64,000 nucleotides of DNA, taken from a virus. Of the stretch, positions 1 through 64,000 are shown one piece after another. The position numbers were made by a program, and so were the translations under genes. Position 1 is the stretch's first letter. The number at the start of each line of letters is the position of its first letter. The stretch lies in the IMG/VR virus record IMGVR_UViG_3300025113_000003, positions 28,869 to 92,868 of that record; one strand, given 5' to 3'. The notes beneath the pieces are model-generated. The model was not told where the DNA came from. It did not search any database and saw only the letters and a list, made by a program, of their open reading frames with translations.

Positions 1-260
1 CGAGGAGGCATGCCCTCCAGGTCCTGTTCCTGTCCGCGTACCAGACCGGTGAAGGTGTCGCCAGTCCGGCCGTTGACGCGAATGATCTCGCGAACCGTGG
101 AGGCCTGGTCTTCGAGCGTGACAAGAAAGTACTCACCTGCCGCGGGGGACGGGAACATCTGCCCGTTGCCTGCCATCACCGTCAGGGTGGTAGCGGTGGC
201 GGTGATTGGGGCCGCCAGCAGCGTGACGGCGTTGTTCGTAAAGAGCTGGCGATCTGCCAT
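1..260 (-). CDS. Tail-fibre/virion structural protein, N-terminal part (runs off window)
   Basis: My translation MADRQLFTNNAVTLLAAPITATATTLTV...EIIRVNGRTGDTFTGLVRGQE resembles phage fibre N-terminal domains; its ATG overlaps the stop of 260..481. Confidence 0.6.
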   Translation of the reverse strand, partial: MADRQLFTNNAVTLLAAPITATATTLTVMAGNGQMFPSPAAGEYFLVTLEDQASTVREIIRVNGRTGDTFTGLVRGQEQDLEGMPP

Positions 261-481
261 CAGGCCGCTCCTCGCGTAGCAGGCAGCACCGAGCCACCGT
301 GCTCAGCTAGCACCTGCAGAATTGCTGGCTTGTCCTTCTGAGAGAGCGCCTCAAAGGCCTGTTGAAAGGCGTCCGCCTGCGCCAGCGGCACCTTGAGATC
401 AATGACCTCAATCCCGTGCGTGACCTTGAAGACCTGAAAGGGCCTCTTCTGCGGCTTGCTAAGCGCGTTCAGCAGCTCCAT
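260..481 (-). CDS. Hypothetical protein
   Basis: ORF coupled to both neighbours by stop/start overlaps. Confidence 0.6.
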   Translation of the reverse strand: MELLNALSKPQKRPFQVFKVTHGIEVIDLKVPLAQADAFQQAFEALSQKDKPAILQVLAEHGGSVLPATRGAA

Positions 482-975
482 CAGGACCCCGTGTAGTCGT
501 CATAGTACCGTAGAAACTTGTCCCGGGAGAAGAGGTCGTTGCCGATGTCGCGCTCGATGTCGATGATCTGATTGAGGCGGACCTCGTTCTTGTCATCCTC
601 GTCATCCTCTACCTTGCCAACGACCAGGAGCCCCTTGGCCAGCTCGTTGCGCTTGTGCAGCTTCACTCCCGTAACTCGAATGATCTCGTTGCCAGCCTTA
701 CCCTTGTAGGTCACGGTGTCATTGATCTGTGGCAGGTGAAACTTCCGCCTCACCTCGCCGGCGGCCTTGAAGACCTTGGCACCTGTCACGTACTCCATGA
801 CCTTGCCGTTGATCTTGTTGATGTCGAAGAAGTAGACAGGGTCAGACGGCACGCCGGTGGTGTGCTCGACGTAGACAGCGGGACCCTTGTCACGGTAATT
901 GGTGTACGAAAGGACGGTAAACGTGACGCCGTCCTTCGTTTCAATCTTGTCACCCTTTAGCGGCACGACGATCAT
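481..975 (-). CDS. Hypothetical late protein
   Basis: 164 aa ORF, phage-like codon use, TAAATA at 999-1004 upstream. Confidence 0.7.
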   Translation of the reverse strand: MIVVPLKGDKIETKDGVTFTVLSYTNYRDKGPAVYVEHTTGVPSDPVYFFDINKINGKVMEYVTGAKVFKAAGEVRRKFHLPQINDTVTYKGKAGNEIIRVTGVKLHKRNELAKGLLVVGKVEDDEDDKNEVRLNQIIDIERDIGNDLFSRDKFLRYYDDYTGS

Positions 976-1029
976 TTGTAGCTTTCTGGTTGCACTGGTA
1001 TTTATCCCAGGCTGAGCTGGTTAAAGCTA

Positions 1030-1224
1030 CTAGCGCTGGTCGTCGTCAAGTGGAGCCTCCAGCTCCTCCTCTAGCTCCGCTTGGCGCACGTTCTGCACGT
1101 ACTTCTTGAAGGAGACACGAGCTAACCGGTCAATCCGGTCGCTCTTGTCCGACCCCTTCTTCTTGGGTTTGCGCGCGGCCTTGCGGCGGTCGTCGTGCTT
1201 GTCGTAGATCTCAGAGTGCTTCAC
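1030..1224 (-). CDS. Small basic/acidic hypothetical protein
   Basis: GTG start overlaps the stop of the upstream gene. Confidence 0.55.
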   Translation of the reverse strand: MKHSEIYDKHDDRRKAARKPKKKGSDKSDRIDRLARVSFKKYVQNVRQAELEEELEAPLDDDQR

Positions 1225-2192
1225 TTGGGCGTATCCTCTTTTTCCTTGGACTTCTTCGGCGCCAAGTAGACCTTTGCGTAGGGCTGGTTGCGGTTGGTGT
1301 AGTCCAGGTCCAGCATGTCCTTCGTCATCTCTCCAACGAAGCGGATCTTCATGCTTCCAGTTTCGATGAAGATGAACTTCTTTCCGGTGATGTAGTCGGT
1401 GAAGGCCTGGTCCACCCAGCGCTGGATGATCTTGTCAACCGTGCTGATCGCGGCGTCCACGGTCACCGACCCGCCGGTATCCAGCAGGTTCTTGATGGGT
1501 GCGACCGACTTGGCCTTCTTGACGTTGAGGATCAGGTCGTCCTCTCCCTTCTTCAGCAGGTCGCCGTCCTTCTTGAGAATGAGGTCGATTGACTTCTTGG
1601 AGCCGCCTGAGCTCTCGCCTGCCAGCTTCTTGAGGTCCAGCTTGCGCCAGTCCTTGATTGGGTTGGTGTTGGCCTTGCCTGATCCAAGCCAGCCTTCAAG
1701 CTTGTCTCCCGTGATGTCCACGTAGGTGTCGTTGAAGTCAGACAGGTCCTTCAGGAGCTGCGTAACGGCCTTGTCCCCGTCCTTGGTGACCTTGAAGTTG
1801 TTGATGGCGTCTGGGCCGTTCTTTCTACCTGCCTTCACCTCGGCGTATGGCTTGCCGTTCATGAAGACGTCGATGGGCGAGTTCTTTCCACCGATGCCGA
1901 GGTTGTCAAAGACGAAGTAGAGCACCAGCTCACCTGGTCCGACCCCATCTGACTTTGCTCGATTGATCGCCTTGGACTCCTTAGGGAAGGCGTCGACGAA
2001 GCTGTTGTATGCCGCCATGAGATTGGAGTCCGCCGCCTTCTTGAAGTACGGCTGCATCTTCTGCAGCGTGGCGGCGTCGATACCCGCGGCGGCAGCGATG
2101 GCGGCACGCCCCTTTTCCTTAGCGGCGGGGCTGCTATCTGAGGACACCGAGCTAAGGTCAGCCTCAACGAGGAACTGCTTAAAGGTGATCAT
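1221..2192 (-). CDS. Putative virion internal protein with PD-(D/E)XK-like motif
   Basis: N-terminus MITFKQFLVEA resembles the T4 capsid-targeting sequence; GPGE...PIDV...AEVKAG motif; late promoter at 2214-2219. Confidence 0.5.
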   Translation of the reverse strand: MITFKQFLVEADLSSVSSDSSPAAKEKGRAAIAAAAGIDAATLQKMQPYFKKAADSNLMAAYNSFVDAFPKESKAINRAKSDGVGPGELVLYFVFDNLGIGGKNSPIDVFMNGKPYAEVKAGRKNGPDAINNFKVTKDGDKAVTQLLKDLSDFNDTYVDITGDKLEGWLGSGKANTNPIKDWRKLDLKKLAGESSGGSKKSIDLILKKDGDLLKKGEDDLILNVKKAKSVAPIKNLLDTGGSVTVDAAISTVDKIIQRWVDQAFTDYITGKKFIFIETGSMKIRFVGEMTKDMLDLDYTNRNQPYAKVYLAPKKSKEKEDTPK

Positions 2193-2216
2193 ATGGAAGA
2201 ACAGACATCGAGCTAT

Positions 2217-3893
2217 TTACTCCGCCAGGCCTGAGGCAGCTGCCTTTATCTTCTGCAGGAAGGTAGCAGCTGCAGCGGTACGGGAGGCCTCGTTGGCCAC
2301 CTCTCGAATGCGCTTGGCCTGCTCGGCATGGGTAGCTGGCACCGGCTCGTCAATGAGCTGAAAGAAGCCAGTGACGGCGTCCGCCAGCAGCGGGCCCTGC
2401 ACCTTCCAGCCGGTGAGGTGCAGCTTCTCAGGTAGCTTCAGCCCTGGGCGCACCACCCTAGCCAGGTCGCCAACGACGCCGTTGATGTTCCATTGAGTCC
2501 AGCGCTTCTGGCGGGCCACGATGTCCGCCAGCTCATTGGCTCGCATGTCGTAGGCACGAGAGGTCAGCAGCTGGTCCCCAGAGGCGAGGTCCTTGATCTT
2601 GACGTAGCCTGCCTCACGGCCGCGCCGCTGTGGAGAGTTGGGGTCGGCGTAGGCTGGGTGGGCGATGCCCTCATCAAAGATCGCGTGCAGCTGCTTGATA
2701 ACGTTGTAGGCCTCTGAGTTGGCACCTGCGGCGGCGGTCAGCTGTGCCAGGTCGAGATCTGCCAGGTACTTCTTGAAGTAGCTGAGCGCTGAGTTCAGCA
2801 GCTTCCCGATCTTCTCCTTGATGGCCGGGTCCAGCAGCAGCTTGATCTGCTCCAGGCGCCCCTGGGCTCCGGTGCCCCAGCTCAGGTCACGGTAGTCGAT
2901 CTCGGCGAAGGGCAGCTTCAGCACCTTCGCGAAGAGCGAGAGCTGGTCCTGCAGCGCGTCGAGGTTGGCGGCGCCCTGCTCGGTAGCGGTGGGGTCCACC
3001 TCGCCGGCCTTGGTGTGCTTGCTGACGACGCGAGCTAGGCGCTTGCCTGGCTTGAGAATGACGGTGTTGTAGGAGTGGTGCGCCTCCTGCGGCCAGTAGT
3101 TCTTCTCACCAAACTTCTGCATGTCAACGACTACGTCCTCAGGCTCCGCCAGCGTCGACACGACGAAGCCCAGCTCAGCGCCGTGCCTGCTCAGCTTCTT
3201 CTCTGGGTTGCTGTCCATCCCTCGCCATGAGTCATCTCGCCCGTAGAGCGCTGATCTAAGCGCTGAGTCGCGGTCCTTCGTCCACGCGGTGTAGTCATCG
3301 AGATCGAGGTCGACGACCCGCGTGCCTTCACGGATGGACTTCAGGAACTTCAGACCGGTGCCGTAGGACAGGAAGTTGTCACCTGCCTTCAGGGACCGCT
3401 CATCGAAGTGGAAGCCGTGATAGACGGTGATGGGGCGGGACGGCTTGAGGTTCAGGCTGCCCAGCTCGCGGGCGGTGTAGGCATCGATGTGAAAGTGGCG
3501 GCTGAACGCGACGTGCAGCACGTCGTGGGCGCGCTTGCTGAGGTCGCCCTTCTGCACCTGCCCGACGTCCTTGAAGATGTCCTTGACCAGGTTCTGCAGC
3601 CAGTCAAGGTCAATCTGCTTGAGCTCGTCGGTCGGCTTGGTGGCGGCTATCCGCTTCCACCAGTGCTTACTGACGTCGCGCGCGTCGGCGCGCTGGTCAA
3701 CGTGGGCGCGGACCTGGGGATTGCTGAAGATGTAGTAGCGGAGGGTCCGGATAAACTCCGCGGGGTCCTTGAGCTCATCGACGTTCAGGGCGCGCTGGAA
3801 GACCTGCTTGACGCGCGGGTCCTTCTTCATCTTGTCCTTGAGGACGTCAACGGGGATGTTCGCGGCCTCGTCGAGCTGCTGGAGAAACTGCAT
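2217..3893 (-). CDS. Late (probably virion) protein, possible degenerate ADP-ribosyltransferase-like domain
   Basis: MQFLQQLDEA start; late promoter at 3917-3922; ITVYHG and TAWTKD segments are spaced like ART VYRG/SWT motifs, but no clear catalytic Glu. Confidence 0.4.
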   Translation of the reverse strand: MQFLQQLDEAANIPVDVLKDKMKKDPRVKQVFQRALNVDELKDPAEFIRTLRYYIFSNPQVRAHVDQRADARDVSKHWWKRIAATKPTDELKQIDLDWLQNLVKDIFKDVGQVQKGDLSKRAHDVLHVAFSRHFHIDAYTARELGSLNLKPSRPITVYHGFHFDERSLKAGDNFLSYGTGLKFLKSIREGTRVVDLDLDDYTAWTKDRDSALRSALYGRDDSWRGMDSNPEKKLSRHGAELGFVVSTLAEPEDVVVDMQKFGEKNYWPQEAHHSYNTVILKPGKRLARVVSKHTKAGEVDPTATEQGAANLDALQDQLSLFAKVLKLPFAEIDYRDLSWGTGAQGRLEQIKLLLDPAIKEKIGKLLNSALSYFKKYLADLDLAQLTAAAGANSEAYNVIKQLHAIFDEGIAHPAYADPNSPQRRGREAGYVKIKDLASGDQLLTSRAYDMRANELADIVARQKRWTQWNINGVVGDLARVVRPGLKLPEKLHLTGWKVQGPLLADAVTGFFQLIDEPVPATHAEQAKRIREVANEASRTAAAATFLQKIKAAASGLAE

Positions 3894-3926
3894 AGGTGGG
3901 CACCTGTGGTACCCCCTATTTACGGG

Positions 3927-4400
3927 TTAGTCGAGTGACCAGAGCGTGGTGTCAGGCCCAATGTGATGCTCGATAAGAGCGGCCACGACTGGCCAGTACC
4001 CGCCCCCGAGGCCGCAGCCCATGTACGGGTGGTGAAAGTCGTAGTGGAAGAGGCCCGTCAGCCGGGCGATCTGACCGGCACGGGCCAGCGCGGTGTCCAG
4101 CGCGTCGTACGAGGTGTAGCGCCGCTCGTCGCGCCCGTAGAACTGCTGACCGACCAGGTTGTAGACCCAGAGGTCCGGTTCTACCTGCACTGGAATCACC
4201 TTACCCAGGTGCTCAGCTCCACGCCCTGGTGAAACGGATCTAGGTGGCTGCACCTCAGCGGAGTAGGCCTCCCATACCGCTGGCCAGCGCTCACGGATGT
4301 CCTTGGCGATGCCGGACCCCATCACGCCCTGCGCGTTGACCTGCTGCAGGATGACGCCGCGTCGGACGTAGCTTACCAGGTTGCCCTTCTGGTGATTCAC
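3927..4400 (-). CDS. Macrodomain (ADP-ribose binding/hydrolase) protein
   Basis: QQVNAQGVMGSGIAKDIRERWP, NLVGQ and PYMGCGLGGG motifs. Confidence 0.85.
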   Translation of the reverse strand: MNHQKGNLVSYVRRGVILQQVNAQGVMGSGIAKDIRERWPAVWEAYSAEVQPPRSVSPGRGAEHLGKVIPVQVEPDLWVYNLVGQQFYGRDERRYTSYDALDTALARAGQIARLTGLFHYDFHHPYMGCGLGGGYWPVVAALIEHHIGPDTTLWSLD

Positions 4401-4888
4401 CTGGACAGCTCCGCGTAGGTGCCTTCAAGCAGGTCGGCGTTCACGCGCTTCCACGACTCGCACCGACGTGCCTCGCGAAGATTGGTGAGATAGAGGTCCT
4501 CCAGCACGTCAGCGAAGCCTGCGTACTCGATCTCCATGTACCGCTCGATGAGCAGGTGGTCGGTACCCGTCGGGCTCTCGCGAGCCCGTATGACGACGGT
4601 GGGCACCAGCACCCCAGTGCTCTGCATGTTTGGGAGGTAGCGCAGCCGCTCCAGCACGCGGGGCTCCTCCAGCGCCAGCTTGGCGCGGTCATCAGCGATG
4701 ACCCGTGCCACATCTCTGCTGAAGTGGTCATCAGGGTGGCAGCGCGCGTAGGTGAAGAAGAGGTCGCCTTCAGGTAGCTCACCGAAGCGGAGGCAGATGC
4801 CGCCGGTGGGAAGGGTCACCAGCTCCACTCGCTTCTCGTCAAAGCGCTGCGGGCGGATGTAGCGGTAGAAGTGGCTTACCTCTTCCAT
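4397..4888 (-). CDS. Hypothetical protein
   Basis: Translationally coupled ORF. Confidence 0.6.
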   Translation of the reverse strand: MEEVSHFYRYIRPQRFDEKRVELVTLPTGGICLRFGELPEGDLFFTYARCHPDDHFSRDVARVIADDRAKLALEEPRVLERLRYLPNMQSTGVLVPTVVIRARESPTGTDHLLIERYMEIEYAGFADVLEDLYLTNLREARRCESWKRVNADLLEGTYAELSR

Positions 4889-5181
4889 GGTTGGTCCTTC
4901 AGAGTTTCAACCAGCTCCTTGAGGCTGGTTCCAGCGGCTGCGATTGCCTCCAGGCAGAGGTGCTCTGCTTCACTTTCAGCGTCCTCGCGCTTCTCGTGGT
5001 GCTTCTTCTGCATGCGCTCCATGTAGGCCAGGCGGCCAGACCCGCAGGAGCGCTCGAAGTCGATTGCCGTCTGCACCACAAAGTCATCACCGACCACCCA
5101 GTGGTAGTCGGTGGAGGCTGGCTCATGAAGCGGCCCCTCACCAAACCACTCAGGGTGCATGTCGCAGGCGTAGTGACCCAT
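4876..5181 (-). CDS. Hypothetical protein
   Basis: ORF immediately downstream of thyA. Confidence 0.55.
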   Translation of the reverse strand: MGHYACDMHPEWFGEGPLHEPASTDYHWVVGDDFVVQTAIDFERSCGSGRLAYMERMQKKHHEKREDAESEAEHLCLEAIAAAGTSLKELVETLKDQPWKR

Positions 5182-5182
5182 G

Positions 5183-6124
5183 TCAGGCGCTCATCTTGGC
5201 TGGGATGGCGGCCTGCGGGTTGTAGCCGACCAGCTGGAAGTCATCGACGGTGTACTCATCCACCTCCTTGCGCTCCGATGTGATGCGCAGCCGAGGCAGC
5301 TCAGTCGGCTCGCGCAGCAGCTGCTTCTCAACGGCGACGACGTGGTCCTTGTAGATGTGCGTATCACCAAGCACCATCGACAGGGTGCCCGCCTCAGCGC
5401 CAACGGTGTACGCAAGCAGGTGCGTCAGCAGCGCATAGGACGCGATGTTGAACGGCAGCCCGAGAAAGCTGTCAACGCTGCGCTGGTACATCTGGCAGCT
5501 CAGCTTGCTGTCGTTGCTGAGGTAGAACTGCGCGAACATGTGGCACGGCGGAAGCGCCATCTGGTTCAGCTCACCTGGGTTCCAGGCGGTGAGGATGATG
5601 CGGCGGTCGGTTGGGTTGGTGCGCAGCTTGTGGACCACCTGAGCGAGCTGATCGATCTGTGTCTGCTGGACCTTCGCACCGAAGTATGTCGTGCCGCCAG
5701 ACCCGTCGTGGTGGTTCAGGTAGTCCTCATAGCTCTCGACCTTGGCGCTGCGCCAGGCGCGCCACTGCACCCCGTAGATGCGTCCCAGGTCACCCTCAAA
5801 GGAAGGCTTGAAGCTGGAACCGCTCGTCGCCTTTGCGTTGGCAGTCCAGATGGTCTCCTTGGCGGGGTCGCGGGTACCGTGGGTCAGCTCAGCGAGCCGG
5901 CGCTCGTCCTCCGAGCCCTCGATGAACCACAGCAGCTCAGCGACGATGGAGCGCCAAGGTAGCTTCTTGGTGGTCAGAAGCGGGAAGCCATCAGCGAGGT
6001 CGATGTTCAGCGAGGTGGCGAAGATGGCACGGGTACCGGTACCCGTGCGGTCGGCGCGGTCCTCACCCTTGTCGAGGATGTAGTGCAGCAGGTCGAGGTA
6101 CTCGTGCTCGAAGGTGTAGTCCAT
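5183..6124 (-). CDS. thyA: Thymidylate synthase
   Basis: DRTGTGT, GFPLLTTKK, ELLWF, MALPPCH and QRSVDSFLGLPFNIASY (Asn, dUMP-specific) motifs. Confidence 0.97.
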   Translation of the reverse strand: MDYTFEHEYLDLLHYILDKGEDRADRTGTGTRAIFATSLNIDLADGFPLLTTKKLPWRSIVAELLWFIEGSEDERRLAELTHGTRDPAKETIWTANAKATSGSSFKPSFEGDLGRIYGVQWRAWRSAKVESYEDYLNHHDGSGGTTYFGAKVQQTQIDQLAQVVHKLRTNPTDRRIILTAWNPGELNQMALPPCHMFAQFYLSNDSKLSCQMYQRSVDSFLGLPFNIASYALLTHLLAYTVGAEAGTLSMVLGDTHIYKDHVVAVEKQLLREPTELPRLRITSERKEVDEYTVDDFQLVGYNPQAAIPAKMSA

Positions 6125-6186
6125 GTTGGGTCCTTTCAGCTCTAGCTGTCATTCTACTCTACTTACGCGGCTCCGTAGGGTAAGGC

Positions 6187-6726
6187 TCAGGTTACCCGGA
6201 CCAGCAGCTCCCGCTCAGCAAGCAGCTCCAGCGCCTGAGCTACGTAGCGCAGGGTCTGGTGGTAGTTCGGCAGGGCGTCGTCGCTATCGCGGTTACCGGC
6301 GACGTTGAGGACCTCAACCTGGTGCTGAATGATGAAGCTGACTATGGTCTCGATCAAGGTGATCTCAACTGCTACGGTGCTCCGGCTTCCCTGTGGAAAC
6401 TGCACCTGCAGGCAGGGCTTGCCCACGCGGGCACACTCAGCGGCGGTCAGGCGGCTGCCAGCTGAGTTCAGGTTGAAGCCGAGAAGCAAGGTGGCGTCTG
6501 CTGTCTCTATGTTGAGGACCGTTCGTGGTGGATAGCTGGAGCTGGGGTGCTCAGTGAGCCCCAGCACCGCCAGCAGCGGGTTAGGACCAGCGGTCGTGCG
6601 CCAGCCCGCTGGGCAGAAGCCACCAGTGGCTACGCCTGCTGCCCACGCCGCCATCAGCCCGCCTTGGTCAACGCCAGTCTGACCGCCTGAGATGACCTTC
6701 GAAAGTCCGCGGTAGGACGTCGTCAT
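6187..6726 (-). CDS. SLOG-family (putative molybdenum-carrier/YpsA-like) protein
   Basis: [23 protein letters not shown] and LNVAGNR motifs. Confidence 0.8.
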
Positions 6727-7661
6727 ACCTTGACATCAATAGTTGGATGGTAGATCTTCACCGCGTCGTAGAGCGCCTTCACCTTCGCTGGGTCCAGGTT
6801 CTTTGGGGCGGCGAAGACGGGGCTGAGCCGCACGAAGATGTCTCCTCGCTCACCAGGCTTGTTGAGGTCGTGGATCCAGTGGTAGTAGCCCTTGCCCTTG
6901 ACGCGCAGCCGTGAGGTCACGGCGTCGAAACCCGCTGGCACGCGCACCTCCAGCTTCTCACCATCGAAGCCAGTAACGACTGTCCAACCGCCGATCAAGA
7001 GGTCCAGCGCATCCACGGTGGCGGTGGTCTCGATGTGGCCTGTTTCGACGACCACCACCTGCTTGCCGTCCAGCTGTTCAGGGTGCCACGAGCACTCGGA
7101 GGCGGTGCGCACCGTGAAGTTAGGGTCATGGATGCGGGTGATGACAATGGCGGTCAGATTGGGCGTCAGATCGTGGCGGCTCTGGTAGCCGTCGGGGGTG
7201 CCAGGAGGCACCTTGAGAACCTCGACCCCGCCGCCAGGCAGCTGCATGTCAATGGTGAAGCCCGCGAAGGCCTCCTTCAGCGTGATCCCCGCCTGGAACT
7301 GAACGGTTTGGCGGAAGTTGCTGCTTCCCTTAAAGCTAGGGCCAAAGCCGCGTGAGCGACGCAGAGCCTCCAGGATCTGATCTGTTTCCGACCCACTTGA
7401 GGCGGTGTGCCAACCCTGAAATCCACCCGCAGGGCCGTGTGGGTCACCACCCTGGTCGTAGATGGCCCGCTTCTGCGGGTCAGTGAGGATCTCGTACGCC
7501 TCCTTGACCTCCTTGAACTTCTCCTCGACCTTCTTCTTCTCGGCCTCGTCAGGCTGCTTGTCAGGGTGCCACTTGCTGGCAAGAACGCGATAGGCCTTCT
7601 TGAGGTCGTCGTCGGTGGCGTCCTTCGGAACGCCTAGAATTGAGTAGTAGTCCTTTTTCAT
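6723..7661 (-). CDS. DnaJ/CbpA-like co-chaperone
   Basis: Probable start [11 protein letters not shown] (7661); WHPDK J-domain motif; C-terminal LRVKGKG..GDIFV. Confidence 0.9.
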
Positions 7662-8188
7662 GTGACATCCAGTTGAACGAGAATAGTTACATGGCGGCCC
7701 CATGTCGCCCCGATAACCTGGCTCTCGGGCACGGTAATCTCCCGTGTGTGAGCTCGCGTTCCTGAACGGACGTCGTAGGTCATGACCTCACCGCCATGAA
7801 GATACGGCACGGTGCAGCCCTTCGCTGCCTGCTGCGCTGTGATCTGCAGCTGCACCTGGTAGGCCATCTTCCCACGCTGCCAGTTGGGCGTCGTTGCTGG
7901 CAGCCGAGGACCGGCTGCCTTCCCGTACGGTCTGCTTCTCGCGCCAGCGCTGGAGCGCGAGGGCGGAACCGGATCGAACGAGGAAGCATAGACCGGTCTC
8001 GTCGCTTCCGGTGGGGGTACCTGGTATCCAGCCTGAATGAATTCCCATGCTTCCTTGAACTCCTTGAACTTCGCCTCATTTCCACCTATGTCAGGGTGGT
8101 ACTTCCCCCGCAGCGCACGCCACACCTTTCTAGCGTCCTCAATGGACGAGTTATCGGCGAGGCCAAGCACTCTAAACGGGTTCATCAC
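7658..8188 (-). CDS. J-domain protein
   Basis: NPFRVLGL...[17 protein letters not shown]. Confidence 0.85.
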
Positions 8189-8589
8189 GCAGCGGTCAGG
8201 TTCTCCGCATCAATAGTCAGATCCAGCGGGTCATTGAAGTCAACCTCTACCCATTTGCCGTCAACGCGAACCTCGAGGCGAAGGTTGCGCATGGTCATGC
8301 CCTCAGCGACCGCGCGATCAATCTGCTCAAGGACGCCCATCTTCTTCCAGACCTCGCGCTGGTGCCAGGCCTTGAACTCCTTCGTACCGCACATCTTGAC
8401 GAAGGCATCGGACTTGTTGCTCTGCTGGCTGCGCCCGTCCTGGGAGTAGGCATGGGCACCGCTGTCCCGATGGGTGCAGTGCACCGCTGTCAGGCTCTTG
8501 TTGCGCGCCTGCCCACCTGCCCCTTGGCCGTGACTGAACTTCCAGTCGCAGTCAGCGGCGGTGACAGAGAAGAGAAGCTCACGCGGCAT
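8185..8589 (-). CDS. Peptide-chain release factor-like (RF-1 domain, GGQ) protein
   Basis: GAGGQARNK and QDGRSQQSNK motifs; 134 aa, lacking stop-codon recognition domains (ArfB/PrfH-like). Confidence 0.85.
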   Translation of the reverse strand: MPRELLFSVTAADCDWKFSHGQGAGGQARNKSLTAVHCTHRDSGAHAYSQDGRSQQSNKSDAFVKMCGTKEFKAWHQREVWKKMGVLEQIDRAVAEGMTMRNLRLEVRVDGKWVEVDFNDPLDLTIDAENLTAA

Positions 8590-8740
8590 AGATCGCCATG
8601 AAGACTAGGAGTAGAAAGAGGTCAATCCAGAAGACCACGGTCATGCCGTTGGCGATGGGCCGGCGCCAGCTGTCTGGCACCATCAGCGCGTCGTAGGCGA
8701 TCCAGTCGGCAATGAAGCGTGGAAGTTGAGTCCAGTGCAT
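8579..8740 (-). CDS. Small membrane protein
   Basis: My translation MHWTQLPRF...VVFWIDLFLLLVFMAIYAA; TAAAAT -10 just upstream. Confidence 0.45.
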   Translation of the reverse strand: MHWTQLPRFIADWIAYDALMVPDSWRRPIANGMTVVFWIDLFLLLVFMAIYAA

Positions 8741-8969
8741 GGTCTATTTTACACCAACCCCGTGTGGACATCGCACCAAACACAGGACTGAATGCAGCAG
8801 AGGAGCTGTATTTAATCTCCTACGGTGTGGGTGAAGGTGGTGCGCAGAGGGTTGACGAGATCGGACCCGTTCTGCCAGTCAATGTTGCCGCTCAGCGTGT
8901 CAAGCAGCAGCCCAACTAACGAGTAGATCAAGGTCCCCAGACCCAGGGCGCCAAGGACCCAGAGCACGA

Positions 8970-9230
8970 TCACTGCAGGTTCGGCGGACCGCCGTCCGTG
9001 GTGATGACTGGGGGCACCTGGCTCCTTGGCAGCGGAAGGTAGATGTCAGAGGTCACCTCCTTGATCATCGCCTGCACGTCCTCCACCTTCATGGCGCCAG
9101 CTGAGTGACACGCGCGTAGCACGACAGTGGACTTCACCAGCATCGCCGCTGCCAGGACCCGAGTGTCAAAGGTGGCGTACAGCCGGTCAAGCTCGATGGA
9201 GATCGCGCTGATGATGTCGTCTTGGCTCAT
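8970..9230 (-). CDS. Hypothetical protein
   Basis: 86 aa ORF with RBS-like AGGA upstream. Confidence 0.55.
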   Translation of the reverse strand: MSQDDIISAISIELDRLYATFDTRVLAAAMLVKSTVVLRACHSAGAMKVEDVQAMIKEVTSDIYLPLPRSQVPPVITTDGGPPNLQ

Positions 9231-9241
9231 GGTGCGGGTTC

Positions 9242-9685
9242 CTACGCAAGGTGCTTGCGGATGACGGCGTAGATCTCAGGCTCAACCGCCTTCCACTTCT
9301 GCCAGGTCTCGATGAGCTTCTCAACCTGGCGCTCCATGTTGATAAGCCCAAGCGGGCGACCGGACTCCTCGTCGTGAATGACGATGTAGCTAAACGCAGC
9401 GTTCGGTCCGGTTTTCTCTTGATTGTAGATGATGTAGAGCTCCTCACCTAGGGTATCCAGCTCCTGCGATGGGTTGCGCAGCGACATATCTGGGTTGCGC
9501 CACGGACCGTCGCGCAGCGGCCGCTCAAAGTGCAGGTACTCCTTGGCTGGAGCAGCAGCGTAGCGATAGTAGAAACCGACCTTGTGGTGGCTCTCGTCAA
9601 TGTAGGCGTCGCCCACCTCCACCAGCTGGCTGAGGTCGATCGTCCGACCCAGCAGCTTGTCGTAGTGGAGCGGACTCGAGAGCAT
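9242..9685 (-). CDS. Hypothetical protein
   Basis: Probable start MLSSPLHYDK at 9685, coupled to the topoisomerase stop. Confidence 0.6.
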   Translation of the reverse strand: MLSSPLHYDKLLGRTIDLSQLVEVGDAYIDESHHKVGFYYRYAAAPAKEYLHFERPLRDGPWRNPDMSLRNPSQELDTLGEELYIIYNQEKTGPNAAFSYIVIHDEESGRPLGLINMERQVEKLIETWQKWKAVEPEIYAVIRKHLA

Positions 9686-11049
9686 CAGACCTCCAGCGCC
9701 TTCAGCTCGCGGCGGTACATGTCCATGGCGGTGTCGGCCTCGATCTTCGCCAGGGCGGCCTTGAGCGCGGCGAGCTTTTCCTCCAGCTCGGCGATGCGGT
9801 CCTTCGTCAGCGACCAGATCTGCATCGCGAGCAGCCGCTCGTAGTCGACGAAGTGATGCTCGAGAAGCGTGGCGATCAGCTCCTTCTTGCTCGTGTCGCG
9901 GAAGAGCGCCACGTTCTTGAGGTAGAACTTGATGAAGCGAATGACCTCGCTCGCGAAGCGAACCTGCTCCTTGAGGTCGGCGATGAGGAACTGCCGACGG
10001 GTCTCCATCACCGCCAGCCGCCATGGCACGAAGGCATCTATGAGCGCCTCAGCGGACTCGAACCGCTGGAGGGTGCCGCCGATGTTCCACACCGTGAAGT
10101 TCTCGGTGTCGCGGCTGATGAGGCCGAACTTCTTGTAGAGCTCCTCGGTCGAGAGCGCCGTCGTGCTGCGTGGTACCGTGATCGTGAAGTCGAAGCCCTG
10201 CTCGGTGGAGCGGTCCTCGTAGTCCTTGATGAACTCGGCGTCCTCGAGCTTGTTGAGGCGGTCCTTGTACTGGTCGAGGTAGGTGCCGATCGGCAGCTCA
10301 GTGACCTTGATGGTGGTGCTGTTCACCACCTCCAGCTTGCCGGTGACCACGACCTGGCCGGTCTCGGGGTTGCGCTCGACGGTGCCGTTGAAGCCGTTGA
10401 ACCATGGAGTCAGGGTGCCTGGCTTGAGGCGCTTGCCGGCGAGGACCGCCAGACAGGCGTCGCGGACCTGGCCCGGGTGGTAGGAGAGGATGAGACACGC
10501 GTGGCCAGTGCCGGTGCCCTGAGCCCCGTTGACGAGAACCAGCGGGAGCAGGGGCGCGTAGGTCTTGGGCTCGATCTTCTCGCCGTCGGTCTCATGGTGC
10601 TCGAGGATCGCGTCGTCGGCCTTCGGGAAGAGAGCGCGAAACCAGGGTGAGAGCTTCGTCTCGATGTAGCGGTGAGCGGCGGACTCGGCCGTCAGGCGCG
10701 ATCCGAACTGACCTTCAGGCACGAAGAGGTTGCAGTTGTTGGAGCCTGGGTAGGCGTTCGCCATACCGACGATCGTCGAGGCGAGAGAGCCGGTGCCGTG
10801 GTGGTAGTCAGTGGAAGCTGCGACCGCTGAGGCGAGGCGCTCGACCTGGATCAGTCCCGCGTTCTCGCCGCGGAGCTGCGTGCCGTAGATAGCCTTGCGC
10901 TGCGCCGGCTTGAGGCCGTCGGTCAGCTTCGGGATGGAGCGGACGTTGTCGTAGAGCGAGAAGTCCTTGAAGGCCGTGTTGAAGAAGTGCCGAGCGGGAA
11001 TACGCCGAGCATGAACGCTACCGGTTGGAGCAGGTTTGGTTTGTTTCAT
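9685..11049 (-). CDS. Type II DNA topoisomerase, GyrA/ParC-like (T4 gp52-like) subunit
   Basis: RSIPKLTDGLKPAQRK, YHHG, GQFGSR and AAHRY (catalytic Tyr) motifs. Confidence 0.95.
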   Translation of the reverse strand: MKQTKPAPTGSVHARRIPARHFFNTAFKDFSLYDNVRSIPKLTDGLKPAQRKAIYGTQLRGENAGLIQVERLASAVAASTDYHHGTGSLASTIVGMANAYPGSNNCNLFVPEGQFGSRLTAESAAHRYIETKLSPWFRALFPKADDAILEHHETDGEKIEPKTYAPLLPLVLVNGAQGTGTGHACLILSYHPGQVRDACLAVLAGKRLKPGTLTPWFNGFNGTVERNPETGQVVVTGKLEVVNSTTIKVTELPIGTYLDQYKDRLNKLEDAEFIKDYEDRSTEQGFDFTITVPRSTTALSTEELYKKFGLISRDTENFTVWNIGGTLQRFESAEALIDAFVPWRLAVMETRRQFLIADLKEQVRFASEVIRFIKFYLKNVALFRDTSKKELIATLLEHHFVDYERLLAMQIWSLTKDRIAELEEKLAALKAALAKIEADTAMDMYRRELKALEV

Positions 11050-11093
11050 ACTGCTATTGTATCACGCTGGCGACCCGCGTGTTGATGAAAATG

Positions 11094-11109
11094 TGTAACG
11101 CGTGTTACA
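11094..11109. promoter_or_regulatory. TGTAAC-N4-GTTACA palindrome upstream of the topo gp52-like promoter
   Basis: Exact inverted repeat; minus-strand TGnTACAAT -10 near 11056-11064. Confidence 0.55.
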
Positions 11110-11245
11110 GCAGGGACCTCACGAGATAGCCGAAGGCGAAGCTGATGACCATGAGAACGAGCAGTAGCGGGGCCAAGGTGCGGTGGGCACCGGTCATCCA
11201 GATCAGAATGAGCGCCCCCTTCAGGCTGTCAATGAAGTGTCTCAT
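11105..11245 (-). CDS. Small membrane protein
   Basis: My translation MRHFIDSLKGALILIW...LLLVLMVISFAFGYLVRSLL. Confidence 0.45.
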   Translation of the reverse strand: MRHFIDSLKGALILIWMTGAHRTLAPLLLVLMVISFAFGYLVRSLL

Positions 11246-11248
11246 GGG

Positions 11249-11455
11249 TCACCAGGTGGAGTAGTCCGTGACGTCCATCTCGAGGACCTCGCCCTTCGGC
11301 CCCTTCACAGTGACGGTGACCGAGCGGCCAATGCCTGAGCTTGCCCTGAAGACGAGAGCGTAGTCGGCACCCGCCTCCATCAGCTCACGGGCCTTGCCTT
11401 CTAGGAAGCGCTTAACGCCCTTCTTCTCTTCCTTGGAAAGGGAAACGTAGCTCAC
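11249..11455 (-). CDS. Hypothetical protein
   Basis: Likely GTG start (SYVSLSKEEKK) overlapping the upstream stop; FRASSGIGRSV..DVTDYSTW. Confidence 0.55.
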   Translation of the reverse strand: MSYVSLSKEEKKGVKRFLEGKARELMEAGADYALVFRASSGIGRSVTVTVKGPKGEVLEMDVTDYSTW

Positions 11456-11805
11456 GTGATGTCCCCTTCCAACATTCCGGTATCGACCATGCCCTCGCCC
11501 GGCGCACCCGCCGCAAAGATGCGCCCGTTCCACAGCGCGTACTGATAGCCGGTCTGCATGCAGGTGGTGTACAGGTCCTGCGGCGTTGTAAGGAGCTTTG
11601 GCACGAAGACCAACTTCCAGGTAGGTGGGTCGAGGATCAGCTTCCTCTCTGCCTCTGCCCGAAGAAGCGCCCGTTTGGCGTCACTCAAGGCCTCCTCACA
11701 CTGCCACACGTGCTGCTTTGCCGCCTCAACCGTCGCGGTGGCCTGGCTCAGCTTGGTCGATTGGGTTTCAGCGCTCATCTTTGGTTCCTTCTGGTCAGTC
11801 GACAT
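11452..11805 (-). CDS. Hypothetical protein
   Basis: Coupled ORF with coiled-coil-like N-terminus. Confidence 0.55.
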   Translation of the reverse strand: MSTDQKEPKMSAETQSTKLSQATATVEAAKQHVWQCEEALSDAKRALLRAEAERKLILDPPTWKLVFVPKLLTTPQDLYTTCMQTGYQYALWNGRIFAAGAPGEGMVDTGMLEGDIT

Positions 11806-12091
11806 TGATGGTAACCCGGCGCTCGACCTTCGCCGGGATCACCTTGATGATGCGGTAGCTCTTTCGCGAGTAGCTGGCGTCGGTCTCCAGCAGCCACTTC
11901 TGTAGGACATCCTCGGCCTCGAACGCGATGTAGCTGATCACATTCGCGGACTCGGACGGATCTCCCTGGTCGTAACCAGGCACCATCACCGTGTCAGAGA
12001 CAAGGGCAGCGAAGTGCGGAACCGAGGGAACATCCTCTGCCGAGTGCACGTAGATGATGCCGTCTTGATTGAACTGCCCTGGCTGCCTCAT
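11795..12091 (-). CDS. Hypothetical protein
   Basis: ATGA overlap with the topoisomerase stop. Confidence 0.6.
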   Translation of the reverse strand: MRQPGQFNQDGIIYVHSAEDVPSVPHFAALVSDTVMVPGYDQGDPSESANVISYIAFEAEDVLQKWLLETDASYSRKSYRIIKVIPAKVERRVTINVD

Positions 12092-14064
12092 GCTGCCTCC
12101 ATGATGTGATCTTCGAAGTTGTCAGCCGGCGTCTCGAGCCAGCGCTTGCGGTCATCAGCTCGTTCGCCGTTGAAGGCGAGGTCGATGGCGGACTTGTCCT
12201 CGTCGCCATCCATGGTGATCTCGAACAGGTACCTGTCGAGGTCCTCCATGTACGGGATGAAGTCGGGGGTCTTGGTGGTGCCGAGGCCCTTGAAGTAGCG
12301 GTGCGTCCAGCCCTTCGTCTTCTCGCCAGTCCTGTGGACCCACTCCTTGAACTCGCGCTCGGTGAAGAACTCGATAACGGTCTTGTCCTTGAGATAGACC
12401 TTCACGGTCGGCGTACGCAGGAGATTGACGAAGCCCATGGTGAAGAGCTCCGGCCAGAAGGTGTCGATCACGTTCATCAGCAGGCCGGCGATGTGCGAGC
12501 CGTCGACGTCGGCGTCGGTGGCGAAGGCGACCTTGCCGAAGTTGAGCTCGTGGACGGACTTCACCGGCACACCGATCTGGAGGCCGATGATCGTGAGGAT
12601 CTTCTGGATCTCATTGGGCTCGGTCTTGCCTTCCTTCTTCTTGTCGAGGCCGAGGACGCGGGCGATGTCCTTCTCACGCACGTTGAGCGGCTTGCCCTTG
12701 AGAGGGAAGGTACCGATGAACGGGTTGGCACCGCGCGCCGCGAAGAGAGACTTGGCCGCCGAGTCTCCTTCGGCGAGGAAGAGGATGCACTGGTGCCGCT
12801 TGTGCTTCTCGAGCGCGTCCGCGAACTTGTCGACGCGCCGGTAGTTGACCTTCGCGGTGTCCTTGTTCAGCCGACGGAGGTCAGCGAGGACCTGTGCCTG
12901 CTCCTTGGCCTGCACCCAGTCGAGGATGGACTTGACCACCTCGGTCTGCAGGAGCTTCTTGATGAACTTCTCGGGCACCGCCCAGGTGCGGCCGTAGGCG
13001 CTCGGCTCGGTGATGAGCTCGTCCTTCGTCTGCGAGGAGTAGCGCGGGTTGACGATCGTGGCGTCCACAAAGAGGTGCAGGTGGTTGCGCACATCCGCCG
13101 GCTTGACCTCGACCTTGTGCTTCTTCTTGATGAAGGCGCGGACCTCGTCGACGATCTGGTTCACCACGTAGGTGATGTGGGTGCCGCCGATCTTGGTGCG
13201 GCTCGTGTTGACGAACGAGGTGTGGGTGAAGCCGTCATCGGACTTCGCCACGCCGACCTTGAAGCTCTCACCTTCGTCGAAGACGTACTCGCCGTCCTTG
13301 CCGACGAACATCTCGATGTAGTCCTTGAACGACCGCGTCATCACACGGGTGCCGTTGAAGTAGACCTTGAGGTGCGTGTTGGTCGCCGCCACCTCGTAGA
13401 CCCGAGCGAGCAGCATGTTCATGGTATCGCCGTCGATGCCGGTCATACCGAGCTTCTCGAAGTCGGGGACGTACGTGATGCGGGTGTAGCCCTTGTCGCC
13501 CTTTGCCGGCTCGACCTTCGGGTTCCGACCGCCCTGCGAGTTGTCGGTAAAGGTCATCAGGAAGCGGTTCTTGCCGTCGCAGGTCTCGACGCGAAACTTG
13601 GTGGAGAAGATGCACGTGAGCGCCGCGCCCTCGCCGTTCTGACCGGTCAGAACGGACTGGTCGCTGTCGTCGAAGTTGGTACCGGCGCGGAGCTCGAAGA
13701 TCATCTCCGGGACCCACTGGTCGTACTCGGCGTGCTTGACGACGGGGATGCCGCCGTTGTCGTAGATGGAGATCTCGCCCTTGGCCTGGTCGACCTCGAC
13801 GCGGATGGTGTCGAGGTGCTTTCCTTCAGGCCGCTTCGAGTGGTCCGCCGAGTTGGAGATGACCTCGTCGAAGAGCTTCAGGAAGCCAGGGTTGAACGTG
13901 ACCTGCACGCGCTTCATCTCGACGTCGGTCGCGGACCTGACGTTGGGAATGAACTCGGTGCTGGTGTGCGGGGCGATAGCACCGATGTAGCGACCGGGGC
14001 GAAGCAGAACATGTTCTACTTCGTTCAGCTTGCGGAACTTCTGTTCGATTGACTTGGGGGCCAT
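12088..14064 (-). CDS. Type II DNA topoisomerase, GyrB/ParE-like ATPase+TOPRIM subunit (T4 gp39+60-like)
   Basis: EHVLLRPGRYIG, DEVISNS, GQNGEGA, EGDSA, PLKGK, DADVDG and YFKGLG motifs. Confidence 0.96.
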   Translation of the reverse strand: MAPKSIEQKFRKLNEVEHVLLRPGRYIGAIAPHTSTEFIPNVRSATDVEMKRVQVTFNPGFLKLFDEVISNSADHSKRPEGKHLDTIRVEVDQAKGEISIYDNGGIPVVKHAEYDQWVPEMIFELRAGTNFDDSDQSVLTGQNGEGAALTCIFSTKFRVETCDGKNRFLMTFTDNSQGGRNPKVEPAKGDKGYTRITYVPDFEKLGMTGIDGDTMNMLLARVYEVAATNTHLKVYFNGTRVMTRSFKDYIEMFVGKDGEYVFDEGESFKVGVAKSDDGFTHTSFVNTSRTKIGGTHITYVVNQIVDEVRAFIKKKHKVEVKPADVRNHLHLFVDATIVNPRYSSQTKDELITEPSAYGRTWAVPEKFIKKLLQTEVVKSILDWVQAKEQAQVLADLRRLNKDTAKVNYRRVDKFADALEKHKRHQCILFLAEGDSAAKSLFAARGANPFIGTFPLKGKPLNVREKDIARVLGLDKKKEGKTEPNEIQKILTIIGLQIGVPVKSVHELNFGKVAFATDADVDGSHIAGLLMNVIDTFWPELFTMGFVNLLRTPTVKVYLKDKTVIEFFTEREFKEWVHRTGEKTKGWTHRYFKGLGTTKTPDFIPYMEDLDRYLFEITMDGDEDKSAIDLAFNGERADDRKRWLETPADNFEDHIMEAA

Positions 14065-14135
14065 AGGTCTCTTGGTGAGTTGCTGGTGCTATTATACACC
14101 ACTGGCCACCGCAGGTTGTAACAGAGGGTGGCCTG

Positions 14136-14303
14136 TTACTTTCTCTCGCACGTGAGCAAGATGAACTTGCCACCTGTCGCCTTCTCGCGAATGCTCTCTT
14201 TGGCGGTCTCACAGGTACCTTGGGTGAGGAACTCCTGTGAGAAGGAGGTAGCCGTGTTCGACGGATAGACGAACACGGCTATCAGCACCCAGATGGTGTT
14301 CAC
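14136..14303 (-). CDS. Small exported protein
   Basis: My translation MNTIWVLIAVFVYPS...EFLTQGTCETAK...LLTCERK. Confidence 0.45.
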   Translation of the reverse strand: MNTIWVLIAVFVYPSNTATSFSQEFLTQGTCETAKESIREKATGGKFILLTCERK

Positions 14304-14812
14304 TCCCAGACCGCCTTCTGCACCTTGACCTTGCCGACGATGCGCAGCAGCACGACCTCGATTCCGCTCTCTGCAGCGATACGCTCCGCCTCAGCCCTTA
14401 CCGTGGCCTCAGTTAGGTGAAACACCGGGTTCGTGCCGAAGGCCAGCTTGTCGGTGGGGGTCAGCGTCGCCAGCAGGAAGCCACGAGCCCCGGCGGCCGT
14501 CCTGGCGGACTGGGTCCGACCTTGCAGCGGCGCTGGGGGCGTCGCCTTGGCGACGGCCAACTCGATGGTCTTGGCGGTCTCGGACGCAAAGGTCTTGTGT
14601 GCACGGGCCAGGTAGACCAGCTGATCCGCCCGGTGCGAGCGCTTGTTCAGCGTGTAGTAGCGTCCAGACGGGGTACTCGAGCCCGTCAGGCGGGCAGGGA
14701 CCCGGCCCCTGGTGGACCAGACGCCGCCGTCGGCGTCCATGTAGTAGCCGTCCATGTAGGTGTCGATGGTCTTCAGCGAGAAGACGCGAACGGGGATTCC
14801 GAGAATGTTCAT
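14300..14812 (-). CDS. Hypothetical protein (HNH/NUMOD4-like N-terminus possible)
   Basis: GYYMDADGGVWS..HRADQLV segment; AGGA RBS. Confidence 0.55.
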   Translation of the reverse strand: MNILGIPVRVFSLKTIDTYMDGYYMDADGGVWSTRGRVPARLTGSSTPSGRYYTLNKRSHRADQLVYLARAHKTFASETAKTIELAVAKATPPAPLQGRTQSARTAAGARGFLLATLTPTDKLAFGTNPVFHLTEATVRAEAERIAAESGIEVVLLRIVGKVKVQKAVWE

Positions 14813-14824
14813 GGTGATGTCCTT

Positions 14825-15052
14825 TCAGTCGTGATCGTTGCTGTCGTACTGGGCGTCCATGTAGCCTTGCGCGCGGCCACCTGCCCAGAGAAATTCAACC
14901 TCGGTCTTGGCCGCAGCCGGGGTCAGGCCGCCCTTGATGAGGGCGTCCATGATGGTCTCGGCTCGCTCGTGGTTAGCGAGCTTGAAGTTCTCACGCTCGT
15001 TCCAGAAGTGATCTAGCGAGGTGCGAAAGACCGGGGTGCGAGGGTTCTTCAT
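14825..15052 (-). CDS. Hypothetical early protein
   Basis: Directly downstream of a TAGAAT promoter. Confidence 0.55.
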   Translation of the reverse strand: MKNPRTPVFRTSLDHFWNERENFKLANHERAETIMDALIKGGLTPAAAKTEVEFLWAGGRAQGYMDAQYDSNDHD

Positions 15053-15124
15053 GTAGTCATTCTATCACAGCAGGCTGGGATGTACATCGCGTGCGTGTAA
15101 CCTGGTATACCACCTGGTGGTATG

Positions 15125-15640
15125 TTACGCCAGGCGATACTGCTTGATGTGCGAGATGAACTGGCCGGCGGGACTCGTGAGCGGGTATCGCACCTGCTGC
15201 AGCTGCCCACCCACTTCGTAGCCGTGCTCCCAGTACGGGTCGACGAACTTCACCGTCTTGCCGTCCTGATCCTGCGTGGCGCCGCCCTCAAAGAACTCGA
15301 CGTTCCAGTACTTCTCTGGCACGATGACGCCGCACGCCGTGGCCATGCAGTTCATCGACTCGAGGTCCTCATGAAAGATAGCCACCTGCAACGCGAGCTC
15401 CGTGAACCCCAGCATGTACAGCTGATCGTAGCAGTCACGCACCCCTTTGTGGTTACCCGCACCACAGATGATGATCGTCTTGTCCTCACGTGCCCATGTG
15501 TGAAAATCCGTTGTGGCAGGTGAAGCTGGGCTGCAGGAAGCGGCAGTCGCCATCTCGCTGACGACGTGGGCCGTCTGGAGCCCGCACTGCAGCGGCGAGA
15601 TGTAGTGGTTGGCAACAAAGGAGTAGAGGCGGTAGTTCAT
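15125..15640 (-). CDS. Peptidyl-tRNA hydrolase Pth2-like protein
   Basis: SPLQCGLQTAHVV, W...DKTIIIC and FHEDLESMNCMATACG pattern typical of phage Pth2-like proteins. Confidence 0.65.
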   Translation of the reverse strand: MNYRLYSFVANHYISPLQCGLQTAHVVSEMATAASCSPASPATTDFHTWAREDKTIIICGAGNHKGVRDCYDQLYMLGFTELALQVAIFHEDLESMNCMATACGVIVPEKYWNVEFFEGGATQDQDGKTVKFVDPYWEHGYEVGGQLQQVRYPLTSPAGQFISHIKQYRLA

Positions 15641-15921
15641 GGGGCTTTCACGGTGATACGAGGTTTGACGGTGACCTGCGGCGGTGCCACGTTGACAACG
15701 GGAGCTGGCACGTTGACCGTTACGGTGCCTTCCTTAGGCACCCATTTTGCGACCTGGGTGCATGCACCGGCGACGTAGACGTGCCCATCGCTTCGATTGG
15801 ATACCTGTGAGCGCAAGCGCAGCCGCTCACAGTCCTCCCAGTTATCGAGGTTGTCGACAACTACCATTCCACCGGCACTGGAGTTCAACACGAGTATCCA
15901 GACCAGAATCTTGATCATCAC
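15637..15921 (-). CDS. Small exported protein
   Basis: Hydrophobic N-terminus, two Cys, VNV(P/A)xP repeats. Confidence 0.55.
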   Translation of the reverse strand: MMIKILVWILVLNSSAGGMVVVDNLDNWEDCERLRLRSQVSNRSDGHVYVAGACTQVAKWVPKEGTVTVNVPAPVVNVAPPQVTVKPRITVKAP

Positions 15922-16037
15922 AGCTCCCTCACCAACGCGCGCGAATTATAGCATTAGCGCACAGATAGCGCGCGCTGCTTCATGGTGTATTGTAGCTTGA
16001 GTGCCCCACAAAGTACACAGGGCAACCTGAGCTGCCC

Positions 16038-16053
16038 TGTAACAGCTGTTACA
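16038..16053. promoter_or_regulatory. Perfect palindrome TGTAACAGCTGTTACA
   Basis: Upstream of a minus-strand GTGTAC..TACAAT promoter; an adjacent GC hairpin lies at ~16018-16039. Confidence 0.55.
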
Positions 16054-16061
16054 GGCCTGTC

Positions 16062-16796
16062 TTAGGCGGCGAGCAACGTGTGAGTGTAGGTGGTTGGTGG
16101 TGCGACCCTGGTGTTGCGCCACCTAATGGCGATCTGAATGTCAGCGATGGCCTTTTCAGTGTTTTCACCTGTAACGATGGCGTCCCATGAAGAGGTGTTC
16201 TGCCAGCGGCGCTCGTCTCCAACGATAGACAGCAACCGACGGTGGTGCTCGGTGATAGCCGTGGCCACCTTCTTCTGTGCCGAGTCAGTTGACACACCGG
16301 CGAAGGCCCCCGAATAGCGGCTGCCTGAGGAGCTTGACACCTTGTCAATTGCATGCCATGAGTCATTGAGAGTGCGGTTAAGTAGGCGCTCCAACCGAAG
16401 GCTCTCCACTGCGTGAACGTAGATCTTGAAGATGTCCCATCCATGTTCGTGGCACTTCTGCTCGTAGATGGCCAGGCCCTGCGGCTCAAGCACCACTATC
16501 GGCGCTACTGCTCCAGCCATCTTGTCAGCCATCTCCTCATGCGTGACGCCGTAGCGGGTGCCGTTGAACTCGATGAGCTCAAAGAACTGACCGAGCTGCT
16601 CAAGGTTGTGCGACTGCGACTCGTTGATGAAGTAGTAGTCGACGCCTTCCTGTTCGCCTGGGCGAGGAACCCGCGTCGTCGTGCTCACGATGCGGCTGAA
16701 GATGTTCTGCTTTACCAGCTCATTGAGCAGGTAGGACTTGCCGCTGCAGGTGGGGGCTGTGATGGTGACGAGAGTGGGGTTGGTGAACTGACTCAT
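16062..16796 (-). CDS. Guanylate kinase-like nucleotide kinase
   Basis: APTCSGKS P-loop, VSTTTRVPRPGEQEGVDYYF and FNGTRYG motifs. Confidence 0.9.
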   Translation of the reverse strand: MSQFTNPTLVTITAPTCSGKSYLLNELVKQNIFSRIVSTTTRVPRPGEQEGVDYYFINESQSHNLEQLGQFFELIEFNGTRYGVTHEEMADKMAGAVAPIVVLEPQGLAIYEQKCHEHGWDIFKIYVHAVESLRLERLLNRTLNDSWHAIDKVSSSSGSRYSGAFAGVSTDSAQKKVATAITEHHRRLLSIVGDERRWQNTSSWDAIVTGENTEKAIADIQIAIRWRNTRVAPPTTYTHTLLAA

Positions 16797-17392
16797 GGAT
16801 GTTTCCTTTTGCTTCTACCTTGATACCAATCCTCTCCAGGACTGGTGACGGTTCTTTGGTTGTTTGTTCCATTGGTCCACCACTTTGTTCCTGCTGTGGC
16901 AAGACCTGCTTTCATCTTAGTTTCTGCTGTATGATATGAAAGTCGTCCGTCAATCCATCCTTCTGGACATGAGATAAATCGCTTGCTCACTGTGCCGTTG
17001 TTGCACCAAATTAACCTGCGCTCTTTCCATTTACGACGTTGTCCTTCTGAAATATCCGGCCTAATACGTCCTTTCAATTTGGCGCTGTTTATCTTCCCAA
17101 GTCTCTGATAGAAACCGTTTTCTTGCTTCACTCGATGAGCCTCTTCAGCGCCCCTAGCACACATATCTCTAAACAGCTGCTGCTTTACTTCGTCAAAGTT
17201 CACGTAGAGACTTGCGTGAAGGAAATTTGCAGAAGCAAGATCCGCTTTCTTTCCATACGTTTCATAGAGCCGACGATGTGCAGCAATATGCTCTTCGATA
17301 GTTACGTATTCGATGTTGTCATCATCGTCTGTTCCACCTGCGTGTTTTGGAGTTTTGTGATGACGATGATAGCCTTTTATTGGTTTCTTCAT
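16793..17392 (-). CDS. Free-standing HNH homing endonuclease with NUMOD-like C-terminal repeats
   Basis: HRHHKTPKHAGGTDDDDN..EEHIAAH; WCNNG/WWTNG repeats; markedly AT-rich; perfect TATAAATA at 17411-17418. Confidence 0.85.
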   Translation of the reverse strand: MKKPIKGYHRHHKTPKHAGGTDDDDNIEYVTIEEHIAAHRRLYETYGKKADLASANFLHASLYVNFDEVKQQLFRDMCARGAEEAHRVKQENGFYQRLGKINSAKLKGRIRPDISEGQRRKWKERRLIWCNNGTVSKRFISCPEGWIDGRLSYHTAETKMKAGLATAGTKWWTNGTNNQRTVTSPGEDWYQGRSKRKHP

Positions 17393-17421
17393 AGCCCACC
17401 TCTTGCGGGCTATTTATATGT

Positions 17422-18678
17422 CTATGTTGACACACTCTTCAGGTTAAGCCAATCACGGGCTATTTTCAATGATTGAGCAATAACAATCCACATATCGAGA
17501 TATTGATAGGTGCCGCAGCGGCCGATGAAGGTGACATGGTGCAGCGCCTCGGCCTTCTCCTTGTAGCGCTGGTAGAGCGCGCGGTGCGGGCAGTCAGGTA
17601 GGGACGTCTTGACTGGGTAGTACCGCTCCAGGTCGTTGTCCTTGTAGTCGCACGGCTCCTCGACCGTTAGCGTCGTCCAGTAGGGGTTGTCGCCGTGCAC
17701 CGGCAGGTTCTTCCACTCGGTGACGCGCGTGTGCGGCCCGTCATGCGTGAAGTTAACGACTGGGGCTCCCTGAAAGGTAGGGACCGGCAGTGAGAAGGTG
17801 TGCATCTTGATGGACCGCCAGGGTAGCTCGCCAAGCTCGCAGTTGAAGTAGGTGTCGATCGGCTCAGAGGTGAAGACGTGATCAAACACCCGGTCCTTGA
17901 TGCCGCACCGCGCGCACAGCCAGGCCTCGATGTCGGCTCCTGGCTGAACCAGCAGCTGACGAGAGAGCTCCAACCGTACAGTGATGTTCGGGTGATCCAG
18001 AATTCGACTGACCATCGCCGTGTAGCCGTCCTTAGGCAGGTACTGGTGCTTGTCCTTCGGAAAGTAGTGCCAGCTGCCGCTCTCAACGTTCGTCGGGATA
18101 CGCGCAGCTACCGAGGCAGGTAGCTCCTCGAGCTCAAGGCCCCACATCTTCTTGGTATAGGGCGCGAAGAGGAGGTCACAGAGCTCCTTGCCAACGGAGT
18201 TCTCGACGTGTTGACGGGAGTTGGTGACCGGGTCGTGGTGAGTGACCAGAGTTTCAAGGAAGGCGGAATGGGCGCCCCGCCGAGCGCCAAAGCCACCGAT
18301 GTCGTTGTGCCGCTCAGCGTACCACTGGGGGTGATCTTCTAACCACTCCTCGAACTGAATGTCCAGCACCTCCTCTACGGTGTCGTGGTTGATAGGCAGC
18401 GGAACGGTGATGCCATCCTTGAGCAGCGCCAGCACCCAGTGGTGATACGGTTCCCACTCGGTGAATCGAGACGCCCACTCTTGGACATCGTCGTTGGAGG
18501 TGTGCCAGAGGTGCGGTCCGTAGCGGTGTACCCGGATACCGTGCTCATTGACGTAGTCAAAGGCGTTACCAGCCACGTGGTCCCGCCTGTCGATGACCAG
18601 CACCGTGTGACCCGCCTCAGCAAGCTCGCGTGCCACAGTTGCACCGGCGAAGCCGGCACCTACCACAAGTACCTTCAT
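17422..18678 (-). CDS. glf: UDP-galactopyranose mutase
   Basis: Start MKVLVVGAGFAG (18678); AGNAFD, HRYGPHLWHT, PYTKKMWG, ARIP, RVTEWK, RYYP and GRCGTYQYLDM motifs. Confidence 0.93.
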   Translation of the reverse strand: MKVLVVGAGFAGATVARELAEAGHTVLVIDRRDHVAGNAFDYVNEHGIRVHRYGPHLWHTSNDDVQEWASRFTEWEPYHHWVLALLKDGITVPLPINHDTVEEVLDIQFEEWLEDHPQWYAERHNDIGGFGARRGAHSAFLETLVTHHDPVTNSRQHVENSVGKELCDLLFAPYTKKMWGLELEELPASVAARIPTNVESGSWHYFPKDKHQYLPKDGYTAMVSRILDHPNITVRLELSRQLLVQPGADIEAWLCARCGIKDRVFDHVFTSEPIDTYFNCELGELPWRSIKMHTFSLPVPTFQGAPVVNFTHDGPHTRVTEWKNLPVHGDNPYWTTLTVEEPCDYKDNDLERYYPVKTSLPDCPHRALYQRYKEKAEALHHVTFIGRCGTYQYLDMWIVIAQSLKIARDWLNLKSVST

Positions 18679-18986
18679 TCTTCTTCTCCGCAGAGCTTCA
18701 CTATGGTCATTGTATCTGCTACGTACCACAGACCGCCCTGACTTGCAGGTCGAGCGTGCCTGGTGTAGCCGTCAAACCTGACTCGAGCCCAGACCCGCCC
18801 CTTCTTACTGAGATGCGGTGCTAGCTTTCGGGCGCAGATGTGCCAGCCAGGTCGAAAGGCGTAGCCCTTCGTGGGGTGGCTCTCCGCCTGGTAGGTCTCA
18901 CCGACCTCTAGCCGCTGGGATCGGTTGATGAAGAGAGGCCCCAGCGACCCGTCCCGGCGACGCCGGAGCAGCTTGTAGCCGAACAC
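18675..18986 (-). CDS. Hypothetical phage protein
   Basis: Coupled ORF; GYAFRPGWH motif. Confidence 0.6.
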   Translation of the reverse strand: MFGYKLLRRRRDGSLGPLFINRSQRLEVGETYQAESHPTKGYAFRPGWHICARKLAPHLSKKGRVWARVRFDGYTRHARPASQGGLWYVADTMTIVKLCGEEE

Positions 18987-19223
18987 TCAGATATCCTCGA
19001 CCGCGTGCTCGATCTCCGCCTCGGTCAGCGGCACCCCCAGCGCCGCCTGCAGCGCCGTGCAGACCATTCGGGCGGTGGCCAGCTCCCCGTGCTCGAGCAG
19101 GTAGTCATCGACGACGTTGAGGTCGAAGTTGATGTAGGCCTTGCCGGTGTCGTGCTCGAAGAAGCCGAGCGTACGGACGCCGTCCTCGTCGTTGTAGACC
19201 TCTTTGTAGAACCGGTAGCTCAT
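18987..19223 (-). CDS. Hypothetical protein
   Basis: Coupled ORF. Confidence 0.55.
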   Translation of the reverse strand: MSYRFYKEVYNDEDGVRTLGFFEHDTGKAYINFDLNVVDDYLLEHGELATARMVCTALQAALGVPLTEAEIEHAVEDI

Positions 19224-20470
19224 TTTGATGCCTCCAGGACGAGTTGAAGCTCAGCGCGCTGTACAGATCTATCTAGTGGGTGGAGCTCGTATAGGCAGAA
19301 TCGCTGCGTTGCAGCGATCTCCTTCAGCTCCGGGTCAGTCGCCACTGTCAGGTCGGTAGCCTTCAGGCCAAAGAACGGGTAGTCGACTCCATAGTAGACC
19401 CGCAGCTCCTTGTCGTCACCAATGAGGATTGACCCCGCGTCGGCGCACTGCAGCGGTCGGGCCCGCCACCAGCCTGAACCGGCATGCTCGTAGCCCGGCA
19501 TCAGGCAACCCCAGTCACGGGTAATGGTGATCACCATGTCGTCCTCAGTCAGGCGCTTCTGGCTCTCGGCCTTTGAGCCGTAGAGGTCCACTGGCCAGGT
19601 GCCGATGAAGCCCTGCTCATCGTCCTTCGGGTTGCTCGTGTAGCCCTGCTTCTTCAACCACTTTTGGGTCTTCGACTGGACAAGGCTGGCGAAGTTGAAG
19701 CGGCGCTCCTTTTCAGGACGCGGGGACTGGGTGACGCTGAGAAGACTTGCCTTGAACGTCGGGTCCTCGGCGCCTTCATGACCTTCGTCGTTCCACATGC
19801 GGTTGCGGTGATACGGGTTCGGATTGTAGACAAAGAGGCGGCTGCGTGGGTAGCTGATCTTGTCGAACAGCAGGTGCGGGCCGTAGGCCTCGTTGTCGCC
19901 GAGGTGCTCAGTACGGAAGGCGCTGATGAGCATGCGGTTCTTCATCGTCGTGATCGTCTTGATGGCGGCCATGTAGGCGTTGATATGCGGTACCTGCTCC
20001 TCGTACGTCGTCTTGTTCACGTCCAGAATGAACTGCGCTAGCAGCTCCTTCGCGTCTGCGCACTTGGCCACACCTTTGAAGAGGTCAGGTACCTGCCAGT
20101 CGTCGAAGGCCAGGATGCAGTTGGGTCGATCAGCGATGGCCCACAGCCCGTTGAAGACGGTCGTGGCCACCAGCTGCCGCGGTCCGGCGATGAAGACGAT
20201 CACCTCGTCGTAGCCGCTGAGGTCCTCGCCAATGGTCACCTTGCGCTGCTCAACCTCGTAGCCCATGTCGGTCAGGCAGTTGAAGAGCGAGTAGTGCGAC
20301 GGCACCACCTTCAGCTGCTGGCGCAGGTAGAACTTGCGGGTGCACTGGTTGGCGTTGAAGCCGGTGATGAGGATCTTTGGCTTGGTCATGATCAGCTCCT
20401 GGGCTCGTTCTTCAATTGCGGTGCGTCGCCCTTCAGGCAGCGCGTCAAGGACGTCGGTCAGCGTTCTCAT
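19220..20470 (-). CDS. Putative GT-B glycosyltransferase, T4 beta-glucosyltransferase-like
   Basis: KILITGFN...KVVPSHYSLFNCLTDMGYEV resembles my recollection of the T4 BGT N-terminus; AFDDW and GWWRAR motifs; lies between galE and glf; alternative start at 20389 with AGGAG. Confidence 0.55.
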   Translation of the reverse strand: MRTLTDVLDALPEGRRTAIEERAQELIMTKPKILITGFNANQCTRKFYLRQQLKVVPSHYSLFNCLTDMGYEVEQRKVTIGEDLSGYDEVIVFIAGPRQLVATTVFNGLWAIADRPNCILAFDDWQVPDLFKGVAKCADAKELLAQFILDVNKTTYEEQVPHINAYMAAIKTITTMKNRMLISAFRTEHLGDNEAYGPHLLFDKISYPRSRLFVYNPNPYHRNRMWNDEGHEGAEDPTFKASLLSVTQSPRPEKERRFNFASLVQSKTQKWLKKQGYTSNPKDDEQGFIGTWPVDLYGSKAESQKRLTEDDMVITITRDWGCLMPGYEHAGSGWWRARPLQCADAGSILIGDDKELRVYYGVDYPFFGLKATDLTVATDPELKEIAATQRFCLYELHPLDRSVQRAELQLVLEASK

Positions 20471-21354
20471 ACGTTACGGAAAGCTGAGAGGCACATGTCA
20501 GAGAGGGTACGGGTGATGGCGGCGTGGGGGTACAGGGACCTCGCATGGCAGATCATGATGTCGTCATCACCAGCGCGCCGGTCAGTGATGACGACCGGGA
20601 AGCTGGTGTTGGTCACGTGCTTCATCTCGTGGATGACCTCCAGCACGCTGTAGCCCATGCCGGTGCCTAGGCATTCAAATGGCGTGTTGACTGGCCCGAC
20701 CTCAACGGCGTTGGCGATGGAGGCGGCGATGTCCTGCACGTGGACGTAGTCACGAACGGCGGTACCGTCCTTGGTCGCGTAGTCGGTACCGAAGACCTTG
20801 ACATCTCCGCGCTTACCACGCGCCGCCTCAGCGCAGATGCGAATGAGGTGCGTCGGCTGCCCTGTTGGTCGAATGCCAGGCGCCAGCCCTGACACGTTGT
20901 AGAAGCGGAAGATGGTGTGCCCGTCAAACCAGCGGGGCGTTGCCGCCGCCACGTCGGTGATGTAGCTCTCGCAGGCCACCTTGGTGCGCGCGTAGGGTGA
21001 CGTGGGGTTGAAGGCGGTACCAGTCGAGGCGAAGATGAGGTGCGGTGTCCGCAGCTGCTCCAGCTCCATGAGCGAGGTCAGGTTGTTGTGCCAGTAGGTG
21101 TGTGGTTCCCGCGTGCTCAGCTCCACTGAGATAAACGCCGCGAGGTGCACGATGGCGTCGTACTCGCTGCACAGCTCACCAAGCCCGCTCTGCACCGCGC
21201 GGTTAAGCAGCCGTCCCACGCGCTGGTGCACGAAGTCAAAGTTGACGTGGTCGCTTGAACCGTCGACCACGTCGACGCTGTGCCCACGGTTGACCAGCTC
21301 ATCCACCACGTGCGCGCCGATGTAGCCCAGTCCACCTGTAACCAGTACCTTCAT
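20467..21354 (-). CDS. galE: UDP-glucose 4-epimerase
   Basis: VTGGLGYIG, HLAA, YARTK (YxxxK), FRFYN and DGTAVRDYVHVQD motifs. Confidence 0.88.
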   Translation of the reverse strand: MKVLVTGGLGYIGAHVVDELVNRGHSVDVVDGSSDHVNFDFVHQRVGRLLNRAVQSGLGELCSEYDAIVHLAAFISVELSTREPHTYWHNNLTSLMELEQLRTPHLIFASTGTAFNPTSPYARTKVACESYITDVAAATPRWFDGHTIFRFYNVSGLAPGIRPTGQPTHLIRICAEAARGKRGDVKVFGTDYATKDGTAVRDYVHVQDIAASIANAVEVGPVNTPFECLGTGMGYSVLEVIHEMKHVTNTSFPVVITDRRAGDDDIMICHARSLYPHAAITRTLSDMCLSAFRNV

Positions 21355-21437
21355 GTCATCTCCTTAGAGCCCAAACCCGGGCCCGCGCACCTACTTATCG
21401 CATTCTAAGCGAAAACCAATCTGACTGAGGCACCATT

Positions 21438-21953
21438 TTATAGGTCGAGCGCCAGCTGCAGTACTCCCATTAGCTGGTATGGTTCCTTCGCGTGAAAGCG
21501 CTTGTGTGCCTGTGGGTGGTAGACAGTGGAAACAGGAGCGTACTCGCTGAAGTTCCTGCTGAACCACTTGTTCGCATTACCACCGAGACAGACCACCAGC
21601 ACTCCAGGATTGGCGTTCAGCTGAAGCTCCACCAGCTTGGGATCCAGCGCAGTGCCATCCGCCAGCTTTGTGTTGAACCACAGCAGCACCGTCTCAGGTA
21701 TGTGGTGCTCCACCAGCAGCTTGTTCAGCCACAGGCTGCTGTTCTTCGTGCTGTAGAACGGCGTGTGGTGATAGCCAGGGGTGTTGGGCCGACCTGGCCC
21801 AGGCGTGTCCCCTAGCAGGATGACCTCAGTTGACCGCTTTACGCCCTTCATCGCCTCGATGTAGCGCTTACGCCGGTGCTGCAGGCGCTTCGAGATGCCG
21901 GTCTGGATCTCACGGTCAAGCTTGTCAAAGGCAGCACCAAACAGCGAGGCCAT
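21438..21953 (-). CDS. Uracil-DNA glycosylase-superfamily-like protein
   Basis: VILLGDTPG, VVCLGGNA and VYHPQ match UDG-superfamily motif A/B layout. Confidence 0.55.
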   Translation of the reverse strand: MASLFGAAFDKLDREIQTGISKRLQHRRKRYIEAMKGVKRSTEVILLGDTPGPGRPNTPGYHHTPFYSTKNSSLWLNKLLVEHHIPETVLLWFNTKLADGTALDPKLVELQLNANPGVLVVCLGGNANKWFSRNFSEYAPVSTVYHPQAHKRFHAKEPYQLMGVLQLALDL

Positions 21954-22171
21954 CAGAGCCGCCCCACCTCATCGGCGACCGATTGGTCAGCCTGGATGAA
22001 GGCGATCTTTTCACGCATCTCGTCATCGCTGTAGATGTACATGAACTTGTCCTGCTTCAGCTGCCGCTTGGGGTCAGCGTGATCGTAGATGAAGGTGATG
22101 TAGCCCTGCTCCTTCGCCGCATGCATCCGCAGCGCCGTGTCATCATGAGTGGAGATGATGACTACCTTCAC
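21953..22171 (-). CDS. Hypothetical protein
   Basis: Coupled ORF. Confidence 0.55.
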   Translation of the reverse strand: MKVVIISTHDDTALRMHAAKEQGYITFIYDHADPKRQLKQDKFMYIYSDDEMREKIAFIQADQSVADEVGRL

Positions 22172-22743
22172 TCGAGCGCTTCAGCGAGGACCCAGTCCCT
22201 GGGCTTGAAGCCACCAAGCGCGGGGTCCGTGACGCAGATGATCCGTTTGTCGCGGATGATGGAGCGCCTGAATGCAGCTAGAAAGCGGTTCTGCTCCTCT
22301 TCGCGCTGCTGCAGCTCGCCTAGACTCTGCCCGTCGTCGACGAAGTGGCTAGAGACATGGAAGTCCTCAGTCAGCAGGATGAGCCGTATGTCGGCTGCGT
22401 CAAGGTGGTGCCGTTCTTCGAAGTCAAAGACGTACTCACCGCTGTACGCACGGTACATGGGCGCGTACACCATCTCACCTAGGTGCCAGCGATCAAAGAT
22501 GAGACGGGCACCCGAGCGCGCCATGATCATCGAGTTGCGGAAGCCCTCCTGCTGGTAGTGGTAGGCAGCTAGACTACCAGGCGGCACCCCTTCGATCGGC
22601 GAGGTACCAGCGTAGGCATCTAGCTTCTTCGGCTTGGAGAAGTGGATGACCTGGTAGTAGCCAAGGCGATTGATGATGCCCTCGATGAGGGTGCTCTTAC
22701 CGAGGCGGTCGATTCCCTCGATGGCGTAGACGGCGTGGGCCAT
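22168..22743 (-). CDS. dNMP/thymidylate kinase-like protein
   Basis: IEGIDRLGKST P-loop; FDRWHLGEMVY. Confidence 0.85.
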   Translation of the reverse strand: MAHAVYAIEGIDRLGKSTLIEGIINRLGYYQVIHFSKPKKLDAYAGTSPIEGVPPGSLAAYHYQQEGFRNSMIMARSGARLIFDRWHLGEMVYAPMYRAYSGEYVFDFEERHHLDAADIRLILLTEDFHVSSHFVDDGQSLGELQQREEEQNRFLAAFRRSIIRDKRIICVTDPALGGFKPRDWVLAEALE

Positions 22744-22745
22744 GC

Positions 22746-23054
22746 TTAGACCTCGATCGTGATGTAGTGATCGCCAGGGGTGCTCTTGAAGACAATCATG
22801 CCACGATCATCCTCAACAGTTACGTGCGGATCAACGGTGTCGTAGGCATCACCTAAGAAGTCAGAGCCGTACACATCTTCGATCTGCGTAATGATCTCGA
22901 AGGCGGCGTTGGCGTATGTGCCCTTCCCGAGGCGGCAGGAAGATACCAGGGCGGCGATCAGCTCAAGCTGCTCATCGGTAAGATTGAGCTGGCTTCCACC
23001 AGTACCGATGATCACTGTGTCGCTGTCCTCATCAGGGCGTGATTGGATCTTCAT
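22746..23054 (-). CDS. Hypothetical acidic protein
   Basis: Coupled ORF. Confidence 0.6.
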   Translation of the reverse strand: MKIQSRPDEDSDTVIIGTGGSQLNLTDEQLELIAALVSSCRLGKGTYANAAFEIITQIEDVYGSDFLGDAYDTVDPHVTVEDDRGMIVFKSTPGDHYITIEV

Positions 23055-24175
23055 ACGAATCCTACTCCTCGTCGGTTCTTGTTACTAGAAGGCTGAGAGT
23101 TGAAGAGCTCAGCCAAAGTAAACTCACTGCCATCTGGCAGCTCACGGTCAGATCCCAGCTCCGCGTAGACGGCCTGCGCCTCCACTCGGGTCAGGGGGCG
23201 GAACTGCTGCACATCGAAGCAGCGACCCTCGCGCAGCAGCGCGGGATCGATATCGTGGATGTTGGGTAGGTTGGTGGAGAAGACCAGCTTCTTGTCGGCC
23301 GCTGAGATGAGGCCGTCCGACAGGTTCAGGAACCGGTGCATCATCGTGTTGCCGTCCTGACGGCTGTCGAGGAAGCTGTCGGCGTCCTCCATGATGAGGA
23401 AGCGGCACTCGTCCTCGATGAAGCCAGCGAAGAAGTCGTCGGCACCCAGGACCTTCTCGTCGTAGGCCACCTTCGCGTTGCCGCCGGCCTGGTGGATCAG
23501 GTTCTTGATGAAGGTCGTCTTGCCAGTCCCGGGTGGGCCGATGAGGATGAGGACGTTGGCCTCGCTGTTCAGGTAGTCGTCGATGTACTGGCTCATCGAG
23601 CGATCGAGCCAGGGGTAGGCCGCCTGAACCGCCGCGCGGTAGTTCAGCGGCACCGAGATGGTATCGCCGCGGGTGTTGTAGACCCATTCGATCAGGTTCT
23701 CGGCGCGCTTGAAGTTGGCGTCGAAGTAGGTCTCCCACTTCTTGACCCAGGCGACGTCACCGGTAAAGGTCACCAGCACCTTGCCGCGAGAGGCCTCAAC
23801 CACCAGGTTGCCCTCTCGACAGGGGACGAGAACCTTCAGGTGCCCGAAGAAGGTATACGACGGAAAGCGCATGCGCTCGATCCAGTCAGCCAGCTTGAAC
23901 TCAGCTGGCGTGATCCAGGTGTTGTGCTTCTCCAGGGTCTGCCGCCCGGCCAGGTGGCGGGTACGAAGCAGGTCGGCGTTGATCCAGTCCTCAGACCCGT
24001 ACACCCCAAGGATTACTTCATTCTTAGGCGTGATTTCCGGTTTGAAGAGCGGGTAGTCATCCATTGGGTGTTCCCATTTTCTCTGGTTATGGCGGCGCGT
24101 GCGACGAGTGCGGCGCGAGCTCCTTACGAGGCGCCTGGTGTCAAAGTCAATCAGTGGCTTGGCTCCAAACGGCAT
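23051..24175 (-). CDS. AAA+ ATPase
   Basis: GPPGTGKT, IMEDAD, STN and DPALLREGR motifs; alternative start at 24064. Confidence 0.9.
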   Translation of the reverse strand: MPFGAKPLIDFDTRRLVRSSRRTRRTRRHNQRKWEHPMDDYPLFKPEITPKNEVILGVYGSEDWINADLLRTRHLAGRQTLEKHNTWITPAEFKLADWIERMRFPSYTFFGHLKVLVPCREGNLVVEASRGKVLVTFTGDVAWVKKWETYFDANFKRAENLIEWVYNTRGDTISVPLNYRAAVQAAYPWLDRSMSQYIDDYLNSEANVLILIGPPGTGKTTFIKNLIHQAGGNAKVAYDEKVLGADDFFAGFIEDECRFLIMEDADSFLDSRQDGNTMMHRFLNLSDGLISAADKKLVFSTNLPNIHDIDPALLREGRCFDVQQFRPLTRVEAQAVYAELGSDRELPDGSEFTLAELFNSQPSSNKNRRGVGFV

Positions 24176-24199
24176 ATGTCCTATTCTAATTTATTGGGC

Positions 24200-25957
24200 T
24201 CAGTCGGCGTCAGTCGAATTGAGGTTGGAGGTGTAGGAGGTCTGGAACTCGTTCGCCCAGACGTTGTCCTTCCCGGTCCAGAGCCGCTGGATGCCGGTGT
24301 CCAAGGCGTAGGTAACCGCATGGTCTTCCGAGGATCGCACTGACCGACCAGCTCCCTGCACGATCTTCATGAGGGTGGTCAGCGAGTAGATGTCAGGGTA
24401 CCGGTCAAGGATGACCTTGATGCGCTTGTCGCCCAGCGAGGCGAAGGGCGCCTTCACGATGACCTGGAAGCGGCTCAGGTCGCCAGGCAGGTCGATGCCC
24501 TCAAAGCCGGAGGGCGTCAGCATGACCGCTGGCCCAGCGGTGTAGGCCTTGAAGTCAGCGAGCACGTCGGCCAGCTTCTCGCCGCGCAGGTGCTCGAAGA
24601 TGCGGTAGGACGGGCTCATTCCGCGCAGAGTAGCAGCGACGCTCTCGACGACCGCGAAGCTAGGCGCCAGCACGATGCCGCGGTGCCCCTGTTTCACGTG
24701 GTGGTCCACGATCTGCCAGGCAGTGGCGCACAGCTTCTTCACCGTTTCGGGCTGCTTCATGCTGCTGTAGTTGAGGGCCTGCGGCTTGAAGAAGACCATC
24801 CGCTTGCTCTCACGCGGAAACGACGGCTCTAAGCGGATGCCGATGGTGTCGCCCGGCAGCGTCATCGTGCGCTTGGCGTACGCCTCGCTCACCGTTGCCG
24901 ACATCAGGAGGTTGTGCTCAGCGTTGTCAAGCGCCTCGAACATGTCACCCACGAAGATGGGCTTGACGCTGAGCTCATCCTCCGCCTGCCCCTTCTTGAC
25001 GTCACGCGGCTTGTGTTCGAAGACATGTGGGTACTCGAAGAGGAAGAGGTCGTCGATCTTGCAGCCCAGGTTGTAGAACTTCTTCGAGAGCCGCTGAAGC
25101 TTGATGAACTTAGCCGGCTGCCGGATGCTCCGCTCCGCCGCCTGCTTAGCCGCCTCGCTGATCGCGGTGTAGGTGTCAAGCAGGACCTGCAGCCACTTCA
25201 GGTACGACCCGTCCTCGTCGCTGATCTTCCCTCGAACGAGAGCCTCACGCACCGCCTTCAGGTTGCGGAAGACGTCGGTGTGTCCCAACGTCAGGTGCTC
25301 GTTGACCTCCTCAGCGAACTGGTTGAGCCGCTTCTCAGAGACGTAGATGGCGTTGTGCTCAACGAAGAGGTCGTTCAGCAGGTGCGCCTCATCGAAGACC
25401 GTCAGGGTGCGCCGCGGCATCGGTGTCGTCGAGTACATGCGATCGATGAAGTAGAACGCGTAGTTGGTGATGATGTGCCGCGCCCCCGCCTTCCGAGCCC
25501 GTGAGACCTGGTACTCGCACCCACCGCAGTAGAGGTCGATGAGGTCCTGCGCACCGGTCTTGCGGAAGATGGGAATGGCGCAGGCCTCAGCGGTCTGCGG
25601 CTCCTCAGGGGTCGAGAGGGCCTTGCACTCGTAGTTGCCGGCGCCCTTCAGGAGCAGGAAGCCGTTCTCGGCGCGGTCACCGAACGTCTGGAAGTACTGG
25701 TCCAGCAGGACGTTGGTGGCCGACAGGAGGAAGGTCGCGTTGGCCTTGGTATCTGGGTAGCGAATGGAGTGCAGGACCTCACCGACCACGGTGCCGATGA
25801 TGGACTTGCCGGTGCCGGTGGGAGCGGAGAGCACCACGTTCTTGGCCTTGTCGTCCAGGAAGGCGGACACCACGCGGTCCACGCGCTCGGCCTGGTGGTC
25901 GCGTGGCGTGAAGCCGAGGCGGGTGAAGGCCTCGTGGATGGGCTGCTCGTATCTCAC
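24200..25957 (-). CDS. DinG/Rad3-like SF2 helicase
   Basis: APTGTGKS, Cys cluster, DEAH, MSAT, EGIDLPG and QGAGRSVR motifs; likely GTG start at 25957. Confidence 0.9.
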   Translation of the reverse strand: MRYEQPIHEAFTRLGFTPRDHQAERVDRVVSAFLDDKAKNVVLSAPTGTGKSIIGTVVGEVLHSIRYPDTKANATFLLSATNVLLDQYFQTFGDRAENGFLLLKGAGNYECKALSTPEEPQTAEACAIPIFRKTGAQDLIDLYCGGCEYQVSRARKAGARHIITNYAFYFIDRMYSTTPMPRRTLTVFDEAHLLNDLFVEHNAIYVSEKRLNQFAEEVNEHLTLGHTDVFRNLKAVREALVRGKISDEDGSYLKWLQVLLDTYTAISEAAKQAAERSIRQPAKFIKLQRLSKKFYNLGCKIDDLFLFEYPHVFEHKPRDVKKGQAEDELSVKPIFVGDMFEALDNAEHNLLMSATVSEAYAKRTMTLPGDTIGIRLEPSFPRESKRMVFFKPQALNYSSMKQPETVKKLCATAWQIVDHHVKQGHRGIVLAPSFAVVESVAATLRGMSPSYRIFEHLRGEKLADVLADFKAYTAGPAVMLTPSGFEGIDLPGDLSRFQVIVKAPFASLGDKRIKVILDRYPDIYSLTTLMKIVQGAGRSVRSSEDHAVTYALDTGIQRLWTGKDNVWANEFQTSYTSNLNSTDAD

Positions 25958-26109
25958 AGGTGCTTCCCGAACCAGCAGTAGACCGCGAACCACTTGAAGC
26001 CAGGGCCACGCGTATCATACACGCGGTTGTGGAACCAGTACAGCTTCCAGTCACGCGAGAGCTGAATGTGCTTCGACCCGAAGCGGATGTTGAACAGCAG
26101 GTTGCTCAT
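25954..26109 (-). CDS. Small hypothetical protein
   Basis: MSNLLFNIRFGS start overlaps the upstream stop. Confidence 0.5.
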   Translation of the reverse strand: MSNLLFNIRFGSKHIQLSRDWKLYWFHNRVYDTRGPGFKWFAVYCWFGKHL

Positions 26110-27086
26110 TCGTGCTCGGCCTGGTCGAAGATGGTGTGGAAGGCTTTCTCGTCGTTCCCGAAGAAGGCCCGCACGAGGGTACGCCAGTACGGGGACAGCA
26201 TCTGGAAGCTCATGCACTCGTAGAAGTCGAAGTCCTCAGGAGCGCCGGCTGCCTGCCACGCGGCCTCGGTGCCCACCAACCCAGTGAGAATTCGGTCATT
26301 GAACGCGTCCATCGGGATCATGCTGACGTCGATGGCACGCTCAGTCGCGATGATCTTCTCAGCCATCTCGAAGTGGCGGTCGTAGATGTGCATCGACCCG
26401 GCGTTGTGGAAGTAGAAGCCCAGCTTGAGGTCGGGGTAGGTCGCCTTCAGCTGCAGCAGCATCGCTTCCTGCAGCATCGTGAACTGGAAGACGTCGTTCG
26501 TGAAGCCTAGGATGACGTCGTTGGACCGCATGCTGACGATCAGGTGCAGGCGGCTGTCGCGGATCAACCACTGCAGCGTCAGCGTGCAGGGCACGTCCTT
26601 GTTGCCGGCATGGCGATCATGCGGCACGTGGATGTTCATGATCGCCTGGCGGGTGTCCTTGTCGCGTTCGAGCAGCGCCGCTGTCTCGTTCCACTGGTTG
26701 ATCGGTTCTGACTGTGGACCAATGTACCGGTCTGTGCCTACGAAAGCAGGGGCCTTGGAATGGCCGAAGAGCCGGTGCCCGTAGTTGGAGTTCACGGTGC
26801 CGTCGGAGTTGCGGATGCTGTCCCAGAACTTGGCGTACGGCAGGATGCCCTTGGGGTCCGCAGAGCCTGAGATGTACCAGATGAACTCGCCAAGCAGGTA
26901 CTTGGTGCTGGTCTTTCGCGCCGGGAAGGTGATGACCCGGTTGCGGGGGTCGGTCAGCGTGATGTTGTAGTTGATGAGCTCCCGGGTCGTGGTGCCGCGC
27001 GGGTGGGCGACCGAACCGTTGGTCATCAGGTTGGATAGACAGAGCCTGAAGTCGTTGTTCAGGTAGAAGGTCGGGACTTGCTCCAT
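26106..27086 (-). CDS. dCMP hydroxymethylase/hydroxylase-like thymidylate-synthase homolog (T4 gp42-like)
   Basis: VNSNYG, DKDTRQA, DVPCT and MRSNDVILGFTNDVFQF, with Asp where ThyA has Asn; a canonical ThyA is already present. Confidence 0.85.
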   Translation of the reverse strand: MEQVPTFYLNNDFRLCLSNLMTNGSVAHPRGTTTRELINYNITLTDPRNRVITFPARKTSTKYLLGEFIWYISGSADPKGILPYAKFWDSIRNSDGTVNSNYGHRLFGHSKAPAFVGTDRYIGPQSEPINQWNETAALLERDKDTRQAIMNIHVPHDRHAGNKDVPCTLTLQWLIRDSRLHLIVSMRSNDVILGFTNDVFQFTMLQEAMLLQLKATYPDLKLGFYFHNAGSMHIYDRHFEMAEKIIATERAIDVSMIPMDAFNDRILTGLVGTEAAWQAAGAPEDFDFYECMSFQMLSPYWRTLVRAFFGNDEKAFHTIFDQAEHE

Positions 27087-27152
27087 GTGGGCTCCTGTAG
27101 TGATAGGCTATTTTAGCCCACCGGGGAGGTGACCTCTGGGCAAAAGGAGGTA

Positions 27153-27183
27153 GAAGAAAAGGTGGGACCCCGAGAGGTCCCAC
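27153..27183 (-). terminator. Intrinsic terminator
   Basis: GTGGGACC-loop-GGTCCCAC hairpin followed by CTTTTCTT on the minus strand. Confidence 0.7.
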
Positions 27184-27254
27184 TAAAGCGGGTCTTAGGA
27201 GAGACACCGTGCAACTAAGTACATTCTACACTGGCTGCCGACCAGCTGCGCCCA

Positions 27255-27260
27255 TAAATA
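27255..27260 (+). promoter_or_regulatory. T4-like late promoter core TAAATA (representative site)
   Basis: Same hexamer lies ~8-55 nt upstream of starts at + 27255, 32915, 38161, 41897, 42753, 63911 and - 999, 2214, 3917, 17411, 32889, 48911, 55844, 56350, 60666, 63858. Confidence 0.75.
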
Positions 27261-27291
27261 GGTTGAAGCGGAACCTGCTAGGACAATACCC

Positions 27292-29523
27292 ATGACAACC
27301 AAGAACTTCTTCGGCGGTGCCATCATCAACTACGGTTCGGTACTACCGTCCGTTGGCGGTGTTCCTGACGGCGCGCTGTTCTTCAAGACCGGCACCAGCC
27401 CGGGCATCTACATCTTCAGCCTCAACATAGATGCCAACAGCACCAACCTAGGCAACCAGCCTGCGCAGACCTGGCAGCAGCTCGTTTCAACCGCTTCCAG
27501 CGGTTCAGATGCTGCCTCGCTCGGTGGTCAACCAGCCAGCGCCTACTACCGCAACAACCTGTCAGGACTGAGCCCCACAACCGCTGACCCAACGGCAAGC
27601 TTCTGGATCGATACGACGTCTCCAGCCATCAAGTCCACCGTAAACACGGCCAGCCTTCCTGGCAATTTCCCATCAACGACAGGGGCAACCTGGACCTTCC
27701 TGTCAAGCATGAATCTTGGCGGTACGGTTGATAACTACCAGCGCGCCCTTGACCTGCACAAGAGCTATGCTGGTGCTGCACACGGTTTCTACCTGCGTTC
27801 CTACAGCAGCGCTGGTATCCCAAACAACTGGGAACGCATCATCACCGACGCCACCATGGGTCCTGGGTCAGGACTTGACGCTGACCTGCTCGACGGCGAG
27901 GACGGGCTCTTCTACCGCAACGCCAGCAACATCAACGCCGGCACTCTAGCCACCGCGCGTGGTGGCACTGGGGTCAGTCACACCTCGCTGACGCAGGGTG
28001 CGGTCATGTATGCCGCGTCGGCCACCACCATTCAGGACTCTGCCGTTGGCGCAGCAACCTCAGGATCAGGCACCAACCAGAACTGGCAGGTGCTGACCTC
28101 AGGGGGTGGAGCCGCTCCAGCGTGGGTGAACTCCACAGGGCTAAACGTAGCATTTGCCACCAACGCTGCCTTTGCCAGCTCAGCGACGACCGCGACGACC
28201 GCCACAACGGCGCTAACAGCCAACGCAGTCGCGTGGACAGGTATCACAGGTCTACCTTCTGCTCAGCAGAGCTGGACAGATTTGCCGGCTGCTGGTTTCG
28301 ACACCCGAGCCGGTGCGGCGCTGTTCTATGACATGGGCAACATCGCTGCTCTGTCAATGAACCCATCGCAGTTTGTACCTGGAACCCTGAGTGGCTTTGA
28401 TGCCTACAGCACCTCAGATATGGGCCAATACCAGGTCGGCCTAACAGTCGTTGGACTGGGCGGCGCCGGGCGCCGGGCGGTGCAGCTTGCTGCCAACTGG
28501 AACTTCGAAGAAGCGGCACCAAGCGGGCTTCGCTTCCGTGTCAACGACGACACAGGAACCGCTGGGGCGTGGGGAGCGTTTAGAACGCTTTGGGACAACG
28601 GTAACTTGAACGCCCTCTCACAGCTGACCAACGACCAAGGGTTCATAACCGGAGCATCTCTGGCAAACTACCTTGACAAGACGACGGCAACGGCGCAGTC
28701 GGTCGTCAGCAACGTCACGTTCAATAACGACATCAGCGTTGGTGATCGCGCCACTGCTAACAGCTTGGCGGTGACTGGCGGTGCGGGAATTGGTGGAGTT
28801 TCAATACCTGGTGTTGGTAGCTTGAACGTGGGAGCAAACATTCTTGCTTTCGGCAACATCAGCGCTCAGGGGAACCTAAACACAACTGACAACGTATACG
28901 CCAGCGGTGGATCAAGCGGTATAGTTGCCTACGGGGCAAGCGGGATGGTGCACGCAGGCGTTTCAGCCGCGCACGGCGGTGGCGGAGGCTCAGGAGCCAT
29001 CCGTATGCAGGGGTCAGGGTCAGCGAACTCAGGATATATCGAGTTCTATGCCTCCAATGGCACCTCACAGACGCGCACCAGCTACATCGGAACCTCAACG
29101 TTTTCCACTCAAGATGCTGGTACGTTGACCTACTCAGCTGGGCTCCACAGCTTCGCTGGAGATATCTCTACCAACGGCAACGTCACCGCCTACTCCTCTG
29201 ACGCCCGCCTGAAGGAAAACGTGACGGTCATCCCAGACGCCATCAAGAAGGTAAAGAAGCTAGGTGGCTACGAGTTTGATTGGAAGGAGCGCCTCTGCGA
29301 GCAGGTCGGTTTTCAACCAGCGCAGCGGCACGAGCACGGGCTGCTGGCGCAGGAAGTTGAGCAGGTAATGCCTGACGCGGTGACAGCTGCAGCGTTCAAC
29401 TCTGACTACAAGACGGTGCGCTATGAGCGGCTCGTGGCGCTACTGGTCGCCGCCATCAATGAGCAACAGGAGCAGATAGCTGCGCTTCAGCAGCAGGTAA
29501 CTGAGCTGGCGAATGGCGACTAA
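27292..29523 (+). CDS. Tail fibre with C-terminal intramolecular chaperone (peptidase S74)
   Basis: GSGLDADLLDG, Gly/Ser/Thr-rich body, SSDARLKEN cleavage site, GLLAQEVE and coiled-coil tail. Confidence 0.88.
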   Translation: MTTKNFFGGAIINYGSVLPSVGGVPDGALFFKTGTSPGIYIFSLNIDANSTNLGNQPAQTWQQLVSTASSGSDAASLGGQPASAYYRNNLSGLSPTTADPTASFWIDTTSPAIKSTVNTASLPGNFPSTTGATWTFLSSMNLGGTVDNYQRALDLHKSYAGAAHGFYLRSYSSAGIPNNWERIITDATMGPGSGLDADLLDGEDGLFYRNASNINAGTLATARGGTGVSHTSLTQGAVMYAASATTIQDSAVGAATSGSGTNQNWQVLTSGGGAAPAWVNSTGLNVAFATNAAFASSATTATTATTALTANAVAWTGITGLPSAQQSWTDLPAAGFDTRAGAALFYDMGNIAALSMNPSQFVPGTLSGFDAYSTSDMGQYQVGLTVVGLGGAGRRAVQLAANWNFEEAAPSGLRFRVNDDTGTAGAWGAFRTLWDNGNLNALSQLTNDQGFITGASLANYLDKTTATAQSVVSNVTFNNDISVGDRATANSLAVTGGAGIGGVSIPGVGSLNVGANILAFGNISAQGNLNTTDNVYASGGSSGIVAYGASGMVHAGVSAAHGGGGGSGAIRMQGSGSANSGYIEFYASNGTSQTRTSYIGTSTFSTQDAGTLTYSAGLHSFAGDISTNGNVTAYSSDARLKENVTVIPDAIKKVKKLGGYEFDWKERLCEQVGFQPAQRHEHGLLAQEVEQVMPDAVTAAAFNSDYKTVRYERLVALLVAAINEQQEQIAALQQQVTELANGD

Positions 29524-29525
29524 AC

Positions 29526-30704
29526 ATGACGGTGCAAACAAGCGGAGCAATAAGCCTCCTGAACCTCCAAACTGAGTTTGGCGGAACAAGCCCAATCTCC
29601 ATCGCGGAGTACTACCGTGGTGCTGGGCTGGTCCCAGCCGGCACCGCCGCTGGAACTGGATCCTCTCAGACCGCGCCGCTTCCACCAGCTGCACCTGCTC
29701 AGATCTCTACATCACCGGCGCCTATTCAGCTGTCGATGTTCTATGGGACCAGCGCGGCAATTACACCAAATCAGGCGCTTAGCTTCTTCTACACCAATAC
29801 GCTTCGGCTGATGTCATACGATCTCGATGACAACCCGGACTGGGCACCACGCGGGCGCTTTTGGGTAGAGGACGCAAACGACAACGGTGATTGGATAAAC
29901 CGCACTGAGCTGTTTGACTACACAACAGGGGCACTAACTGGCGCCGGCGCTGACACCGCCTCCTCAACCGTATTCATCATTGCTATGGGTCCCGACGACT
30001 ACGCTGACGCTCCCGGTGGTAATGAAAAGGAGTTCTCCAACATGGTGCTGGCACGAACTAGCGGCGGCACCATTAACCTGGCGGTGCCTACCTATTTTGG
30101 GTGGTATCTGCCAGATGGCAAAGATCACGGAGACGGCTGGGGGATCTTTCACGTCAATACAAATGTGACAGACGTCAACAACGTCATGATCACCATGTCC
30201 AAGGACTCCAGAGACGATGCCAACGTGTATCACACGGCGCTCTTTCCTGGAAAGTGGAAGTTTGGATTTCAACAGACCGTGGCCGTCGATGTAGTTGGAC
30301 AAGGACTATGGCCAACCGTACCTGTACCAGGTACTCAGGTAACAAGGTATCGAGAATGGACGGTGACAATGCCTCCTGCCAGCTTCCTGCTGTATAACTT
30401 TGCGTCAGATCTGGGTTACGACGTCTTTTCCCTGAATGGTGGCGGTTACGTCTGGCAGTATTCGGTAATACCCGCTGGTGTCCAGGTTGCCTATGGCCGA
30501 GTGGCGGTAGCTGATGGAGTAACAGAGGACTTCATGCTGGTAAACCCAACCACATCATCGCGCCAGGTACACATTCGGGTACCAGCAGAGTATCGCTACA
30601 CCACTACTGACCCCGAGTCGGGCACCTCGTCAGAGGGTCTCGCATCCATGAGCGTGCGCCCGTCCATCTACGTATTCATTGCTGAGACCAGCTTCGGTGG
30701 TTAA
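29526..30704 (+). CDS. Tail-fibre tip adhesin / receptor-binding protein
   Basis: N-terminal ISLLNLQTEFGGTSPISIAEYYRG module shared with 40970..41899. Confidence 0.7.
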   Translation: MTVQTSGAISLLNLQTEFGGTSPISIAEYYRGAGLVPAGTAAGTGSSQTAPLPPAAPAQISTSPAPIQLSMFYGTSAAITPNQALSFFYTNTLRLMSYDLDDNPDWAPRGRFWVEDANDNGDWINRTELFDYTTGALTGAGADTASSTVFIIAMGPDDYADAPGGNEKEFSNMVLARTSGGTINLAVPTYFGWYLPDGKDHGDGWGIFHVNTNVTDVNNVMITMSKDSRDDANVYHTALFPGKWKFGFQQTVAVDVVGQGLWPTVPVPGTQVTRYREWTVTMPPASFLLYNFASDLGYDVFSLNGGGYVWQYSVIPAGVQVAYGRVAVADGVTEDFMLVNPTTSSRQVHIRVPAEYRYTTTDPESGTSSEGLASMSVRPSIYVFIAETSFGG

Positions 30705-31588
30705 GCGAACTTCTTGATCTCGTCGGGGACAGGAAGGTCCTTCTTCTCGATACCTTCAGCTGCGTCCTTGAAGATGGCCGCGTGATCAGGCCGCTTGAAG
30801 ATCAGCTTGATGACCTGCTCAGCTGACAGCGCGTCCTTGGCTCTGACCCCCTTGCCAAACATGAACTCGGCTGCCTTGTCGGGGCTGAAGATTGGGTCAG
30901 CGTCCTTCGTGAACTTACCGTGGTGCCCAAGCTTCTTAAGCTCCGCCTCCACCTCATCTGGTGTGGCCTTACGCAGCGCGACGCGCCCCTTGCCGTCCTT
31001 GCGCATAGGGGCCGCTCGAAAGTTACGAGCTAGACCCTCAGCGCGACCAAACCCTCGGCGCACCCGCACTATGACGTTGCCGTCGTCGTCCTTCACCTGC
31101 AGGTCCTTGCCTGGCTCAAAGGTGAACTTCATCAAGCTGTCAATGAGAGCGTTGCGCACCGCGCCCTTGTGAGCGCTGTCAACCGCTGAGTGAAAGCCAA
31201 ACTTGGCCCACTCGGCTGACGGCACGAACATCAGGTCAACCTGAACTCGACGATCAGGGCCAGTTGGCACAGCGAACGAGAAGGTGCCACCACCGATCTG
31301 CTTCACCTTGTCCATGCCGGTGGCTGCCTTCATTTTCTCGACGAGGTCCTGCCGATCGTAGCGGCCCTCTTCGATGGCGATGTCCAGGTCACCGCTGTCC
31401 TTGCGCTTTCCAGCCAGTGTGTGACCGGTTGAGCCAAGCAGGTTGTCGGCCAGCTGCGCATAGGGAATGCCGGTGTGCTCCTCAACGAAGCGCAGCGCGA
31501 TCTCCATGTCCTGCTTGTTGGCGCGTACCGTGTTGAAGGCGGCCGTGGCGGCGCCGCCCTCCAGAAGAAACTGCTTGAAGGTCATCAT
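30701..31588 (-). CDS. Putative virion-packaged nucleotidyltransferase (pol-beta superfamily)
   Basis: MMTFKQFLLEGG leader; LGSTG...SGDLDIAI...VQVDLMF (GS, DxD, third D). Confidence 0.65.
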   Translation of the reverse strand: MMTFKQFLLEGGAATAAFNTVRANKQDMEIALRFVEEHTGIPYAQLADNLLGSTGHTLAGKRKDSGDLDIAIEEGRYDRQDLVEKMKAATGMDKVKQIGGGTFSFAVPTGPDRRVQVDLMFVPSAEWAKFGFHSAVDSAHKGAVRNALIDSLMKFTFEPGKDLQVKDDDGNVIVRVRRGFGRAEGLARNFRAAPMRKDGKGRVALRKATPDEVEAELKKLGHHGKFTKDADPIFSPDKAAEFMFGKGVRAKDALSAEQVIKLIFKRPDHAAIFKDAAEGIEKKDLPVPDEIKKFA

Positions 31589-32220
31589 CGAATGTATTCC
31601 TTTGGGTCCTTACCTTGCTGCCTGATGAGGTCGGCTACCTCGTCCTGAACGTAGTCCTCGTAGCTCATACCTGGATGCCTGACCTTGCTGACCGCCTCGG
31701 GGTCCCAGCGTGCGATGATCGGGTTGCGTGACGTGGGTTTAATGTCGCGAAAGTCTCGGTCACCAGTGAACCAGACAGCCAGCTCCTTGGCCTGCTCCCT
31801 GGTAGCCTGGAACTCCCGTCGGAAGAACATCTCCAGCCAGAGATCGTCTAGGTCCGTCTCCACCCCCTCCTCGGTATACTCAGGGATGTCAGCGATCTCC
31901 AACCGGTACTTCTCACGAGCTACTCGAGCGATGAGTCCCTTGACAACCAGCTCAGGTGACAGCGGCATGGAGTAGATGCTCTTTCCTTCCTTGCTCAGCT
32001 GGGCCTCAGCCCAGTCAATGATGTGGTCCCAGCCATCCTCAGCGATGAACTGAGGGTCGGGAGCCGTTGTCGTACCAGCGCGCCTTACCCAGTCCACGGC
32101 ATCAACCGCTGCCTCTCTGGTCAGGTGCAGCTCCTTGCGAAAGAAGAGCACCCATGGCAGCCATCCTAGCGGGATGGAGGCAGCTTCTACCTCTTCAAGA
32201 AAGCGCTTAAAGGTCAGCAA
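31585..32220 (-). CDS. Putative virion internal protein with two repeated domains
   Basis: GGGAG RBS followed by a TTG start at 32220, giving MLTFKRFLEE. Confidence 0.6.
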   Translation of the reverse strand: MLTFKRFLEEVEAASIPLGWLPWVLFFRKELHLTREAAVDAVDWVRRAGTTTAPDPQFIAEDGWDHIIDWAEAQLSKEGKSIYSMPLSPELVVKGLIARVAREKYRLEIADIPEYTEEGVETDLDDLWLEMFFRREFQATREQAKELAVWFTGDRDFRDIKPTSRNPIIARWDPEAVSKVRHPGMSYEDYVQDEVADLIRQQGKDPKEYIR

Positions 32221-32881
32221 AGCCGCTCCCCATGTCAAGTGGGATGTTGAAGTGCTGGCGCACGCGGTGCGCTACTCGGCGCATCCGTACCGGCGCGCCT
32301 TGATCGTGGTCCTTCAAGAACGTGTCAAACACCTTCTGTCCTGACTCGTTACTCATCTCAAAGAAGAGGTCAGATGTATCGGGGTCCTCATGAGCCCAGC
32401 GCACCAGCAGGGCGGCGTCGCGACGCGGAATCTCCAGCTCCTTCGCTACCTTGAGCGCGTAGCCCAGCTCGTCAAGCTCTTCCATCGACTCATAGGCGGC
32501 GTCAGGCCCGTAGTAGTCATCATAATCACGATGCGGCATCGGGTCGCTGGAGTCGCGGGGGCGGTGCTGCTTGGTCGACTTGAAGTGCGTGTCAATGCCG
32601 GCGTCCTGCAGGTCATGCAGGACCATCTCATAGACCCATTCCTCAGTGGAGTAGTCAGGTGCATCAGCTTTCGCTACATCATAGGGCATCGTGTCAGAGT
32701 AGTGATCGTACAGCTTTGTCCAAACAGGGTGCTGCTCAATGTCTGCTATCTCGCCGTCAACCCAGTCAGCGACAAGCTGTCGCTCCTCCTTGGAGAGGTC
32801 GAACTGCTTCTGCAGGAAGAGCTGCATCCGAAGGTCCTCAAGGGCGTCGGTTTCAGCTAGAAAGGCTTTAAATGTCAGCAT
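32207..32881 (-). CDS. Putative virion internal protein with two repeated domains
   Basis: MLTFKAFLAE leader; late promoter at 32889-32894. Confidence 0.6.
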   Translation of the reverse strand: MLTFKAFLAETDALEDLRMQLFLQKQFDLSKEERQLVADWVDGEIADIEQHPVWTKLYDHYSDTMPYDVAKADAPDYSTEEWVYEMVLHDLQDAGIDTHFKSTKQHRPRDSSDPMPHRDYDDYYGPDAAYESMEELDELGYALKVAKELEIPRRDAALLVRWAHEDPDTSDLFFEMSNESGQKVFDTFLKDHDQGAPVRMRRVAHRVRQHFNIPLDMGSGFADL

Positions 32882-32946
32882 GGCTTGTTATTTAGGACCG
32901 GAAACCGGTGCCCATAAATATCACTACGACCTAACGGGAAAAATTC

Positions 32947-35900
32947 ATGAAGTTTCACGGTATCACGTTGGAACAGGGCAGCAGCGTAGCCAACCTTACG
33001 GTGTCCTCTGGAACTGCCTTCCCAACTTCCCCAGATGAAGGTGAGCTATTCTTCCGCTCAGACACCGATCTACGGCTCAAGGGGCTGTACCTCTACGTTG
33101 GTGGTAGCTGGGACCGCATCGCCAGCACCGACTCGCTGACGTTGCCCAACGGCGCGGTGCTGCCAACGCAGGCCAATGAGGGAGATGTCTTCTATCTCAG
33201 CTCAGGGGATGCCAGCGAGGGGATCTACGTCTTCCGAAACGACAGCTGGGTGGCCGCATCAGGTGAGGGTACCGCGCCTATCTTTGACGTCACAGGTGAC
33301 GTCACTGGTACCATTGACGGCGGCACGGATGTTCTCACGTTGGTTTCAACGACTGTCACTCCCGGATCATACGGTTCTGCTACCCAAGCGGGTACCTTTG
33401 CAGTTGACGCAAAAGGGCGCCTCACAGGTGCTGCCGATGTGTTGGTCACTCCTGCTTGGTCCTCTGTAACGGGAACCCCGACAACCCTGGCTGGCTATGG
33501 TATCACCAACGCTGTACTGAAGACCGGTGACACGATGACAGGTCCGCTGGCAATCACCGGAACTGGCAGCGGGCTGACCATTGCTGACGGTAACCTGCTC
33601 CTCACACGCGCCATTGATAACATCGCTGGTGCTCAGTTCACGAACACAAGCACCGGCGGTGACGCTGAAACGGCGCTGTATCTCACCAACGACGCTGGTG
33701 ATTACTTTACTGTGTCAATTAGCGGTTCAGGCTTTACGCCTGTCGCTCAAGCCTCAACTGCCTATGTCTGGACAGATGCGGCAGCTATCAGCTTTGGTAC
33801 GAACAGCATCGAGCGCCTGCGCATCTCCAATGGTGCCTTCGGTCTAGGGGGCGCCAACTACGGTACCAGTGGACAGGTGCTGACTTCAGCCGGTTCCGCA
33901 GCTGTTCCAACCTGGACCACGCCTCTAGGCGGTACGGTAACCTCTGTTGCCACGGTGCAACCCACAGAAGGTCTCACCATCACTGGTGGACCAATCACTT
34001 CTAGTGGAACGCTTACGTTCGAGCTGGCTAATGACCTTGCTGCGCTTGAAGAACTCACGACCACTGGGCTGGCGACACGGACAGCAGCCGATACCTGGGT
34101 TTCCAGGTCGATCGCTGTCGTTGGATCTGGAATCTCTGTCGCTGATGGCGGTGGGGTTGCCGGCAACCCCACCATCACTCTGGTTTCTGCTACAGCCGCA
34201 ACGCCCTCAACGCTGGTCTTCCGTGATGCCAGCGGTAACTTCAGCGCAGGCACGATTACGGCAGCCCTGACCGGCAACGCCACGACTGCCACTACGCTTG
34301 CGACTGGGCGTACCTTCTCCATCACTGGAGATGTCACTGCCAGCGGCATCAGCTTTGATGGTAGCGCCAACGTAGCTCTAGCCTCTACGCTTGGCACCAC
34401 CGCCGTTGCTCCTGGTTCCTACGGCTCTACCACCCAGGTAGGCACCTTCACCGTGAGCGGTCAGGGGCGCCTCACCGCCGCTGCCAACGCCGCTATCGCC
34501 TTTCCCGTAACCTCGGTCGCCGGTCAGACCGGAGCTGTCACGCTGACCACCGCCAACATCACTGGTTACGGCACCGTTACCGACGCGGTCTTCACGCTGA
34601 CCGACGACGGGGACCCCACCAAGGTCGCCAAGTTTGAGGCGTCAGGTATCACCACCGCCACTACCCGTACCTATACGCTGCCCAACGCTGACGGAACCAT
34701 CGCCATCACGGGTGCCTTGGCGCAGACCTTCTCGGGCGCGCTGACCTTCTCCAACGCGGCGCTGACAGTTGGTTCGGCGACCACTGCCGCCACCTACAAC
34801 CTTGGTACCGGCGCGACAACCAGCGGTAACACCAAGACCATCAACCTCGGCACGGCTGGCGTGGCGGGTTCCACTACCGTGGTAAATGTCGGTTCCAGCA
34901 CCAGTAACACCACCATCAACCTCACTGGAAAAGTCGTTCTAGCAGGCGACCCAGCGACCAGCCTTGAGGCAGCCACCAAGTCCTACGTGGACGCCATCAA
35001 GGAAGGGCTCAATGTCCACGCTGCCTCGCAGGTGGGGTCTGCTGTCAACCTTCCAGCTACCTACGCGAACGGCACCGCTGGTGAAGGAGCTACCTTAACT
35101 GCCTCCGCTAACGGTGTCCTCGTTGTGGACGGGGTCAACCCGGTAGTAGGCAACCGAGTGCTGCTAGGTGGTCAATCCAACACCGCCCACAACGGTATCT
35201 ACGTCGTCACCAACGTTGGCTCAGCCTCGACGCAGTGGGTCCTGACCCGCGCGACTGACTTTGATACGGCAGATGAGATTCAACCGGGTGACTTCGTCTT
35301 CAACCAAGGCGGTACCACCCGTGCCAACACAGGCTACGTCCAGACGCAGACAGTTACGACCGTCGGTACTGACCCTATCGTCTTCTACCAGTTCTCAGGT
35401 ACCGGCGCCTACATTGGTGGCGCCGGTCTCACTCTCACTGGCACGACCTTTGACATCGGCACAGGCAGCGCCACTCGAATCGTCGTCAACCCAGACAACA
35501 TCGACCTCGCCACAGTCACTGACCTTGGCACCGGCACCTTCCTTAAGCTGACGCGTGACGCCTACGGTCGAGTGGCAGGAACCACTCCAGTGGTGGTGAG
35601 CGACATCACCTCTCTTGTCAACGCGTCCTATGTCCAGAAGGCAGGGGACCTGATGACTGGCGCGCTAGGCATCACCGCTGGTCTTGTAGGAACCCCAGGG
35701 CTCTACTTCAGCGGCGACACCAACACCGGTCTCTTCAGCCCTGCAGCGGATACCTTCGCCATCACCACTGGAGGAACTGAGCGGCTGCGCATCAGCAGCG
35801 CCGGTGACGTTGGTATTGCGACGGCACCAAGCAGCTCCTTCAAGCTGACTGTGGCTGGTAACATAGGTGCCACGGGCAACGTTCTTCTGGCAGGTACGAC

Positions 35901-38145
35901 CCCGTTCATCTCGTTCAACCCTACTCTGGGTGCCTCCACAGAAGCCTACATCGAGCTCACGACCTCCACTCACGACTTTGGCTTCTACTCCAACGACGCA
36001 GCTGGCTTCATCACCTTTCACACTGGGTCCAGCAGCCTCGAGCGGCTGCGCGTCGCCGCGTCAGGCGCCATCGGGCTAAGCGGTGCGAACTACGGTACCA
36101 GCGGGCAGGTGCTAACCTCCGCTGGCAGCGGTAGCGCCCCAACCTGGACCACGCAGACCGTTGGCTCCGTGGTGTCAGTGGGTGTCAGTGGTGCCAACGG
36201 CATCGGTGTCAGCGGCTCACCTGTCACAAGCAGCGGCACTATCGCTCTTTCTCTGGAAGCCATTACCCCCACCTCCGTAACCGTACCGCTCGGAGCAGCT
36301 GCCACCCCATCTATCACCTTCAGCGGTGATCCCAACACTGGCATCTACAGCTCCGCTGCTGACACCATCAATTTTGCGACAGCAGGCGTTAGCGAGTTTA
36401 GCCTGTCAAGCGGTCTCGCGGCATTCGGCGGCAAGGTCTCTGGCTCCTCCAGTGGGCTGTCAGTGCCTTCATGGACAACCTCGGGCTGCACCTCGCAGTG
36501 GACCGCAGGTACAGTTACTGACAACTCATCGGCAGCTGCAGCAACCGTGTCATCACGGATGGCGAACTCCTTTAGCACTCCAACGTTTGCCTCCACCAAC
36601 GCCATTACGGTAACCAACGCCGCCACGATGTACATCGCTGGTGCCCCCGTCGCTGGCACCAATACTACCCTCACCAACACCTACGCGCTGTGGATTGATG
36701 GCGGTGAGTGCCGCATTGACGGCAACATAGACGCTCTAGGTGGAGTTACGGGGGCTCTTACTGGCAACGTTACTGGCAACGTTACTGGCACGCTTACCGG
36801 AAACGTCATCGTCCCGCTTGGTACGGTAACGGTTCCATCTATCTCGTTCTCAGGTGACTCCAACACGGGCATCTACAGCCCTGCTGCTGATCAGCTAGCC
36901 ATCACCACAGCTGGAACACAGGCGATCTCATTTGACGCATCTGGCAACACCAATGTCACCGGTGGTCTCGGAATTCGTGCCGGCGTTCCCTCGACAAGCG
37001 CGAGCGCCGTTTCATCTTTTGATGTGTCGGCAAACGCAACGCGGTACGGCATTCAAAGCACGCTGAATATCACGTCAAGCACGCTGACTGGGGACCGCAG
37101 CCACTTTGGTGTCTACAGCCTCGTAGAGCAACAGGACCAGTCTGCCGAGGCTTTCTCATCACACGACTATGCTTTTTATGGCTTAGCTCGGACTAGTGCC
37201 ACCGCTGGCACCTCCGTTAATGGTGAGGGCAGTCTAACTGGAGTGTTTGGTCAAGCAGCCCATCAGTCAGCTGACGCCACTTACTTTAACGTAGAGAACA
37301 TGTATGGTGGTAGGTTCAACATCTTGCTGAATGGGGCCACCGCCGCCACCGACCAAGCGTATGGCGTGAACTCCACTTTCTCCTCCTCTGCTGCAGGTTC
37401 CAATATAGCCACCGGTTACCTGTACTATGGTTCATTTGGCACAGTTACAGGGACGATCACCAACCGATACGGTGTCTACATCGTCTCAGATTGCAACAAC
37501 TACTTTACCGGTGGCATTCAGATCGGTGGTACCGCCGCCGGTCCTGCAACTGCCTTTGGTCTTGGTGTGGGTGTGGCACCTCCAGGTGCAGGTGAAATTC
37601 AATCGTCGGCTACCATTCAAGCAGGTGGCCAGCTCTACGCAGCCGCTGGCACCGCTTCAACGAGTACTACAACAGGTGCACTGCGAGTTACCGGTGGTGC
37701 CGGCATCTCGGGCGCGGTTTTTATCGGTGGAGTGCTGTCTGCCGATGCTGGCTCAGCAGCAACAAGCACCACGACTGGCTCCATTCAAGTAACAGGTGGT
37801 ATTGGTCTGACTGGTGCTGTCTACGCTGGCGGCGAGGTAACTGCCTTTTCAGATCGTCGTGTCAAGGACAACCTACAGCTCATCCCAGATGCCCTTGCGA
37901 AGGTGGAGCGACTCAATGGCTATACCTACACCCGCAGCGACCTGCCAGAAGAAGAGGGAAAACGCCACGCCGGCGTTATCGCACAGGAGGTCGAGGAGGT
38001 GCTACCTGAAGTCGTGACGACTGGTGAGGACGGCTTCAAGGGTGTTGCCTACGGCAACATGGTGGCGCTGCTGATCGAGTCAGTCAAGGAGCTCAGCGCC
38101 AAGGTACGGGATCTCGAGACACGGCTTGCTCGGCATGAAAACTGA
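32947..38145 (+). CDS. Long tail fibre (1732 aa) with S74 chaperone
   Basis: Repeated fibre modules (FSGDxNTGxxSxAADx three times, ERLR..GANYGTSGQVLTSAGS twice); FSDRRVKDN and GVIAQEVE. Confidence 0.9.
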   Translation: MKFHGITLEQGSSVANLTVSSGTAFPTSPDEGELFFRSDTDLRLKGLYLYVGGSWDRIASTDSLTLPNGAVLPTQANEGDVFYLSSGDASEGIYVFRNDSWVAASGEGTAPIFDVTGDVTGTIDGGTDVLTLVSTTVTPGSYGSATQAGTFAVDAKGRLTGAADVLVTPAWSSVTGTPTTLAGYGITNAVLKTGDTMTGPLAITGTGSGLTIADGNLLLTRAIDNIAGAQFTNTSTGGDAETALYLTNDAGDYFTVSISGSGFTPVAQASTAYVWTDAAAISFGTNSIERLRISNGAFGLGGANYGTSGQVLTSAGSAAVPTWTTPLGGTVTSVATVQPTEGLTITGGPITSSGTLTFELANDLAALEELTTTGLATRTAADTWVSRSIAVVGSGISVADGGGVAGNPTITLVSATAATPSTLVFRDASGNFSAGTITAALTGNATTATTLATGRTFSITGDVTASGISFDGSANVALASTLGTTAVAPGSYGSTTQVGTFTVSGQGRLTAAANAAIAFPVTSVAGQTGAVTLTTANITGYGTVTDAVFTLTDDGDPTKVAKFEASGITTATTRTYTLPNADGTIAITGALAQTFSGALTFSNAALTVGSATTAATYNLGTGATTSGNTKTINLGTAGVAGSTTVVNVGSSTSNTTINLTGKVVLAGDPATSLEAATKSYVDAIKEGLNVHAASQVGSAVNLPATYANGTAGEGATLTASANGVLVVDGVNPVVGNRVLLGGQSNTAHNGIYVVTNVGSASTQWVLTRATDFDTADEIQPGDFVFNQGGTTRANTGYVQTQTVTTVGTDPIVFYQFSGTGAYIGGAGLTLTGTTFDIGTGSATRIVVNPDNIDLATVTDLGTGTFLKLTRDAYGRVAGTTPVVVSDITSLVNASYVQKAGDLMTGALGITAGLVGTPGLYFSGDTNTGLFSPAADTFAITTGGTERLRISSAGDVGIATAPSSSFKLTVAGNIGATGNVLLAGTTPFISFNPTLGASTEAYIELTTSTHDFGFYSNDAAGFITFHTGSSSLERLRVAASGAIGLSGANYGTSGQVLTSAGSGSAPTWTTQTVGSVVSVGVSGANGIGVSGSPVTSSGTIALSLEAITPTSVTVPLGAAATPSITFSGDPNTGIYSSAADTINFATAGVSEFSLSSGLAAFGGKVSGSSSGLSVPSWTTSGCTSQWTAGTVTDNSSAAAATVSSRMANSFSTPTFASTNAITVTNAATMYIAGAPVAGTNTTLTNTYALWIDGGECRIDGNIDALGGVTGALTGNVTGNVTGTLTGNVIVPLGTVTVPSISFSGDSNTGIYSPAADQLAITTAGTQAISFDASGNTNVTGGLGIRAGVPSTSASAVSSFDVSANATRYGIQSTLNITSSTLTGDRSHFGVYSLVEQQDQSAEAFSSHDYAFYGLARTSATAGTSVNGEGSLTGVFGQAAHQSADATYFNVENMYGGRFNILLNGATAATDQAYGVNSTFSSSAAGSNIATGYLYYGSFGTVTGTITNRYGVYIVSDCNNYFTGGIQIGGTAAGPATAFGLGVGVAPPGAGEIQSSATIQAGGQLYAAAGTASTSTTTGALRVTGGAGISGAVFIGGVLSADAGSAATSTTTGSIQVTGGIGLTGAVYAGGEVTAFSDRRVKDNLQLIPDALAKVERLNGYTYTRSDLPEEEGKRHAGVIAQEVEEVLPEVVTTGEDGFKGVAYGNMVALLIESVKELSAKVRDLETRLARHEN

Positions 38146-38193
38146 AACCCTGGTGCTGGATAAATACAGCTGCCACCTACTATTGAGAACTAG

Positions 38194-40968
38194 ATGCTGA
38201 TTGACCGTCCCCAGGTAACTGAAACATCGCAGGTCATTAACCTGACGGTGCCACGTGGCACCGCTGAACCTGCTGACCCAGACACCGGCGAGCTCTTTTA
38301 TCGTACTGATCTCAACGAGCTGCGCGTCTACACCGGCACTGGTTGGGCAGAGGTTGGCTCAACAGGGCTAACGACGCACGAGAATCGAACCGATCTTCAC
38401 CTTACCTCTGAGCAGAACACTCTGCTGGATGGCATCAACTCCACTGTCTCATCCACTGAGATCAACTACCTCGATGGCGTCACTGCTCCAATTCAAGGAC
38501 AGCTAGACACACTTGGAGCCAGCGCCAGCACCCACGCGGCTGACGACGCGCGGCACCTCACGCCAGAGCAGAACACCCTGCTAGACGGGCTTGCTAGTAC
38601 GCTGACCGCTGCTGAGCTCAACTACGTCGACGGGGTAACTGGACCAGTTCAGTCGCAGCTAGACGCCATTGTCGCTGTCAACAACACCCAAAATACGGCT
38701 CTAAGCAGCCTTCAAACGCAGATCAACAACAACGCGTCCAGCGGAAGCACCGCGCTTTCTACACACGCCACTGACGATGGCTTGCACCTAACAGCGGTGC
38801 AGAACACCTTTCTTGATGGGCTCAGTCTGCCTACTCTCACGTCATCTGAAGCGAACTACCTGATAGGGGTGACTTCCTCCATCCAGACGCAGCTGAACAC
38901 GCTGACCTCCACCAAGCTGGCGCGTAACGGTTCACAGGCGATGCAAGGTAGCCTGGCAATGGGCGGCTTCGGTATTACCGGGCTGGCGACCCCGTCCGCT
39001 GGCACCGACGCAGCCAACCGCGACTACGTTGATAACCTGGTTCAGGGCATCTTCTGGAAGCCGGCGGTGCGGGTTGCAACCACCGCCAACATCACGCTGA
39101 ATGGGCTGCAGACCATTGACGGCGTCGCGCTGGTCGCCAATGACCGTGTTCTGGTCAAGGACCAGACCACCACCTCACAGAACGGCATCTGGTTGGTCTC
39201 ATCAACCGCTTGGTCACGGGCACCTGACGCCGACAACTCACCTCAGAACGAGCTTGACGCGGCAGCTGTCTTCGTACGAGAAGGTGCTCTCTGGGCAGCC
39301 ACCGCCTGGGTCCAGACCCTGCCAGTTACCACCATCAACGTCAGCCCCATCAGCTGGGCGCAGTTCTCAGCGGCGGGTGGTGCGGTAGCTGGCAACGGTA
39401 TCGTGACCGCCGGTGCTGTCATCTCAGTGAAGAACGGCAACGGCTTGACCTTCAGTGGTACCTCGCTGACGCTCAATATCAATACCGACTTCAACCTCGC
39501 TGGGCCGGCGCTCTCTCTAGCGACGGTCCCAACGCTGACCGCTGGTACCTACGGAAACTCCACAACTGTTCCTGTGCTCACGCTTGACGCCAAGGGACGG
39601 GTCACTGCCGCGACCAACACCGCCATCACTGGTTTCCAGCCAGCTGATTCACTGCTGACCAGTATCGCCGGCCTTGGTGGAACTGGAATCATCGTTCAGA
39701 CCGCGGCTGGTGCCGCTGCCAACCGCAGCATCGCGGTCGCCGGTAACGGGCTTTCCATTGTCAACGGCACCGGTGTCAGCGGCAACCCAACGGTCACATC
39801 AGACGCCACCAGTGCCAACACGGCTGACAGCATCGTCTACCGTGACGGCAGCGGTAACTTCAGCGCCGGCACCATAACCGCGACACTTAATGGCACAGCT
39901 TCCAACGCGAACCTACTTAATGGCATCGATACATCGCAGATGATGGTCAGTCGTGGAACAGTCGCGTTAGCTAGCATCAACACCGCGACCAGTCATGGCT
40001 TCTACAACGAGGACAACTCAGGCTTCAGCAAGGCAGTGCTGGTATTCAACCCGGGCGGATCTGCTGGCACTGTCCAGTACCGTCATACCTACAACACCGG
40101 ACCTGGGGAGCTGTTCGAGTTTCGCAACCGAACTGACAACCTTACCTGGCAGCCGTGGCGCACCGTGCTACATGAGGCCAACTACAGCAACTTCTCGCCG
40201 ACTCTAACTGGTGGTGGAGCATCAGGTACCTGGGCCATCAACATCACCGGTAACGCTGGCACGGTTGATGGACTGTCGGTGTCCACCGGCGTCAACAACG
40301 TTGCTAATCAGATCGTGCGCACCAACGGCAGCGGCTACACTGACTTTGGTTGGATCAACACGATCTCAGGTAACAACGGCACGACACCTATCACTCGAGT
40401 GTACGCATCGGATGACGCGTACATTCGCTACTACACGCTTACCAACTTCTGCGATCAGATCACCCGTTTTGACAACATCGCCACGATCAACGGATTTTCA
40501 CCCCCGAACGGCGCCATTCGCCTGACCCCCAACCTGCACCTCAATGCAGCAGCTGGCAACGCGGTCATCATCAACTGGGACAACGGTGGCTCAGGTTCGC
40601 AGCTGGCCCTTCGCGTTGGCAACGGTGCTAGCTCGGACGTCTTCACCGTCACGCATGCTGGCACGGTGGTTGCCGATGGTGACATCACCGCCTTCTCGGA
40701 TCGCCGCCTCAAGGTCAACATTCAGTCAATCTGCGGTGCCCTCGAAACTGTAGGACGGTTGCAGGGGGTAACCTTCCAACGCGCCGACACCAGCAAGCAC
40801 GGCATGGGGCTAATTGCACAGGACGTTCAGGCGGTGGTTCCAGAGGTGGTCCATGAGAGCACCACTGGAATGCTGTCAGTCGCCTACGGCAACCTGGTTG
40901 GGCTGCTGATTGAAGCCATCAAGGAGCTGAAGGCCGAGGTGGATGAGCTAAAGAAAGACAGGAGCTAA
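38194..40968 (+). CDS. Tail fibre with S74 chaperone
   Basis: ELNYVDGVT repeats, VRVATTANITL..DRVLVKDQ module, FSDRRLK and GLIAQDVQ. Confidence 0.88.
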   Translation: MLIDRPQVTETSQVINLTVPRGTAEPADPDTGELFYRTDLNELRVYTGTGWAEVGSTGLTTHENRTDLHLTSEQNTLLDGINSTVSSTEINYLDGVTAPIQGQLDTLGASASTHAADDARHLTPEQNTLLDGLASTLTAAELNYVDGVTGPVQSQLDAIVAVNNTQNTALSSLQTQINNNASSGSTALSTHATDDGLHLTAVQNTFLDGLSLPTLTSSEANYLIGVTSSIQTQLNTLTSTKLARNGSQAMQGSLAMGGFGITGLATPSAGTDAANRDYVDNLVQGIFWKPAVRVATTANITLNGLQTIDGVALVANDRVLVKDQTTTSQNGIWLVSSTAWSRAPDADNSPQNELDAAAVFVREGALWAATAWVQTLPVTTINVSPISWAQFSAAGGAVAGNGIVTAGAVISVKNGNGLTFSGTSLTLNINTDFNLAGPALSLATVPTLTAGTYGNSTTVPVLTLDAKGRVTAATNTAITGFQPADSLLTSIAGLGGTGIIVQTAAGAAANRSIAVAGNGLSIVNGTGVSGNPTVTSDATSANTADSIVYRDGSGNFSAGTITATLNGTASNANLLNGIDTSQMMVSRGTVALASINTATSHGFYNEDNSGFSKAVLVFNPGGSAGTVQYRHTYNTGPGELFEFRNRTDNLTWQPWRTVLHEANYSNFSPTLTGGGASGTWAINITGNAGTVDGLSVSTGVNNVANQIVRTNGSGYTDFGWINTISGNNGTTPITRVYASDDAYIRYYTLTNFCDQITRFDNIATINGFSPPNGAIRLTPNLHLNAAAGNAVIINWDNGGSGSQLALRVGNGASSDVFTVTHAGTVVADGDITAFSDRRLKVNIQSICGALETVGRLQGVTFQRADTSKHGMGLIAQDVQAVVPEVVHESTTGMLSVAYGNLVGLLIEAIKELKAEVDELKKDRS

Positions 40969-40969
40969 G

Positions 40970-41899
40970 ATGACAACTCCGACCGGCCCGGTCTCACTGG
41001 GAAACATTCAAACTGAGTTTGGTGGGGCTAACCCTATCTCGCTTTCTGAGTACTACAGAGGTGGGACATACGTCCCGCCTAATCAGCACACCTCAGCGAC
41101 CGATGGTAGCGCTATCCCGACCAGCGGCACCATTGGAATGGGGGAGTTTAGAGGTGTTGATGTAATCCGCCTGACACTCTCCGCTGATACCACCAACTAC
41201 GACATTCGAGTTGCAGCGGGTAGCCCGACCCAGCGGACTACAGTGGTGCTCACCATCAACTCTGGAGTCTATGTCTACGCCACGACCACTTCAGAATACG
41301 GAGTTGATACAGGGACCGGTTGGGCTTCAGGCAGCACCATCTACATCATCAACAACGGCAACATCGCTGGCCGTGGTGGTGCCGGCGGAAACGGTGCTGG
41401 AAACAGCGCGGCAACAGCGGGCGGCGCAGGCGGACCCGCCCTTCACGTGCAGCTCCCTACCACCATAGACAACAACGGTACCATAGCTGGTGGAGGAGGC
41501 GGAGGAGGCGGTGGCGCAGGTCGTCTCTACAGCGACGGCAAGGGATACACTATCGCCAGCTCAGGTGGGGGTGGAGGCGGTGGTCGTGTTAATGGGGTAG
41601 GGGGTTCCAACCCCAATGTGTCAGGACACACAATTGACCATAACAACGGGACCAGCGGGACCACTGCGACCCTCACCACCACTGGTAGTGGTGGTGGTGG
41701 TTCATCTGGCAACACCGTAAATGCAGGCGCCGGCGGCGCCGCCGGCGCCTGGGGCTCCGCTGGCTCCGCTGGTTCTTCAGGCAGTGGTCCGGGCTCGAGT
41801 GGAACACCAGGTGGTGGTGGCGCCGCCGGCGCCTACCTCGTTGGTCAGGCCAACGTAACCTGGATTTCTACTGGAACTCGCCTCGGTACAGCATCGTAA
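40970..41899 (+). CDS. Glycine-rich gp38-like adhesin
   Basis: NIQTEFGGANPISLSEYYRG N-terminus; NNGNIAGRGGAGG and poly-Gly motifs as in T-even gp38. Confidence 0.78.
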   Translation: MTTPTGPVSLGNIQTEFGGANPISLSEYYRGGTYVPPNQHTSATDGSAIPTSGTIGMGEFRGVDVIRLTLSADTTNYDIRVAAGSPTQRTTVVLTINSGVYVYATTTSEYGVDTGTGWASGSTIYIINNGNIAGRGGAGGNGAGNSAATAGGAGGPALHVQLPTTIDNNGTIAGGGGGGGGGAGRLYSDGKGYTIASSGGGGGGGRVNGVGGSNPNVSGHTIDHNNGTSGTTATLTTTGSGGGGSSGNTVNAGAGGAAGAWGSAGSAGSSGSGPGSSGTPGGGGAAGAYLVGQANVTWISTGTRLGTAS

Positions 41900-41920
41900 A
41901 TAGAGCGAGGAGATACACAG

Positions 41921-42268
41921 ATGAAAGAGTTTACCTGGAAGATCGTTGAGGTCGACGCGGGCCAGGGGGCCATGCTGGTTGAGTACACCCATGAAGGGGC
42001 GCGCACTACCCTGAACCTCCCCATGCCGCCGTTTGGCGAGAACCTCGGCGTGTGGGTCAAAGCCTATGCTCCTGTGGCAGACTGGGATCGAGCGGAAACG
42101 GCCTTTGCCGACGTTCAGCCAGGAATGCACGGGGATGACGTCATCGACGACGTAGATCCAGCGGAGCCACTGAGCGACAACGCCAACGTCATTGGCTCCT
42201 GGAATGAGGAGTACCTGCGCGCCATCGTCTACAGCGTCCTAGAGGAGATGCGTGAAGCCTCCGTATGA
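41921..42268 (+). CDS. Hypothetical late protein
   Basis: GAGGAG RBS; TAAATA at 41897. Confidence 0.65.
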   Translation: MKEFTWKIVEVDAGQGAMLVEYTHEGARTTLNLPMPPFGENLGVWVKAYAPVADWDRAETAFADVQPGMHGDDVIDDVDPAEPLSDNANVIGSWNEEYLRAIVYSVLEEMREASV

Positions 42269-42801
42269 AGGAGACGCTGCACGACGCCCACGGTCGCGAC
42301 CAGACCCGGCTTAAGCGCGTCTTTGGTTGGGTGGTCACCTTCAGGGACTTTCCAACTGGTAGCTGGCAGACCGTCGGCGGTGATGAGATGATGACCCGCG
42401 CGCTGACGCTCTTCACGAAGGGCCGCGCTGAGTTCTACCTCGACGGCGAACGACGCGGCGATCGAGTTCCCGGTATCCTATCCTCAGAGCATGAACCAGT
42501 TGGGCTCGACGGCACCTTCACGCTGCGGTACGTAGAACCGACGACGCGGGTCTGCATTCCAGCCGGCTTCATGATTCACCGCGGTCAGCTGCCACAGGTA
42601 ACCAAGATAGTGCTGGAGGAAGGGCAGACCCTATCAGTAGATGCTGGCTTCAAGGCGCTGGTCTGTTTAGGGCAGGTACAGATTGAAGACCGCACCTTCG
42701 ACGAAGAGAGCACCTTTGCTGTGCGCTCAGAGCAGGTCCAGGTGGTCGCCCGTAAATACACCATCCTGCTTGACTTCACCCACTCGAATGCTCCGTCTTG
42801 A
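42265..42801 (+). CDS. Hypothetical beta-rich (cupin-like?) protein
   Basis: Coupled ORF in the tail-fibre accessory cluster. Confidence 0.6.
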   Translation: MKETLHDAHGRDQTRLKRVFGWVVTFRDFPTGSWQTVGGDEMMTRALTLFTKGRAEFYLDGERRGDRVPGILSSEHEPVGLDGTFTLRYVEPTTRVCIPAGFMIHRGQLPQVTKIVLEEGQTLSVDAGFKALVCLGQVQIEDRTFDEESTFAVRSEQVQVVARKYTILLDFTHSNAPS

Positions 42802-43534
42802 CCGCCTCTTCAACCACCGCCTGCTCATGACGCCGGTGGCGTCCTACGCGGGGCTGGCGGCGCTGATCTACGCAGGCTGGGTGGTGACGACTGGCGTCGT
42901 CAGCCCGTGGTGGCTGGTGCTACAGGTGCTTAGTACCTTTCTCATTCTGATGGGCGTCACCGTTGGGCTGCACCGACTCTTCTGCCACCGTGCCTTTCGA
43001 GCCAGCCGTCTGTGGCACGGTATTCTTGCCTACCTCGGCACGCTAGCGATCTACGGCTCTACGGTGCAGTGGCCCGCGATGCACGCGTCCCATCATCAGT
43101 TCGCAGATACCGACCGAGACCCGCACTACACTGGTTGGCGCTACCTCTTCTGGAAGAGCAACCGACCAACGACCTTCAACCGACGGGTGCTTACGCGGCT
43201 CTACCGCGACCCGCTGCACCGCTTCCTCCACCGCTACTACGTGCTGGTGGTCGGTGGCACCGTGGTTGGTCTCTGGCTCATCTCACCATGGGTACTGCTC
43301 TTCGGCTACCTCGCCCCGCTGGGGTGGCTTCACCTGGTTGGCTCGCTGCACCAGGTCTATGCACACGGGGCGAAGGGCCCGCTGGACCTACCGTGGGCTG
43401 AGGCCGTCGCCTTCACCGGTGGTGAGTGGCTGCACGGACACCATCATACGCGTCCTAAGGACCCGCGCTTCGGCGGTCCTGACCTTGGCTATCGCTTCAT
43501 CCAGCTGATTCAGACGCGTCGAGCTGCTGCTTGA
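42788..43534 (+). CDS. Membrane fatty-acid (delta-9-like) desaturase
   Basis: His boxes HRLFCH, HASHH and GEWLHGHHH; DTDRDPH; TM segments; ATG at 42788. Confidence 0.88.
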   Translation: MLRLDRLFNHRLLMTPVASYAGLAALIYAGWVVTTGVVSPWWLVLQVLSTFLILMGVTVGLHRLFCHRAFRASRLWHGILAYLGTLAIYGSTVQWPAMHASHHQFADTDRDPHYTGWRYLFWKSNRPTTFNRRVLTRLYRDPLHRFLHRYYVLVVGGTVVGLWLISPWVLLFGYLAPLGWLHLVGSLHQVYAHGAKGPLDLPWAEAVAFTGGEWLHGHHHTRPKDPRFGGPDLGYRFIQLIQTRRAAA

Positions 43535-43799
43535 GGTCCTGAGCGCGGTGACCGAGGTAGCTGAACTGGTCACCTAGGTTAGCGGCCAGTTCCACTGCCT
43601 CGCGCTGCATCCACATCAGCAGCTCCTCCTGACTCAGGCGAAGGCGCGCCTCGTCAATTCGCAGCTGCATCAAGTAGGCGGCTGCTCGCCGCTCCTCAGG
43701 CAGTGACTTGATGTAGTCGCTGATCAGGCGGTTGCGCTCACGCTCAAACGCGTCCTCATCGTGTCGCAGCCAGAACAGGTGATCAGTTTTTGGGAGCAT
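43497..43799 (-). CDS. DUF3135-like protein
   Basis: DEDAFERERNRLISDYIKSLPEERR..MQLRID pattern. Confidence 0.55.
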   Translation of the reverse strand: MLPKTDHLFWLRHDEDAFERERNRLISDYIKSLPEERRAAAYLMQLRIDEARLRLSQEELLMWMQREAVELAANLGDQFSYLGHRAQDLKQQLDASESAG

Positions 43800-45276
43800 C
43801 GGGTATATCTAGCTCGACAGAGTAGCCCCACAGCTCATCCGCGTAGTCGGTGACCGAGGCGGCATCTTCTGGGGCAATTTCACGATCAAGGTACGGTTCG
43901 TACTTGAGCTTGAGCTTGCGATCTCCCTCCAGGTCAGCACCGACCACCTTGATCTGTGGCACGTGGTTGATGCGCTCATAGGAGCGAGCTAGGTGAACTC
44001 GGATAGCCTTGTACCCCACCTCGTCGTGGATCTCCGACACGAACGCTGGATGCTCAGCGTCCTCATCTCGGAAGTCAAGGTGCACGCTGAACAGCTTGAG
44101 GTCGCGGATGACCTTTGGTGAGAGGTACTGCTGAATGAAGCTGTCGTCACGGTGCTCGAACACCGCCTCCTTGACGGCGTCCTGCCACCGCTTGCCAATG
44201 AGCTTCGGCATCCACTCGCGGTCCTCGTCGGTGGGTTTCTCGCAGGTACGCTTCACGTCCTGTAGGATAGCGAAGCCAAGCGCGTAGGGGTTGATACCGC
44301 TGTAGTACCTCGAGTTGTAACCTGGCTGGTAGATGACCCCTGAGTGATGGTCCAAGAAGGCCATGAAGGCATCCGGCGAGAGGATGCCCTTCTCCTCCAG
44401 GCGCGTCATGATGTAGTAGTGACAGAAGGTCGCGTAGCCCTCGTTGAGGTTCTTCGTCTGCCCCTGTGGATAGAAGTACTGGTTGACCTTGCAGACGATA
44501 CGCAGCACCTCGCGCTTCCACTGCTCCATTGACGGCGACTTCTTCATGATGAAGTAGAGCAGGTTCTCCTCATCCTCAATCTTCTCGTGGTCGTCGTCAA
44601 CAAGTTCATCATCCTTGAAGCTGGTCTTCTTCATGATGATGTCCAGCTCACGCTGGCGCTTCTCCTCACGCTCCATGAGCAGCTTCAGCCGCGCCTCGTC
44701 GGTAAGCTTTGGCCGGTGCTTGCGCTTGAACTTGTCGACGCCGTGTGGGGCCAGGGCGTGAGCGGCATCCAACAGGTCTTCAACCTCATCCACGCCGTAA
44801 CGCTGCTCGCAGCGTCGAATGTAGTCACGAGCAAAGATCATGTAGTCGATGATCGACCCGGCGCTGGTCCACTGCTTGAAGGTCTCGTTGTTGCGAAAGA
44901 CGGCGTTGTGCCCAAAGGCAGCATGCGCGATGACCATCGTCTGCTGCAGCATGCTGTTCTCCTCCATTAGGTAGGAGATGCAGGGGTCGCTGTTGATGAC
45001 GATCTCGTAGGCCAGGCCCATGCGGCCGCGCTTGTAGGCCTTGTCGTTGCGCAGGAATTCCTTGCCAAAGGACCAGTGGTTGTAGTGCACCGGCATGCCA
45101 ATGGAGGCATAGGCATCGAGCATCTGCTCAGCTGAGATGATCTCTATCTGGTTTGGATAGAGAAGACCCCCAAGCTCCAGCTCTTCAAGAGCGATCTTCT
45201 CTATCTCATAGTAGACACGCTCAATGAGCTCTCGTGACCAGTCAGTGTGGCTCGTGATAAGCAGCGGCTCGCTCAT
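43783..45276 (-). CDS. ycgB: SpoVR/YcgB family protein
   Basis: YPNQIEII, GMPVHYNHWSFGK, MGLAYEIVINS, YFYPQGQTK and NPYALGF motifs. Confidence 0.95.
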   Translation of the reverse strand: MSEPLLITSHTDWSRELIERVYYEIEKIALEELELGGLLYPNQIEIISAEQMLDAYASIGMPVHYNHWSFGKEFLRNDKAYKRGRMGLAYEIVINSDPCISYLMEENSMLQQTMVIAHAAFGHNAVFRNNETFKQWTSAGSIIDYMIFARDYIRRCEQRYGVDEVEDLLDAAHALAPHGVDKFKRKHRPKLTDEARLKLLMEREEKRQRELDIIMKKTSFKDDELVDDDHEKIEDEENLLYFIMKKSPSMEQWKREVLRIVCKVNQYFYPQGQTKNLNEGYATFCHYYIMTRLEEKGILSPDAFMAFLDHHSGVIYQPGYNSRYYSGINPYALGFAILQDVKRTCEKPTDEDREWMPKLIGKRWQDAVKEAVFEHRDDSFIQQYLSPKVIRDLKLFSVHLDFRDEDAEHPAFVSEIHDEVGYKAIRVHLARSYERINHVPQIKVVGADLEGDRKLKLKYEPYLDREIAPEDAASVTDYADELWGYSVELDIPDAPKN

Positions 45277-46637
45277 GACTTTTCCTTCTTGGCATAGATC
45301 GTCCTGAAGGCGTTAAAGACCTCACCCTCGTCACCAATCTTGATGGTGTGCAGCTTCGAGTTGGTCTTCGAGATGGACTGCATGACGTTCCAGAGCGAGA
45401 CCCCGCTGCTGTAGGTGAAGGTCCCTGCGATTGACATTCCGACCTGCACGTAGACTGCATGCCGTAGCTTGGCAAGTAGGCCCTTCTCTTCAATTTCAGC
45501 GATGACCGCTGGGTTGTCACTCTCCCAGTTATCACCGTCACCAGCATAGGAGAGGTAGATATTTGTCAGCTGGGCGTCGTAGCGGCTCTTGATGATGGCG
45601 TGTGCCAGCGCGAAGGCCGGTGAAACGACGGTGCCACCGCTCTTGCGTGTGGTAAAGAACACCTCCTCTGTCATCTCCTCAGCGTCGTTGGTGTGCGCGA
45701 TGAAGATGAGGTCGGTGGCTGGGTAGATTCGCTTGATGAAGGCGTACTGCAGCGCGAAGAACTTGCGGGCCATCCGCTTCTTGTCCTCGTCCATTGAGCC
45801 GCTGATGTCCATCACCATGATGAAGACCGCGTCAGCCTGCTTGACCATAACGCGTTCCGACTTGTGGAAGCGCAGGTCTACCTTCTCGAAGAAGGGCACG
45901 ATGGTGATGCGAGTAGCCAGCTCCTCGATGCGTGCAGTTAGCTCCTTGATGCGGGTAAAGCGAGCTTCAGCGGTGAGGTACTCGGTGCCAGGCACCCCTT
46001 CCTCCAGCTGACGAAGTTCCTTTTCCAGTTCCTCGAGCTCCTCACGGGCTTCAACAGTCAGCGCACGCCGCCGACCGATGGAGTTGCGGAAGGAGCGGAT
46101 GACGCTGAGCTGCGAGGCGTTGCCCTCCTTCTGGAAGCCAGCTGGCTTCCACACGGCGTCAGGTAGGTCCTTCTCAACGGTCTCCTGCAGGTCAGGTAGC
46201 GCGCAGTCTTCAAAGAAGACATCGAAGAACTCGTTGCGGCTGATGTTGATGATGAAGTCGTCCTCGCCGTCTCCATTTTCGTCGGCATCACCATTGCAGG
46301 CACCGTTCTTATCTTCATCTTGGTGAATTGGGAACTCATCACCGCGTTCCCAGTGGTCATTGCCGACCAACACTATCTCACGTTCACCGCTGTTTGGAGC
46401 ATAGCGGTAGGTAGGTTCGTGCAGCGCGTTCTTGGCGATCTTGACTGGGTTACTGAAGGCCTTGGAGGCAGCCCCGCCACCGGCTGCCTTGACTCCACCG
46501 GCGTCGATGTCCTCCGGCTTGGCGGCGCGGATGCTTTCCTTGACGCGATCGAGAAGCTTGTTGCGGTTGTTCAACGACTTGCCGCGCCCGGTTCGGCGGC
46601 GGTCAATGAAGATGAACGTGGTCGTAGGTAGGGTCAT
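45273..46637 (-). CDS. yeaH: YeaH/YhbH (DUF444) vWA-like protein
   Basis: Start MTLPTTTFIFIDRR..KSLNNR (46637); VMDISGSM, SGGTVVS and DGDNW motifs. Confidence 0.92.
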   Translation of the reverse strand: MTLPTTTFIFIDRRRTGRGKSLNNRNKLLDRVKESIRAAKPEDIDAGGVKAAGGGAASKAFSNPVKIAKNALHEPTYRYAPNSGEREIVLVGNDHWERGDEFPIHQDEDKNGACNGDADENGDGEDDFIINISRNEFFDVFFEDCALPDLQETVEKDLPDAVWKPAGFQKEGNASQLSVIRSFRNSIGRRRALTVEAREELEELEKELRQLEEGVPGTEYLTAEARFTRIKELTARIEELATRITIVPFFEKVDLRFHKSERVMVKQADAVFIMVMDISGSMDEDKKRMARKFFALQYAFIKRIYPATDLIFIAHTNDAEEMTEEVFFTTRKSGGTVVSPAFALAHAIIKSRYDAQLTNIYLSYAGDGDNWESDNPAVIAEIEEKGLLAKLRHAVYVQVGMSIAGTFTYSSGVSLWNVMQSISKTNSKLHTIKIGDEGEVFNAFRTIYAKKEKS

Positions 46638-46927
46638 AGGAAGAACACCATAGTTGCAAGAACAACAAAGGTCCAGACTCCCATTATCGCGTACCCGACC
46701 TTGCGATGCAGGATGCCTCTGTGCCCGCTGGCTCGAACCACCGCGATGACGACCACCACAGAGGTGGTGATCAGCCCTACCGCCATCATAGGAAGGTTCT
46801 TTACAACGAGGCCCAGGTGCAGCGCAAAGACCGAGACGAACATCAGGCCCATGAAGATCAGAAACCGCCATGGGTCCTGCTGTTTGTCATACCAGCTGTT
46901 GAAGCGGTCGATGGCGGTGAACATCAC
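46634..46927 (-). CDS. Three-TM membrane protein inserted in the prkA operon
   Basis: Hydrophobic ORF overlapping both neighbours by 4 nt. Confidence 0.65.
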   Translation of the reverse strand: MMFTAIDRFNSWYDKQQDPWRFLIFMGLMFVSVFALHLGLVVKNLPMMAVGLITTSVVVVIAVVRASGHRGILHRKVGYAIMGVWTFVVLATMVFFL

Positions 46928-48882
46928 GAGCTCTTGCGGTTGTTGGAGAACCAGCTGACCAGGATCTTGACCTGGTTCTCGGTGTAGCCCTTCTCGACCA
47001 TTCGCTCAACGAAGCCACGGTGCTTCTCCTCAGTCTCCTTGTCCTGCTTCGGTCCGAAGGCGATGACCGGCATGATCTGCTCGGTCGCGGAGAACATCCG
47101 CTTCTCGATGACCGTCTTGATCTTCTCGTATTCATCCCAGGCCGGTGATTTGCCCTCGTGCTTTGCCTTGAAGCGCAGCACGTAGTTCACGATCTCGTTC
47201 CGGAAGTCCTTGGCGTTGGTGATGCCTGCCGCCTTCTCGATCTCCTCGAGCTTCTTGTTGAGGTTCTCGCGGTCCATCAGGGTGTGGGTCTCAGGGTCGC
47301 GGCACTGCTCGTCAGCGATCCACGCCTCGGCAAAGAGAACGTAGCGCTCGAACATGTTCTGGCCGAACGAGCGATAGCTCTCGAGGTAGGCCGTGCGCAG
47401 CTCCTTCTCCAGGAACTCGAAGTAGCGCGGCTGCAGGTGCGACTTGATGAAGTCGAGGTACTCGTCGGTGATTTCCTTGACGAGGTTCTCCTTCTTGACG
47501 GACTCCTCGAGGATGTACATCAGGTCGATCGGGTTGGCCTGCTGCTCCTCGGGGCGCAGGTCGTAGGTCGCCGACAAGGTCTTAAAGGCGAAGCGGGTCG
47601 ACATGCCCTTCATGCCCTCGTCGTTGCCGGCGGCGTCGCGGTACTCCTCGTACGGCTTCGCGTTCGGCATCGTGTCCTTGACGTTGTCGCCGTTGTAGAC
47701 GCGCAGCTTGGCGTAGATGGTGCTGTTCTCAGGCTTCTTCAGGCGCGTCAGGATGCTCCATTGAGCGAGCATTCGCAGGGTGCCAGGAGCGCGAGGCGCG
47801 TCGGCGAGCGAGGAGCTGGCCAGCATCTTCTCGTAGATCCTGACCTCCTCCTCGTAGCGCAGGCAGTACGGCACGTCAACGATGTAGACGCGGTCGAGGA
47901 AGGCCTCGTTGGTCTTGTTGTTCCGGAAGTTGAACCACTCAGACTCATTCGAGTGGGCCATGATGACGCCGGTGTAGGGCATCGACGGGATGGCCTCGGT
48001 GCCGTTGTAGTTGTGCTCCTGCGTGGCCATCAGCAGGGGGTTCAGGGTCTTGATGTTGGCCTTGAACATCTCAGCGAAGTCCATCAGGCCCTGGTTGGTG
48101 CGGTTCAGGCCGCCGCTGTACGAGTAGGCGTACGGGTGGTTCTGCGGGAACTTCTCGAGCTTGCGGATGTCGACCTTGCCGATCAGAACCGACACGTCCT
48201 GGTTGTTCTCGTCGCCCGGCTCCACCTTCATGATGCCGATCTGAGCGTCCTTGTTCGGGAAGATCTTCACCACCTTGAACCTGGTGATGTCGCCGCCGAA
48301 CTCCTTCAGCTTCTCCTGCGCCCAGCCGCTCATGACGGTGTTGAGGTAGCGGCGGGGAATGCCGTACTCGGACTTCAGCATCTCACCGTGCTCGTAGTCG
48401 TTGAACAGCCCCAGCGGGCTCTCAAACACCGGCGACAGCTTCTTCTCAAGGTCCTTCTCGGTCTCGTCGTAGAGCACGTAGATGGGCAGCTTCTGCATGA
48501 GCACCTTCAGGCGCTCCGCCAGCGAGCTCTTGCCGCCGCCGACCGGGCCCTTCAGGTAGAGAATCTGCTTGGCCTCCTCGAGGCCCGCTGCGGAGTTACG
48601 GAAGTAGGCGGCGATGCGCTCAATCGCCTCCTCAGCGCCGAAGAAGTCATGAAACGACTCGTAGATACGGATCTTCTTGTTGGAGTGGATGCGCGACAGG
48701 CGCACATCCTCACTGGTGTCGACGACCTTAGGTAGGCCAATGGCGGCCACCATCCGCTCAGCGGCAGAGGCATAGGCCATTGAGTCAACTCGGCAGCGCT
48801 GCAGGTAGTCCTCGAGGGTGAGGAGCTCAGGCTGAGCGAACTTGCTGGCGAAGGTCGAGGTAAGAGAAGACAGCGACGACAT
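46924..48882 (-). CDS. yeaG: PrkA/YeaG AAA+ serine protein kinase-family protein
   Basis: KQILYLKGPVGGGKSS, EPGDENNQD, YSYSGGL, EMFKA, AHSNESEW and EAFLDR motifs. Confidence 0.96.
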   Translation of the reverse strand: MSSLSSLTSTFASKFAQPELLTLEDYLQRCRVDSMAYASAAERMVAAIGLPKVVDTSEDVRLSRIHSNKKIRIYESFHDFFGAEEAIERIAAYFRNSAAGLEEAKQILYLKGPVGGGKSSLAERLKVLMQKLPIYVLYDETEKDLEKKLSPVFESPLGLFNDYEHGEMLKSEYGIPRRYLNTVMSGWAQEKLKEFGGDITRFKVVKIFPNKDAQIGIMKVEPGDENNQDVSVLIGKVDIRKLEKFPQNHPYAYSYSGGLNRTNQGLMDFAEMFKANIKTLNPLLMATQEHNYNGTEAIPSMPYTGVIMAHSNESEWFNFRNNKTNEAFLDRVYIVDVPYCLRYEEEVRIYEKMLASSSLADAPRAPGTLRMLAQWSILTRLKKPENSTIYAKLRVYNGDNVKDTMPNAKPYEEYRDAAGNDEGMKGMSTRFAFKTLSATYDLRPEEQQANPIDLMYILEESVKKENLVKEITDEYLDFIKSHLQPRYFEFLEKELRTAYLESYRSFGQNMFERYVLFAEAWIADEQCRDPETHTLMDRENLNKKLEEIEKAAGITNAKDFRNEIVNYVLRFKAKHEGKSPAWDEYEKIKTVIEKRMFSATEQIMPVIAFGPKQDKETEEKHRGFVERMVEKGYTENQVKILVSWFSNNRKSS

Positions 48883-48973
48883 GGGTGTCCTTCAGTTGAT
48901 GTGTCTGTGGTATTTAGGCGATTCAGAAGTTGATTCTATACCAACAGAGCGTTGTTGCAGATAGGCAAGTAGG

Positions 48974-49366
48974 TTACACCTGCTCACCTTGCGATACATG
49001 GTCGAGGTGCATCATAGGGCCTAGGAGCACCGCACCTGGCTCGACCATCAGGGTGCGGTAGAAGATCGCGTCAGCCTTCACCTTCGCGCCGGCCTTCACC
49101 GCAAGGGTGCCTTCGACGCGCACCTCCTTCGCGGTGACGGTGCCGGTGACAGTGAGGTCGTGGCTGAGGATGACGTCCTGCACATCTACAGTGCCGTTCA
49201 CGTGCAGGACGTTCCGCTTCTTGTTCTCGATGTTCTGAGTAGAGTGAATGCTCTGGCCGCTGAAGTGACCGTCGATTACGACGGTGCCATTGAGGACCAT
49301 GACGCCGGTGATGACGACGTCCTTACCAATGATGGTATCGAAGCCCTTTGGATTGAAGATGCTCAT
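48974..49366 (-). CDS. Bactofilin (polymer-forming cytoskeletal protein)
   Basis: DTIIGKDVVITG..VVIDGHFSG..VTGTV..AGAKVKAD..YRTLMVEPGAVLLG beta-helix pattern. Confidence 0.82.
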   Translation of the reverse strand: MSIFNPKGFDTIIGKDVVITGVMVLNGTVVIDGHFSGQSIHSTQNIENKKRNVLHVNGTVDVQDVILSHDLTVTGTVTAKEVRVEGTLAVKAGAKVKADAIFYRTLMVEPGAVLLGPMMHLDHVSQGEQV

Positions 49367-49626
49367 ACCAGTCCCATGTGAGCGCCGCAGACGACGCAGT
49401 GGCGAAGGTCGTATAGAAAGCCCGCGGTGTCACTGAAGTAGTGGTGCTTGCAGTCTTTACGCAGCTGTGTGATCTCGCTCTCAGCCAATCTAGCTTCTGC
49501 AATCACCACGCCGAGGTCGGCGATGCGGTGACACACCGCAAGCTCGGCAGGTGGCAGGCACTCCACCTTTACGAGCGGGGTCATCTCGTTACCCATGACG
49601 GTGCTTCGGTAGATCTCATTGCTCAT
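49363..49626 (-). CDS. Small Cys/His (zinc-binding?) protein
   Basis: Probable start MSNEIYR; CKH and CVVCG motifs. Confidence 0.5.
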   Translation of the reverse strand: MSNEIYRSTVMGNEMTPLVKVECLPPAELAVCHRIADLGVVIAEARLAESEITQLRKDCKHHYFSDTAGFLYDLRHCVVCGAHMGLV

Positions 49627-49828
49627 GTGGTGGGTCCTCTTCACTTGGTGGCTTCCTTCGCGGAGGCCGTTCTTCATTGATTGGAAACAGGCGTCCAGTG
49701 ACACCAGCCAGCAGAACGCCGAACGTAAATCCGAGCCAGCTGTTTTCGAACTGTGTGGCAAGCCAGATGACTGGTATCACCAACAGGAAGCGCCATGGGC
49801 GAACAATGGGATCACGACGCCGCGGCAT
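49616..49828 (-). CDS. Small membrane protein
   Basis: Two hydrophobic segments. Confidence 0.5.
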   Translation of the reverse strand: MPRRRDPIVRPWRFLLVIPVIWLATQFENSWLGFTFGVLLAGVTGRLFPINEERPPRRKPPSEEDPPHEQ

Positions 49829-50366
49829 TTCGAATCAGGTGCAGGTAGGAGCAGGACGGTACACCAGGGGCAGGTTCAGGTGCACTGAGGTCCGCCACCT
49901 CCCAGCTGTGCGGCGAGCGCAGCACGAACAGCTTCCACGCCGCCAGGTCAATGGCCAGCCGCACGTCGGCACCGCTTTCCTCGTGGACCAACGTGATGTA
50001 CATCTCGTCAACGATGCCAGTAGCAAGGGCCTCCTCGTACACCGAGGCGCCGCCGATCAGCCAGATGTCCCCCTTGTCCCGCTTGGCCAGCTGTCGCACG
50101 TAGTCCAGGCTAGAGATGACGTTGACGTCATTACCGAAGACGCCGAACATCTCTCGAATGTGCTTGCGCGTCAGAACGTAGTTGGTGCGATTGGGCAGTC
50201 CATCGAGGCGGCCAAGCGACTGGAAGGTCTTGAAGCCCATGACGACGGTGTGACCGGTCGTCAGCTCCTTGAAGCGCTTCATGTCAGCGGGAATTCGCCA
50301 GGGCAGGCGGCCGTCTGACCACCCGATGGCGTTGCCCATGTCAAGGGCGACGATCAGCTTGATCAC
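49812..50366 (-). CDS. folA: Dihydrofolate reductase
   Basis: IKLIVA, LPWRIPADMKRFKELT, VVMGFKT, LPNR and IGGASVY motifs; GTG start at 50366. Confidence 0.93.
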   Translation of the reverse strand: MIKLIVALDMGNAIGWSDGRLPWRIPADMKRFKELTTGHTVVMGFKTFQSLGRLDGLPNRTNYVLTRKHIREMFGVFGNDVNVISSLDYVRQLAKRDKGDIWLIGGASVYEEALATGIVDEMYITLVHEESGADVRLAIDLAAWKLFVLRSPHSWEVADLSAPEPAPGVPSCSYLHLIRNAAAS

Positions 50367-50581
50367 TTGAGCTCCCTTCCAAAGTGGGCCTTCCAACGGG
50401 CGCGCATCTCGTCGGTGACGTAGCGGCTCTCCACCCAGGCGTCAAGCGCGCCCAGCAGCTTGTCCTCCTCCCACTGTCGCTCGGCGCACAGTGAGAAGAA
50501 ATTCGGCGGGCGCTGCAGCAGGAGCTCAAAGTCCTGAAGCGCTAGGCGCCGCTCAATGGGATCATCAATACAGGCGGGCAT
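50363..50581 (-). CDS. Hypothetical protein
   Basis: Probable start MPACIDD. Confidence 0.5.
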   Translation of the reverse strand: MPACIDDPIERRLALQDFELLLQRPPNFFSLCAERQWEEDKLLGALDAWVESRYVTDEMRARWKAHFGRELK

Positions 50582-50586
50582 AGTGG

Positions 50587-51156
50587 TTACTTCGTCAGCT
50601 CCGTGCGGTACTGGAAGTGCTTCCCAGCTTGATTGGAGGCACACTTGGCAGCCTGAAAGAACGCCTCGCTGCACTCGAGAATTCCGATGTACGAGTACTT
50701 GGTGTACTCGTCAGGTACCACCGGCTCGCTGTTAAAGCGCTTGTCGTAGGAAGCGATGTAGGCCTCAGCATCGGCTTTCGTCAGGAAGGCGGCGTAGCCA
50801 TCAGGCCGCTGACCCCAGCCACGCTCGTACTCGGTGCCTTCGATGACGTGAACAGCTCGCTGAACAGCAGGCTCAACGTCGCTGGCTTCCAGTTCCTGAA
50901 TTCGTGCCTGCGCCGCTGCCAGCTCAGCCCTTAGAGCAGTCACTTTCGCGGACTCGGCGAGGGTGTCCTCAGGCCAACCCCAGTCCTTCTTGATGCGGTT
51001 GGCTCCAGCGGCGGCCGCTGCTGCCCGCTCGGCGGTGTCGCCCCACGTCAAGACGTGCGTGACGCCGGTGGCGTCGTGACCGAAGATGATGACCTGCTGG
51101 AGGTCGTTCGCTACAGCGAAGCCCTCTGCCTGCTTGATTGGAATACGGTGTGACAA
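50587..51156 (-). CDS. Hypothetical phage protein
   Basis: EYERGWGQRPDG motif; 189 aa. Confidence 0.6.
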   Translation of the reverse strand: MSHRIPIKQAEGFAVANDLQQVIIFGHDATGVTHVLTWGDTAERAAAAAAGANRIKKDWGWPEDTLAESAKVTALRAELAAAQARIQELEASDVEPAVQRAVHVIEGTEYERGWGQRPDGYAAFLTKADAEAYIASYDKRFNSEPVVPDEYTKYSYIGILECSEAFFQAAKCASNQAGKHFQYRTELTK

Positions 51157-51256
51157 GAATTTTCTCCAGAAGAAGGCTCACCCAAGGACGCCGTAGCCGC
51201 CGGTTGGAAAGGGCCAGCCACCTGAATCACGTGACTGAGGCCGATCATCGAACGGC

Positions 51257-51919
51257 TCACGCCCGACGGGGCTCAGGGGCGGTTCCGTCGGGGACGTAGC
51301 CTTCGAGGATGTGCTCGATGAGGGTGAGCTGGTTGGTGAGCTCGAGCTTGATCGCCTCGTAGATCGGTTCCTGGTGCGGGAACCGGCGGCGGGCTTCCTT
51401 GAGCCGGGGGAAGAACTCATCTGTGGTCTCCTTGACGTAGCGCTCCAGGCGGGGGCGCTTGAAGACGCCTACCATCGATGCCACGTTGTTCACTCGATCA
51501 CCGCCCTTGACGACCGACGCGTCCTCATCCTCAAACACGGGGTCAAGCGAGTAGTTCTCCTTCTTGACACCGAGGACCTCCTTGGAGAGAAGGTCCAGCT
51601 TACGCGCGATCTCAGCACCGAACCGGCGCTCGATCTCAAGCAGGGGGACGTTCTTGTCCTCGACGACGTCGTGCAGGAACACCAGCGTGTAGACGACGTG
51701 GGGGTTGCGGATGTGCGCGTGCATCGTCCGCAGGTGGTGAAAGATGCCGAGCTGGTGAATGAACTCGGGGGCACCGCCGTTGCGGGTACCGTCGTGGCGC
51801 TCTCGACCGTACTCCATGGCCTCAAGGACCTTGTAGTACCTGTCGTCGTAGAGGGCCGAACCAAGAAGCCAGTACCTGGCCGCGATGAGAAGCTTGTCGT
51901 AGTTGGTTAGCTTGTCCAT
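51257..51919 (-). CDS. HD-domain (p)ppGpp hydrolase-like (SpoT/Mesh1) protein
   Basis: HDGTRNGG.PEFIH, LHDVVED and VKGGDRVNN motifs. Confidence 0.85.
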   Translation of the reverse strand: MDKLTNYDKLLIAARYWLLGSALYDDRYYKVLEAMEYGRERHDGTRNGGAPEFIHQLGIFHHLRTMHAHIRNPHVVYTLVFLHDVVEDKNVPLLEIERRFGAEIARKLDLLSKEVLGVKKENYSLDPVFEDEDASVVKGGDRVNNVASMVGVFKRPRLERYVKETTDEFFPRLKEARRRFPHQEPIYEAIKLELTNQLTLIEHILEGYVPDGTAPEPRRA

Positions 51920-52186
51920 GGTGCTATTGTATCACACCAGGGACCTGCGTGCACTAAAGAAGTGTAACCTAGCCTTCCTTCTCCAGCAGCGCCAGGAAGA
52001 AGGCACCCACGATCCTCTCGCAGGCGGTAGGGCCTCCTACGGCCATGTAGGAACGGACGATGCCGGCGATGACCTCCTCGATCGCCTCGTCGGTGTCGGC
52101 AGCGCTGAAGGTCTGGCCGGCCACCGTCAGCGGTGACGCCTCGAAGACGGCCCGCAGGCGGTCCCGCAGCTCAGTTGGGTTGGCGA

Positions 52187-52567
52187 TCACTTGATGAGGT
52201 CCACAAGTTCCTCGAAGTAGCTGACTACCTCGTTGAGACCACTGGAATGACCGTAGTCCCACGCAAGCTTGAAGGCAAGCTCGGCCTTCGGGTGTCCAGT
52301 TACACCGTGCTCTTCGAACAGGTCACGCTTGAACTCATCTGTCAGCAGCGCGAAGCGGTTGGCGTAGGTCTGCTTGGCAACATTGAAGGCGAGCTTGTCC
52401 AGCTCGTGCTCGACGGTGTAGCCGATGTAGTTGCCCTTGATGTCCGGCCACTCATGTGCAGCGCACTGCAGGATCACTCGACCCGTCTTGTAGACGTAGA
52501 CGACCGTGAAGTCCTCCTTGCGCGGAAAGGTGATCTCAGGCGTGCTGTAGTACTCGAGGGGTTTCAT
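52187..52567 (-). CDS. Hypothetical phage protein
   Basis: HPKA..AWDYGHSSG motif. Confidence 0.6.
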   Translation of the reverse strand: MKPLEYYSTPEITFPRKEDFTVVYVYKTGRVILQCAAHEWPDIKGNYIGYTVEHELDKLAFNVAKQTYANRFALLTDEFKRDLFEEHGVTGHPKAELAFKLAWDYGHSSGLNEVVSYFEELVDLIK

Positions 52568-52791
52568 CAGCTGAACTCCAGTTCCTGGTCCATGCCCGCG
52601 ATCGCGTCGATCAGGGCGGCGATGGTGCCATAGTCGTCGAACAGCAGGCCGTAGAAGTGCGCGGCGCCGTTGACGACGAGCAGCTCAGCGCGGTCATCAC
52701 CAGCCTTCGCACTGGCGATGATGGCGTCGAAGTCAGCGCGGTGCTGCTCCATCCAAGAGATGGAGCCGACGTGCTCGTGGTGAATCTTCAT
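52567..52791 (-). CDS. Hypothetical early protein
   Basis: Start MKIHHE with GGAG RBS, below a TTGACC-N17-TATAAT promoter. Confidence 0.55.
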   Translation of the reverse strand: MKIHHEHVGSISWMEQHRADFDAIIASAKAGDDRAELLVVNGAAHFYGLLFDDYGTIAALIDAIAGMDQELEFS

Positions 52792-52816
52792 GTGTGCTTC
52801 TCCGTTGCGATGATGC

Positions 52817-52865
52817 ATTATACATCAACCGCAGGTCAAGTGTGTAACAAAAGCAGGCTGTTACA
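52817..52865 (-). promoter_or_regulatory. Sigma70-like promoter with upstream TGTAAC-N11-GTTACA
   Basis: Minus strand reads ...GTTACACACTTGACCTGCGGTTGATGTATAAT. Confidence 0.6.
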
Positions 52866-53058
52866 GGCTCTTGAGGTAGCGCAGGGCCTGACGGGCGTAG
52901 TCCTCGATGCGCTCAGGTTCCTCGGAGTCGAGGGCGGCATCGAGGTCAGCGATCACCTCGTCGCGGCGCTGGGCCTGGCGCTGGGCCTCAATACCGTGCA
53001 CTGGGCACTCAGGGTCCTCAGCGATGAAGGGCCCACCTATCTGAAAGCACTGACACAT
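52861..53058 (-). CDS. Small Cys-containing protein
   Basis: MCQC..DPECPVHG; AGGAG RBS. Confidence 0.55.
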   Translation of the reverse strand: MCQCFQIGGPFIAEDPECPVHGIEAQRQAQRRDEVIADLDAALDSEEPERIEDYARQALRYLKSL

Positions 53059-53084
53059 CTGGGTGACTCCTGGTGACTTGGTAA

Positions 53085-53492
53085 TCAGCCGTCGCGATAC
53101 TGCTCAGGATCCATTGACGCTGGCAGATTGGTTTGGGCATGCCAGGCTGGTTTCGCAGGTGTCGGCTTCTTGACCAGCTTGTAGCCGAGCTCGTCGGCTG
53201 CCTCCTTGAGCAGGCGCAGCTTCATGGCCTCGGTCGTGTCGTTCCGCCGCCAATGACTGGCACCTGGCAGCCAGTGGGCGCGGTAGCCATCCAGCGCGAG
53301 CAGGCGCTGGGTGTCGGCGTGGGCGCACTCGACGACCATGCCGTAGTTCAGGTCGGCGCCGCTGAAATTGCCCCCGTTGTCCGGGTTCATGGCGTAGTTC
53401 ATGCCGGTGGAGATCTTGCGCCCCAGGTTGGGGTCCTTCTCCCACTCAGAGCACTGATCGTTGTAGAGGACGACGACGGTACGGAAGCCCAT
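53085..53492 (-). CDS. Hypothetical protein
   Basis: AAGGAG RBS; strong codon bias. Confidence 0.65.
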   Translation of the reverse strand: MGFRTVVVLYNDQCSEWEKDPNLGRKISTGMNYAMNPDNGGNFSGADLNYGMVVECAHADTQRLLALDGYRAHWLPGASHWRRNDTTEAMKLRLLKEAADELGYKLVKKPTPAKPAWHAQTNLPASMDPEQYRDG

Positions 53493-53503
53493 GTGGGTGC
53501 TCC

Positions 53504-53767
53504 TTAGGCAGCGATTGCGGTTTCGTTGAAGAGCTTTTCGAGTCGCTTCTGGACGCCGGCGGCGGTGACGTTGCGGAGCTCCGACGCGTTGTAGTTGGCG
53601 CGAACGCGCTCGAGAACGGCGTCGATGGCAGAGCGAGTGGGGACGCTGATGGTGAGCTGCTGGACTGCGGTGCGCTGGACGACCTGGGCGTCGTGACCGA
53701 CCAGGCAGATGAAGCCGCGGTCGCGGTCGGCGGGAACGATTCGGACGAAGATTGCGCTGGAGATCAT
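53504..53767 (-). CDS. Hypothetical early protein
   Basis: Behind a GTGTAC..TAAAAT promoter; AAGGA RBS. Confidence 0.6.
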   Translation of the reverse strand: MISSAIFVRIVPADRDRGFICLVGHDAQVVQRTAVQQLTISVPTRSAIDAVLERVRANYNASELRNVTAAGVQKRLEKLFNETAIAA

Positions 53768-53848
53768 TTCGGTCCTTGGCTGTTGATAGGTCTATTTTAC
53801 ATCAACCAGGATTCCTGTACACTGTCTTTGTGTAACAGTGGCGATGTG

Positions 53849-54433
53849 TTACAGGTCCGCTGGAAGCCGATGAAACAGCGCAAACTGCAGGCGGCGGTTG
53901 ATATTCGGGGCAAGCTTCACGAGTAGGTTAGCGGTTAGCCCCACCTGTCGTTCAACGTCATAGCGATCGCGCTGCTGACGCCAGTAGAGGGCTCCAGCCT
54001 GGGTGTAACCAAAGATGACGTCAGACGCTGGGGTATAGAAGCCACGCTCGTCATCAACAACCACTCGGCAACTGGTGACTCCAGTGAAGAGACGCGTAGC
54101 GTAGGCTCCAGCGACGGTGTCAAAGTAGTAGAGGTTGGCACCAGCGGGGCTCTGCCATGCAAGCACGATGCCCATGTTGTTGTCAAAAGCGAGCGACACG
54201 GTTAGCACATCTGGAACTGGGAGACTGAAGGCGACCGCCCCAGCCACTGGAGCCACGGTGATCAGGCCCTCCGAGTAGAGAACTCTCCAGTTCTGATAGT
54301 CACGCCCACGACTTGCGTTACCGATGGCTATCCCGCCAGGAACCGTTTGACGCAGCGGTGCGAATGACTCGTCATACGGTGGGAGAAAAGCCGCTGGATC
54401 TGGTACAGTGGTGAACGTGTTTCCTGGAATCAT
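53849..54433 (-). CDS. Putative tail/virion structural protein
   Basis: GGIAIGNASRG, VSLAFDNNM and LYWRQQRDRY motifs; third gene of a late cluster. Confidence 0.6.
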   Translation of the reverse strand: MIPGNTFTTVPDPAAFLPPYDESFAPLRQTVPGGIAIGNASRGRDYQNWRVLYSEGLITVAPVAGAVAFSLPVPDVLTVSLAFDNNMGIVLAWQSPAGANLYYFDTVAGAYATRLFTGVTSCRVVVDDERGFYTPASDVIFGYTQAGALYWRQQRDRYDVERQVGLTANLLVKLAPNINRRLQFALFHRLPADL

Positions 54434-55362
54434 ACGCGGTTCCAGGAGAAGCGCATCGTGATGCTGAACGTCTTGGTGTTGTCCTTCGGTAGCACTGGAC
54501 TAAGGCTCATCTGGAACGGCATGACGCTGTAGGACTGCGGCCACACGAAGCGCAGGGCTCCTATCCCACCAGTGGCATTGCCTTGCCCAACGCCAAAGCT
54601 GAAGGTTGTATCGCGGTAGTAGGTACCTAGCGTATAGGCGGCCGTGGTAGAGGGGCCACCGCTACCCGACTGCAGAGTAGGAGTTCCGTTAATCGAGCCC
54701 AGCACAGACCCCGCTCCATACGAAGCGAAGCCTGAGGTGGTGTTGTCTGATTTTGAGAAGTTATCTGCGCTGTTGAACAGAAACTGAACAGTAGCGAAGT
54801 TGCTGGCGTTAGAGACGCGAACAACGTAGCTGTAGTCAGTTCCGCTGATGTTGAGAATTCCAGTGGCGTCCCCAAGTGGAGGAAATACCCGGAGGCGGTA
54901 GTAGACCGTCAGCTGATCGATGGCGACCAGCGTGATAGTTGTTGGTGAACCAACCCCATCAAGAATCAAGGCGCGGCTAAAGAGCGTCGCTCCTGTTGCG
55001 CCCCAGCCCACACCGATCTCCGTGATGTTGCCAATCACCGAACCTTGTGTGAAGGTGTATCTCCAGGTGTGCAGCGCCGCATAGGTAGGAGCCCCTTCGT
55101 TGATGCAGGTCTCGGCGTAGTTGGTTGGGTTGGAATTGGCACCTGCAACATAGGATTCCAGAGAGGTCTGCGTTGCTATCGGAGTTCCAGTTCCAGCTCC
55201 CACTTGAGCATACTGGATGAGGATGCTTCCTGCAATTCCTAACCGGTCCAGCCCCTGATTGAGAATGAGATTTGGAAACCAGCCAGTATCCTGTTCGGTA
55301 CCGTCAGGGTGAGTAACTACCAGGCGAAATTCGCCCTGAAGACCGGTGTTGAGCTGCATCAT
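54430..55362 (-). CDS. Putative tail/virion structural protein
   Basis: DTGWFPNLILNQGLD, GNITEIG and LFSRALI motifs; beta-rich. Confidence 0.65.
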   Translation of the reverse strand: MMQLNTGLQGEFRLVVTHPDGTEQDTGWFPNLILNQGLDRLGIAGSILIQYAQVGAGTGTPIATQTSLESYVAGANSNPTNYAETCINEGAPTYAALHTWRYTFTQGSVIGNITEIGVGWGATGATLFSRALILDGVGSPTTITLVAIDQLTVYYRLRVFPPLGDATGILNISGTDYSYVVRVSNASNFATVQFLFNSADNFSKSDNTTSGFASYGAGSVLGSINGTPTLQSGSGGPSTTAAYTLGTYYRDTTFSFGVGQGNATGGIGALRFVWPQSYSVMPFQMSLSPVLPKDNTKTFSITMRFSWNRV

Positions 55363-55826
55363 GATAGAGTTCCTGAGATTACCTGAGGGAGCGCAACTGA
55401 AAGTCCATCGGCAGCGCTGGGGTTGTTGTACGAGATGTATGAAATGGTGACCTGAAGCGAACCCGCCAGTGGTTGCGGCACCTGAACACCCACTGCATCA
55501 ACGTGAAGTGGGTTGTTGTAGTCCACGTAGGCAATGGTGGTTACAAGCGCTGCCGCCTGTGGGACAGGCGGCACCACCATAAGGCCATCGTTCCACAGCG
55601 GGTTGTTGTAGTTCTGATAGACGATTGTGGCTACAAGAGACGCAGCCAAAGGAGCCACACCGAGAGAGATTCCCTCATCAGCCAGGCCCCACAGATCACC
55701 ACGATTCGGCTCTACTTCTGCGACAGCTAGCTCATCGCTGACCGCAAGCGGGAACAGAGAACTTGTGAAGTACTCGTAGATTATTCTGTCGCGTGACGCG
55801 ACGATTCCAACGACAGCGGTGTACAT
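55359..55826 (-). CDS. Putative virion protein with ~30 aa repeats
   Basis: Three LVxTIxYxxYNNP repeats; late promoter at 55844. Confidence 0.6.
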   Translation of the reverse strand: MYTAVVGIVASRDRIIYEYFTSSLFPLAVSDELAVAEVEPNRGDLWGLADEGISLGVAPLAASLVATIVYQNYNNPLWNDGLMVVPPVPQAAALVTTIAYVDYNNPLHVDAVGVQVPQPLAGSLQVTISYISYNNPSAADGLSVALPQVISGTLS

Positions 55827-55870
55827 AGGTGCTCCAAGTCACCTATTTATGACCTAGCTGACGCTAGAGA

Positions 55871-56314
55871 TCAGTCGCGGTCTCTGCGATGAGGCTTCTT
55901 GTCGTGCCCGTTGCCGTGGCGACCATCACTCCCAATATGATCGTGCCCGCGGTGCCCGCGGTTTCGACTTTTTGGGTTGTTCCAGTGGTGCCAGTCGCGG
56001 TCTCGCTCACGGACCCAGTCCTCATGGACGAAGAAGACGGGTCGATTGCACGCCTCGTAGCGCCAGCAGTTGTCCGCCCAGCGCTGACGGTGGACGGGGT
56101 GCACGTAGAGGTAGAGCGGCTGGATGACAACCGCGGTTGGTTGTGGGACAACGACGATGGGCTGCGGGTGATAGAAGCGCGGCTGGGGTAGAGCCTCACC
56201 GATAACCACGCTGCCGTAGATCCCTGGAGCGACCCGTCCTTGGATGGTCACCACTACCTCGCCGGCAAAGGCCGACCCTGCGATCCCCAGCAGGAGGGCC
56301 ACTAGAAGCTTCAT
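55871..56314 (-). CDS. Host-like exported protein
   Basis: Signal peptide; PLYLYVHPVHRQRW..CWRYEACNRPVFFV; His/Arg/Asp tail; late promoter at 56350. Confidence 0.65.
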   Translation of the reverse strand: MKLLVALLLGIAGSAFAGEVVVTIQGRVAPGIYGSVVIGEALPQPRFYHPQPIVVVPQPTAVVIQPLYLYVHPVHRQRWADNCWRYEACNRPVFFVHEDWVRERDRDWHHWNNPKSRNRGHRGHDHIGSDGRHGNGHDKKPHRRDRD

Positions 56315-56424
56315 TGCGCTGTCCTCTCAGGTGCAGAAGGCACCTGAGGTATTTAGGACGCTGTAAGCCTAAAGCCGACCCACCACAGGTCGATGCGAGC
56401 AAACCACCTACCGTTGTTGCGCCC

Positions 56425-56455
56425 AAAACCCAGCCGAACCATGCGGTTCGGCTGG
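56425..56455 (-). terminator. Intrinsic terminator after the TROVE gene
   Basis: CCAGCCGAACC-N4-GGTTCGGCTGG 11-bp stem followed by TTTT on the minus strand. Confidence 0.75.
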
Positions 56456-56474
56456 TCCATGACCACCTTGGTGA

Positions 56475-58085
56475 TCACAGGTTGGCGATGATCTGCGGCG
56501 CTGCGCTGTCGAAGCCAGCGATGTCAAGCATGCCGCCGTCCTTCGGGTCAGCGATCGTGAACTCCGACGTCGAGGTGCCGATCACGATGCACTTCGCACC
56601 ACCGTTGAACTGTGCGCGGTAGTCCCGCAGCGCCTGCACCGGCTGGATGCGGCCAGCCCACGTCTCGTTGTCCGTGATGGTCACGAACTTGTCGACGTTC
56701 ATCTTGTGCTGCTTCGCGTGCACCATCGGCAGGGCGCAGTCGGTGCCGCCCCAGCTGAAGCGCTGAATCACCGCCAGGACCTTGTCGAGGCGCATGTTCG
56801 GGCTGATCTTCAGCTCGCCCATGGTCGTGTTGAAGCCGCCGATCCAGTAGTTCGGCTGGTTCTTCACGACCGCCAGCGCCATGACGCCCGCGACCTCAGC
56901 TGCGGTCAGGTTCGGCGAGCCGTTGACCCGCGCGCTGAACATCGAGCCCGAGCAGTCGACGCCCATCAGGTACGAGTCCTGCGTCTTCTCAGCCGTCTCG
57001 AACGCCGCGTAGAACGCGTCGTCCAGTACGTCCACGACGCGCTGCTCCGGCTTCCAGGTCGCCGAGCCCTTCTCGCCGTGGCCGACCGAGTACTGCTTCA
57101 TCGCCTGCAGGATCGTGATCGGGTGAACGCGCTGCTTGCGCAGCGCCTCGCCGTCGCTGATCTTCGCGACCACCAGCTTCGTGCCCTCAGAGAGAGGCGC
57201 GATGATGCCGTGCTGCGTCAGGACGCCCAGCTTGCGGATGACCGCAGTCAGGCCCATGTGCTGCAGGAGGGCCATCATGATGTCCTTGTCCTTCAGCCAC
57301 TGGGTCGGCACCATTTCCCACGTCAGCGCCGCGTTGCCCTCGATGAGGTGCAGCACAGTCAGCTTGTTGTCAGTCCTCTTCAGGTGCTCGAAGTCGACGA
57401 GCAGCTGCGGCACGGCCGCACCGAGCGTCAGCTCCTTGCCCACCGCGTAGCGGAACATGTTCGACTGCACGTCGCTCGACGGCTTCACGTGAGCCAGCCG
57501 CAGCACGTCACGGTGCGCCCAGCCGTTGCGCGACTGGTACTTCAGGAGCTGGAAGGCCAGCTTGTCCATGTCCTTCGACGTGTACCACTTGGCCACACCG
57601 CGCTTCGCCGCCGCGTTCCACTTGCCGAGCGAGTCGAGGATGGAAACGAACAGGAAGAGCCACGTGCCGGTACGGGCGATGCGCGGCAGGGCCTCGAAGG
57701 CGGCGACCTTAGTCGCCTCGTCGCCAAACACCGCCGCGAGGGCGATGGTCACGACCGCCGGGTCGTTCTTCGGCGCGCGGCCGGCCAGCGAGTACTCGAG
57801 AGCCCGAGCCACGACGCGGGCGCCGTCTGCCTTCAGGCAGGACTTGACGGTGTCGAAGGACTGCTTGGTGATGTCGCGCTCACCGACGTAGTAGTTGCCC
57901 CCTTCGGAGCCGATCATCAGGAAGCGGTCGAGCACGCCCCACTGGTCGAGCGTGAAGGTCACGCCGCCGGCGTTGTTGCGCTTCATGTCAGCCTCACGGC
58001 CCGGGATTGCCTGGGACTGCGGGGTCACAGCCTTGGACGGCTTGGCGGTGGTTGCACCGGCGAAATCAGCGTATACGTTCGACAT
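56475..58085 (-). CDS. rsr: Ro60/TROVE-domain RNA-binding protein (Rsr-like)
   Basis: NNAGG, LDRFLMIGSEGG.YY, KYQSRNGWAHRDVLRLAH, HPITIL; vWA DCSGSM, GGTDCALPM, TDNETW and GFDS. Confidence 0.95.
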   Translation of the reverse strand: MSNVYADFAGATTAKPSKAVTPQSQAIPGREADMKRNNAGGVTFTLDQWGVLDRFLMIGSEGGNYYVGERDITKQSFDTVKSCLKADGARVVARALEYSLAGRAPKNDPAVVTIALAAVFGDEATKVAAFEALPRIARTGTWLFLFVSILDSLGKWNAAAKRGVAKWYTSKDMDKLAFQLLKYQSRNGWAHRDVLRLAHVKPSSDVQSNMFRYAVGKELTLGAAVPQLLVDFEHLKRTDNKLTVLHLIEGNAALTWEMVPTQWLKDKDIMMALLQHMGLTAVIRKLGVLTQHGIIAPLSEGTKLVVAKISDGEALRKQRVHPITILQAMKQYSVGHGEKGSATWKPEQRVVDVLDDAFYAAFETAEKTQDSYLMGVDCSGSMFSARVNGSPNLTAAEVAGVMALAVVKNQPNYWIGGFNTTMGELKISPNMRLDKVLAVIQRFSWGGTDCALPMVHAKQHKMNVDKFVTITDNETWAGRIQPVQALRDYRAQFNGGAKCIVIGTSTSEFTIADPKDGGMLDIAGFDSAAPQIIANL

Positions 58086-58135
58086 GTCTGGTTCTCCTTA
58101 TGAGCGGCTGTCATTGACAGCAAGTTGTCCGTCGG

Positions 58136-58434
58136 CCTCAACGAGCGGCCAAAAAGGCGGGGTCGGGAATTTTCAGCACTACCCGATGGACGTGTTTCCA
58201 CGCTTGACCCACAAGACAGCACCTACACCAGTTGATTCAGCCATACTGGTACCCTATGAGCTATTCGACGCTCCAACGTCCATCATTTTCGGCGATGACG
58301 AGCTTATCCAGATCTTGAGGTTATCTGGCACCCTCCTAACTGGCCCGGCTTGTCTTTCAACTTGCGTAGGTAGTCAGGGTCCTTACGGTCACTTTGAAGT
58401 AGATAACCAACTCCAAGCGGGCCGTTCGTTGAGG
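58136..58434 (-). ncRNA. Large (~300 nt) Y-RNA-like ncRNA
   Basis: Ends pair (CCUCAACGA-A-CGGCC / GGCCG-C-UCGUUGAGG); UGGUUAUC motif; multiple internal hairpins; lies directly upstream of Ro60. Confidence 0.65.
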
Positions 58435-58446
58435 TTACGGAATTTT

Positions 58447-58574
58447 GACTGGGTTGAGAGGGGGAACAAAGAGTGCCACGGAAATGGAAGGCATCGCGAG
58501 ACCTTGCCAGCTGGTTACACCCACGAGGGGTGGCAGTGCTTAGGATAACCATGAGCGATCGGTTCCAACCAATC
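58447..58574 (-). ncRNA. Y RNA (Ro60-binding), ~128 nt
   Basis: GGAAC-C(bulge)-GA pairs with UUGUUCC, the Y-RNA bulged-C helix; UGGUUAUC; outer GAUUGGUUG/CAACCCAGUC. Confidence 0.75.
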
Positions 58575-58602
58575 GTTGCATCGATTACTCGATGCATGTG
58601 CT

Positions 58603-58632
58603 ATTTTATAGCAGGGGGCGAAAACTGTACAA
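58603..58632 (-). promoter_or_regulatory. Sigma70-like promoter for the Y RNA-Ro60 operon
   Basis: Minus strand TTGTAC...TATAAAAT followed by a leader hairpin TGCATCGA-N4-TCGATGCA. Confidence 0.6.
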
Positions 58633-58639
58633 CAAATTA

Positions 58640-59197
58640 TCAGGTTGAAGCTCGGCTGTAGATCGCCCCGCTGAGAAGCGCGCAGATCTTTCCTTCGTTG
58701 CTCGGCATCTCCCAGTCGCCGTCGGCGTCCTTGGTAGCGATTGATTCAAAGACGAAGCGCTCCACCTTCTTGGAGTGGGGGTCCCACATCTCAATCCATT
58801 CGTGCAGGTCAGTTCCATCGTAGGTGCCAACCTTCTCCTCTGAGACGCGTCGAACCACAGAGACCCCAAGTCCTGAGTTGGTGATCAGGTGATCCAGCTC
58901 CTCGTCGCTGGGCATCAGCCCCTCTTCTTCGATGTTACGCTGCAGCTTCGAGAGAGCGTCGACCTTCATCAGCGTCTCAAGCACGCCGGTAGAGAGAACG
59001 TCGGTTAGGTGGCTAGCGACCATGATAAGCGCCGCCTGGTAGCTGAGCACGCAGTAGACAGGAATAAGCAGCAGCCACCAACCTGTCAGTACCACCCAAA
59101 GCGGCAGTGACACAAGAACGGCTTGAACTGCCCAGGCAGCTCGCGCCAAAGAAACAGCTCTGTCAATCCTTTGGCTGAGATCAACAGAGATCTTCAC
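58640..59197 (-). CDS. Membrane-anchored hypothetical protein
   Basis: N-terminal TM segments; coupled ORF. Confidence 0.55.
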   Translation of the reverse strand: MKISVDLSQRIDRAVSLARAAWAVQAVLVSLPLWVVLTGWWLLLIPVYCVLSYQAALIMVASHLTDVLSTGVLETLMKVDALSKLQRNIEEEGLMPSDEELDHLITNSGLGVSVVRRVSEEKVGTYDGTDLHEWIEMWDPHSKKVERFVFESIATKDADGDWEMPSNEGKICALLSGAIYSRAST

Positions 59198-59213
59198 TTT
59201 AGCTCGAGCCTGT

Positions 59214-59801
59214 TCACTGCGCCGTCTGAAGGTGCTTCCAGACCCGGCTGTGCTCTGGGATGAACGACTTGAGGTAGTCCATCTGGCAGCCGAGGATCAC
59301 GCGGTTCTCCAGGACCAGCGCCTCCGCCCGGTTGGGGGCGTACGGCACGTACAGGAGCTGCATGCCCACCTCGTCGAGCATGTGGTCGTCTTTCTTGTGG
59401 TTGCACCGCTCGCATGCCGTGACGCAGTTCGCCCACTTGTCGATGCCACCCTTCGACCGAGGGGTGACGTGGTCGCGCGTGAGGTGCAGCTCCTTGAAGA
59501 TGCCACCGCAGTACGCGCACATGTAGTGGTCACGCCGGAACAGCTCACGGTTGGTCAGGGCCGGCGGCTTGTGCATCCGCTTGGCCGCCGCCGATTCGCC
59601 CTTGACAGCGATGATCGGAGCCGTGATGATGCGCGACTGGGTACCCGTGATGCGGTTCTCACCGCCGCGGAACAGCACGTCACCATCGCCTTCACCCAGC
59701 TGCCAGGCGACGAGGCCCTTGGCGTGGTAGACGATTGCGGTCTCGTGCGACACCCACCGGTGGGGCGTGCCGCCGGCGTCAAGTGTGAGAATTCTGCTCA
59801 T
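59214..59801 (-). CDS. HNH endonuclease (McrA-like)
   Basis: LFRRDHYMCAYCG, TRDHVTPRSKGG and NCVTACERCNHKK motifs. Confidence 0.9.
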   Translation of the reverse strand: MSRILTLDAGGTPHRWVSHETAIVYHAKGLVAWQLGEGDGDVLFRGGENRITGTQSRIITAPIIAVKGESAAAKRMHKPPALTNRELFRRDHYMCAYCGGIFKELHLTRDHVTPRSKGGIDKWANCVTACERCNHKKDDHMLDEVGMQLLYVPYAPNRAEALVLENRVILGCQMDYLKSFIPEHSRVWKHLQTAQ

Positions 59802-60244
59802 GATACCTTCCTTTCTAGTTCTTCTACGAACCGAACGTGGTCCTTTCTACCCTTTGTTCTGAAGCTTTCCAGCGTCATCCAGGTGGTGAACTCAGTTTCG
59901 TCACACCACTTGTCAAAGTCATATCGATCTTGGATCTCTACCCCGAAGACGTACAGCACGTACGCACAGGAGTAGAGCTCGATTCTACCGTCAAACACCT
60001 CTAGGATGTTCCCTCGCAGGTTGCGCTGCTTGAGCCCGAGTTCCTCCTCGGCTTCACGCAGGGCACAGCTCAGCGGGGTCTCACCTTCTTCAATCTTTCC
60101 CTTCGAAATCATCGGACGCGGGCCGCCAAACTTCGGGTCGGACGCCACCATCATCAGGTAGCGCAGCTGCCCATCCTCCCCACGGAGGAAGGGGATCAAC
60201 CCGGCGCGCGGGTCCTTCTCGTAGTTGTCTTCTTCGCGTTGCAT
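59798..60244 (-). CDS. Nudix hydrolase
   Basis: KGKIEEGETPLSCALREAEEELG Nudix box; likely start MQREED. Confidence 0.9.
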   Translation of the reverse strand: MQREEDNYEKDPRAGLIPFLRGEDGQLRYLMMVASDPKFGGPRPMISKGKIEEGETPLSCALREAEEELGLKQRNLRGNILEVFDGRIELYSCAYVLYVFGVEIQDRYDFDKWCDETEFTTWMTLESFRTKGRKDHVRFVEELERKVS

Positions 60245-60298
60245 GGTGTATTGTATCACAGTCCTTAGGTTGAATACACTGCCAACCTGTAACAGCAA

Positions 60299-60328
60299 CG
60301 GGGATCTGTTACAGCGAACAGATCCCCG
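60299..60328. terminator. GC-rich hairpin (terminator-like) overlapping a GTTACA motif
   Basis: CGGGGATCTGTT-N6-AACAGATCCCCG 12-bp stem. Confidence 0.55.
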
Positions 60329-60512
60329 TGTTGTCTGTTCTCGTTCTTGAAGGTTATTCCCCTGTTAGCTCCACGACGATGCGAACAACCAACAGGTCGA
60401 TGATGAAGCATGAATGATCGATTCCGGCGTCCTCATCAGCGGGGATGAACTCAACTCCGAGAGCGAGCCCCAGGATGAAGTCGGTTTCGATGTTCATGGA
60501 TGGTTCTGGCTA

Positions 60513-60626
60513 TTAGGACCCTGGCATCGCGCCGCGGGCCTTGGCCCAAAGCGGCTTGACGAAGAATCCGACCACAAGCCCGATTACCAGGCTGATCAGG
60601 TCGAAGTTAAAGCTAAAGTGCTCCAT
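60513..60626 (-). CDS. Small single-TM late protein
   Basis: My translation MEHFSFNFDLISLVIGLVVGFFVKPLWAKARGAMPGS; AGGAGG RBS; TAAATA at 60666. Confidence 0.55.
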   Translation of the reverse strand: MEHFSFNFDLISLVIGLVVGFFVKPLWAKARGAMPGS

Positions 60627-60668
60627 GAGCTCCTCCTATACCGGCAAACCATTACCGGCTAGGTCTAT

Positions 60669-61787
60669 TTATGAAGCCCCAAGGATAGCGTCGGCTTGCC
60701 TAGGGAACTCACAGCGCGCCATCACCAGCGCATGGGCAGCGGTGCCTGCTAGATCAGCAAGCTTGATGGCAGACGGAAGCACGACGCCGCTGGGGAGGCT
60801 ACCCTTAAGGATCAGCTCAACGACCGCGACGCCGGTGCCGGCGGTGGTCAGCTCCAGGGCGGTGAGGTTGAGCGTAGGATCAGGGTAGAAGTGCGCCCCA
60901 AAGGTGGCGATCTCGCCTTCCTCATCACTTGCCGCCGCCAGCAGCACGATGACATCTTCACGGGTAACTGGGAAGAGCTCGCGAATGGTCTTGACCCCAG
61001 CCTGAAAGTCAAAGTCAAGCTGGAGCAGCAGGTTGCGCATGAAGCTGAGGTGCCCTGGGTAGCGCAGCGTCTTGTAGTTGACGCTTGGAATGCCCTCATA
61101 GGCAGCTAGGTTGCCTACCCCACCGGCGGTAGTGAACGCCTCGTAGCGGGTAGCACCGATGACCAGGTCCTCTACGCTGTTGAGAGAGCCAGTAGATTCC
61201 ACCCTGTGGTTGAGCTTTCTACGGGCTGGTTTCAGGTACTCGTTGATGAGCCCTTCAGGGGACCACGTGATGGCGTAGTGACCAGGACCGATGTTCGACT
61301 GCGGCAGCGCTCCCACTCGGAGCTTCAGCTCCTTAGGTTTTCCAAGTCCTGTAAAGAGGTCCAGTCCCAGGTACGTAACGAGACCAGGGGCCAGTCCAGT
61401 CTGCGGCACAAACGTGGCCGACCCGACATCCAGCTGGCTGATGACGTCGGTTACCACGTCATCCTCGGTGAAGTCGATGTAGTGGCAGCGGTGCTGGGCA
61501 GCTAGACGCGCCACCTGGATGTTGACGCTGAAGGGCGTCGAGCAGATGACCAGGTCTGGTCGCTCCTGCTCGAAGATCCTCTCAAGCACAGTTTCATCGG
61601 AGGCGGAGCGAATCACCAAAGATCCCGGCATAAGAGCGGTTGGAGTCGCCTCAAGTTCCACCAGCGCGCTGGTAAGAGAGACAACTGAGGCGTCCACCAG
61701 CACCACCGTGTGCCCAGTGGTGAAGCGCAGCAGCTTAGCAGCAGCCTGACCGACTCTACCAACTCCGATGATCATGATCTTTGACAC
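60669..61787 (-). CDS. Saccharopine dehydrogenase-like oxidoreductase
   Basis: GVGRVG Rossmann motif, TGLAPG, VGALPQ, TWSPEGLINEY and YKTLRYPGH. Confidence 0.85.
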   Translation of the reverse strand: MSKIMIIGVGRVGQAAAKLLRFTTGHTVVLVDASVVSLTSALVELEATPTALMPGSLVIRSASDETVLERIFEQERPDLVICSTPFSVNIQVARLAAQHRCHYIDFTEDDVVTDVISQLDVGSATFVPQTGLAPGLVTYLGLDLFTGLGKPKELKLRVGALPQSNIGPGHYAITWSPEGLINEYLKPARRKLNHRVESTGSLNSVEDLVIGATRYEAFTTAGGVGNLAAYEGIPSVNYKTLRYPGHLSFMRNLLLQLDFDFQAGVKTIRELFPVTREDVIVLLAAASDEEGEIATFGAHFYPDPTLNLTALELTTAGTGVAVVELILKGSLPSGVVLPSAIKLADLAGTAAHALVMARCEFPRQADAILGAS

Positions 61788-61807
61788 GCACCCTCCTTCT
61801 GTGGATC

Positions 61808-62128
61808 CTATGAGGCAGCGAACTTCAGCAGGTTGTCGCGCTTGACAGCTGCCTTGTTGACCTCCTCCTGGTACAGCTCCTCGACAGCCGTCTTGGTCAG
61901 GCGGTGTACGTAGCTGGCGTCGCAGACCAGCTCAGGGCCGCTCTTCACCACTGCACCGGCGGCTGAGACCACCCGCGTGTAGTACACCAACGGGGTCTCA
62001 TCGTCACCTCTGAACTTGATGTAGCACAGGACGTGGTAGCCCTTCTCATAGGCGGTGATCAGGTCACCAGGGGTCAAGGTGTCGTCCCAATGCAGGACCA
62101 AGTTACCAGGATAGGTTACAGCCTGCAT
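61808..62128 (-). CDS. Hypothetical protein
   Basis: Coupled ORF. Confidence 0.55.
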   Translation of the reverse strand: MQAVTYPGNLVLHWDDTLTPGDLITAYEKGYHVLCYIKFRGDDETPLVYYTRVVSAAGAVVKSGPELVCDASYVHRLTKTAVEELYQEEVNKAAVKRDNLLKFAAS

Positions 62129-62364
62129 CAGAACCTCCAGGTGGTGCCGTCGAAGCCCGCGTTATCGCTCTTCGCAGCGAACTCCAGCAGGCAGAGCGCC
62201 TGCACCTCCTTGAAGGTAGTAACGCGCTCGTCGAAGGTGGCCTGCGGCAGGTCTACCGCGTGGACGTGGTCTGCTAGGTACTCAAGACGAGAAGGGTTGG
62301 CACCCCGAATGCTGATCTTCTCTACTTCGGTCAAGCGGTAAAAGATGTGCGCAGCCTGTTCCAT
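62128..62364 (-). CDS. Hypothetical early protein
   Basis: GGAG RBS; TATAAT near 62391-62396. Confidence 0.55.
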   Translation of the reverse strand: MEQAAHIFYRLTEVEKISIRGANPSRLEYLADHVHAVDLPQATFDERVTTFKEVQALCLLEFAAKSDNAGFDGTTWRF

Positions 62365-62412
62365 GATGACTCCAGTGATTGGGGTGATTCATTATACACC
62401 GCTGCGTAGCGG

Positions 62413-62865
62413 CTAGCTGGTCTTTCCTGAGGTTGCTCTCTTCGGCACCGGCTTCTTCACAGGCGGCTTCTTCACCTCAGGTGGTCGCTCGATCGTCCAG
62501 ACCTTATCCTCGAGACAGGCAATCCCGCTTCCGTCGAAGGCCCAGCTACTCAGGTTAAGCTTCTGTTGAAAGAGCTTGCAACCAGGTCGAGGCTCTTCCT
62601 TCACAGTGACCGACCCGCTGATTTCATGCTGGGGGCTTTCCCACTCAGCGATGCTACCTGGACCTGTGTTGTTGAGGGAGTAGTCGAGGGCGCGCCAGTA
62701 GGCGTAGAAGCTTTTGTCGGTAAGCGTGGCAATGGCCGCCTTGGAGCTATCTCCGAAGATGATAGGAAGGCTGTCTGGATCTGAGATGGCTACGCGGGAA
62801 GTTGGTTGCGCGGCAGCTGACAGGCCTAGTGCCAGCGCGGCAAGAAAGGTGAACAGGTGCTTCAC
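62413..62865 (-). CDS. Exported protein, RT0821/Lpp0805 surface-antigen-like
   Basis: Signal peptide; AL...G...WESP..SGSV...CKLF..G.AC..W pattern; GTG start with AGGAG. Confidence 0.6.
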   Translation of the reverse strand: MKHLFTFLAALALGLSAAAQPTSRVAISDPDSLPIIFGDSSKAAIATLTDKSFYAYWRALDYSLNNTGPGSIAEWESPQHEISGSVTVKEEPRPGCKLFQQKLNLSSWAFDGSGIACLEDKVWTIERPPEVKKPPVKKPVPKRATSGKTS

Positions 62866-62886
62866 TCTGGGTCTCCTGATGGACAA

Positions 62887-62906
62887 GCGGCGCCCGAAGG
62901 CGCCGC
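62887..62906 (-). terminator. C(UUCG)G-tetraloop hairpin, probable terminator
   Basis: GCGGCGCC-TTCG-GGCGCCGC on the minus strand. Confidence 0.65.
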
Positions 62907-62935
62907 TGAATCTCTAGCTATGCGTTAAGCAGCTC

Positions 62936-63805
62936 TTACTGCTGGTAGGTTCCGCCGATGCCGAGCGCCTTGGTGGTTGCTTCATCCACGTCGTCATGGA
63001 TGCCGAGGCCGTTGGCGGCACGGAAGGCGTTCATTGCCTTGGTGAGGGTTTCATCAGGCTGGCCGTTGACCGGACCGGCAAAGAAGCCGCGGTCCTTCAG
63101 GGCCGACTGCAGCTCGCGCGGGTCGCAGGTGTACTTCTTGCAGTAGCCTTCCTCCCACTTCAGCTCGCCTGCGCTTACAAGCCGCTTGATCGTGACAGTC
63201 AGGAATTCTGGTGGAACAACGACTTCCTCACGGCGCGGTGGGGTGCGTAGCTTCCGTACCATGACGGTCTGGACCTCAGCCGCCTGAGGAGCAACCTGAG
63301 TGGTACCATCGCGAACTAGACGCGTCTTCTTGAATGTCTTGCTTTCAGGAGGAACAGCCTTCAAGCAGGCATTGCCGCAGGCCTGTGGCTTTGGAGCCGG
63401 CTCATCGCAGCAGGGTTTGGACCATGGCCATGGGCCGCTGTGGGTGTGCCGGGGCGGCGGCTGATCGCAGCAGCCATAGGTCCACACGTTGTGTCCTGGT
63501 GCGGTCTCGACCGTGATGTCGACGGTGTCGAACTGCGGTGGATTGAGAACGATGTCGTCGAAGGCATCGCGCACGGTGACAGAGAGAGGGACCGTCTCGA
63601 ACACCGCGGGAGTGACCTTGAATGTCTTGTGGCCGTCGCGGATGGGTACCTGCAGGGACTCCTGCCGGTAGACCGGCGGGTAGAACTTCTGCACGTAACA
63701 CTTTCCAGGTGCCGCGTCGGGTGGAAGGAGGTTCGAACCCTGGGCGAAAGCAAGAGGTGCCAGCAGCAGGGTTAGAGCTCCAGTCAGAAGAGTGTTCATT
63801 CTCAT
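62936..63805 (-). CDS. Exported Cys-rich protein with C-terminal peptidoglycan-binding domain
   Basis: Signal peptide; PPDAAPGKCY; PAVFETV repeats; LQSALKDRGF..GPVNG...T.KA...F..ANGL; late promoter at 63858. Confidence 0.75.
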   Translation of the reverse strand: MRMNTLLTGALTLLLAPLAFAQGSNLLPPDAAPGKCYVQKFYPPVYRQESLQVPIRDGHKTFKVTPAVFETVPLSVTVRDAFDDIVLNPPQFDTVDITVETAPGHNVWTYGCCDQPPPRHTHSGPWPWSKPCCDEPAPKPQACGNACLKAVPPESKTFKKTRLVRDGTTQVAPQAAEVQTVMVRKLRTPPRREEVVVPPEFLTVTIKRLVSAGELKWEEGYCKKYTCDPRELQSALKDRGFFAGPVNGQPDETLTKAMNAFRAANGLGIHDDVDEATTKALGIGGTYQQ

Positions 63806-63947
63806 TGCTTGATCTCCCAGTATGTTGAAGCATAGGTCACAGCGACCTACTCGCCGGTATTTATCGCAAAAGCCGCAGGTTACGCGCAGGGGTTATGGCG
63901 CCAGCGCATCTAAATAGAGACAGGAAAGAAGTTTACGCAGGTTGAGT

Positions 63948-64000
63948 ATGTTCACCCTTCTTCGCTGGTGGTTCATCTTCTGTCTCAGCGCGCTGGGACT
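63948..64000 (+). CDS. Start of a late exported/membrane protein (truncated)
   Basis: TAAATA at 63911, then ATG with hydrophobic MFTLLRWWFIFCLSALG. Confidence 0.35.
   Translation, partial: MFTLLRWWFIFCLSALG

Follow-up and report, generated by a model that had tools for sequence, protein, structure and literature searches.

Sugar-coated cytosines are a main means by which phages withstand restriction enzymes, CRISPR nucleases and type IV systems, and every new sugar shifts which host defences work. In the T-even pathway, glucosyl-5-hydroxymethylcytosine (glucosyl-5hmC) is produced with the dCMP hydroxymethylase gp42, the dNMP kinase gp1, the dCTPase gp56 and the alpha- and beta-glucosyltransferases (the latter referred to as BGT). 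Which sugar, and on which base, would be made by a phage that carries a gp42-like enzyme in one gene block with a UDP-galactopyranose mutase (Glf)? Such a block lies at positions 16062 to 27086 of the 64,000-nucleotide stretch of DNA analysed here (referred to as the window), a fragment of an uncultured jumbo phage with a genome of approximately 350 kb, of which its own contig represents 26%. The block, we think, probably encodes a T4-type pathway for DNA cytosine hypermodification with a different sugar, and the predicted product is galactofuranosyl-5hmC. An earlier sequence-only reading had arrived at the same proposal, and all genes that it named were found in their places on the minus strand, in which direction the whole block is oriented:

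26106 to 27086, minus strand: thymidylate-synthase-family enzyme (326 aa; PF00303, 6e-26), a predicted dCMP 5-hydroxymethylase of the long, MilA-like form
24200 to 25993, minus strand: DinG/XPD-type helicase (Pfam Helicase_C_2, ResIII, DEAD and DEAD_2)
23051 to 24175, minus strand: AAA ATPase (Pfam AAA, 1.2e-9), confined by synteny to the subclade of the window
22168 to 22743, minus strand: thymidylate-kinase-fold (d)NMP kinase (phrog_761, 1.2e-10), a candidate 5hm-dCMP kinase
21438 to 21953, minus strand: 171-aa protein with a uracil-DNA-glycosylase-like fold in a structure search (a lead only)
20467 to 21354, minus strand: GalE-like UDP-hexose 4-epimerase (TIGR01179, 5e-57, below the equivalog cut-off), a putative accessory supplier of UDP-galactopyranose
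19220 to 20470, minus strand: BGT-like glycosyltransferase with a GT-B fold (AF2 model), from a family not described before, a candidate DNA 5hmC galactofuranosyltransferase
18675 to 19223, minus strand: two small ORFs (78 aa; 103 aa, phrog_12224) located between transferase and glf
17422 to 18729, minus strand: UDP-galactopyranose mutase, Glf (PF03275, 2e-50)
16793 to 17392, minus strand: HNH homing-endonuclease-like insert outside the pathway (phrog_655, 3.6e-7; weak Pfam HNH match)
16062 to 16796, minus strand: guanylate-kinase-like nucleotide kinase, the last gene of the block (PF00625, 8e-17; phrog_1815, 3.7e-28)
27292 to 29523: tail-fibre gene, just outside the block

Megablast of the whole block against the phage collection gave zero matches, and no cultured close relative was found, the best matches of the helicase being less than 30% identical. 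Related loci were obtained from IMG/VR (7) and from metagenomes (18), 23 of them distinct. The arrangement is not due to chance, the gene order being repeated in these loci. A cytosine-type synthase homolog lies upstream of the transferase in all loci that reach that far, the helicase lies between synthase homolog and kinase wherever the locus extends to it, and Glf comes after the transferase in all 13 metagenome loci of sufficient reach and in six of the seven IMG/VR loci, the remaining one (L024) stopping just past the transferase.

The identity of the base is best approached through the thymidylate synthase homolog, whose signature, MRSND..G..ND, is of the T4 gp42 type. The dCMP-type motif on which the earlier proposal was built, MRSNDVILGFTND, is present as quoted and agrees in the alignment with those of T4 gp42 (MRSNDVVFGFRND) and of gp42 from Aeromonas phage 25; the separate ThyA of the window (5183 to 6124) carries RSVDSFLGLPFN. 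The catalytic Cys is in place (VPCT, aligned with PCH of ThyA and MCT of gp42; C146 in E. coli), and an Asp occupies the site of E. coli N177 (GFTND, aligned with GFRND of gp42, versus LPFN in ThyA), a replacement that goes with cytosine rather than uracil as the substrate (PMC5175136, PMC13326640). HMMER alignments further place a Ser at TS-S167 (MRS-ND, versus MRA-ND in the CMP hydroxymethylase MilA) and an Arg at the site of TS-R126 and MilA K133 (DTRQ, versus DSKR in MilA). Since Ser and Arg at these sites, as opposed to Ala176 and Lys133 of MilA, go with deoxyribose preference (PMC5175136), a deoxy substrate is predicted. The best sequence matches in the PDB were cytosine hydroxymethylases, MilA (1.6e-29) and T4 dCMP hydroxymethylase (3.7e-20), with ThyA (3e-15) ranking lower, and in the tree the clade of the window enzyme is joined only weakly to the gp42 clade (support 80/76). 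Three related loci have, in the position of the long-form synthase, a short enzyme that is 51-58% identical to T4 gp42, and their transferase is still 72-75% identical to that of the window. The residues of the synthase homolog are thus those expected of a dCMP hydroxymethylase.

Both nucleotide kinases that had been assigned to the block were recovered. The P-loop kinase at 22168 to 22743, which matches phrog_761 'thymidylate kinase' and, weakly, Pfam Thymidylate_kin, has an invariant P-loop, IEGxDRLGKS, together with an FDR motif and is kept in every related locus; its AF2 model (pLDDT 92.6) gave B. subtilis YorR/BSU20280 and thymidylate kinases as the best Foldseek matches. The Guanylate_kin protein is kept downstream of Glf in relatives. 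A search for homologs of T4 gp56 found none in the contig of the window phage, which is 26% of a genome, or in the complete relatives G001 and G002, and MazG matches in relatives are all sub-threshold. Replacement of cytosine may therefore be partial or may proceed via an unrecognised enzyme.

The sugar donor is suggested by Glf, which narrowly misses the TIGR00031 cut-off (293.8 bits versus 303.75), matches NAD_binding_8 (3e-17) and has the FAD motif GxGxxG in the form GAGFAG. The hallmark motifs attributed to it are borne out, in that the FAD motif, like the conserved substrate-site segments with Arg and Tyr (YTKKMWG, ARIP, HYF, LPWRS, YYPV and GRCGTYQYLDM), aligns with the solved mutases 1WAM and 3HDQ. 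In the K. pneumoniae mutase, the substrate-site motifs are the regions of R174, R280, Y155, Y185, Y314 and Y349. The likely start of Glf is at 18678, in an ATGA overlap with the preceding ORF. GalE has a less constant place. The GalE-like protein of the block is short (295 aa), TIGR01179 is its best family (193 bits versus a 262-bit cut-off), and its top 30 PDB matches are all UDP-glucose or UDP-galactose 4-epimerases; a GalE-like gene is present, as had been claimed. Relatives can dispense with this gene, which is not obligatory: many have none beside the transferase, and neither one relative of 97% completeness nor Aeromonas phage 25 has it at all.

The protein encoded between galE and glf had been called BGT-like, a description that its predicted structure upholds. 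The AF2 model is a GT-B protein (pLDDT 94.9, pTM 0.90) whose two-Rossmann fold matches BGT, and T4 BGT is the nearest solved structure, along the full length. At the sequence level, hhalign with T4 BGT gave weak homology (62.5% probability across 73 columns), hmmscan assigned no Pfam/NCBIfam family (Pfam, E <=0.01), and the transferase profile found no meaningful match among PDB sequences; a genome search with PF09198 had no matches, its control queries being silent too. Two nearly invariant residues, D124 (FDDWQVP) and R338, fall on the catalytic base D100 (FTDIRLP) and the UDP-binding R269 of BGT when hhalign is extended at low stringency, where the confidence of the columns is low. The likely start codon is the ATG at 20389, with AGGAG 8 nt upstream. 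Beyond the close clade, the family has 453 distant representatives; single ones among them, used as queries, found one related locus apiece.

The co-occurrence of the genes, proposed earlier as a check, is likewise confirmed for the gp42-like enzyme, the transferase and glf, which are linked, but not for galE as a constant partner. Every clade member has the transferase next to Glf, as do three unrelated lineages of phages, and cultured carriers of the pair are Aeromonas phages 25, phiAS4, Aes508, Aes012 and AS-gz and Erwinia phage FBB1; in the T4-like Aeromonas phage 25 and FBB1 the two genes lie side by side. Phage C48C1, in which no synthase homolog was found, has an operon of a Tet_JBP dioxygenase, the transferase and Glf. 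Transferase and Glf are invariably linked to each other, and the pair travels with two independent routes to a 5-hydroxymethylpyrimidine, via a gp42-type enzyme or via a TET/JBP dioxygenase. Two family members have no Glf neighbour: one lies among DNA methylases (L030) and the other, on a T4-like contig (L031), between gene 42 and uvsX, which is where b-gt sits in T4. A FAD protein beside the L031 transferase was considered as Glf and rejected, as it has no detectable Glf similarity. With such members, the sugar donated is not the same throughout the family, which weighs against galactofuranosyl-5hmC.

In the proposed pathway, dCMP would be converted to 5-hydroxymethyl-dCMP by the synthase homolog, as its active-site residues suggest, and phosphorylated by the thymidylate-kinase-fold kinase, possibly together with the guanylate-kinase-like enzyme, after which the phage polymerase would incorporate 5hmC. 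Going by family membership, UDP-glucose would be converted to UDP-galactopyranose by GalE, where present, and further to UDP-galactofuranose (UDP-Galf) by Glf. The BGT-like enzyme would then transfer galactofuranose from UDP-Galf onto the hydroxymethyl group of 5hmC in duplex DNA after replication, a step to which fold, gene linkage and comparative context point, and if it inverts like BGT the product would be beta-D-galactofuranosyl-5hmC. Phage DNA modified in this way would be expected to be shielded from restriction enzymes and CRISPR nucleases, as well as from those type IV systems by which glucosyl-hmC is recognised. As in T4, the base would be changed before replication and the sugar added afterwards; also shared are the gp42-type active-site signature, a nucleotide kinase, a GT-B transferase nearest to T4 BGT and, in relatives, a transferase-family member at the b-gt position beside gene 42. 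In contrast to T4, the transferase is by sequence outside the BGT family (CAZy GT63, PF09198; no Pfam hit), the phage itself supplies enzymes for the sugar nucleotide (Glf, and in many cases GalE) in place of reliance on host UDP-glucose, a search of complete relatives found no gp56 homolog, and the hydroxymethylase belongs to a long MilA-like lineage that is 30% identical to gp42.

The nearest precedent is Rhizobium phage RL38JI (Pootjesviridae), in which glycosylated 5-hydroxycytosine (5hoC), namely galactosyl-5hoC, was described in NAR in 2026, with galactose as the base-proximal sugar and a phage UDP-galactofuranose route proposed by the authors (PMC13326640). It shares with the window a phage Glf, a synthase homolog, a thymidylate-kinase-like kinase and GT-B transferases, and differs in base chemistry and transferase family: its base is produced by a D169N flavin-type enzyme, whereas the window enzyme keeps D169, and the transferase family of the window has no member there. 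Its type of Glf is also distant, Rhizobium phage matches ranking below the 31-43% identity matches to the window Glf, and RL38J1, at 158 kb, is below jumbo-phage size. No BLAST similarity was found between the kinase and small ORFs of the window and the synthase-homolog neighbourhoods of RL38J1, RB69 and T4. A second point of comparison is provided by the TET/5mYOX- and ThyS-associated phage clusters, whose products carry hexose, HexNAc, hexuronic acid or heptose and whose description makes no mention of a mutase or a furanose sugar (bioRxiv 10.1101/2023.12.21.572611). They likewise have phage GT-B/GT-A enzymes beside a 5hmC-forming enzyme and frequently rely on an accompanying sugar epimerase as the source of a nucleotide sugar foreign to the host, and the C48C1 operon is of this cluster type. 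The novelty of the proposal is to be toned down: galactofuranosyl-5hmC would be a variant of the T4 sugar coat, and galactosyl-5hoC, along with a phage Glf and a suggested UDP-galactofuranose route, had already been described for RL38JI (PMC13326640).

Could the base nevertheless be 5hoC, the base of RB69, DLP3 and RL38JI, and bear its sugar through a direct ether bond to C5? RL38JI, after all, has galactosyl-5hoC along with a synthase homolog, a kinase, transferases and Glf (PMC13326640). We regard this as very improbable, since D169 (E. coli numbering) stays Asp (RSND) in the window enzyme and in 12 of 12 clade relatives examined, whereas every tested 5-hydroxy-dCMP synthase has Asn at this site (PMC13326640), RSQN...D being the aligned motif of the proven enzymes of RB69 and RL38J1. 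The 5hoC synthases also form a separate clade (100/99), blastp gave 6e-5 to RL38J1 gp216 versus 8.5e-24 to T4 gp42, and neither RL38J1 nor RB69 has a member of the transferase family. Of the two acceptors that had been left open, 'hmC or hydroxy-C', the former is thus favoured by the gp42-type residues and the latter disfavoured by the missing D169N mark. An L-arabinofuranose product, with the epimerase acting on UDP-xylose and the mutase on UDP-arabinopyranose, is more improbable still. UDP-galactopyranose mutases can interconvert the ring forms of UDP-L-arabinose in vitro. Phage cytosines with arabinofuranose exist (PMC13326640), but neither a UDP-glucose dehydrogenase nor a UDP-xylose synthase was seen within the block, the epimerase is dispensable in relatives, and phages known to arabinosylate their DNA start from ribulose-5-phosphate, with a different set of enzymes (PMC13326640). 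In RB69, DLP3 and related arabinofuranosyl-5hoC phages, unlike here, ribulose-5-phosphate gives rise to a pentose as the sugar, 5hoC serves as the base, and other transferases are used.

A further question is whether the transferase is the enzyme that uses UDP-Galf. Known galactofuranosyltransferases are, to our knowledge, GT-A/GT2 enzymes, and the near-complete relatives G001 and G002 each have one Glycos_transf_2 gene, far from the block. This GT2 gene could be the real user of UDP-Galf, a point that we counted against galactofuranosyl-5hmC. The BGT-like enzyme would in that case place a pyranose (glucose or galactopyranose) on 5hmC, and Glf would feed another transferase, such as a GT2 enzyme encoded elsewhere, which is an unlikely arrangement, as is its elaboration, in which that transferase adds a second, furanose sugar or uses another acceptor. 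The di- and tri-hexosides on RL38JI DNA, with several transferases (PMC13326640), and the Glf-less members of the transferase family are in keeping with it; the adjacency of transferase and Glf in all clade members and three unrelated lineages is not, nor is Aeromonas phage 25, which has both genes and, as no GT1 or GT2 family match was found there, no other evident user of UDP-Galf. It is also improbable, and clearly more so, that GalE, transferase and Glf glycosylate a virion protein or the host envelope and lie next to nucleotide genes by accident. The normal role of Glf is in envelope glycans, and the tail-fibre gene lies just past the block, but the pair sits in conserved order amid the dCMP-type synthase, kinases, helicase and topoisomerase and shares an operon with a TET/JBP DNA-base dioxygenase in C48C1. 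The transferase, moreover, has family members at the b-gt position and among DNA methylases and is closest in structure to a DNA glucosyltransferase, and within the block neither a flippase nor a polymerase nor an enzyme for a lipid carrier was seen.

Taken as a whole, the galactofuranosyl-5hmC proposal came through with support, each in-silico test that was run having turned out in its favour. We lean somewhat towards the view that a new family of BGT-like DNA glycosyltransferases uses UDP-Galf to make galactofuranosyl-5hmC, a base not yet described. The family is widespread among uncultured soil and sludge jumbo phages and is found in cultured T4-like phages of Aeromonas and Erwinia and in a cyanophage-like phage, which would arrive at the same hydroxymethyl acceptor via a TET/JBP dioxygenase. 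A furanose hexose on 5hmC would, if true, be a new chemical class of phage DNA modification, and the transferases a new DNA glycosyltransferase family and a possible tool with which to label 5hmC selectively. A long-standing puzzle would be accounted for as well, that Aeromonas phage 25 has genes 42 and 56 and no known glucosyltransferase (PMC2993671). As cultured phages carry the transferase–Glf pair, the prediction is directly testable.

Some smaller features of the block may be added. The 171-aa protein, without a Pfam match or a PDB sequence match, was considered as gp56 and rejected, as it is not gp56-like on comparison; an ESM Atlas structure search related it to family-4 UDG (TM 0.57/0.51), and its relatives are fused to a Thymidylate_kin domain. 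The small ORFs between transferase and glf are variably present in relatives, and the HNH-like insert is found among them in L037 only. Immediately upstream of this insert lies TATAAATA (17411 to 17418), and a terminator-like hairpin at 16041 to 16016 closes the block after the guanylate-kinase-like gene.

The source IMG/VR record, of which the window is bases 28869-92868, measures 92,868 bp and is 26% complete according to CheckV, which makes it a fragment of a jumbo phage genome of roughly 350 kb; relatives have genomes of 349,660 bp and 358,444 bp. Every gene from 27086 down to 16062 is encoded by the minus strand; several show translational coupling, and the last one is followed by a terminator-like hairpin (16041-16016). 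Family and profile matches bear out every item of the gene content that a sequence-only reading had claimed for this block, and a canonical ThyA is encoded apart from it, at 5183-6124.

Genes of the block in order of transcription
26106-27086 (-), thymidylate-synthase homolog
24200-25993 (-), DinG/XPD-type helicase
23051-24175 (-), AAA ATPase
22746-23054 (-), 102-aa ORF
22168-22743 (-), P-loop kinase
21953-22171 (-), 72-aa ORF
21438-21953 (-), conserved 171-aa ORF between kinase and GalE
20467-21354 (-), GalE-like epimerase
19220-20470 (-), transferase, a protein without a family
18675-19223 (-), two small ORFs between transferase and Glf
17422-18729 (-), UDP-galactopyranose mutase (Glf)
16793-17392 (-), HNH homing-endonuclease-like gene
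16062-16796 (-), guanylate-kinase-like protein

The strongest argument for reading the block as a DNA modification system is its comparative context. Across 23 distinct related loci (7 from IMG/VR and 18 from metagenomes surveyed), the order synthase homolog, helicase, kinase, transferase, Glf and guanylate-kinase-like gene is kept, and with it the proposed association of synthase, Glf and transferase. The transferase is followed by Glf in 13 of the 13 metagenome loci long enough to tell, and the synthase homolog lies upstream in all six that reach far enough.

The synthase homolog was aligned with T4 gp42 (dCMP hydroxymethylase), Aeromonas phage 25 gp42, ThyA proteins, and RB69 gp48 and RL38J1 gp216, which are experimentally proven 5-hydroxy-dCMP synthases (PMC13326640). 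Its active-site motif is MRSNDVILGFTND, that of T4 gp42 MRSNDVVFGFRND and those of the two 5-hydroxycytosine (5hoC) enzymes MRSQNCAVVMQLD and MRSQNMVSVWPYD. It has Asp at the position of E. coli N177, the mark of a cytosine substrate, and retains Asp at that of E. coli D169, where D169N is diagnostic of 5-hydroxy-dCMP synthases (NAR 2026, PMC13326640). Hydroxymethyl- or hydroxycytosine had been proposed as the base; the gp42-like, cytosine-type residues fit the former, and the retained Asp speaks against the latter. The closest solved relatives by sequence are the CMP hydroxymethylase MilA (1.6e-29) and T4 dCMP hydroxymethylase (3.7e-20), with thymidylate synthases ranking behind. MilA owes its preference for ribo-CMP to Ala176 and Lys133 (PMC5175136), where the window homolog has Ser and Arg, as do deoxy-specific enzymes. 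In a maximum-likelihood tree, ThyA proteins, 5hoC synthases and T4-gp42-like enzymes form three strongly supported groups, and the window's long-form clade is separate, joining the gp42 side weakly (80/76); the functional call is therefore based on active-site residues and not on clade membership. The long, MilA-like form measures 317-374 aa across the syntenic block. At three related loci its place in the block is taken by an enzyme of 244-247 aa with 51-58% identity to T4 gp42 (L022:2991-3731, L023:2651-3391 and L024:5422-6153, versus 26106-27086 in the window), one lineage having displaced the other, while the transferase there is still 72-75% identical to the window's. Two lineages in one slot suggest a single function, namely 5hm-dCMP synthesis, and reinforce its prediction for the window homolog.

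The 191-aa P-loop kinase carries an FDR motif and an IEGxDRLGKS P-loop that is invariant; the closest match to its AF2 model (pLDDT 92.6), which predicts an NMP-kinase fold, is YorR, a B. subtilis prophage protein, with thymidylate kinases next. Both it and the guanylate-kinase-like protein, which exceeds the Pfam threshold, are kept throughout the clade. The 171-aa ORF resembles family-4 uracil-DNA glycosylases in fold (TM 0.57/0.51, ESM Atlas), and in other phages its relatives form fusions with a thymidylate-kinase domain; it may be a kinase-linked base-flipping protein and a further component of the pathway.

The transferase matched no Pfam or NCBIfam family. At E 1e-5 or better 712 homologs were found for it, along with 453 representatives of 50%-identity clusters. 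It probably starts at the ATG at 20389, which has AGGAG 8 nt upstream and agrees with the 385-390 aa of most homologs. Its modelled fold is certainly GT-B, and T4 beta-glucosyltransferase (BGT), the comparison put forward at the outset, is its nearest structure by a modest margin.

Structure comparison scores of the transferase
T4 BGT, 18.2 (rmsd 3.7, 304 residues, whole BGT chain)
SenB, 16.4
T4 alpha-glucosyltransferase, 15.2
Phage HY126 arabinosyltransferase, 14.8

Over the N-terminal 73 columns, profile-to-sequence comparison with T4 BGT gave 62.5% probability (E 7e-5). In a low-stringency extension of this alignment, the nearly invariant D124 (FDDWQVP) falls on BGT D100 (FTDIRLP), the catalytic base, and R338 on BGT R269, a correspondence that is suggestive only.

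Glf has the hallmark motifs ascribed to it, namely a GLF domain, an FAD motif and, as in solved mutases, the conserved substrate-site segments, and scores narrowly under the NCBIfam equivalog cut-off. The epimerase, also under its cut-off, has GalE as best match. GalE had been counted as part of the module, and such a gene is present in the window block, but it is not a fixed component of the system: it adjoins the transferase at roughly half of the related loci and lies away from it in the complete 358-kb relative, and neither the 97%-complete 349-kb relative nor Aeromonas phage 25 has it, so that host UDP-galactose can evidently be enough.

The same transferase family occurs in other phages. 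Glf and transferase are adjacent near motA in 19 records of T4-like Aeromonas phages, in Erwinia phage FBB1 and in Stenotrophomonas phage IME13. Aeromonas phage 25, which carries genes 42, 56, alc and denB, has no known glucosyltransferase (PMC2993671), and a search of its genome for GT1 and GT2 family genes found none. Phage C48C1 (Kyanoviridae), which lacks any thymidylate-synthase homolog, has an operon (L006:10580-14027 = OQ984149.1 49583-53030) of a Tet_JBP 2OG dioxygenase (PF12851, 3e-17), a transferase 37% identical to the window's, and Glf. Tet_JBP dioxygenases are the other known route to 5-hydroxymethylpyrimidine in DNA, and the operon offers another way to reach the sugar-modified hydroxymethyl base predicted here. 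A T4-like contig (L031:8521-15958, IMGVR_UViG_3300010885_045188) encodes, in order, a homolog of gene 42 (60% identity to T4's), a family member (37% identical to the window's), an FAD oxidoreductase, an epimerase-like protein, a xylose-isomerase-like TIM barrel, a C5 cytosine methylase and uvsX, so that the member stands between gene 42 on one side and uvsX and gene 41 on the other; b-gt occupies the corresponding position in T4. Glf is missing here, other sugar-type enzymes are present, and a different sugar may be put on hmC. At another locus (L030) a member has DNA methylases, a cytosine-type synthase homolog and a dCMP deaminase as neighbours. From these settings, the family travels with enzymes making hydroxymethylated cytosine, of whatever type, and its donor sugar clearly varies.

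The block shares its general mechanism with T4. That phage transferases rely on partner enzymes for their nucleotide sugars is established for clusters associated with TET, in a study that mentions no mutase and no furanose (bioRxiv 10.1101/2023.12.21.572611). The closest precedent is Rhizobium phage RL38JI, which encodes a Glf of its own along with a synthase homolog, a kinase and three transferases; its base-proximal sugar is galactose, and the authors of that work propose UDP-galactofuranose (UDP-Galf) synthesis; its base is 5-hydroxycytosine, whereas 5hmC is predicted here (PMC13326640). Its genome has no member of the window's transferase family. Full-text literature searches found no paper tying galactofuranose to hydroxymethylcytosine in phage DNA, in line with the initial impression that this base had not been described.

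Synthase residues, GT-B fold and gene linkage together support in silico the transfer of galactofuranose onto hmC as originally interpreted: the transferase probably glycosylates 5hmC in DNA, and the sugar it moves is more likely than not to be galactofuranose. The galactofuranose transferases known to us are GT2 enzymes, and each of two near-complete relatives has a GT2-family gene far from the block (G001:C1:329238-329732, G002:C1:331091-331429); a two-sugar product, or a consumer of UDP-Galf other than this transferase, is therefore possible. The Glf-linked subset of the family has no other evident consumer. The epimerase of G001 is at 345300-345935. A gp56-type dCTPase was searched for in the same two genomes and not found.

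Several neighbouring features were also recorded. The HNH gene is an insert, present among related loci only in L037; upstream of it, at 17411-17418 (-), is the window's sole TATAAATA, the T4 late-promoter consensus. Cultured-phage homologs of the helicase (26-29% identity) come mainly from Ackermannviridae-like Salmonella, Klebsiella and Dickeya phages, Rhizobium phages and Bacillus phage G. Divergent from the block, 27292-29523 (+) encodes a protein of 743 aa whose C-terminus is a Peptidase_S74 intramolecular chaperone domain, and so a tail fibre or spike. Upstream of the window, bases 1-20000 of the contig (L003) encode a Thg1-like tRNA-His guanylyltransferase, a T4-type RNA ligase, PhoH, a ClpP protease, a double AAA (MoxR-like) ATPase adjoining a DUF2201 metallopeptidase-like protein, and a 1286-aa PKD/Ig-repeat protein.

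What the first reader, a model, noticed from the sequence alone, without database searches (positions are those of the whole stretch)
56425..58632. Phage operon encoding Ro60 together with two tandem Y-like RNAs
Seen: promoter (~58603-58632) -> leader hairpin -> 128 nt RNA -> ~300 nt RNA -> AAGGAG RBS -> Ro60/TROVE -> strong terminator. Both RNAs pair their 5' and 3' ends, share UGGUUAUC, and form an upper stem ending at its GG (GCUCAUGG/CCGUGGC; GGAGUUGG/CCGACCCC). RNA1 has the bulged-C Ro-binding helix GGAAC-C-GA/UUGUUCC. Established: bacterial Rsr/Y RNA complexes tether effectors such as PNPase, and YrlA RNAs mimic tRNA. Neither RNA here shows the tRNA T-loop (GUUCGAAUC), so their effector domains appear to be different. 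Inference: a phage RNP that remodels or decoys host RNA decay or anti-phage RNases.
Basis: partly seen in the sequence, partly recalled or inferred. Interest (0 to 1): 0.8.

Follow-up and report, generated by a model that had tools for sequence, protein, structure and literature searches.

The report
Giant-phage Ro60 operon, two Y RNAs
An uncultured giant phage carries a gene for the ring-shaped RNA-binding protein Ro60 preceded by two conserved folded RNAs that have the stem by which Y RNAs hold Ro60; this kind of phage operon is already known, but these RNAs lack the usual tRNA-like part and one carries a large, undescribed domain.

Summary
Window 56475-58085 (minus strand) encodes a canonical full-length Ro60. 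The 555-nt non-coding leader before it is conserved in 13 related uncultured phage contigs. It holds a promoter-like site, a 5' hairpin, RNA1 (~130 nt, 58575-58446), RNA2 (~299 nt, 58434-58136), a hairpin before the ribosome-binding site, and AAGGAG.

Both RNAs show heavy compensatory covariation: 13 of 20 and 25 of 37 pairs changed on both sides, and 0 of 500 shuffles reached the observed values. Both share one module: closing stem, invariant bulged C (AC[C]G / U(U/C)GU), upper stem, then GGUUAYC. I found the same module two or three times upstream of Ro60 in actinophages, and its layout matches nematode sbRNA and human Y4.

No tRNA-like module is detectable with Rfam or a custom model. A metatranscriptome contig (>99% identical) covers only RNA2.

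One correction: the "strong terminator" is a hairpin inside a conserved 35-aa ORF.

Tandem Y RNAs before Ro60 are published for mycobacteria, 22 phages and Thermus phage phiLo, and this scan has reported phage Ro60-like RNA arrays on other DNA. So this is a new variant of a known kind. The function (an RNP that recruits a host exoribonuclease) is inferred.

The parts
58603..58632 (-). Promoter-like site (TGTACA, 17 nt, TAAAAT)
   Evidence: Consensus scan, 9/12 matches. The -10 TAnAAT is kept in all relatives; the -35 TGTAC only in the nearest ones. Not experimentally mapped.
58578..58595 (-). 5' leader hairpin GCAUCGA-GUAA-UCGAUGC
   Evidence: Same position in all relatives, with different but complementary arms.
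58446..58575 (-). RNA1, a Y-like RNA of ~130 nt: outer stem CGAUUGG/CCAGUCA, middle stem GGAAC[C]GA/UUGUUCC, upper stem, GGUUAUC (58550-58544), multibranch loop
   Evidence: 20 pairs, 93% paired, 13 with double changes, 0/500 shuffles. Single-sequence folds converge. Model R1 finds it in every relative, including L004, which was not used to build the model (E 3e-33).
58136..58434 (-). RNA2, a Y-like RNA of ~299 nt: 15-bp closing stem (extendable to 58440/58129), bulged C 58419, upper stem UGGAGUUGG/CCGACCCCG, GGUUAUC (58408-58402), ~230-nt multi-helix domain including the T-loop-like hairpin 58273-58258
   Evidence: 37 pairs, 90% paired, 25 with double changes, 0/500 shuffles. Further helices and folds. 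One 266-nt contig of an RNA library, >99% identical, covers 58156-58421 only.
58107..58121 (-). Hairpin GCUGUC-AAU-GACAGC just before the ribosome-binding site
   Evidence: Conserved with compensatory changes (GCUGCA../..UGCAGC, GCUAUC../GAUAGC).
58094..58099 (-). Shine-Dalgarno AAGGAG
   Evidence: Read directly; 8 nt before the ATG.
56475..58085 (-). Ro60 (TROVE + vWA) gene, 536 aa
   Evidence: Pfam PF05731 4e-25 and PF25045 1e-52. D. radiodurans Rsr 2nvo E 2e-104, human Ro60 5e-102. phrog_850.
56422..56455 (-).
   Evidence: -22.9 kcal/mol. Arms covary among relatives through synonymous codon changes. Lies inside the small ORF. Its role as terminator, attenuator or 3' stabiliser is undecided.
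56353..56460 (-). Conserved 35-aa ORF directly after Ro60 (function unknown)
   Evidence: phrog_38838 E 3e-7. Third-position changes among relatives. AAGGUGG 5 nt before its ATG.

Best explanation
This is a phage Ro60 ribonucleoprotein operon. One promoter drives a transcript of about 2.2 kb. Its 555-nt leader contains two Y-type non-coding RNAs, followed by the Ro60 mRNA.

Shown: the leader is non-coding and conserved, and it folds into RNA1 and RNA2. Each RNA closes its 5' and 3' ends into a stem carrying the same module: AC, an invariant bulged C, G, an internal loop, an 8-bp upper stem, then GGUUAYC. The protein is a canonical Ro60.

Inferred: host RNases release the two RNAs, as in M. smegmatis, where YrlA and YrlB come from one precursor. 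The flanking hairpins protect the transcript 5' end and the processed Ro60 mRNA. Ro60 binds the bulged helix of each RNA. The variable parts (a ~60-100-nt multiloop in RNA1, a ~230-nt multi-helix domain in RNA2) then act as adaptors that gate the Ro60 ring and tether it to a partner.

The most likely partner is a host 3'-5' exoribonuclease such as PNPase, so that structured host or phage RNA is degraded or trimmed during infection. Two different RNAs would give two particle types with different partners or substrates.
For: - Ro60 identity. The human K170, R174 and H187 equivalents and the MIDAS DxSxS are kept (the roles of these residues are from my own memory).
- The leader is conserved in 13 relatives whose Ro60 is 66-84% identical, with no conserved ORF.
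- Covariation: (0/500 shuffles on all five measures; slid controls 36-57% paired against 90-93%).
- The shared module in both RNAs is tabulated.
- The pattern CCG-N9-10-GGTTAYC clusters upstream of Ro60. It accounts for 2 of 3 hits in the 92.9-kb record of this phage, 3 of 5 in Catera (154 kb) and 2 of 2 in BearBQ (55 kb). It also occurs in the Forza Ro60 locus (downstream of the gene) and upstream of Ro60 in Karimac; one Forza copy and modules in Catera and BearBQ adjoin an Rfam YrlA hit.
- The nematode sbRNA model RF01656 hits the BearBQ modules.
- Precedents: PMC4201824 (YrlA and YrlB processed from one precursor upstream of rsr; 22 phages) and PMC12135203 (phiLo Ro60 binds two upstream Y-like RNAs and forms a complex with host PNPase).
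- RNA library contig on RNA2 only.
Against: - No Rfam Y_RNA, YrlA or sbRNA model matches the window even at E<=10.
- The bacterial motif GNCGAAN0-1G is not met exactly: RNA1 has ACCGAUCG, RNA2 has ACCGCUUG.
- No binding, processing or transcript-end data exist.
- The RNA evidence is one low-depth contig (depth 4) from one study, and contigs cannot show ends or strand.
- No PNPase, RtcB or other partner gene lies nearby, and the record is only about 26% of the genome.
- In actinophages the CCGA...UCGG stretch can also form a local hairpin, so the module may fold differently there.
Confidence: 0.75

Rival explanations
1. RNA-repair or counter-defence platform. The Ro60-Y RNA particle works with RNA repair enzymes, or as a decoy, to deal with RNA cut by host anti-phage ribonucleases (for example anticodon nucleases), rather than recruiting an exoribonuclease.
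For: In Salmonella, rsr and its Y RNAs sit in the rtcBA RNA-repair operon (PMC7790460, listed). The jumbo-phage survey calls TROVE proteins a platform for RNA repair with a tRNA-like partner (PMC7824862). This phage record encodes a T4 Rnl1-type RNA ligase (G000:18762-19370, E 2e-24).
Against: The ligase lies about 68 kb away, not in the operon. No RtcB or Rnl2 is present in the record. The RNAs lack the tRNA-like module that would make a tRNA decoy or sensor plausible.
Confidence: 0.2
2. The leader is mainly a cis-acting structured 5' UTR. Ro60 binds its own leader to autoregulate translation or stability, and no stable trans-acting RNAs are released.
For: The RNAs and Ro60 share one promoter-like site, with no detectable promoter or terminator between them. 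A conserved hairpin sits right before the ribosome-binding site.
Against: In L004 a GIY-YIG-type ORF of about 235 aa separates the RNAs from Ro60, yet both RNAs are intact. The RNA-library contig covers RNA2 but not the coding region. In M. smegmatis the same layout is processed into discrete Rsr-bound RNAs (PMC4201824).
Confidence: 0.1
3. RNA2 is an independent large non-coding RNA with its own function or protein partner. It merely uses a Y-like closing stem for processing or stability and is co-transcribed with Ro60.
For: Its 230-nt domain is over twice the size of usual Y RNA loops, has at least 7 conserved helices and matches no Rfam family. The RNA contig covers RNA2 alone.
Against: RNA2 carries the same AC[C]G...GGUUAYC / CC..CC..U(U/C)GU module, with the same spacing as RNA1. 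It is found upstream of Ro60, in the same order, in all 14 loci.
Confidence: 0.1

Closest known systems
Actinobacterial and actinophage rsr loci with tandem YrlA/YrlB (M. smegmatis; mycobacteriophages such as Catera/Bxz1; Chen et al. 2014, PMC4201824)
   Same: Two or more Y RNAs lie directly upstream of Ro60 on the same strand and are processed from one precursor in M. smegmatis. The same CCG-N9-10-GGUUAYC 5' arm is present.
   Different: There, at least one RNA carries a T-arm/D-arm tRNA mimic detected by Rfam YrlA. Here none is detectable. RNA2 has a 230-nt domain without counterpart. Ro60 is only 38-40% identical, and the leader shows no DNA similarity to any deposited phage.
Thermus phage phiLo Ro60 with Yrl1 and Yrl2 (PMC12135203, 2025)
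   Same: A phage operon with two Y-like RNAs upstream of Ro60. There, binding to Ro60 and a ternary complex with host PNPase were shown in vitro.
   Different: The phiLo protein is a very divergent TROVE protein (E 6e-5 to this one), whereas this one is canonical. The phiLo RNAs were defined by a CGAA motif. I did not compare the phiLo RNA sequences.
Deinococcus radiodurans Rsr-Yrn1-PNPase (RYPER)
   Same: It is the closest solved protein (2nvo, E 2e-104). Both strands of the metazoan-type Ro-binding helix are retained in its Y RNAs (PMC4201824), as here.
   Different: Yrn1 has tRNA-like features and a mapped PNPase-binding region. No such region can be assigned here.
Metazoan Y RNAs and nematode stem-bulge RNAs (Rfam RF00019, RF01656; PMC4726728)
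   Same: Same order and spacing: lower stem, bulged C, G(A), about 9 nt of upper-stem 5' strand, GGUUAUC, and on the 3' side an upper stem, about 5 nt, then UUG. Compare the sbRNA consensus and the human Y4 5' fragment in PMC5331234. The UUAUC motif is conserved in sbRNAs and vertebrate Y RNAs.
   Different: No covariance-model match to the window. These RNAs are cut from an operon transcript rather than Pol III products, and the loops are much larger. Whether the resemblance is homology or convergence on the same Ro60 surface is open.

Membership tests
Y RNA (Ro60-associated non-coding RNA, functional class) | Encoded next to a Ro60 orthologue | tested here: met
   RNA1 and RNA2 lie 50-490 nt upstream of Ro60 on the same strand in 13 of the 14 loci; in L004 a homing-endonuclease-like ORF of about 700 nt lies between RNA2 and Ro60.
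Y RNA (Ro60-associated non-coding RNA, functional class) | 5' and 3' ends pair into a long stem enclosing a variable loop or module | tested here: met
   Covariation counts; single-sequence folds.
Y RNA (Ro60-associated non-coding RNA, functional class) | Conserved helix with a bulged C on the 5' strand (metazoan GGUC[C]GA / UUGACC) | tested here: met
   RNA1 has AC[C]GA / UUGU and RNA2 has AC[C]G / U(U/C)GU in nearly all 12 aligned sequences each; the bulged C is invariant in the 12 aligned RNA1. This is a motif-level comparison, not a model score.
Y RNA (Ro60-associated non-coding RNA, functional class) | Bacterial 5'-strand motif GNCGAAN0-1G (Chen et al. 2014) | tested here: not met
   RNA1 reads ACCGAUCG and RNA2 reads ACCGCUUG. 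Only the CCG(A) core is shared.
Y RNA (Ro60-associated non-coding RNA, functional class) | Physically bound and stabilised by Ro60 | not testable with these tools
   Needs pull-down or EMSA.
YrlA (Rfam RF02553) | Match to the covariance model | tested here: not met
   No hit at gathering score or at E<=10. Positive controls Catera, BearBQ, Forza and MeganTheeKilla give E 7.5e-5 to 2e-11 or weaker.
YrlA (Rfam RF02553) | tRNA-like module (T arm, acceptor-like stem, D arm) | tested here: not met
   ARAGORN found none. Custom model R2 of four actinophage modules gives no hit in any RNA1 or RNA2 at E<=10. Only a loosely T-loop-like hairpin is present at 58273-58258.
Metazoan Y_RNA / nematode sbRNA (RF00019, RF01656) | Match to the covariance model | tested here: not met
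   No hit in the window. RF01656 hits only the BearBQ modules, at E 0.015-0.024.
Metazoan Y_RNA / nematode sbRNA (RF00019, RF01656) | UUAUC motif directly after the upper-stem 5' strand | tested here: met
   GGUUAYC in 11/12 RNA1 and 12/12 RNA2. The motif is described in PMC4726728.
Ro60 / TROVE protein | TROVE (HEAT-repeat ring) plus C-terminal vWA domain, full length | tested here: met
   Pfam. End-to-end alignment to 2nvo, 9nen and 1yvp.
Ro60 / TROVE protein | MIDAS DxSxS, and the basic and His residues used for Y RNA and misfolded-RNA binding | tested here: met
   DCSGSM aligns with human DVSASM. The K...R and H of KYQSRNGWAHRDVLRLAH align with human K170, R174 and H187. The roles of these residues are recalled from the literature, not checked here.
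Intrinsic terminator | GC-rich hairpin followed by a U run, outside coding sequence | tested here: inconclusive
   The hairpin is strong (-22.9 kcal/mol) but has only 4 U and lies inside a conserved ORF.

The most novel reading that the evidence does not exclude
The module shared by RNA1, RNA2 and the actinophage Y RNAs (bulged-C helix, about 9 nt, GGUUAYC) is the same element as in vertebrate Y RNAs and nematode sbRNAs. That would make phage/bacterial and metazoan Y RNAs homologous, contrary to the published view that they are not (PMC4726728), and would make UUAUC part of an ancient Ro60-linked function rather than a eukaryote-specific replication motif. In addition, RNA2 would be a new class of 'giant' Y RNA whose 230-nt domain recruits a partner other than PNPase.
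Probability: 0.25. Interest if true: 0.75.

Novelty: new variant of a known kind. Interest (0 to 1): 0.55.

Why it matters
Ro60-Y RNA particles are studied mostly in animals (lupus and Sjogren autoantigen) and in three bacteria; what they do for phages is open.

This clade offers a canonical Ro60, 35-40% identical to the human protein, with two RNAs whose Ro-binding stem is well defined by covariation. Their adaptor parts are not tRNA mimics. That makes a clean system to ask what a Y RNA adaptor domain recruits.

The GGUUAYC motif is shared from phages to human Y RNAs. This gives a direct, testable handle on whether the motif serves Ro60 biology and whether the RNA families share ancestry.

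RNA2 also adds a large conserved structured RNA that is absent from Rfam.

Tried and rejected
- Rfam at gathering score on the whole window, and at E<=10 on 58000-58750 and on RNA1 alone: no relevant hit. The only match, snoPyro_CD on the opposite strand at E 5, is chance.
- blastn of the leader against 50,697 phage records: no match.
- Model R1 (RNA1) does not detect RNA2 or the actinophage modules, because the loop positions dominate the score. The shared module therefore had to be shown by motif tables.
- Custom tRNA-like model R2: nothing in this clade.
- The pseudoknot ACCUAC/GUAGGU proposed in a sister note is 79% paired, with only one pair changed on both sides. UGUAGG is invariant while its proposed partner diverges in distant relatives, so it is inconclusive.
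- A coding reading of the leader (97-aa ORF 58304-58597): rejected. No Pfam hit, and no ORF conserved in frame or position.
- The genome-contig scan gave only one 2.3-kb contig binned to a cyanobacterial MAG. This is probably a mis-binned phage fragment and says nothing about the host.
- DNA runs X2, X4 and X5 hold only diverged relatives of the Ro60 gene; I draw no habitat conclusion.
- The ends of the RNA contig are not taken as RNA ends.
- The 2020 Annual Review on bacterial Ro60 (PMC10870794) and Burroughs & Aravind 2016 were not available to read.
Full report
**What is there.** On the minus strand, 58085-56475 is a 536-aa ORF with Pfam TROVE (4e-25) and Ro60-type vWA (1e-52) domains. It aligns end to end with D. 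radiodurans Rsr (2nvo, E 2e-104), human Ro60 (9nen, 5e-102) and Xenopus Ro60 (1yvp, 4e-95). It aligns only weakly with the Thermus phage phiLo protein (6e-5). The MIDAS DxSxS is kept. So are the residues aligned with human K170, R174 and H187, which I recall from the literature as needed for binding Y RNA and misfolded RNA. The window belongs to a 92.9-kb virus record estimated at 26% complete, from a groundwater sample; it is a fragment of a large uncultured phage. Tail-fibre genes lie downstream. An unknown gene, an HNH endonuclease, a NUDIX hydrolase and a saccharopine-dehydrogenase-like gene lie upstream.

**The leader is a conserved non-coding RNA region.** The 555 nt between the upstream gene and the Ro60 ATG has no match in 50,697 deposited phage genomes. 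Ro60 itself finds 367 phage records, at 40% identity or less. IMG/VR, metagenome and genome scans gave 13 further distinct loci whose Ro60 is 66-84% identical and which keep the upstream DNA. All 13 carry the same leader in the same order. No ORF is conserved in frame or position, and one relative has none of 40 aa or more. The elements, with coordinates checked, are:

| Element | Window coordinates (minus strand) |
|---|---|
| -35/-10-like site | 58632-58603 |
| 5' leader hairpin | 58595-58578 |
| RNA1 | 58575-58446 |
| RNA2 | 58434-58136 |
| Hairpin before the ribosome-binding site | 58121-58107 |
| AAGGAG | 58099-58094 |

The two flanking hairpins keep their position while their arms change in a complementary way.

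**Structure statistics.**
- RNA1 (12 sequences, 20 pairs): 93% of cells are paired and 13 pairs have changes on both sides. None of 500 shuffles reaches the observed value on any of five measures. Sliding the partners by 1-3 columns drops pairing to 36-57%.
- RNA2 (37 pairs): 90% paired and 25 pairs with double changes, again 0/500; slid controls give 36-42%. Additional helices are partly supported.
- Minimum-free-energy folds of single sequences converge on the same RNA1 architecture. This includes an outer stem that covaries (GAUUGG/CCAGUC, GAAUGA/UCAUUC, GAACGG/CCGUUC). They also converge on a 13-18-bp closing stem for RNA2.
- A covariance model of RNA1 finds one copy in every relative at E 1e-16 to 1e-36. 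In L004, which was not used to build the model, it scores E 3e-33. There the RNAs lie about 1 kb upstream because a GIY-YIG-type homing-endonuclease ORF is inserted between RNA2 and Ro60.

**Why these are Y-type RNAs.** Both RNAs carry one module:
- 5' arm: N-A-C-[C]-G-(A/C)-U-N-G-G-N3-4-GGUUAYC
- 3' arm: CC-N3-CC, 4-5 nt, U-(U/C)-G-U-N

A-U and C-G pairs flank a C that is bulged and invariant in the 12 aligned RNA1 sequences. This is the layout of the Ro60-binding helix of animal Y RNAs (GGUC[C]GA/UUGACC), with one pair flipped.

The pattern CCG-N9-10-GGTTAYC occurs three times in this 92.9-kb record, and two of those are RNA1 and RNA2. In mycobacteriophage Catera it occurs five times in 154 kb, three of them in tandem within 300 nt upstream of Ro60. 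In Gordonia phage BearBQ it occurs twice, both upstream of Ro60. It is also in the Ro60 loci of Forza (downstream of the gene, among its tRNA genes) and Karimac (upstream). In Catera, BearBQ and Forza one such module encloses or directly precedes an Rfam YrlA hit. This ties the motif to a family whose M. smegmatis members were shown to bind Rsr (PMC4201824).

The Rfam nematode sbRNA model hits both BearBQ modules. Its consensus shows the same order and spacing (GGUCCGG, 9 nt, GGUUAUC ... UUGACCG). The human Y4 5' fragment printed in PMC5331234 does too. Kowalski and Krude describe UUAUC as conserved in sbRNAs and vertebrate Y RNAs, and state that bacterial Y RNAs are not homologous to them. 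In the searchable library I found no mention of this motif in bacterial or phage Y RNAs.

**What they are not.** No Rfam family matches the window at gathering score. At E<=10 no Y_RNA, YrlA, sbRNA or tRNA model matches. ARAGORN finds no tRNA. A model I built from four actinophage tRNA-like modules finds nothing in any RNA1 or RNA2. RNA2 does have a covarying hairpin with a UCGAA-containing loop, preceded by GUU and followed by a stem and UAG. This is loosely reminiscent of the YrlA order, but the evidence is insufficient to call it a tRNA mimic.

**Expression hint.** Of the public runs that hold parts of this stretch, one is a metatranscriptome. Its only near-identical contig is 266 nt with 2 mismatches. 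It lies entirely within RNA2 (58156-58421), and nothing near-identical falls on RNA1 or the 1.6-kb coding region. This is one study at depth about 4, and contigs show neither ends nor strand. Still, uniform DNA or mRNA coverage would not be expected to give this pattern. RNA1, at 130 nt, may be lost in standard libraries.

**The 3' end.** The hairpin at 56455-56430 is strong (-22.9 kcal/mol) but is followed by only GUUUUGGG. It lies in codons 2-11 of a 35-aa ORF (56460-56353) that has its own Shine-Dalgarno and matches phrog_38838 (E 3e-7). Among relatives this ORF changes mostly at third codon positions, and the hairpin arms stay complementary through synonymous changes. Relatives that lack this hairpin have classical terminators right after Ro60. 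It may be a partial terminator or a 3' stabiliser; that is undecided.

**Mechanism and rivals.** By analogy with published systems, the best reading is an RNP in which Ro60 binds the bulged helix and the variable domains act as adaptors. The published systems are Rsr-Y RNA-PNPase in Deinococcus, YrlA/YrlB processing in M. smegmatis, and phiLo Ro60-Yrl-PNPase complexes (PMC4201824, PMC12135203). The most likely partner is a host exoribonuclease.
- An RNA-repair or counter-defence role is the main functional rival. The record encodes a T4 Rnl1-type ligase, but 68 kb away, and no RtcB or Rnl2. The jumbo-phage survey links TROVE proteins to repair.
- A purely cis-regulatory leader is made less likely by the L004 insertion and the RNA contig.
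- An independent function for RNA2 is made less likely by the shared module.

**Novelty.** Phage Ro60 genes with upstream Y-like RNAs are published, and this scan has reported Ro60-like RNA arrays in other phages. New here are:
- a clade of at least 14 large uncultured phages with a canonical Ro60;
- two covariation-defined Y RNAs without a tRNA-like module;
- a 299-nt Y RNA with an undescribed multi-helix domain of about 230 nt;
- the observation that GGUUAYC and its spacing are shared by this clade, actinophage Y RNAs, sbRNAs and human Y RNAs.

I class this as a new variant of a known kind.

Noticed in passing
window 56353-56460 (-): A conserved 35-aa ORF (MDQPNRMVRLGFGRNNGRWFARIDLWWVGFRLTAS) lies directly after Ro60. 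It matches phrog_38838 (unknown function), and a covarying RNA hairpin is embedded in its first codons. It is present in most relatives, including L016, which lacks the hairpin part.
   Followed up: partly
L004:2300-3000 (+): In one relative a GIY-YIG-type homing-endonuclease-like ORF of about 235 aa is inserted between RNA2 and Ro60. RNA1 (1765-1940) and RNA2 remain intact.
   Followed up: partly
L002 (Mycobacterium phage Catera) 2597-2945: There are three tandem Y-like modules upstream of Ro60, each with GGCCGA, 9-10 nt, then GGUUAYC. Only the middle one is recognised by Rfam YrlA. None is annotated in the record.
   Followed up: partly
L031 (Gordonia phage Forza) 4016-4083 and 4220-4345: A feature annotated tRNA-Gln (68 nt) contains the Y-module motif CCGAAGCUGAUUCGGUUACC. 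A YrlA hit (E 2e-11) follows a second such motif, among the tRNA genes downstream of Ro60. The tRNA-Gln annotation may be a Y-like RNA.
   Followed up: no
G000:C1:18762-19370 (-), outside the window: The same phage record encodes a T4 Rnl1-type RNA ligase (PF09511, E 2e-24). No RtcB or Rnl2 was found in the 92.9-kb fragment.
   Followed up: partly
window 59214-59801 (-) and 59798-60298 (-): An HNH endonuclease and a NUDIX hydrolase lie two and three genes upstream of the Ro60 operon. The NUDIX could act on RNA 5' ends, but this was not examined.
   Followed up: no
window 58598-58613 (-) and the same site in relatives: The -10 region is partly palindromic: GCTATAAAATAGC here and AGTGTACAATACACT in L007. 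This could be an operator or chance.
   Followed up: no
L035 (JBBIQC010000584.1): A 2.3-kb contig binned into an Oscillatoriales cyanobacterium MAG carries the same leader and Ro60 (84% identical). In its RNA1 the motif reads GGUUAUU. It is probably a phage fragment binned by mistake.
   Followed up: no
window 53849-55362 (-): Two tail-fibre genes (phrog_4176, phrog_4950) lie shortly downstream, so the Ro60 operon sits next to a structural gene block.
   Followed up: no

What the first reader, a model, noticed from the sequence alone, without database searches (positions are those of the whole stretch)
58136..58434. ~300 nt Y RNA with a large, pseudoknotted effector domain
Seen on the minus strand: inside the 14-bp terminal stem is a ~230 nt highly structured insert. 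Hairpins include CCAGAU/AUCUGG, GACG/CGUC, ACCAGU/ACUGGU, CGUG-GAAA-CACG (GNRA) and UCGGG/CCCGA. Long-range GACCC/GGGUC encloses two crossing helices, ACCUAC/GUAGGU and AAGACA/UGUCUU, which is a pseudoknot topology. This is over twice the usual Y RNA length. Inference: a Y-RNA handle fused to a novel RNA domain, such as a ribozyme-like fold, a protein scaffold or a mimic of a host RNA.
Basis: partly seen in the sequence, partly recalled or inferred. Interest (0 to 1): 0.82.

Follow-up and report, generated by a model that had tools for sequence, protein, structure and literature searches.

The report
Giant Y RNA beside phage Ro60
A 300-base structured RNA just upstream of an uncultured jumbo phage's Ro60 gene has the docking stem of a Y RNA (Ro60's partner RNA) but a conserved multi-hairpin body two to three times larger than any described Y RNA, so it probably gives the phage's Ro60 particle an extra, still unknown, function.

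Summary
The feature is real. 58136-58434(-) lies in a 555-nt gap directly upstream of a full-length Ro60 gene on an IMG/VR phage contig. Thirteen distinct related contigs carry the same RNA. A comparative structure of 66 pairs is 82% paired (34-43% in slid controls), and 46 pairs show compensatory changes.

The closing stem has animal-type Y RNA hallmarks: a lower stem, a bulged C opposite a U-rich bulge, an upper stem, and an invariant UUAUC. A second, ~105-nt Y-like module lies just 5' of it, so this is the larger of two tandem Y RNAs behind one promoter.

The inner ~215 nt is a conserved set of arms (P3/P4 rod with a GNRA tip, H1-H4, invariant UGUAG, variable 3' arm). It matches no Rfam family.

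The terminal stem and two hairpins are confirmed by covariation; the GNRA hairpin forms but lies in a window-specific insert. GACG/CGUC, UCGGG/CCCGA, GACCC/GGGUC and AAGACA/UGUCUU are at chance level. The proposed pseudoknot is therefore not supported as drawn.

Best reading: a Ro60-docking RNA with an enlarged effector scaffold, a new variant of a known kind. Ro60 binding, processing and the partner are untested. The scan noted this family earlier on another genome (e1-5322737).

The parts
58603..58632 (-). Sigma-70-like promoter (-35 TTGTAC, 17-nt spacer, -10 TATAAAAT) for the whole unit
   Evidence: Consensus scan. The -10 block TATAAAATAGC is conserved in relatives. Function not shown.
58577..58596 (-). 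5' hairpin just after the presumed transcription start
   Evidence: The stem covaries (4 pairs, RNAalifold on A4).
58463..58566 (-). Small Y-like module A: lower stem GGAAC/GUUCC, bulged C at 58561, GGUUAUC at 58544-58550, variable loop hairpins
   Evidence: RNAalifold on 13 loci. The lower stem covaries (GC, CG, UA, AU types). The GA/UC, GG/CC and NNN/NNN steps are kept.
58420..58434 (-). B, P1 5' strand (CCUCAACGA.CGGCC)
   Evidence: Pairs with 58136-58150. 12 of 14 pairs have changes on both sides. Also covaries across the wider clade.
58402..58419 (-). B, Y core 5' side: bulged C plus GCU junction, P2 5' strand UGG.GUUGG, invariant UUAUC
   Evidence: P2 is 95.2% paired; one pair is seen as GC 7, AU 5, CG 1. 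ACCG and GGUUAYC are nearly invariant.
58335..58378 (-). B, P3/P4 rod: P3 CCUGACU/AGUUAGG, 6x6 internal loop, P4 GC-AA-GUU[GAAA]GAC-AA-GC
   Evidence: P3 sits in the same place with different sequences in 10 loci. P4 is 89% paired and its sequence is conserved.
58308..58328 (-). B, hairpin H1 (CCAGAU/AUCUGG)
   Evidence: 5 of 6 pairs have changes on both sides.
58277..58300 (-). B, hairpin H2 (CGUCAUC/GAUGG.CG, loop GCCGAAAAU, bulged A)
   Evidence: 6 of 7 pairs have changes on both sides; 84% paired.
58258..58273 (-). B, hairpin H3 (GAGC/GCUC, loop GUCGAAUA)
   Evidence: 90% paired. In 23 model-aligned sequences all 4 pairs covary.
58223..58251 (-). B, 7-bp hairpin H4 followed by the invariant UGUAG
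   Evidence: H4 is 96.7-97.7% paired with 4-5 covarying pairs. UGUAG is invariant in 13 of 13 sequences.
58175..58222 (-). B, variable 3' arm, including the window-specific insert with CGUG-GAAA-CACG
   Evidence: Length and sequence vary between loci. Closing helix weak: 53% paired on this alignment.
58136..58176 (-). B, Y core 3' side: CUGAAAAUU linker, P2 3' strand CCGAC.CCG, U-rich bulge CCUUUUU, P1 3' strand
   Evidence: The motif YGAARUYUCCGAY...UUUG is conserved in more than 20 loci. Pairing shown.
58107..58121 (-). Leader hairpin (GCUGUC AAU GACAGC) about 8 nt upstream of the Ro60 ribosome-binding site AAGGAG
   Evidence: UUGCUG...CAGCCG is conserved with covarying interior. It stays next to Ro60 when another gene is inserted after B.
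56475..58085 (-). Ro60 gene (TROVE + vWA domains, 536 aa)
   Evidence: Pfam PF05731 and PF25045. Full-length match to D. radiodurans Rsr 2NVO (E 1.7e-104) and to animal Ro60 1YVP/9NEN.

Best explanation
58136-58434(-) encodes the larger of two tandem Y-class RNAs. They are co-transcribed with a phage Ro60 gene from one promoter and are presumably cut out of that precursor. The closed end of the RNA is the Ro60 docking handle: P1, a bulged C opposite a U-rich bulge, P2, and UUAUC facing AUYUCC. By analogy with solved Ro60-Y RNA complexes, this handle would sit on the outer face of the Ro60 ring. The ~215-nt interior is a conserved multi-arm effector module: the P3/P4 rod capped by a GNRA loop, hairpins H1-H4 with YGAA-type loops, RUAGG linkers and a variable 3' arm. 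It would tether or gate Ro60 towards a partner, most simply a host 3'-5' exoribonuclease such as PNPase, as in the bacterial RYPER particle and in Thermus phage phiLo.

Shown: location, conservation, secondary structure and the Y-type handle.
Inferred: Ro60 binding, processing into a discrete RNA, and the identity of any partner.
For: - Context. The RNA is directly upstream of, and on the same strand as, a full-length Ro60 gene. A promoter-like site lies 5' of both RNA modules, and no terminator-like site on the RNA's own strand lies between them and Ro60.
- Homologues. Found in 13 distinct viral or metagenome loci whose Ro60 is 66-84% identical.
- Structure. 66 pairs, 82.2% of cells paired versus 34-43% when partners are slid; 46 pairs have changes on both sides; 0 of 500 shuffles reach this.
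- Handle. P1 covaries; ACCG and GGUUAYC are nearly invariant; P2 covaries; a U-rich 3' bulge is present. These match the published animal Y RNA description (bulged C, opposite bulge, UUAUC; PMC4726728).
- Sibling module A has the same handle. Its counterpart in relative L040 scores 37 bits on the nematode stem-bulge (Y homologue) family RF01656, whose gathering score is 38. A phage RNA in L086 scores 40.2. Two RNAs upstream of Ro60 in Gordonia phage BearBQ score 28-29.
- The H3-H4-UGUAG core is found by covariance model in 8 further loci (E from 3.5e-6 to 0.07); 92.7% paired over 23 sequences.
- About 10 more distant loci (Ro60 56-71% identical) keep the same handle, with 211-297 nt between its two sides.
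- In L003 a 247-aa ORF is inserted between this RNA and Ro60, while the small leader hairpin stays with the Ro60 start. The RNA is therefore a separable unit.
- Precedent: bacterial and phage Y RNAs are encoded beside Ro60, and in M. smegmatis are processed from one precursor (PMC4201824). Phage phiLo Ro60 binds two upstream Y-like RNAs and host PNPase (PMC12135203).
Against: - No expression, end-mapping or binding data.
- No Rfam Y-type family matches this RNA even at E <= 10.
- At 299 nt it lies outside the 80-130 nt range of all characterised Y RNAs.
- The bacterial motif GNCGAA is not near the 5' end as it is in YrlA.
- The window's own minimum-energy fold (-111.8 kcal/mol) differs from the comparative fold (-95.4 kcal/mol).
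- No RNA-processing partner gene is adjacent.
- The PNPase partner rests purely on analogy.
Confidence: 0.72

Rival explanations
1. The 3' half of the RNA is a diverged, expanded version of the tRNA-like module of bacterial YrlA, so the RNA acts as a tRNA mimic. The matching elements would be GUUG, hairpin H3 as the T arm, 7-bp H4 as the acceptor-like stem, UAG, and the 3' arm as the D arm. This refines the best explanation rather than excluding it.
For: - The elements come in the same order as the YrlA consensus shown: GUuG, T hairpin, acceptor-like hairpin, UAG, D hairpin, then back to the stem.
- H4 has 7 pairs and is followed directly by the invariant UAG.
- The H3 loop carries UCGAA.
- Several members have GG(U)A just before the 3' strand of the last arm, and L012 has CUCAGUUGGUUA there.
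Against: - The YrlA model finds nothing at E <= 10 in the window, in the whole contig or in L012. It does find YrlA-like RNAs beside more distant phage Ro60 genes.
- ARAGORN finds nothing.
- The H3 loop is 8 nt rather than 7.
- A 6-nt linker separates H3 from H4.
- The D-like helix is weak (53% paired) and is absent in L003 and L009.
Confidence: 0.25
2. The element is not a stable trans-acting RNA. It is a cis-acting structured leader that controls Ro60 translation or mRNA stability, for example by feedback binding of Ro60.
For: - It lies in the 5' untranslated region of Ro60, with no terminator-like site on its own strand before the gene.
- A conserved hairpin sits next to the ribosome-binding site.
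Against: - In L003, and apparently in L030 and L032, another ORF separates the RNA from Ro60, while the small hairpin stays with the Ro60 start.
- The RNA is closed on itself by a 14-bp stem.
- The Ro60 ribosome-binding site is not part of any conserved pairing with it.
Confidence: 0.12
3. It is a precursor that is cut into several small hairpin RNAs, or an array of binding sites for another RNA-binding protein, rather than one folded domain.
For: - More distant members consist of runs of hairpins separated by AUAG or AUAUUUG linkers.
- UAGG is enriched in the inner domains: 46 observed versus 18.4 +/- 4.2 expected.
- L003 and L009 carry an extra hairpin-GUAGGU unit.
Against: - P1 and P2 close the whole array and covary across the family, which would be pointless if the pieces act alone.
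- The sequences are related, so the enrichment partly reflects shared ancestry.
- GGA, the CsrA-type motif, is not enriched.
Confidence: 0.08
4. It is a self-cleaving or otherwise catalytic RNA embedded in a Y handle.
For: Only its size and structural complexity.
Against: No match to any ribozyme family in Rfam. No conserved pseudoknotted core could be established.
Confidence: 0.03

Closest known systems
Animal Y RNAs and nematode stem-bulge RNAs (Rfam RF00019, RF01656; Kowalski & Krude 2015, PMC4726728)
   Same: The 5' and 3' ends pair. The lower stem has a bulged C on the 5' strand and a bulge on the 3' strand. An upper stem follows, with UUAUC directly after it and a pyrimidine-rich 3' side. 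The RNA is encoded with, and presumably bound by, Ro60.
   Different: The loop domain is about 215 nt of conserved, covarying helices instead of a few tens of weakly structured nucleotides. Total length is 299 nt against about 70-130 nt. It is of phage origin. No covariance-model hit for this RNA.
Bacterial and mycobacteriophage YrlA/YrlB with Rsr (Rfam RF02553; Chen et al. 2014, PMC4201824)
   Same: Encoded upstream of Ro60 on the same strand, two RNAs in tandem, probably from one precursor. Modular design of handle plus effector domain. The 3' half may share the order of elements of the tRNA-like module.
   Different: No YrlA model hit. No canonical T or D arm. GNCGAA is not at the 5' end. 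About 2.5 times longer. An extra P3/P4-H1-H2 region has no counterpart in YrlA.
Yrl1/Yrl2 of Thermus phage phiLo with phage Ro60 and host PNPase (PMC12135203)
   Same: A phage Ro60 with two upstream Y-like RNAs. This is the precedent for a phage Ro60 particle that recruits a host exonuclease.
   Different: The phiLo RNAs were described as canonical stem-bulge-stem Y-like RNAs. The phiLo Ro60 is only distantly related to this one (E 5.9e-5).

Membership tests
Y RNA, animal/sbRNA type | 5' and 3' ends pair into a long closing stem | tested here: met
   P1 has 14 bp; 12 pairs have changes on both sides. It covaries across more than 20 loci.
Y RNA, animal/sbRNA type | Lower stem with a single bulged C on the 5' strand and a bulge on the opposite strand | tested here: met
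   The pattern [stem]-C-CG ... UUU(U)-[stem] is present in all aligned members. It is seen even more clearly in sibling module A. The published definition is in PMC4726728.
Y RNA, animal/sbRNA type | UUAUC motif at the top of the upper stem | tested here: met
   GGUUAYC is invariant or nearly so in 13 of 13 sequences, and is kept in most of the wider clade.
Y RNA, animal/sbRNA type | Bound by Ro60 | not testable with these tools
   Only genomic linkage to a full-length Ro60 gene is available.
Y RNA, animal/sbRNA type | Length about 80-130 nt with a largely unstructured loop domain | tested here: not met
   The RNA is 299 nt. Its loop domain is about 215 nt and holds at least seven conserved helices.
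Y RNA, animal/sbRNA type | Scores on the Rfam covariance models | tested here: not met
   No hit at E <= 10. Only small sibling-type RNAs in relatives score: 37 and 40.2 bits on RF01656.
YrlA (RF02553) | GNCGAAN0-1G motif near the 5' end | tested here: not met
   GUCGAA occurs in the H3 loop, in the middle of the RNA. The 5' strand instead carries ACCGCUUGG.
YrlA (RF02553) | tRNA-like T arm (7-nt loop) and D arm; match to the model | tested here: not met
   No model hit at E <= 10. The H3 loop is 8 nt. ARAGORN finds nothing. The order of elements is similar, which is a lead only.
Large phage-associated structured RNAs (GOLLD, ROOL and others in Rfam) | Match to the family model | tested here: not met
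   No Rfam family matches at gathering score or at E <= 10.
CsrB/RsmZ-type protein sponge | Enrichment of GGA / ANGGA motifs | tested here: not met
   GGA: 76 observed versus 100.8 +/- 8.8 expected.

The most novel reading that the evidence does not exclude
The ~215-nt interior is an autonomous RNA fold of a new kind that has been grafted onto a Y handle in a clade of uncultured jumbo phages. It would let phage Ro60 engage a partner or substrate that no known Y RNA addresses, for example a host RNA-processing or defence component, or by mimicry of a host RNA. 'Giant Y RNAs' would then be a distinct functional class rather than merely long Y RNAs.
Probability: 0.3. Interest if true: 0.8.

Novelty: new variant of a known kind. 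Interest (0 to 1): 0.62.

Why it matters
Y RNAs are thought of as small adaptors whose short loop decides what Ro60 does. Here the loop has grown into a conserved, multi-arm structured domain of about 215 nt, kept across a clade of very large uncultured phages alongside an ordinary-sized sibling with the same handle. That gives a natural pair, same handle with a small or a large body, for asking how the Y RNA body programmes Ro60.

It also adds to the evidence that animal-type Y hallmarks (bulged C, UUAUC) exist in phages. And it points to an unknown activity that jumbo phages bring into the cell's RNA quality-control or decay machinery.

Tried and rejected
- Rfam, whole window at gathering score and the locus at E <= 10: nothing but a chance snoRNA hit on the other strand. 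The YrlA model in the whole contig and in L012: nothing.
- blastn of the intergenic region against 50,697 phage records: no match.
- Cultured relatives: Ralstonia phage RsoM2USA has the neighbouring HNH-like gene but no Ro60 locus there. Sinorhizobium phage Phosso has Ro60 with only a 143-nt upstream gap. No cultured phage carrying this RNA was found.
A 60-position core model was used instead.
- Coding: the 97-aa ORF at 58304-58597(-) is not kept in relatives, where the same frame runs only 2-81 aa.
- CsrA-type sponge: GGA is not enriched.
- ACCUAC/GUAGGU pseudoknot with P3: 75.6% paired, but it breaks in six sequences. The CC of ACCUAC can instead pair locally with GG of CGGGCC. GUAGGU occurs three times in L003. 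Judged possible but unlikely, about 25%.
- A 3-bp pairing between the H1 loop and the GG after P3 (77.8% paired) is too short, and overlaps P3 too much, to call.
- Neighbouring genes: HNH/endonuclease VII-like, Nudix, tail-fibre-like and unknowns. None is an obvious RNA partner.

Full report
**Context.** The window is part of a 92.9-kb IMG/VR virus record that CheckV rates 26% complete. Related contigs reach 340-460 kb. The nearest cultured match of a neighbouring gene is the 344-kb Ralstonia phage RsoM2USA. So this is a fragment of an uncultured jumbo phage.

The finding lies on the minus strand inside a 555-nt gap (58086-58640). The gap ends at the start codon of a 536-aa ORF with TROVE and Ro60-vWA domains. 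That protein matches D. radiodurans Rsr (2NVO, E 1.7e-104) and animal Ro60 (1YVP, 9NEN) over its full length.

Searching viral and metagenome contigs with the Ro60 protein gave 13 distinct loci, with Ro60 66-84% identical. Their upstream regions align from a conserved TATAAAAT box down to the Ro60 start.

46 pairs change on both sides, and no shuffle out of 500 reaches this.
- Confirmed: the 14-bp terminal stem, CCAGAU/AUCUGG (H1) and ACCAGU/ACUGGU (H4).
- At chance level: GACG/CGUC, UCGGG/CCCGA, GACCC/GGGUC, AAGACA/UGUCUU and the CGUG/CACG hairpin, counted together, are 51.7% paired against 49.8% in shuffles.
  - The first two clash with covarying helices.
  - The others use an insertion found only in this window.

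The window's own minimum-energy fold (-111.8 kcal/mol) contains those private helices. The comparative fold costs -95.4 kcal/mol.

**The handle.** The closed end reads:
- 5' side: P1 (CCUCAACGA.CGGCC), then C, GCU, P2 (UGG.GUUGG), then UUAUC.
- 3' side: CUGAAAAUU, then CCGAC.CCG, CCUUUUU, and P1 (GGCCG.UCGUUGAGG).

P1 and P2 covary. ACCG and GGUUAYC are almost invariant. This matches the published description of the animal Y RNA stem: a bulged C, a bulge on the other strand, and UUAUC after the upper stem (PMC4726728).

The 170 nt 5' of it hold a second module of about 105 nt with the same design. It has a lower stem GGAAC/GUUCC that covaries, a bulged C, GA/UC, GG/CC and GGUUAUC.

Independent support that such phage RNAs are Y-like comes from Rfam family RF01656, the nematode stem-bulge (Y homologue) RNAs, whose gathering score is 38 bits:
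- The small module of relative L040 scores 37 bits.
- A phage RNA in L086 scores 40.2 bits.
- Two RNAs upstream of Ro60 in Gordonia phage BearBQ score 28-29 bits.

The large RNA itself matches no Rfam family at E <= 10, nor the YrlA model.

**The body.** Between UUAUC and the 3' side of P2 lie, in order:
- a weakly conserved segment;
- an irregular rod: P3 CCUGACU/AGUUAGG, a 6x6 internal loop, and P4 with two A.A mismatches and a GAAA loop;
- hairpins H1, H2 (loop GCCGAAAAU), H3 (loop GUCGAAUA) and H4 (7 bp);
- the invariant UGUAG;
- a variable 3' arm.

P3 recurs at the same place with different sequences in ten loci. H2, H3 and H4 are 84-97% paired, and most of their pairs covary.

A 60-position covariance model of GUUG-H3-H4-GUAGG finds eight further loci (E from 3.5e-6 to 0.07). 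It finds none among Ro60 loci that are 50% identical or less. Over 23 sequences the two hairpins are 92.7% paired.

About ten more distant loci (Ro60 56-71% identical) keep the handle, with 211-297 nt between its two sides. They fill the interior with runs of hairpins separated by AUAG, UAGG or AUAUUUG linkers. Across 22 inner domains, UAGG and YGAAW are enriched over dinucleotide shuffles (46 versus 18.4, and 57 versus 31.2). The sequences are related, so this is descriptive only. L003 and L009 carry an extra hairpin-GUAGGU unit, which suggests that the body grew by adding such units.

**Pseudoknot.** With P3 established, ACCUAC/GUAGGU would cross it. That pairing is 75.6% kept and one outer pair covaries, but several points argue against it:
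- Its 3' strand is the invariant UGUAG, and six members break it.
- In L024 and L025 the candidate 5' strand is used in a 10-bp P3 instead.
- The CC of ACCUAC can pair locally with GG of CGGGCC, with one covarying position.
- GUAGGU occurs three times in L003.

I put a real pseudoknot here at about 25%.

**What it most likely does.** Shown: a conserved, self-closed, Y-handled RNA in one unit with Ro60 and a small sibling. Inferred:
- It is processed from the precursor. In M. smegmatis, two Y RNAs upstream of rsr come from one precursor (PMC4201824).
- It docks on Ro60 through the handle.
- Its body tethers or gates Ro60 towards a partner, as in the bacterial Ro60-Y RNA-PNPase particle and in phage phiLo, whose Ro60 binds two upstream Y-like RNAs and host PNPase (PMC12135203).

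The RNA is a separable unit. In L003 a 247-aa ORF that looks like a GIY-YIG homing endonuclease sits between it and Ro60, while the small leader hairpin stays with the Ro60 start. That argues against a purely cis-acting leader.

A refinement worth testing is that GUUG-H3-H4-UAG-3' arm is an expanded YrlA-type tRNA-like module. The order of elements is the same. H4 has seven pairs followed by UAG, and several members have GG(U)A before the last strand. But the models do not see it, and the loop sizes differ.

**Novelty.** Characterised Y RNAs are 80-130 nt. I found no paper describing a ~300-nt Y RNA or this family. Earlier notes of this scan describe the same locus as an operon (e1-5994651). 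They also describe, on another genome, two tandem Y-like stems with the second unusually large (e1-5322737), so the family has been seen by the scan before.

I class it as a new variant of a known kind. What is missing is any evidence of expression, Ro60 binding or a partner.

Noticed in passing
window 58107-58121 (-), and the same position in all related loci: A small hairpin with conserved flanks (UUGCUG...CAGCCG) and a covarying interior always lies a few bases upstream of the Ro60 ribosome-binding site. This holds even when another gene is inserted after the large RNA. It could be a processing site, an mRNA-stabilising 5' end or a Ro60 operator.
   Followed up: partly
L003:2301-3044 (+): A 247-aa ORF, whose N-terminus looks like a GIY-YIG homing endonuclease, is inserted between the large Y-like RNA and Ro60. 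L030 and L032 also have an ORF in that position.
   Followed up: partly
window 59214-59801 (-) and 59798-60298 (-): An HNH/endonuclease VII-like gene is kept upstream of the Ro60/Y RNA unit across the clade (51-88% identity). A Nudix hydrolase gene accompanies it in the seven closer loci where the held sequence reaches that far. A Nudix enzyme next to an RNA-surveillance unit might act on RNA 5' ends.
   Followed up: no
L019:1215-1349 and 1365-1435 (Gordonia phage BearBQ, OR253908.1): Two unannotated tandem RNAs upstream of the Ro-like gene of a cultured actinophage match the nematode stem-bulge RNA family at 28-29 bits and carry GGUUAUC. This is a tractable system for phage Y RNAs of the animal-like type.
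   Followed up: no
L003:2051-2106 and the equivalent in L009: An extra hairpin followed by GUAGGU duplicates the H4-UGUAGG unit, so the large domain seems to grow by adding hairpin-RUAGG units.
   Followed up: partly
L054, L066, L086, L090 (viral contigs with Ro60 about 41-46% identical): More distant phage Ro60 genes are flanked by YrlA-like RNAs (29-47 bits) and, in three of the four (L066, L086, L090), tRNA genes. In L066, L086 and L090 the YrlA-like RNAs lie downstream of Ro60. Different Ro60 clades thus carry different Y RNA types.
   Followed up: no
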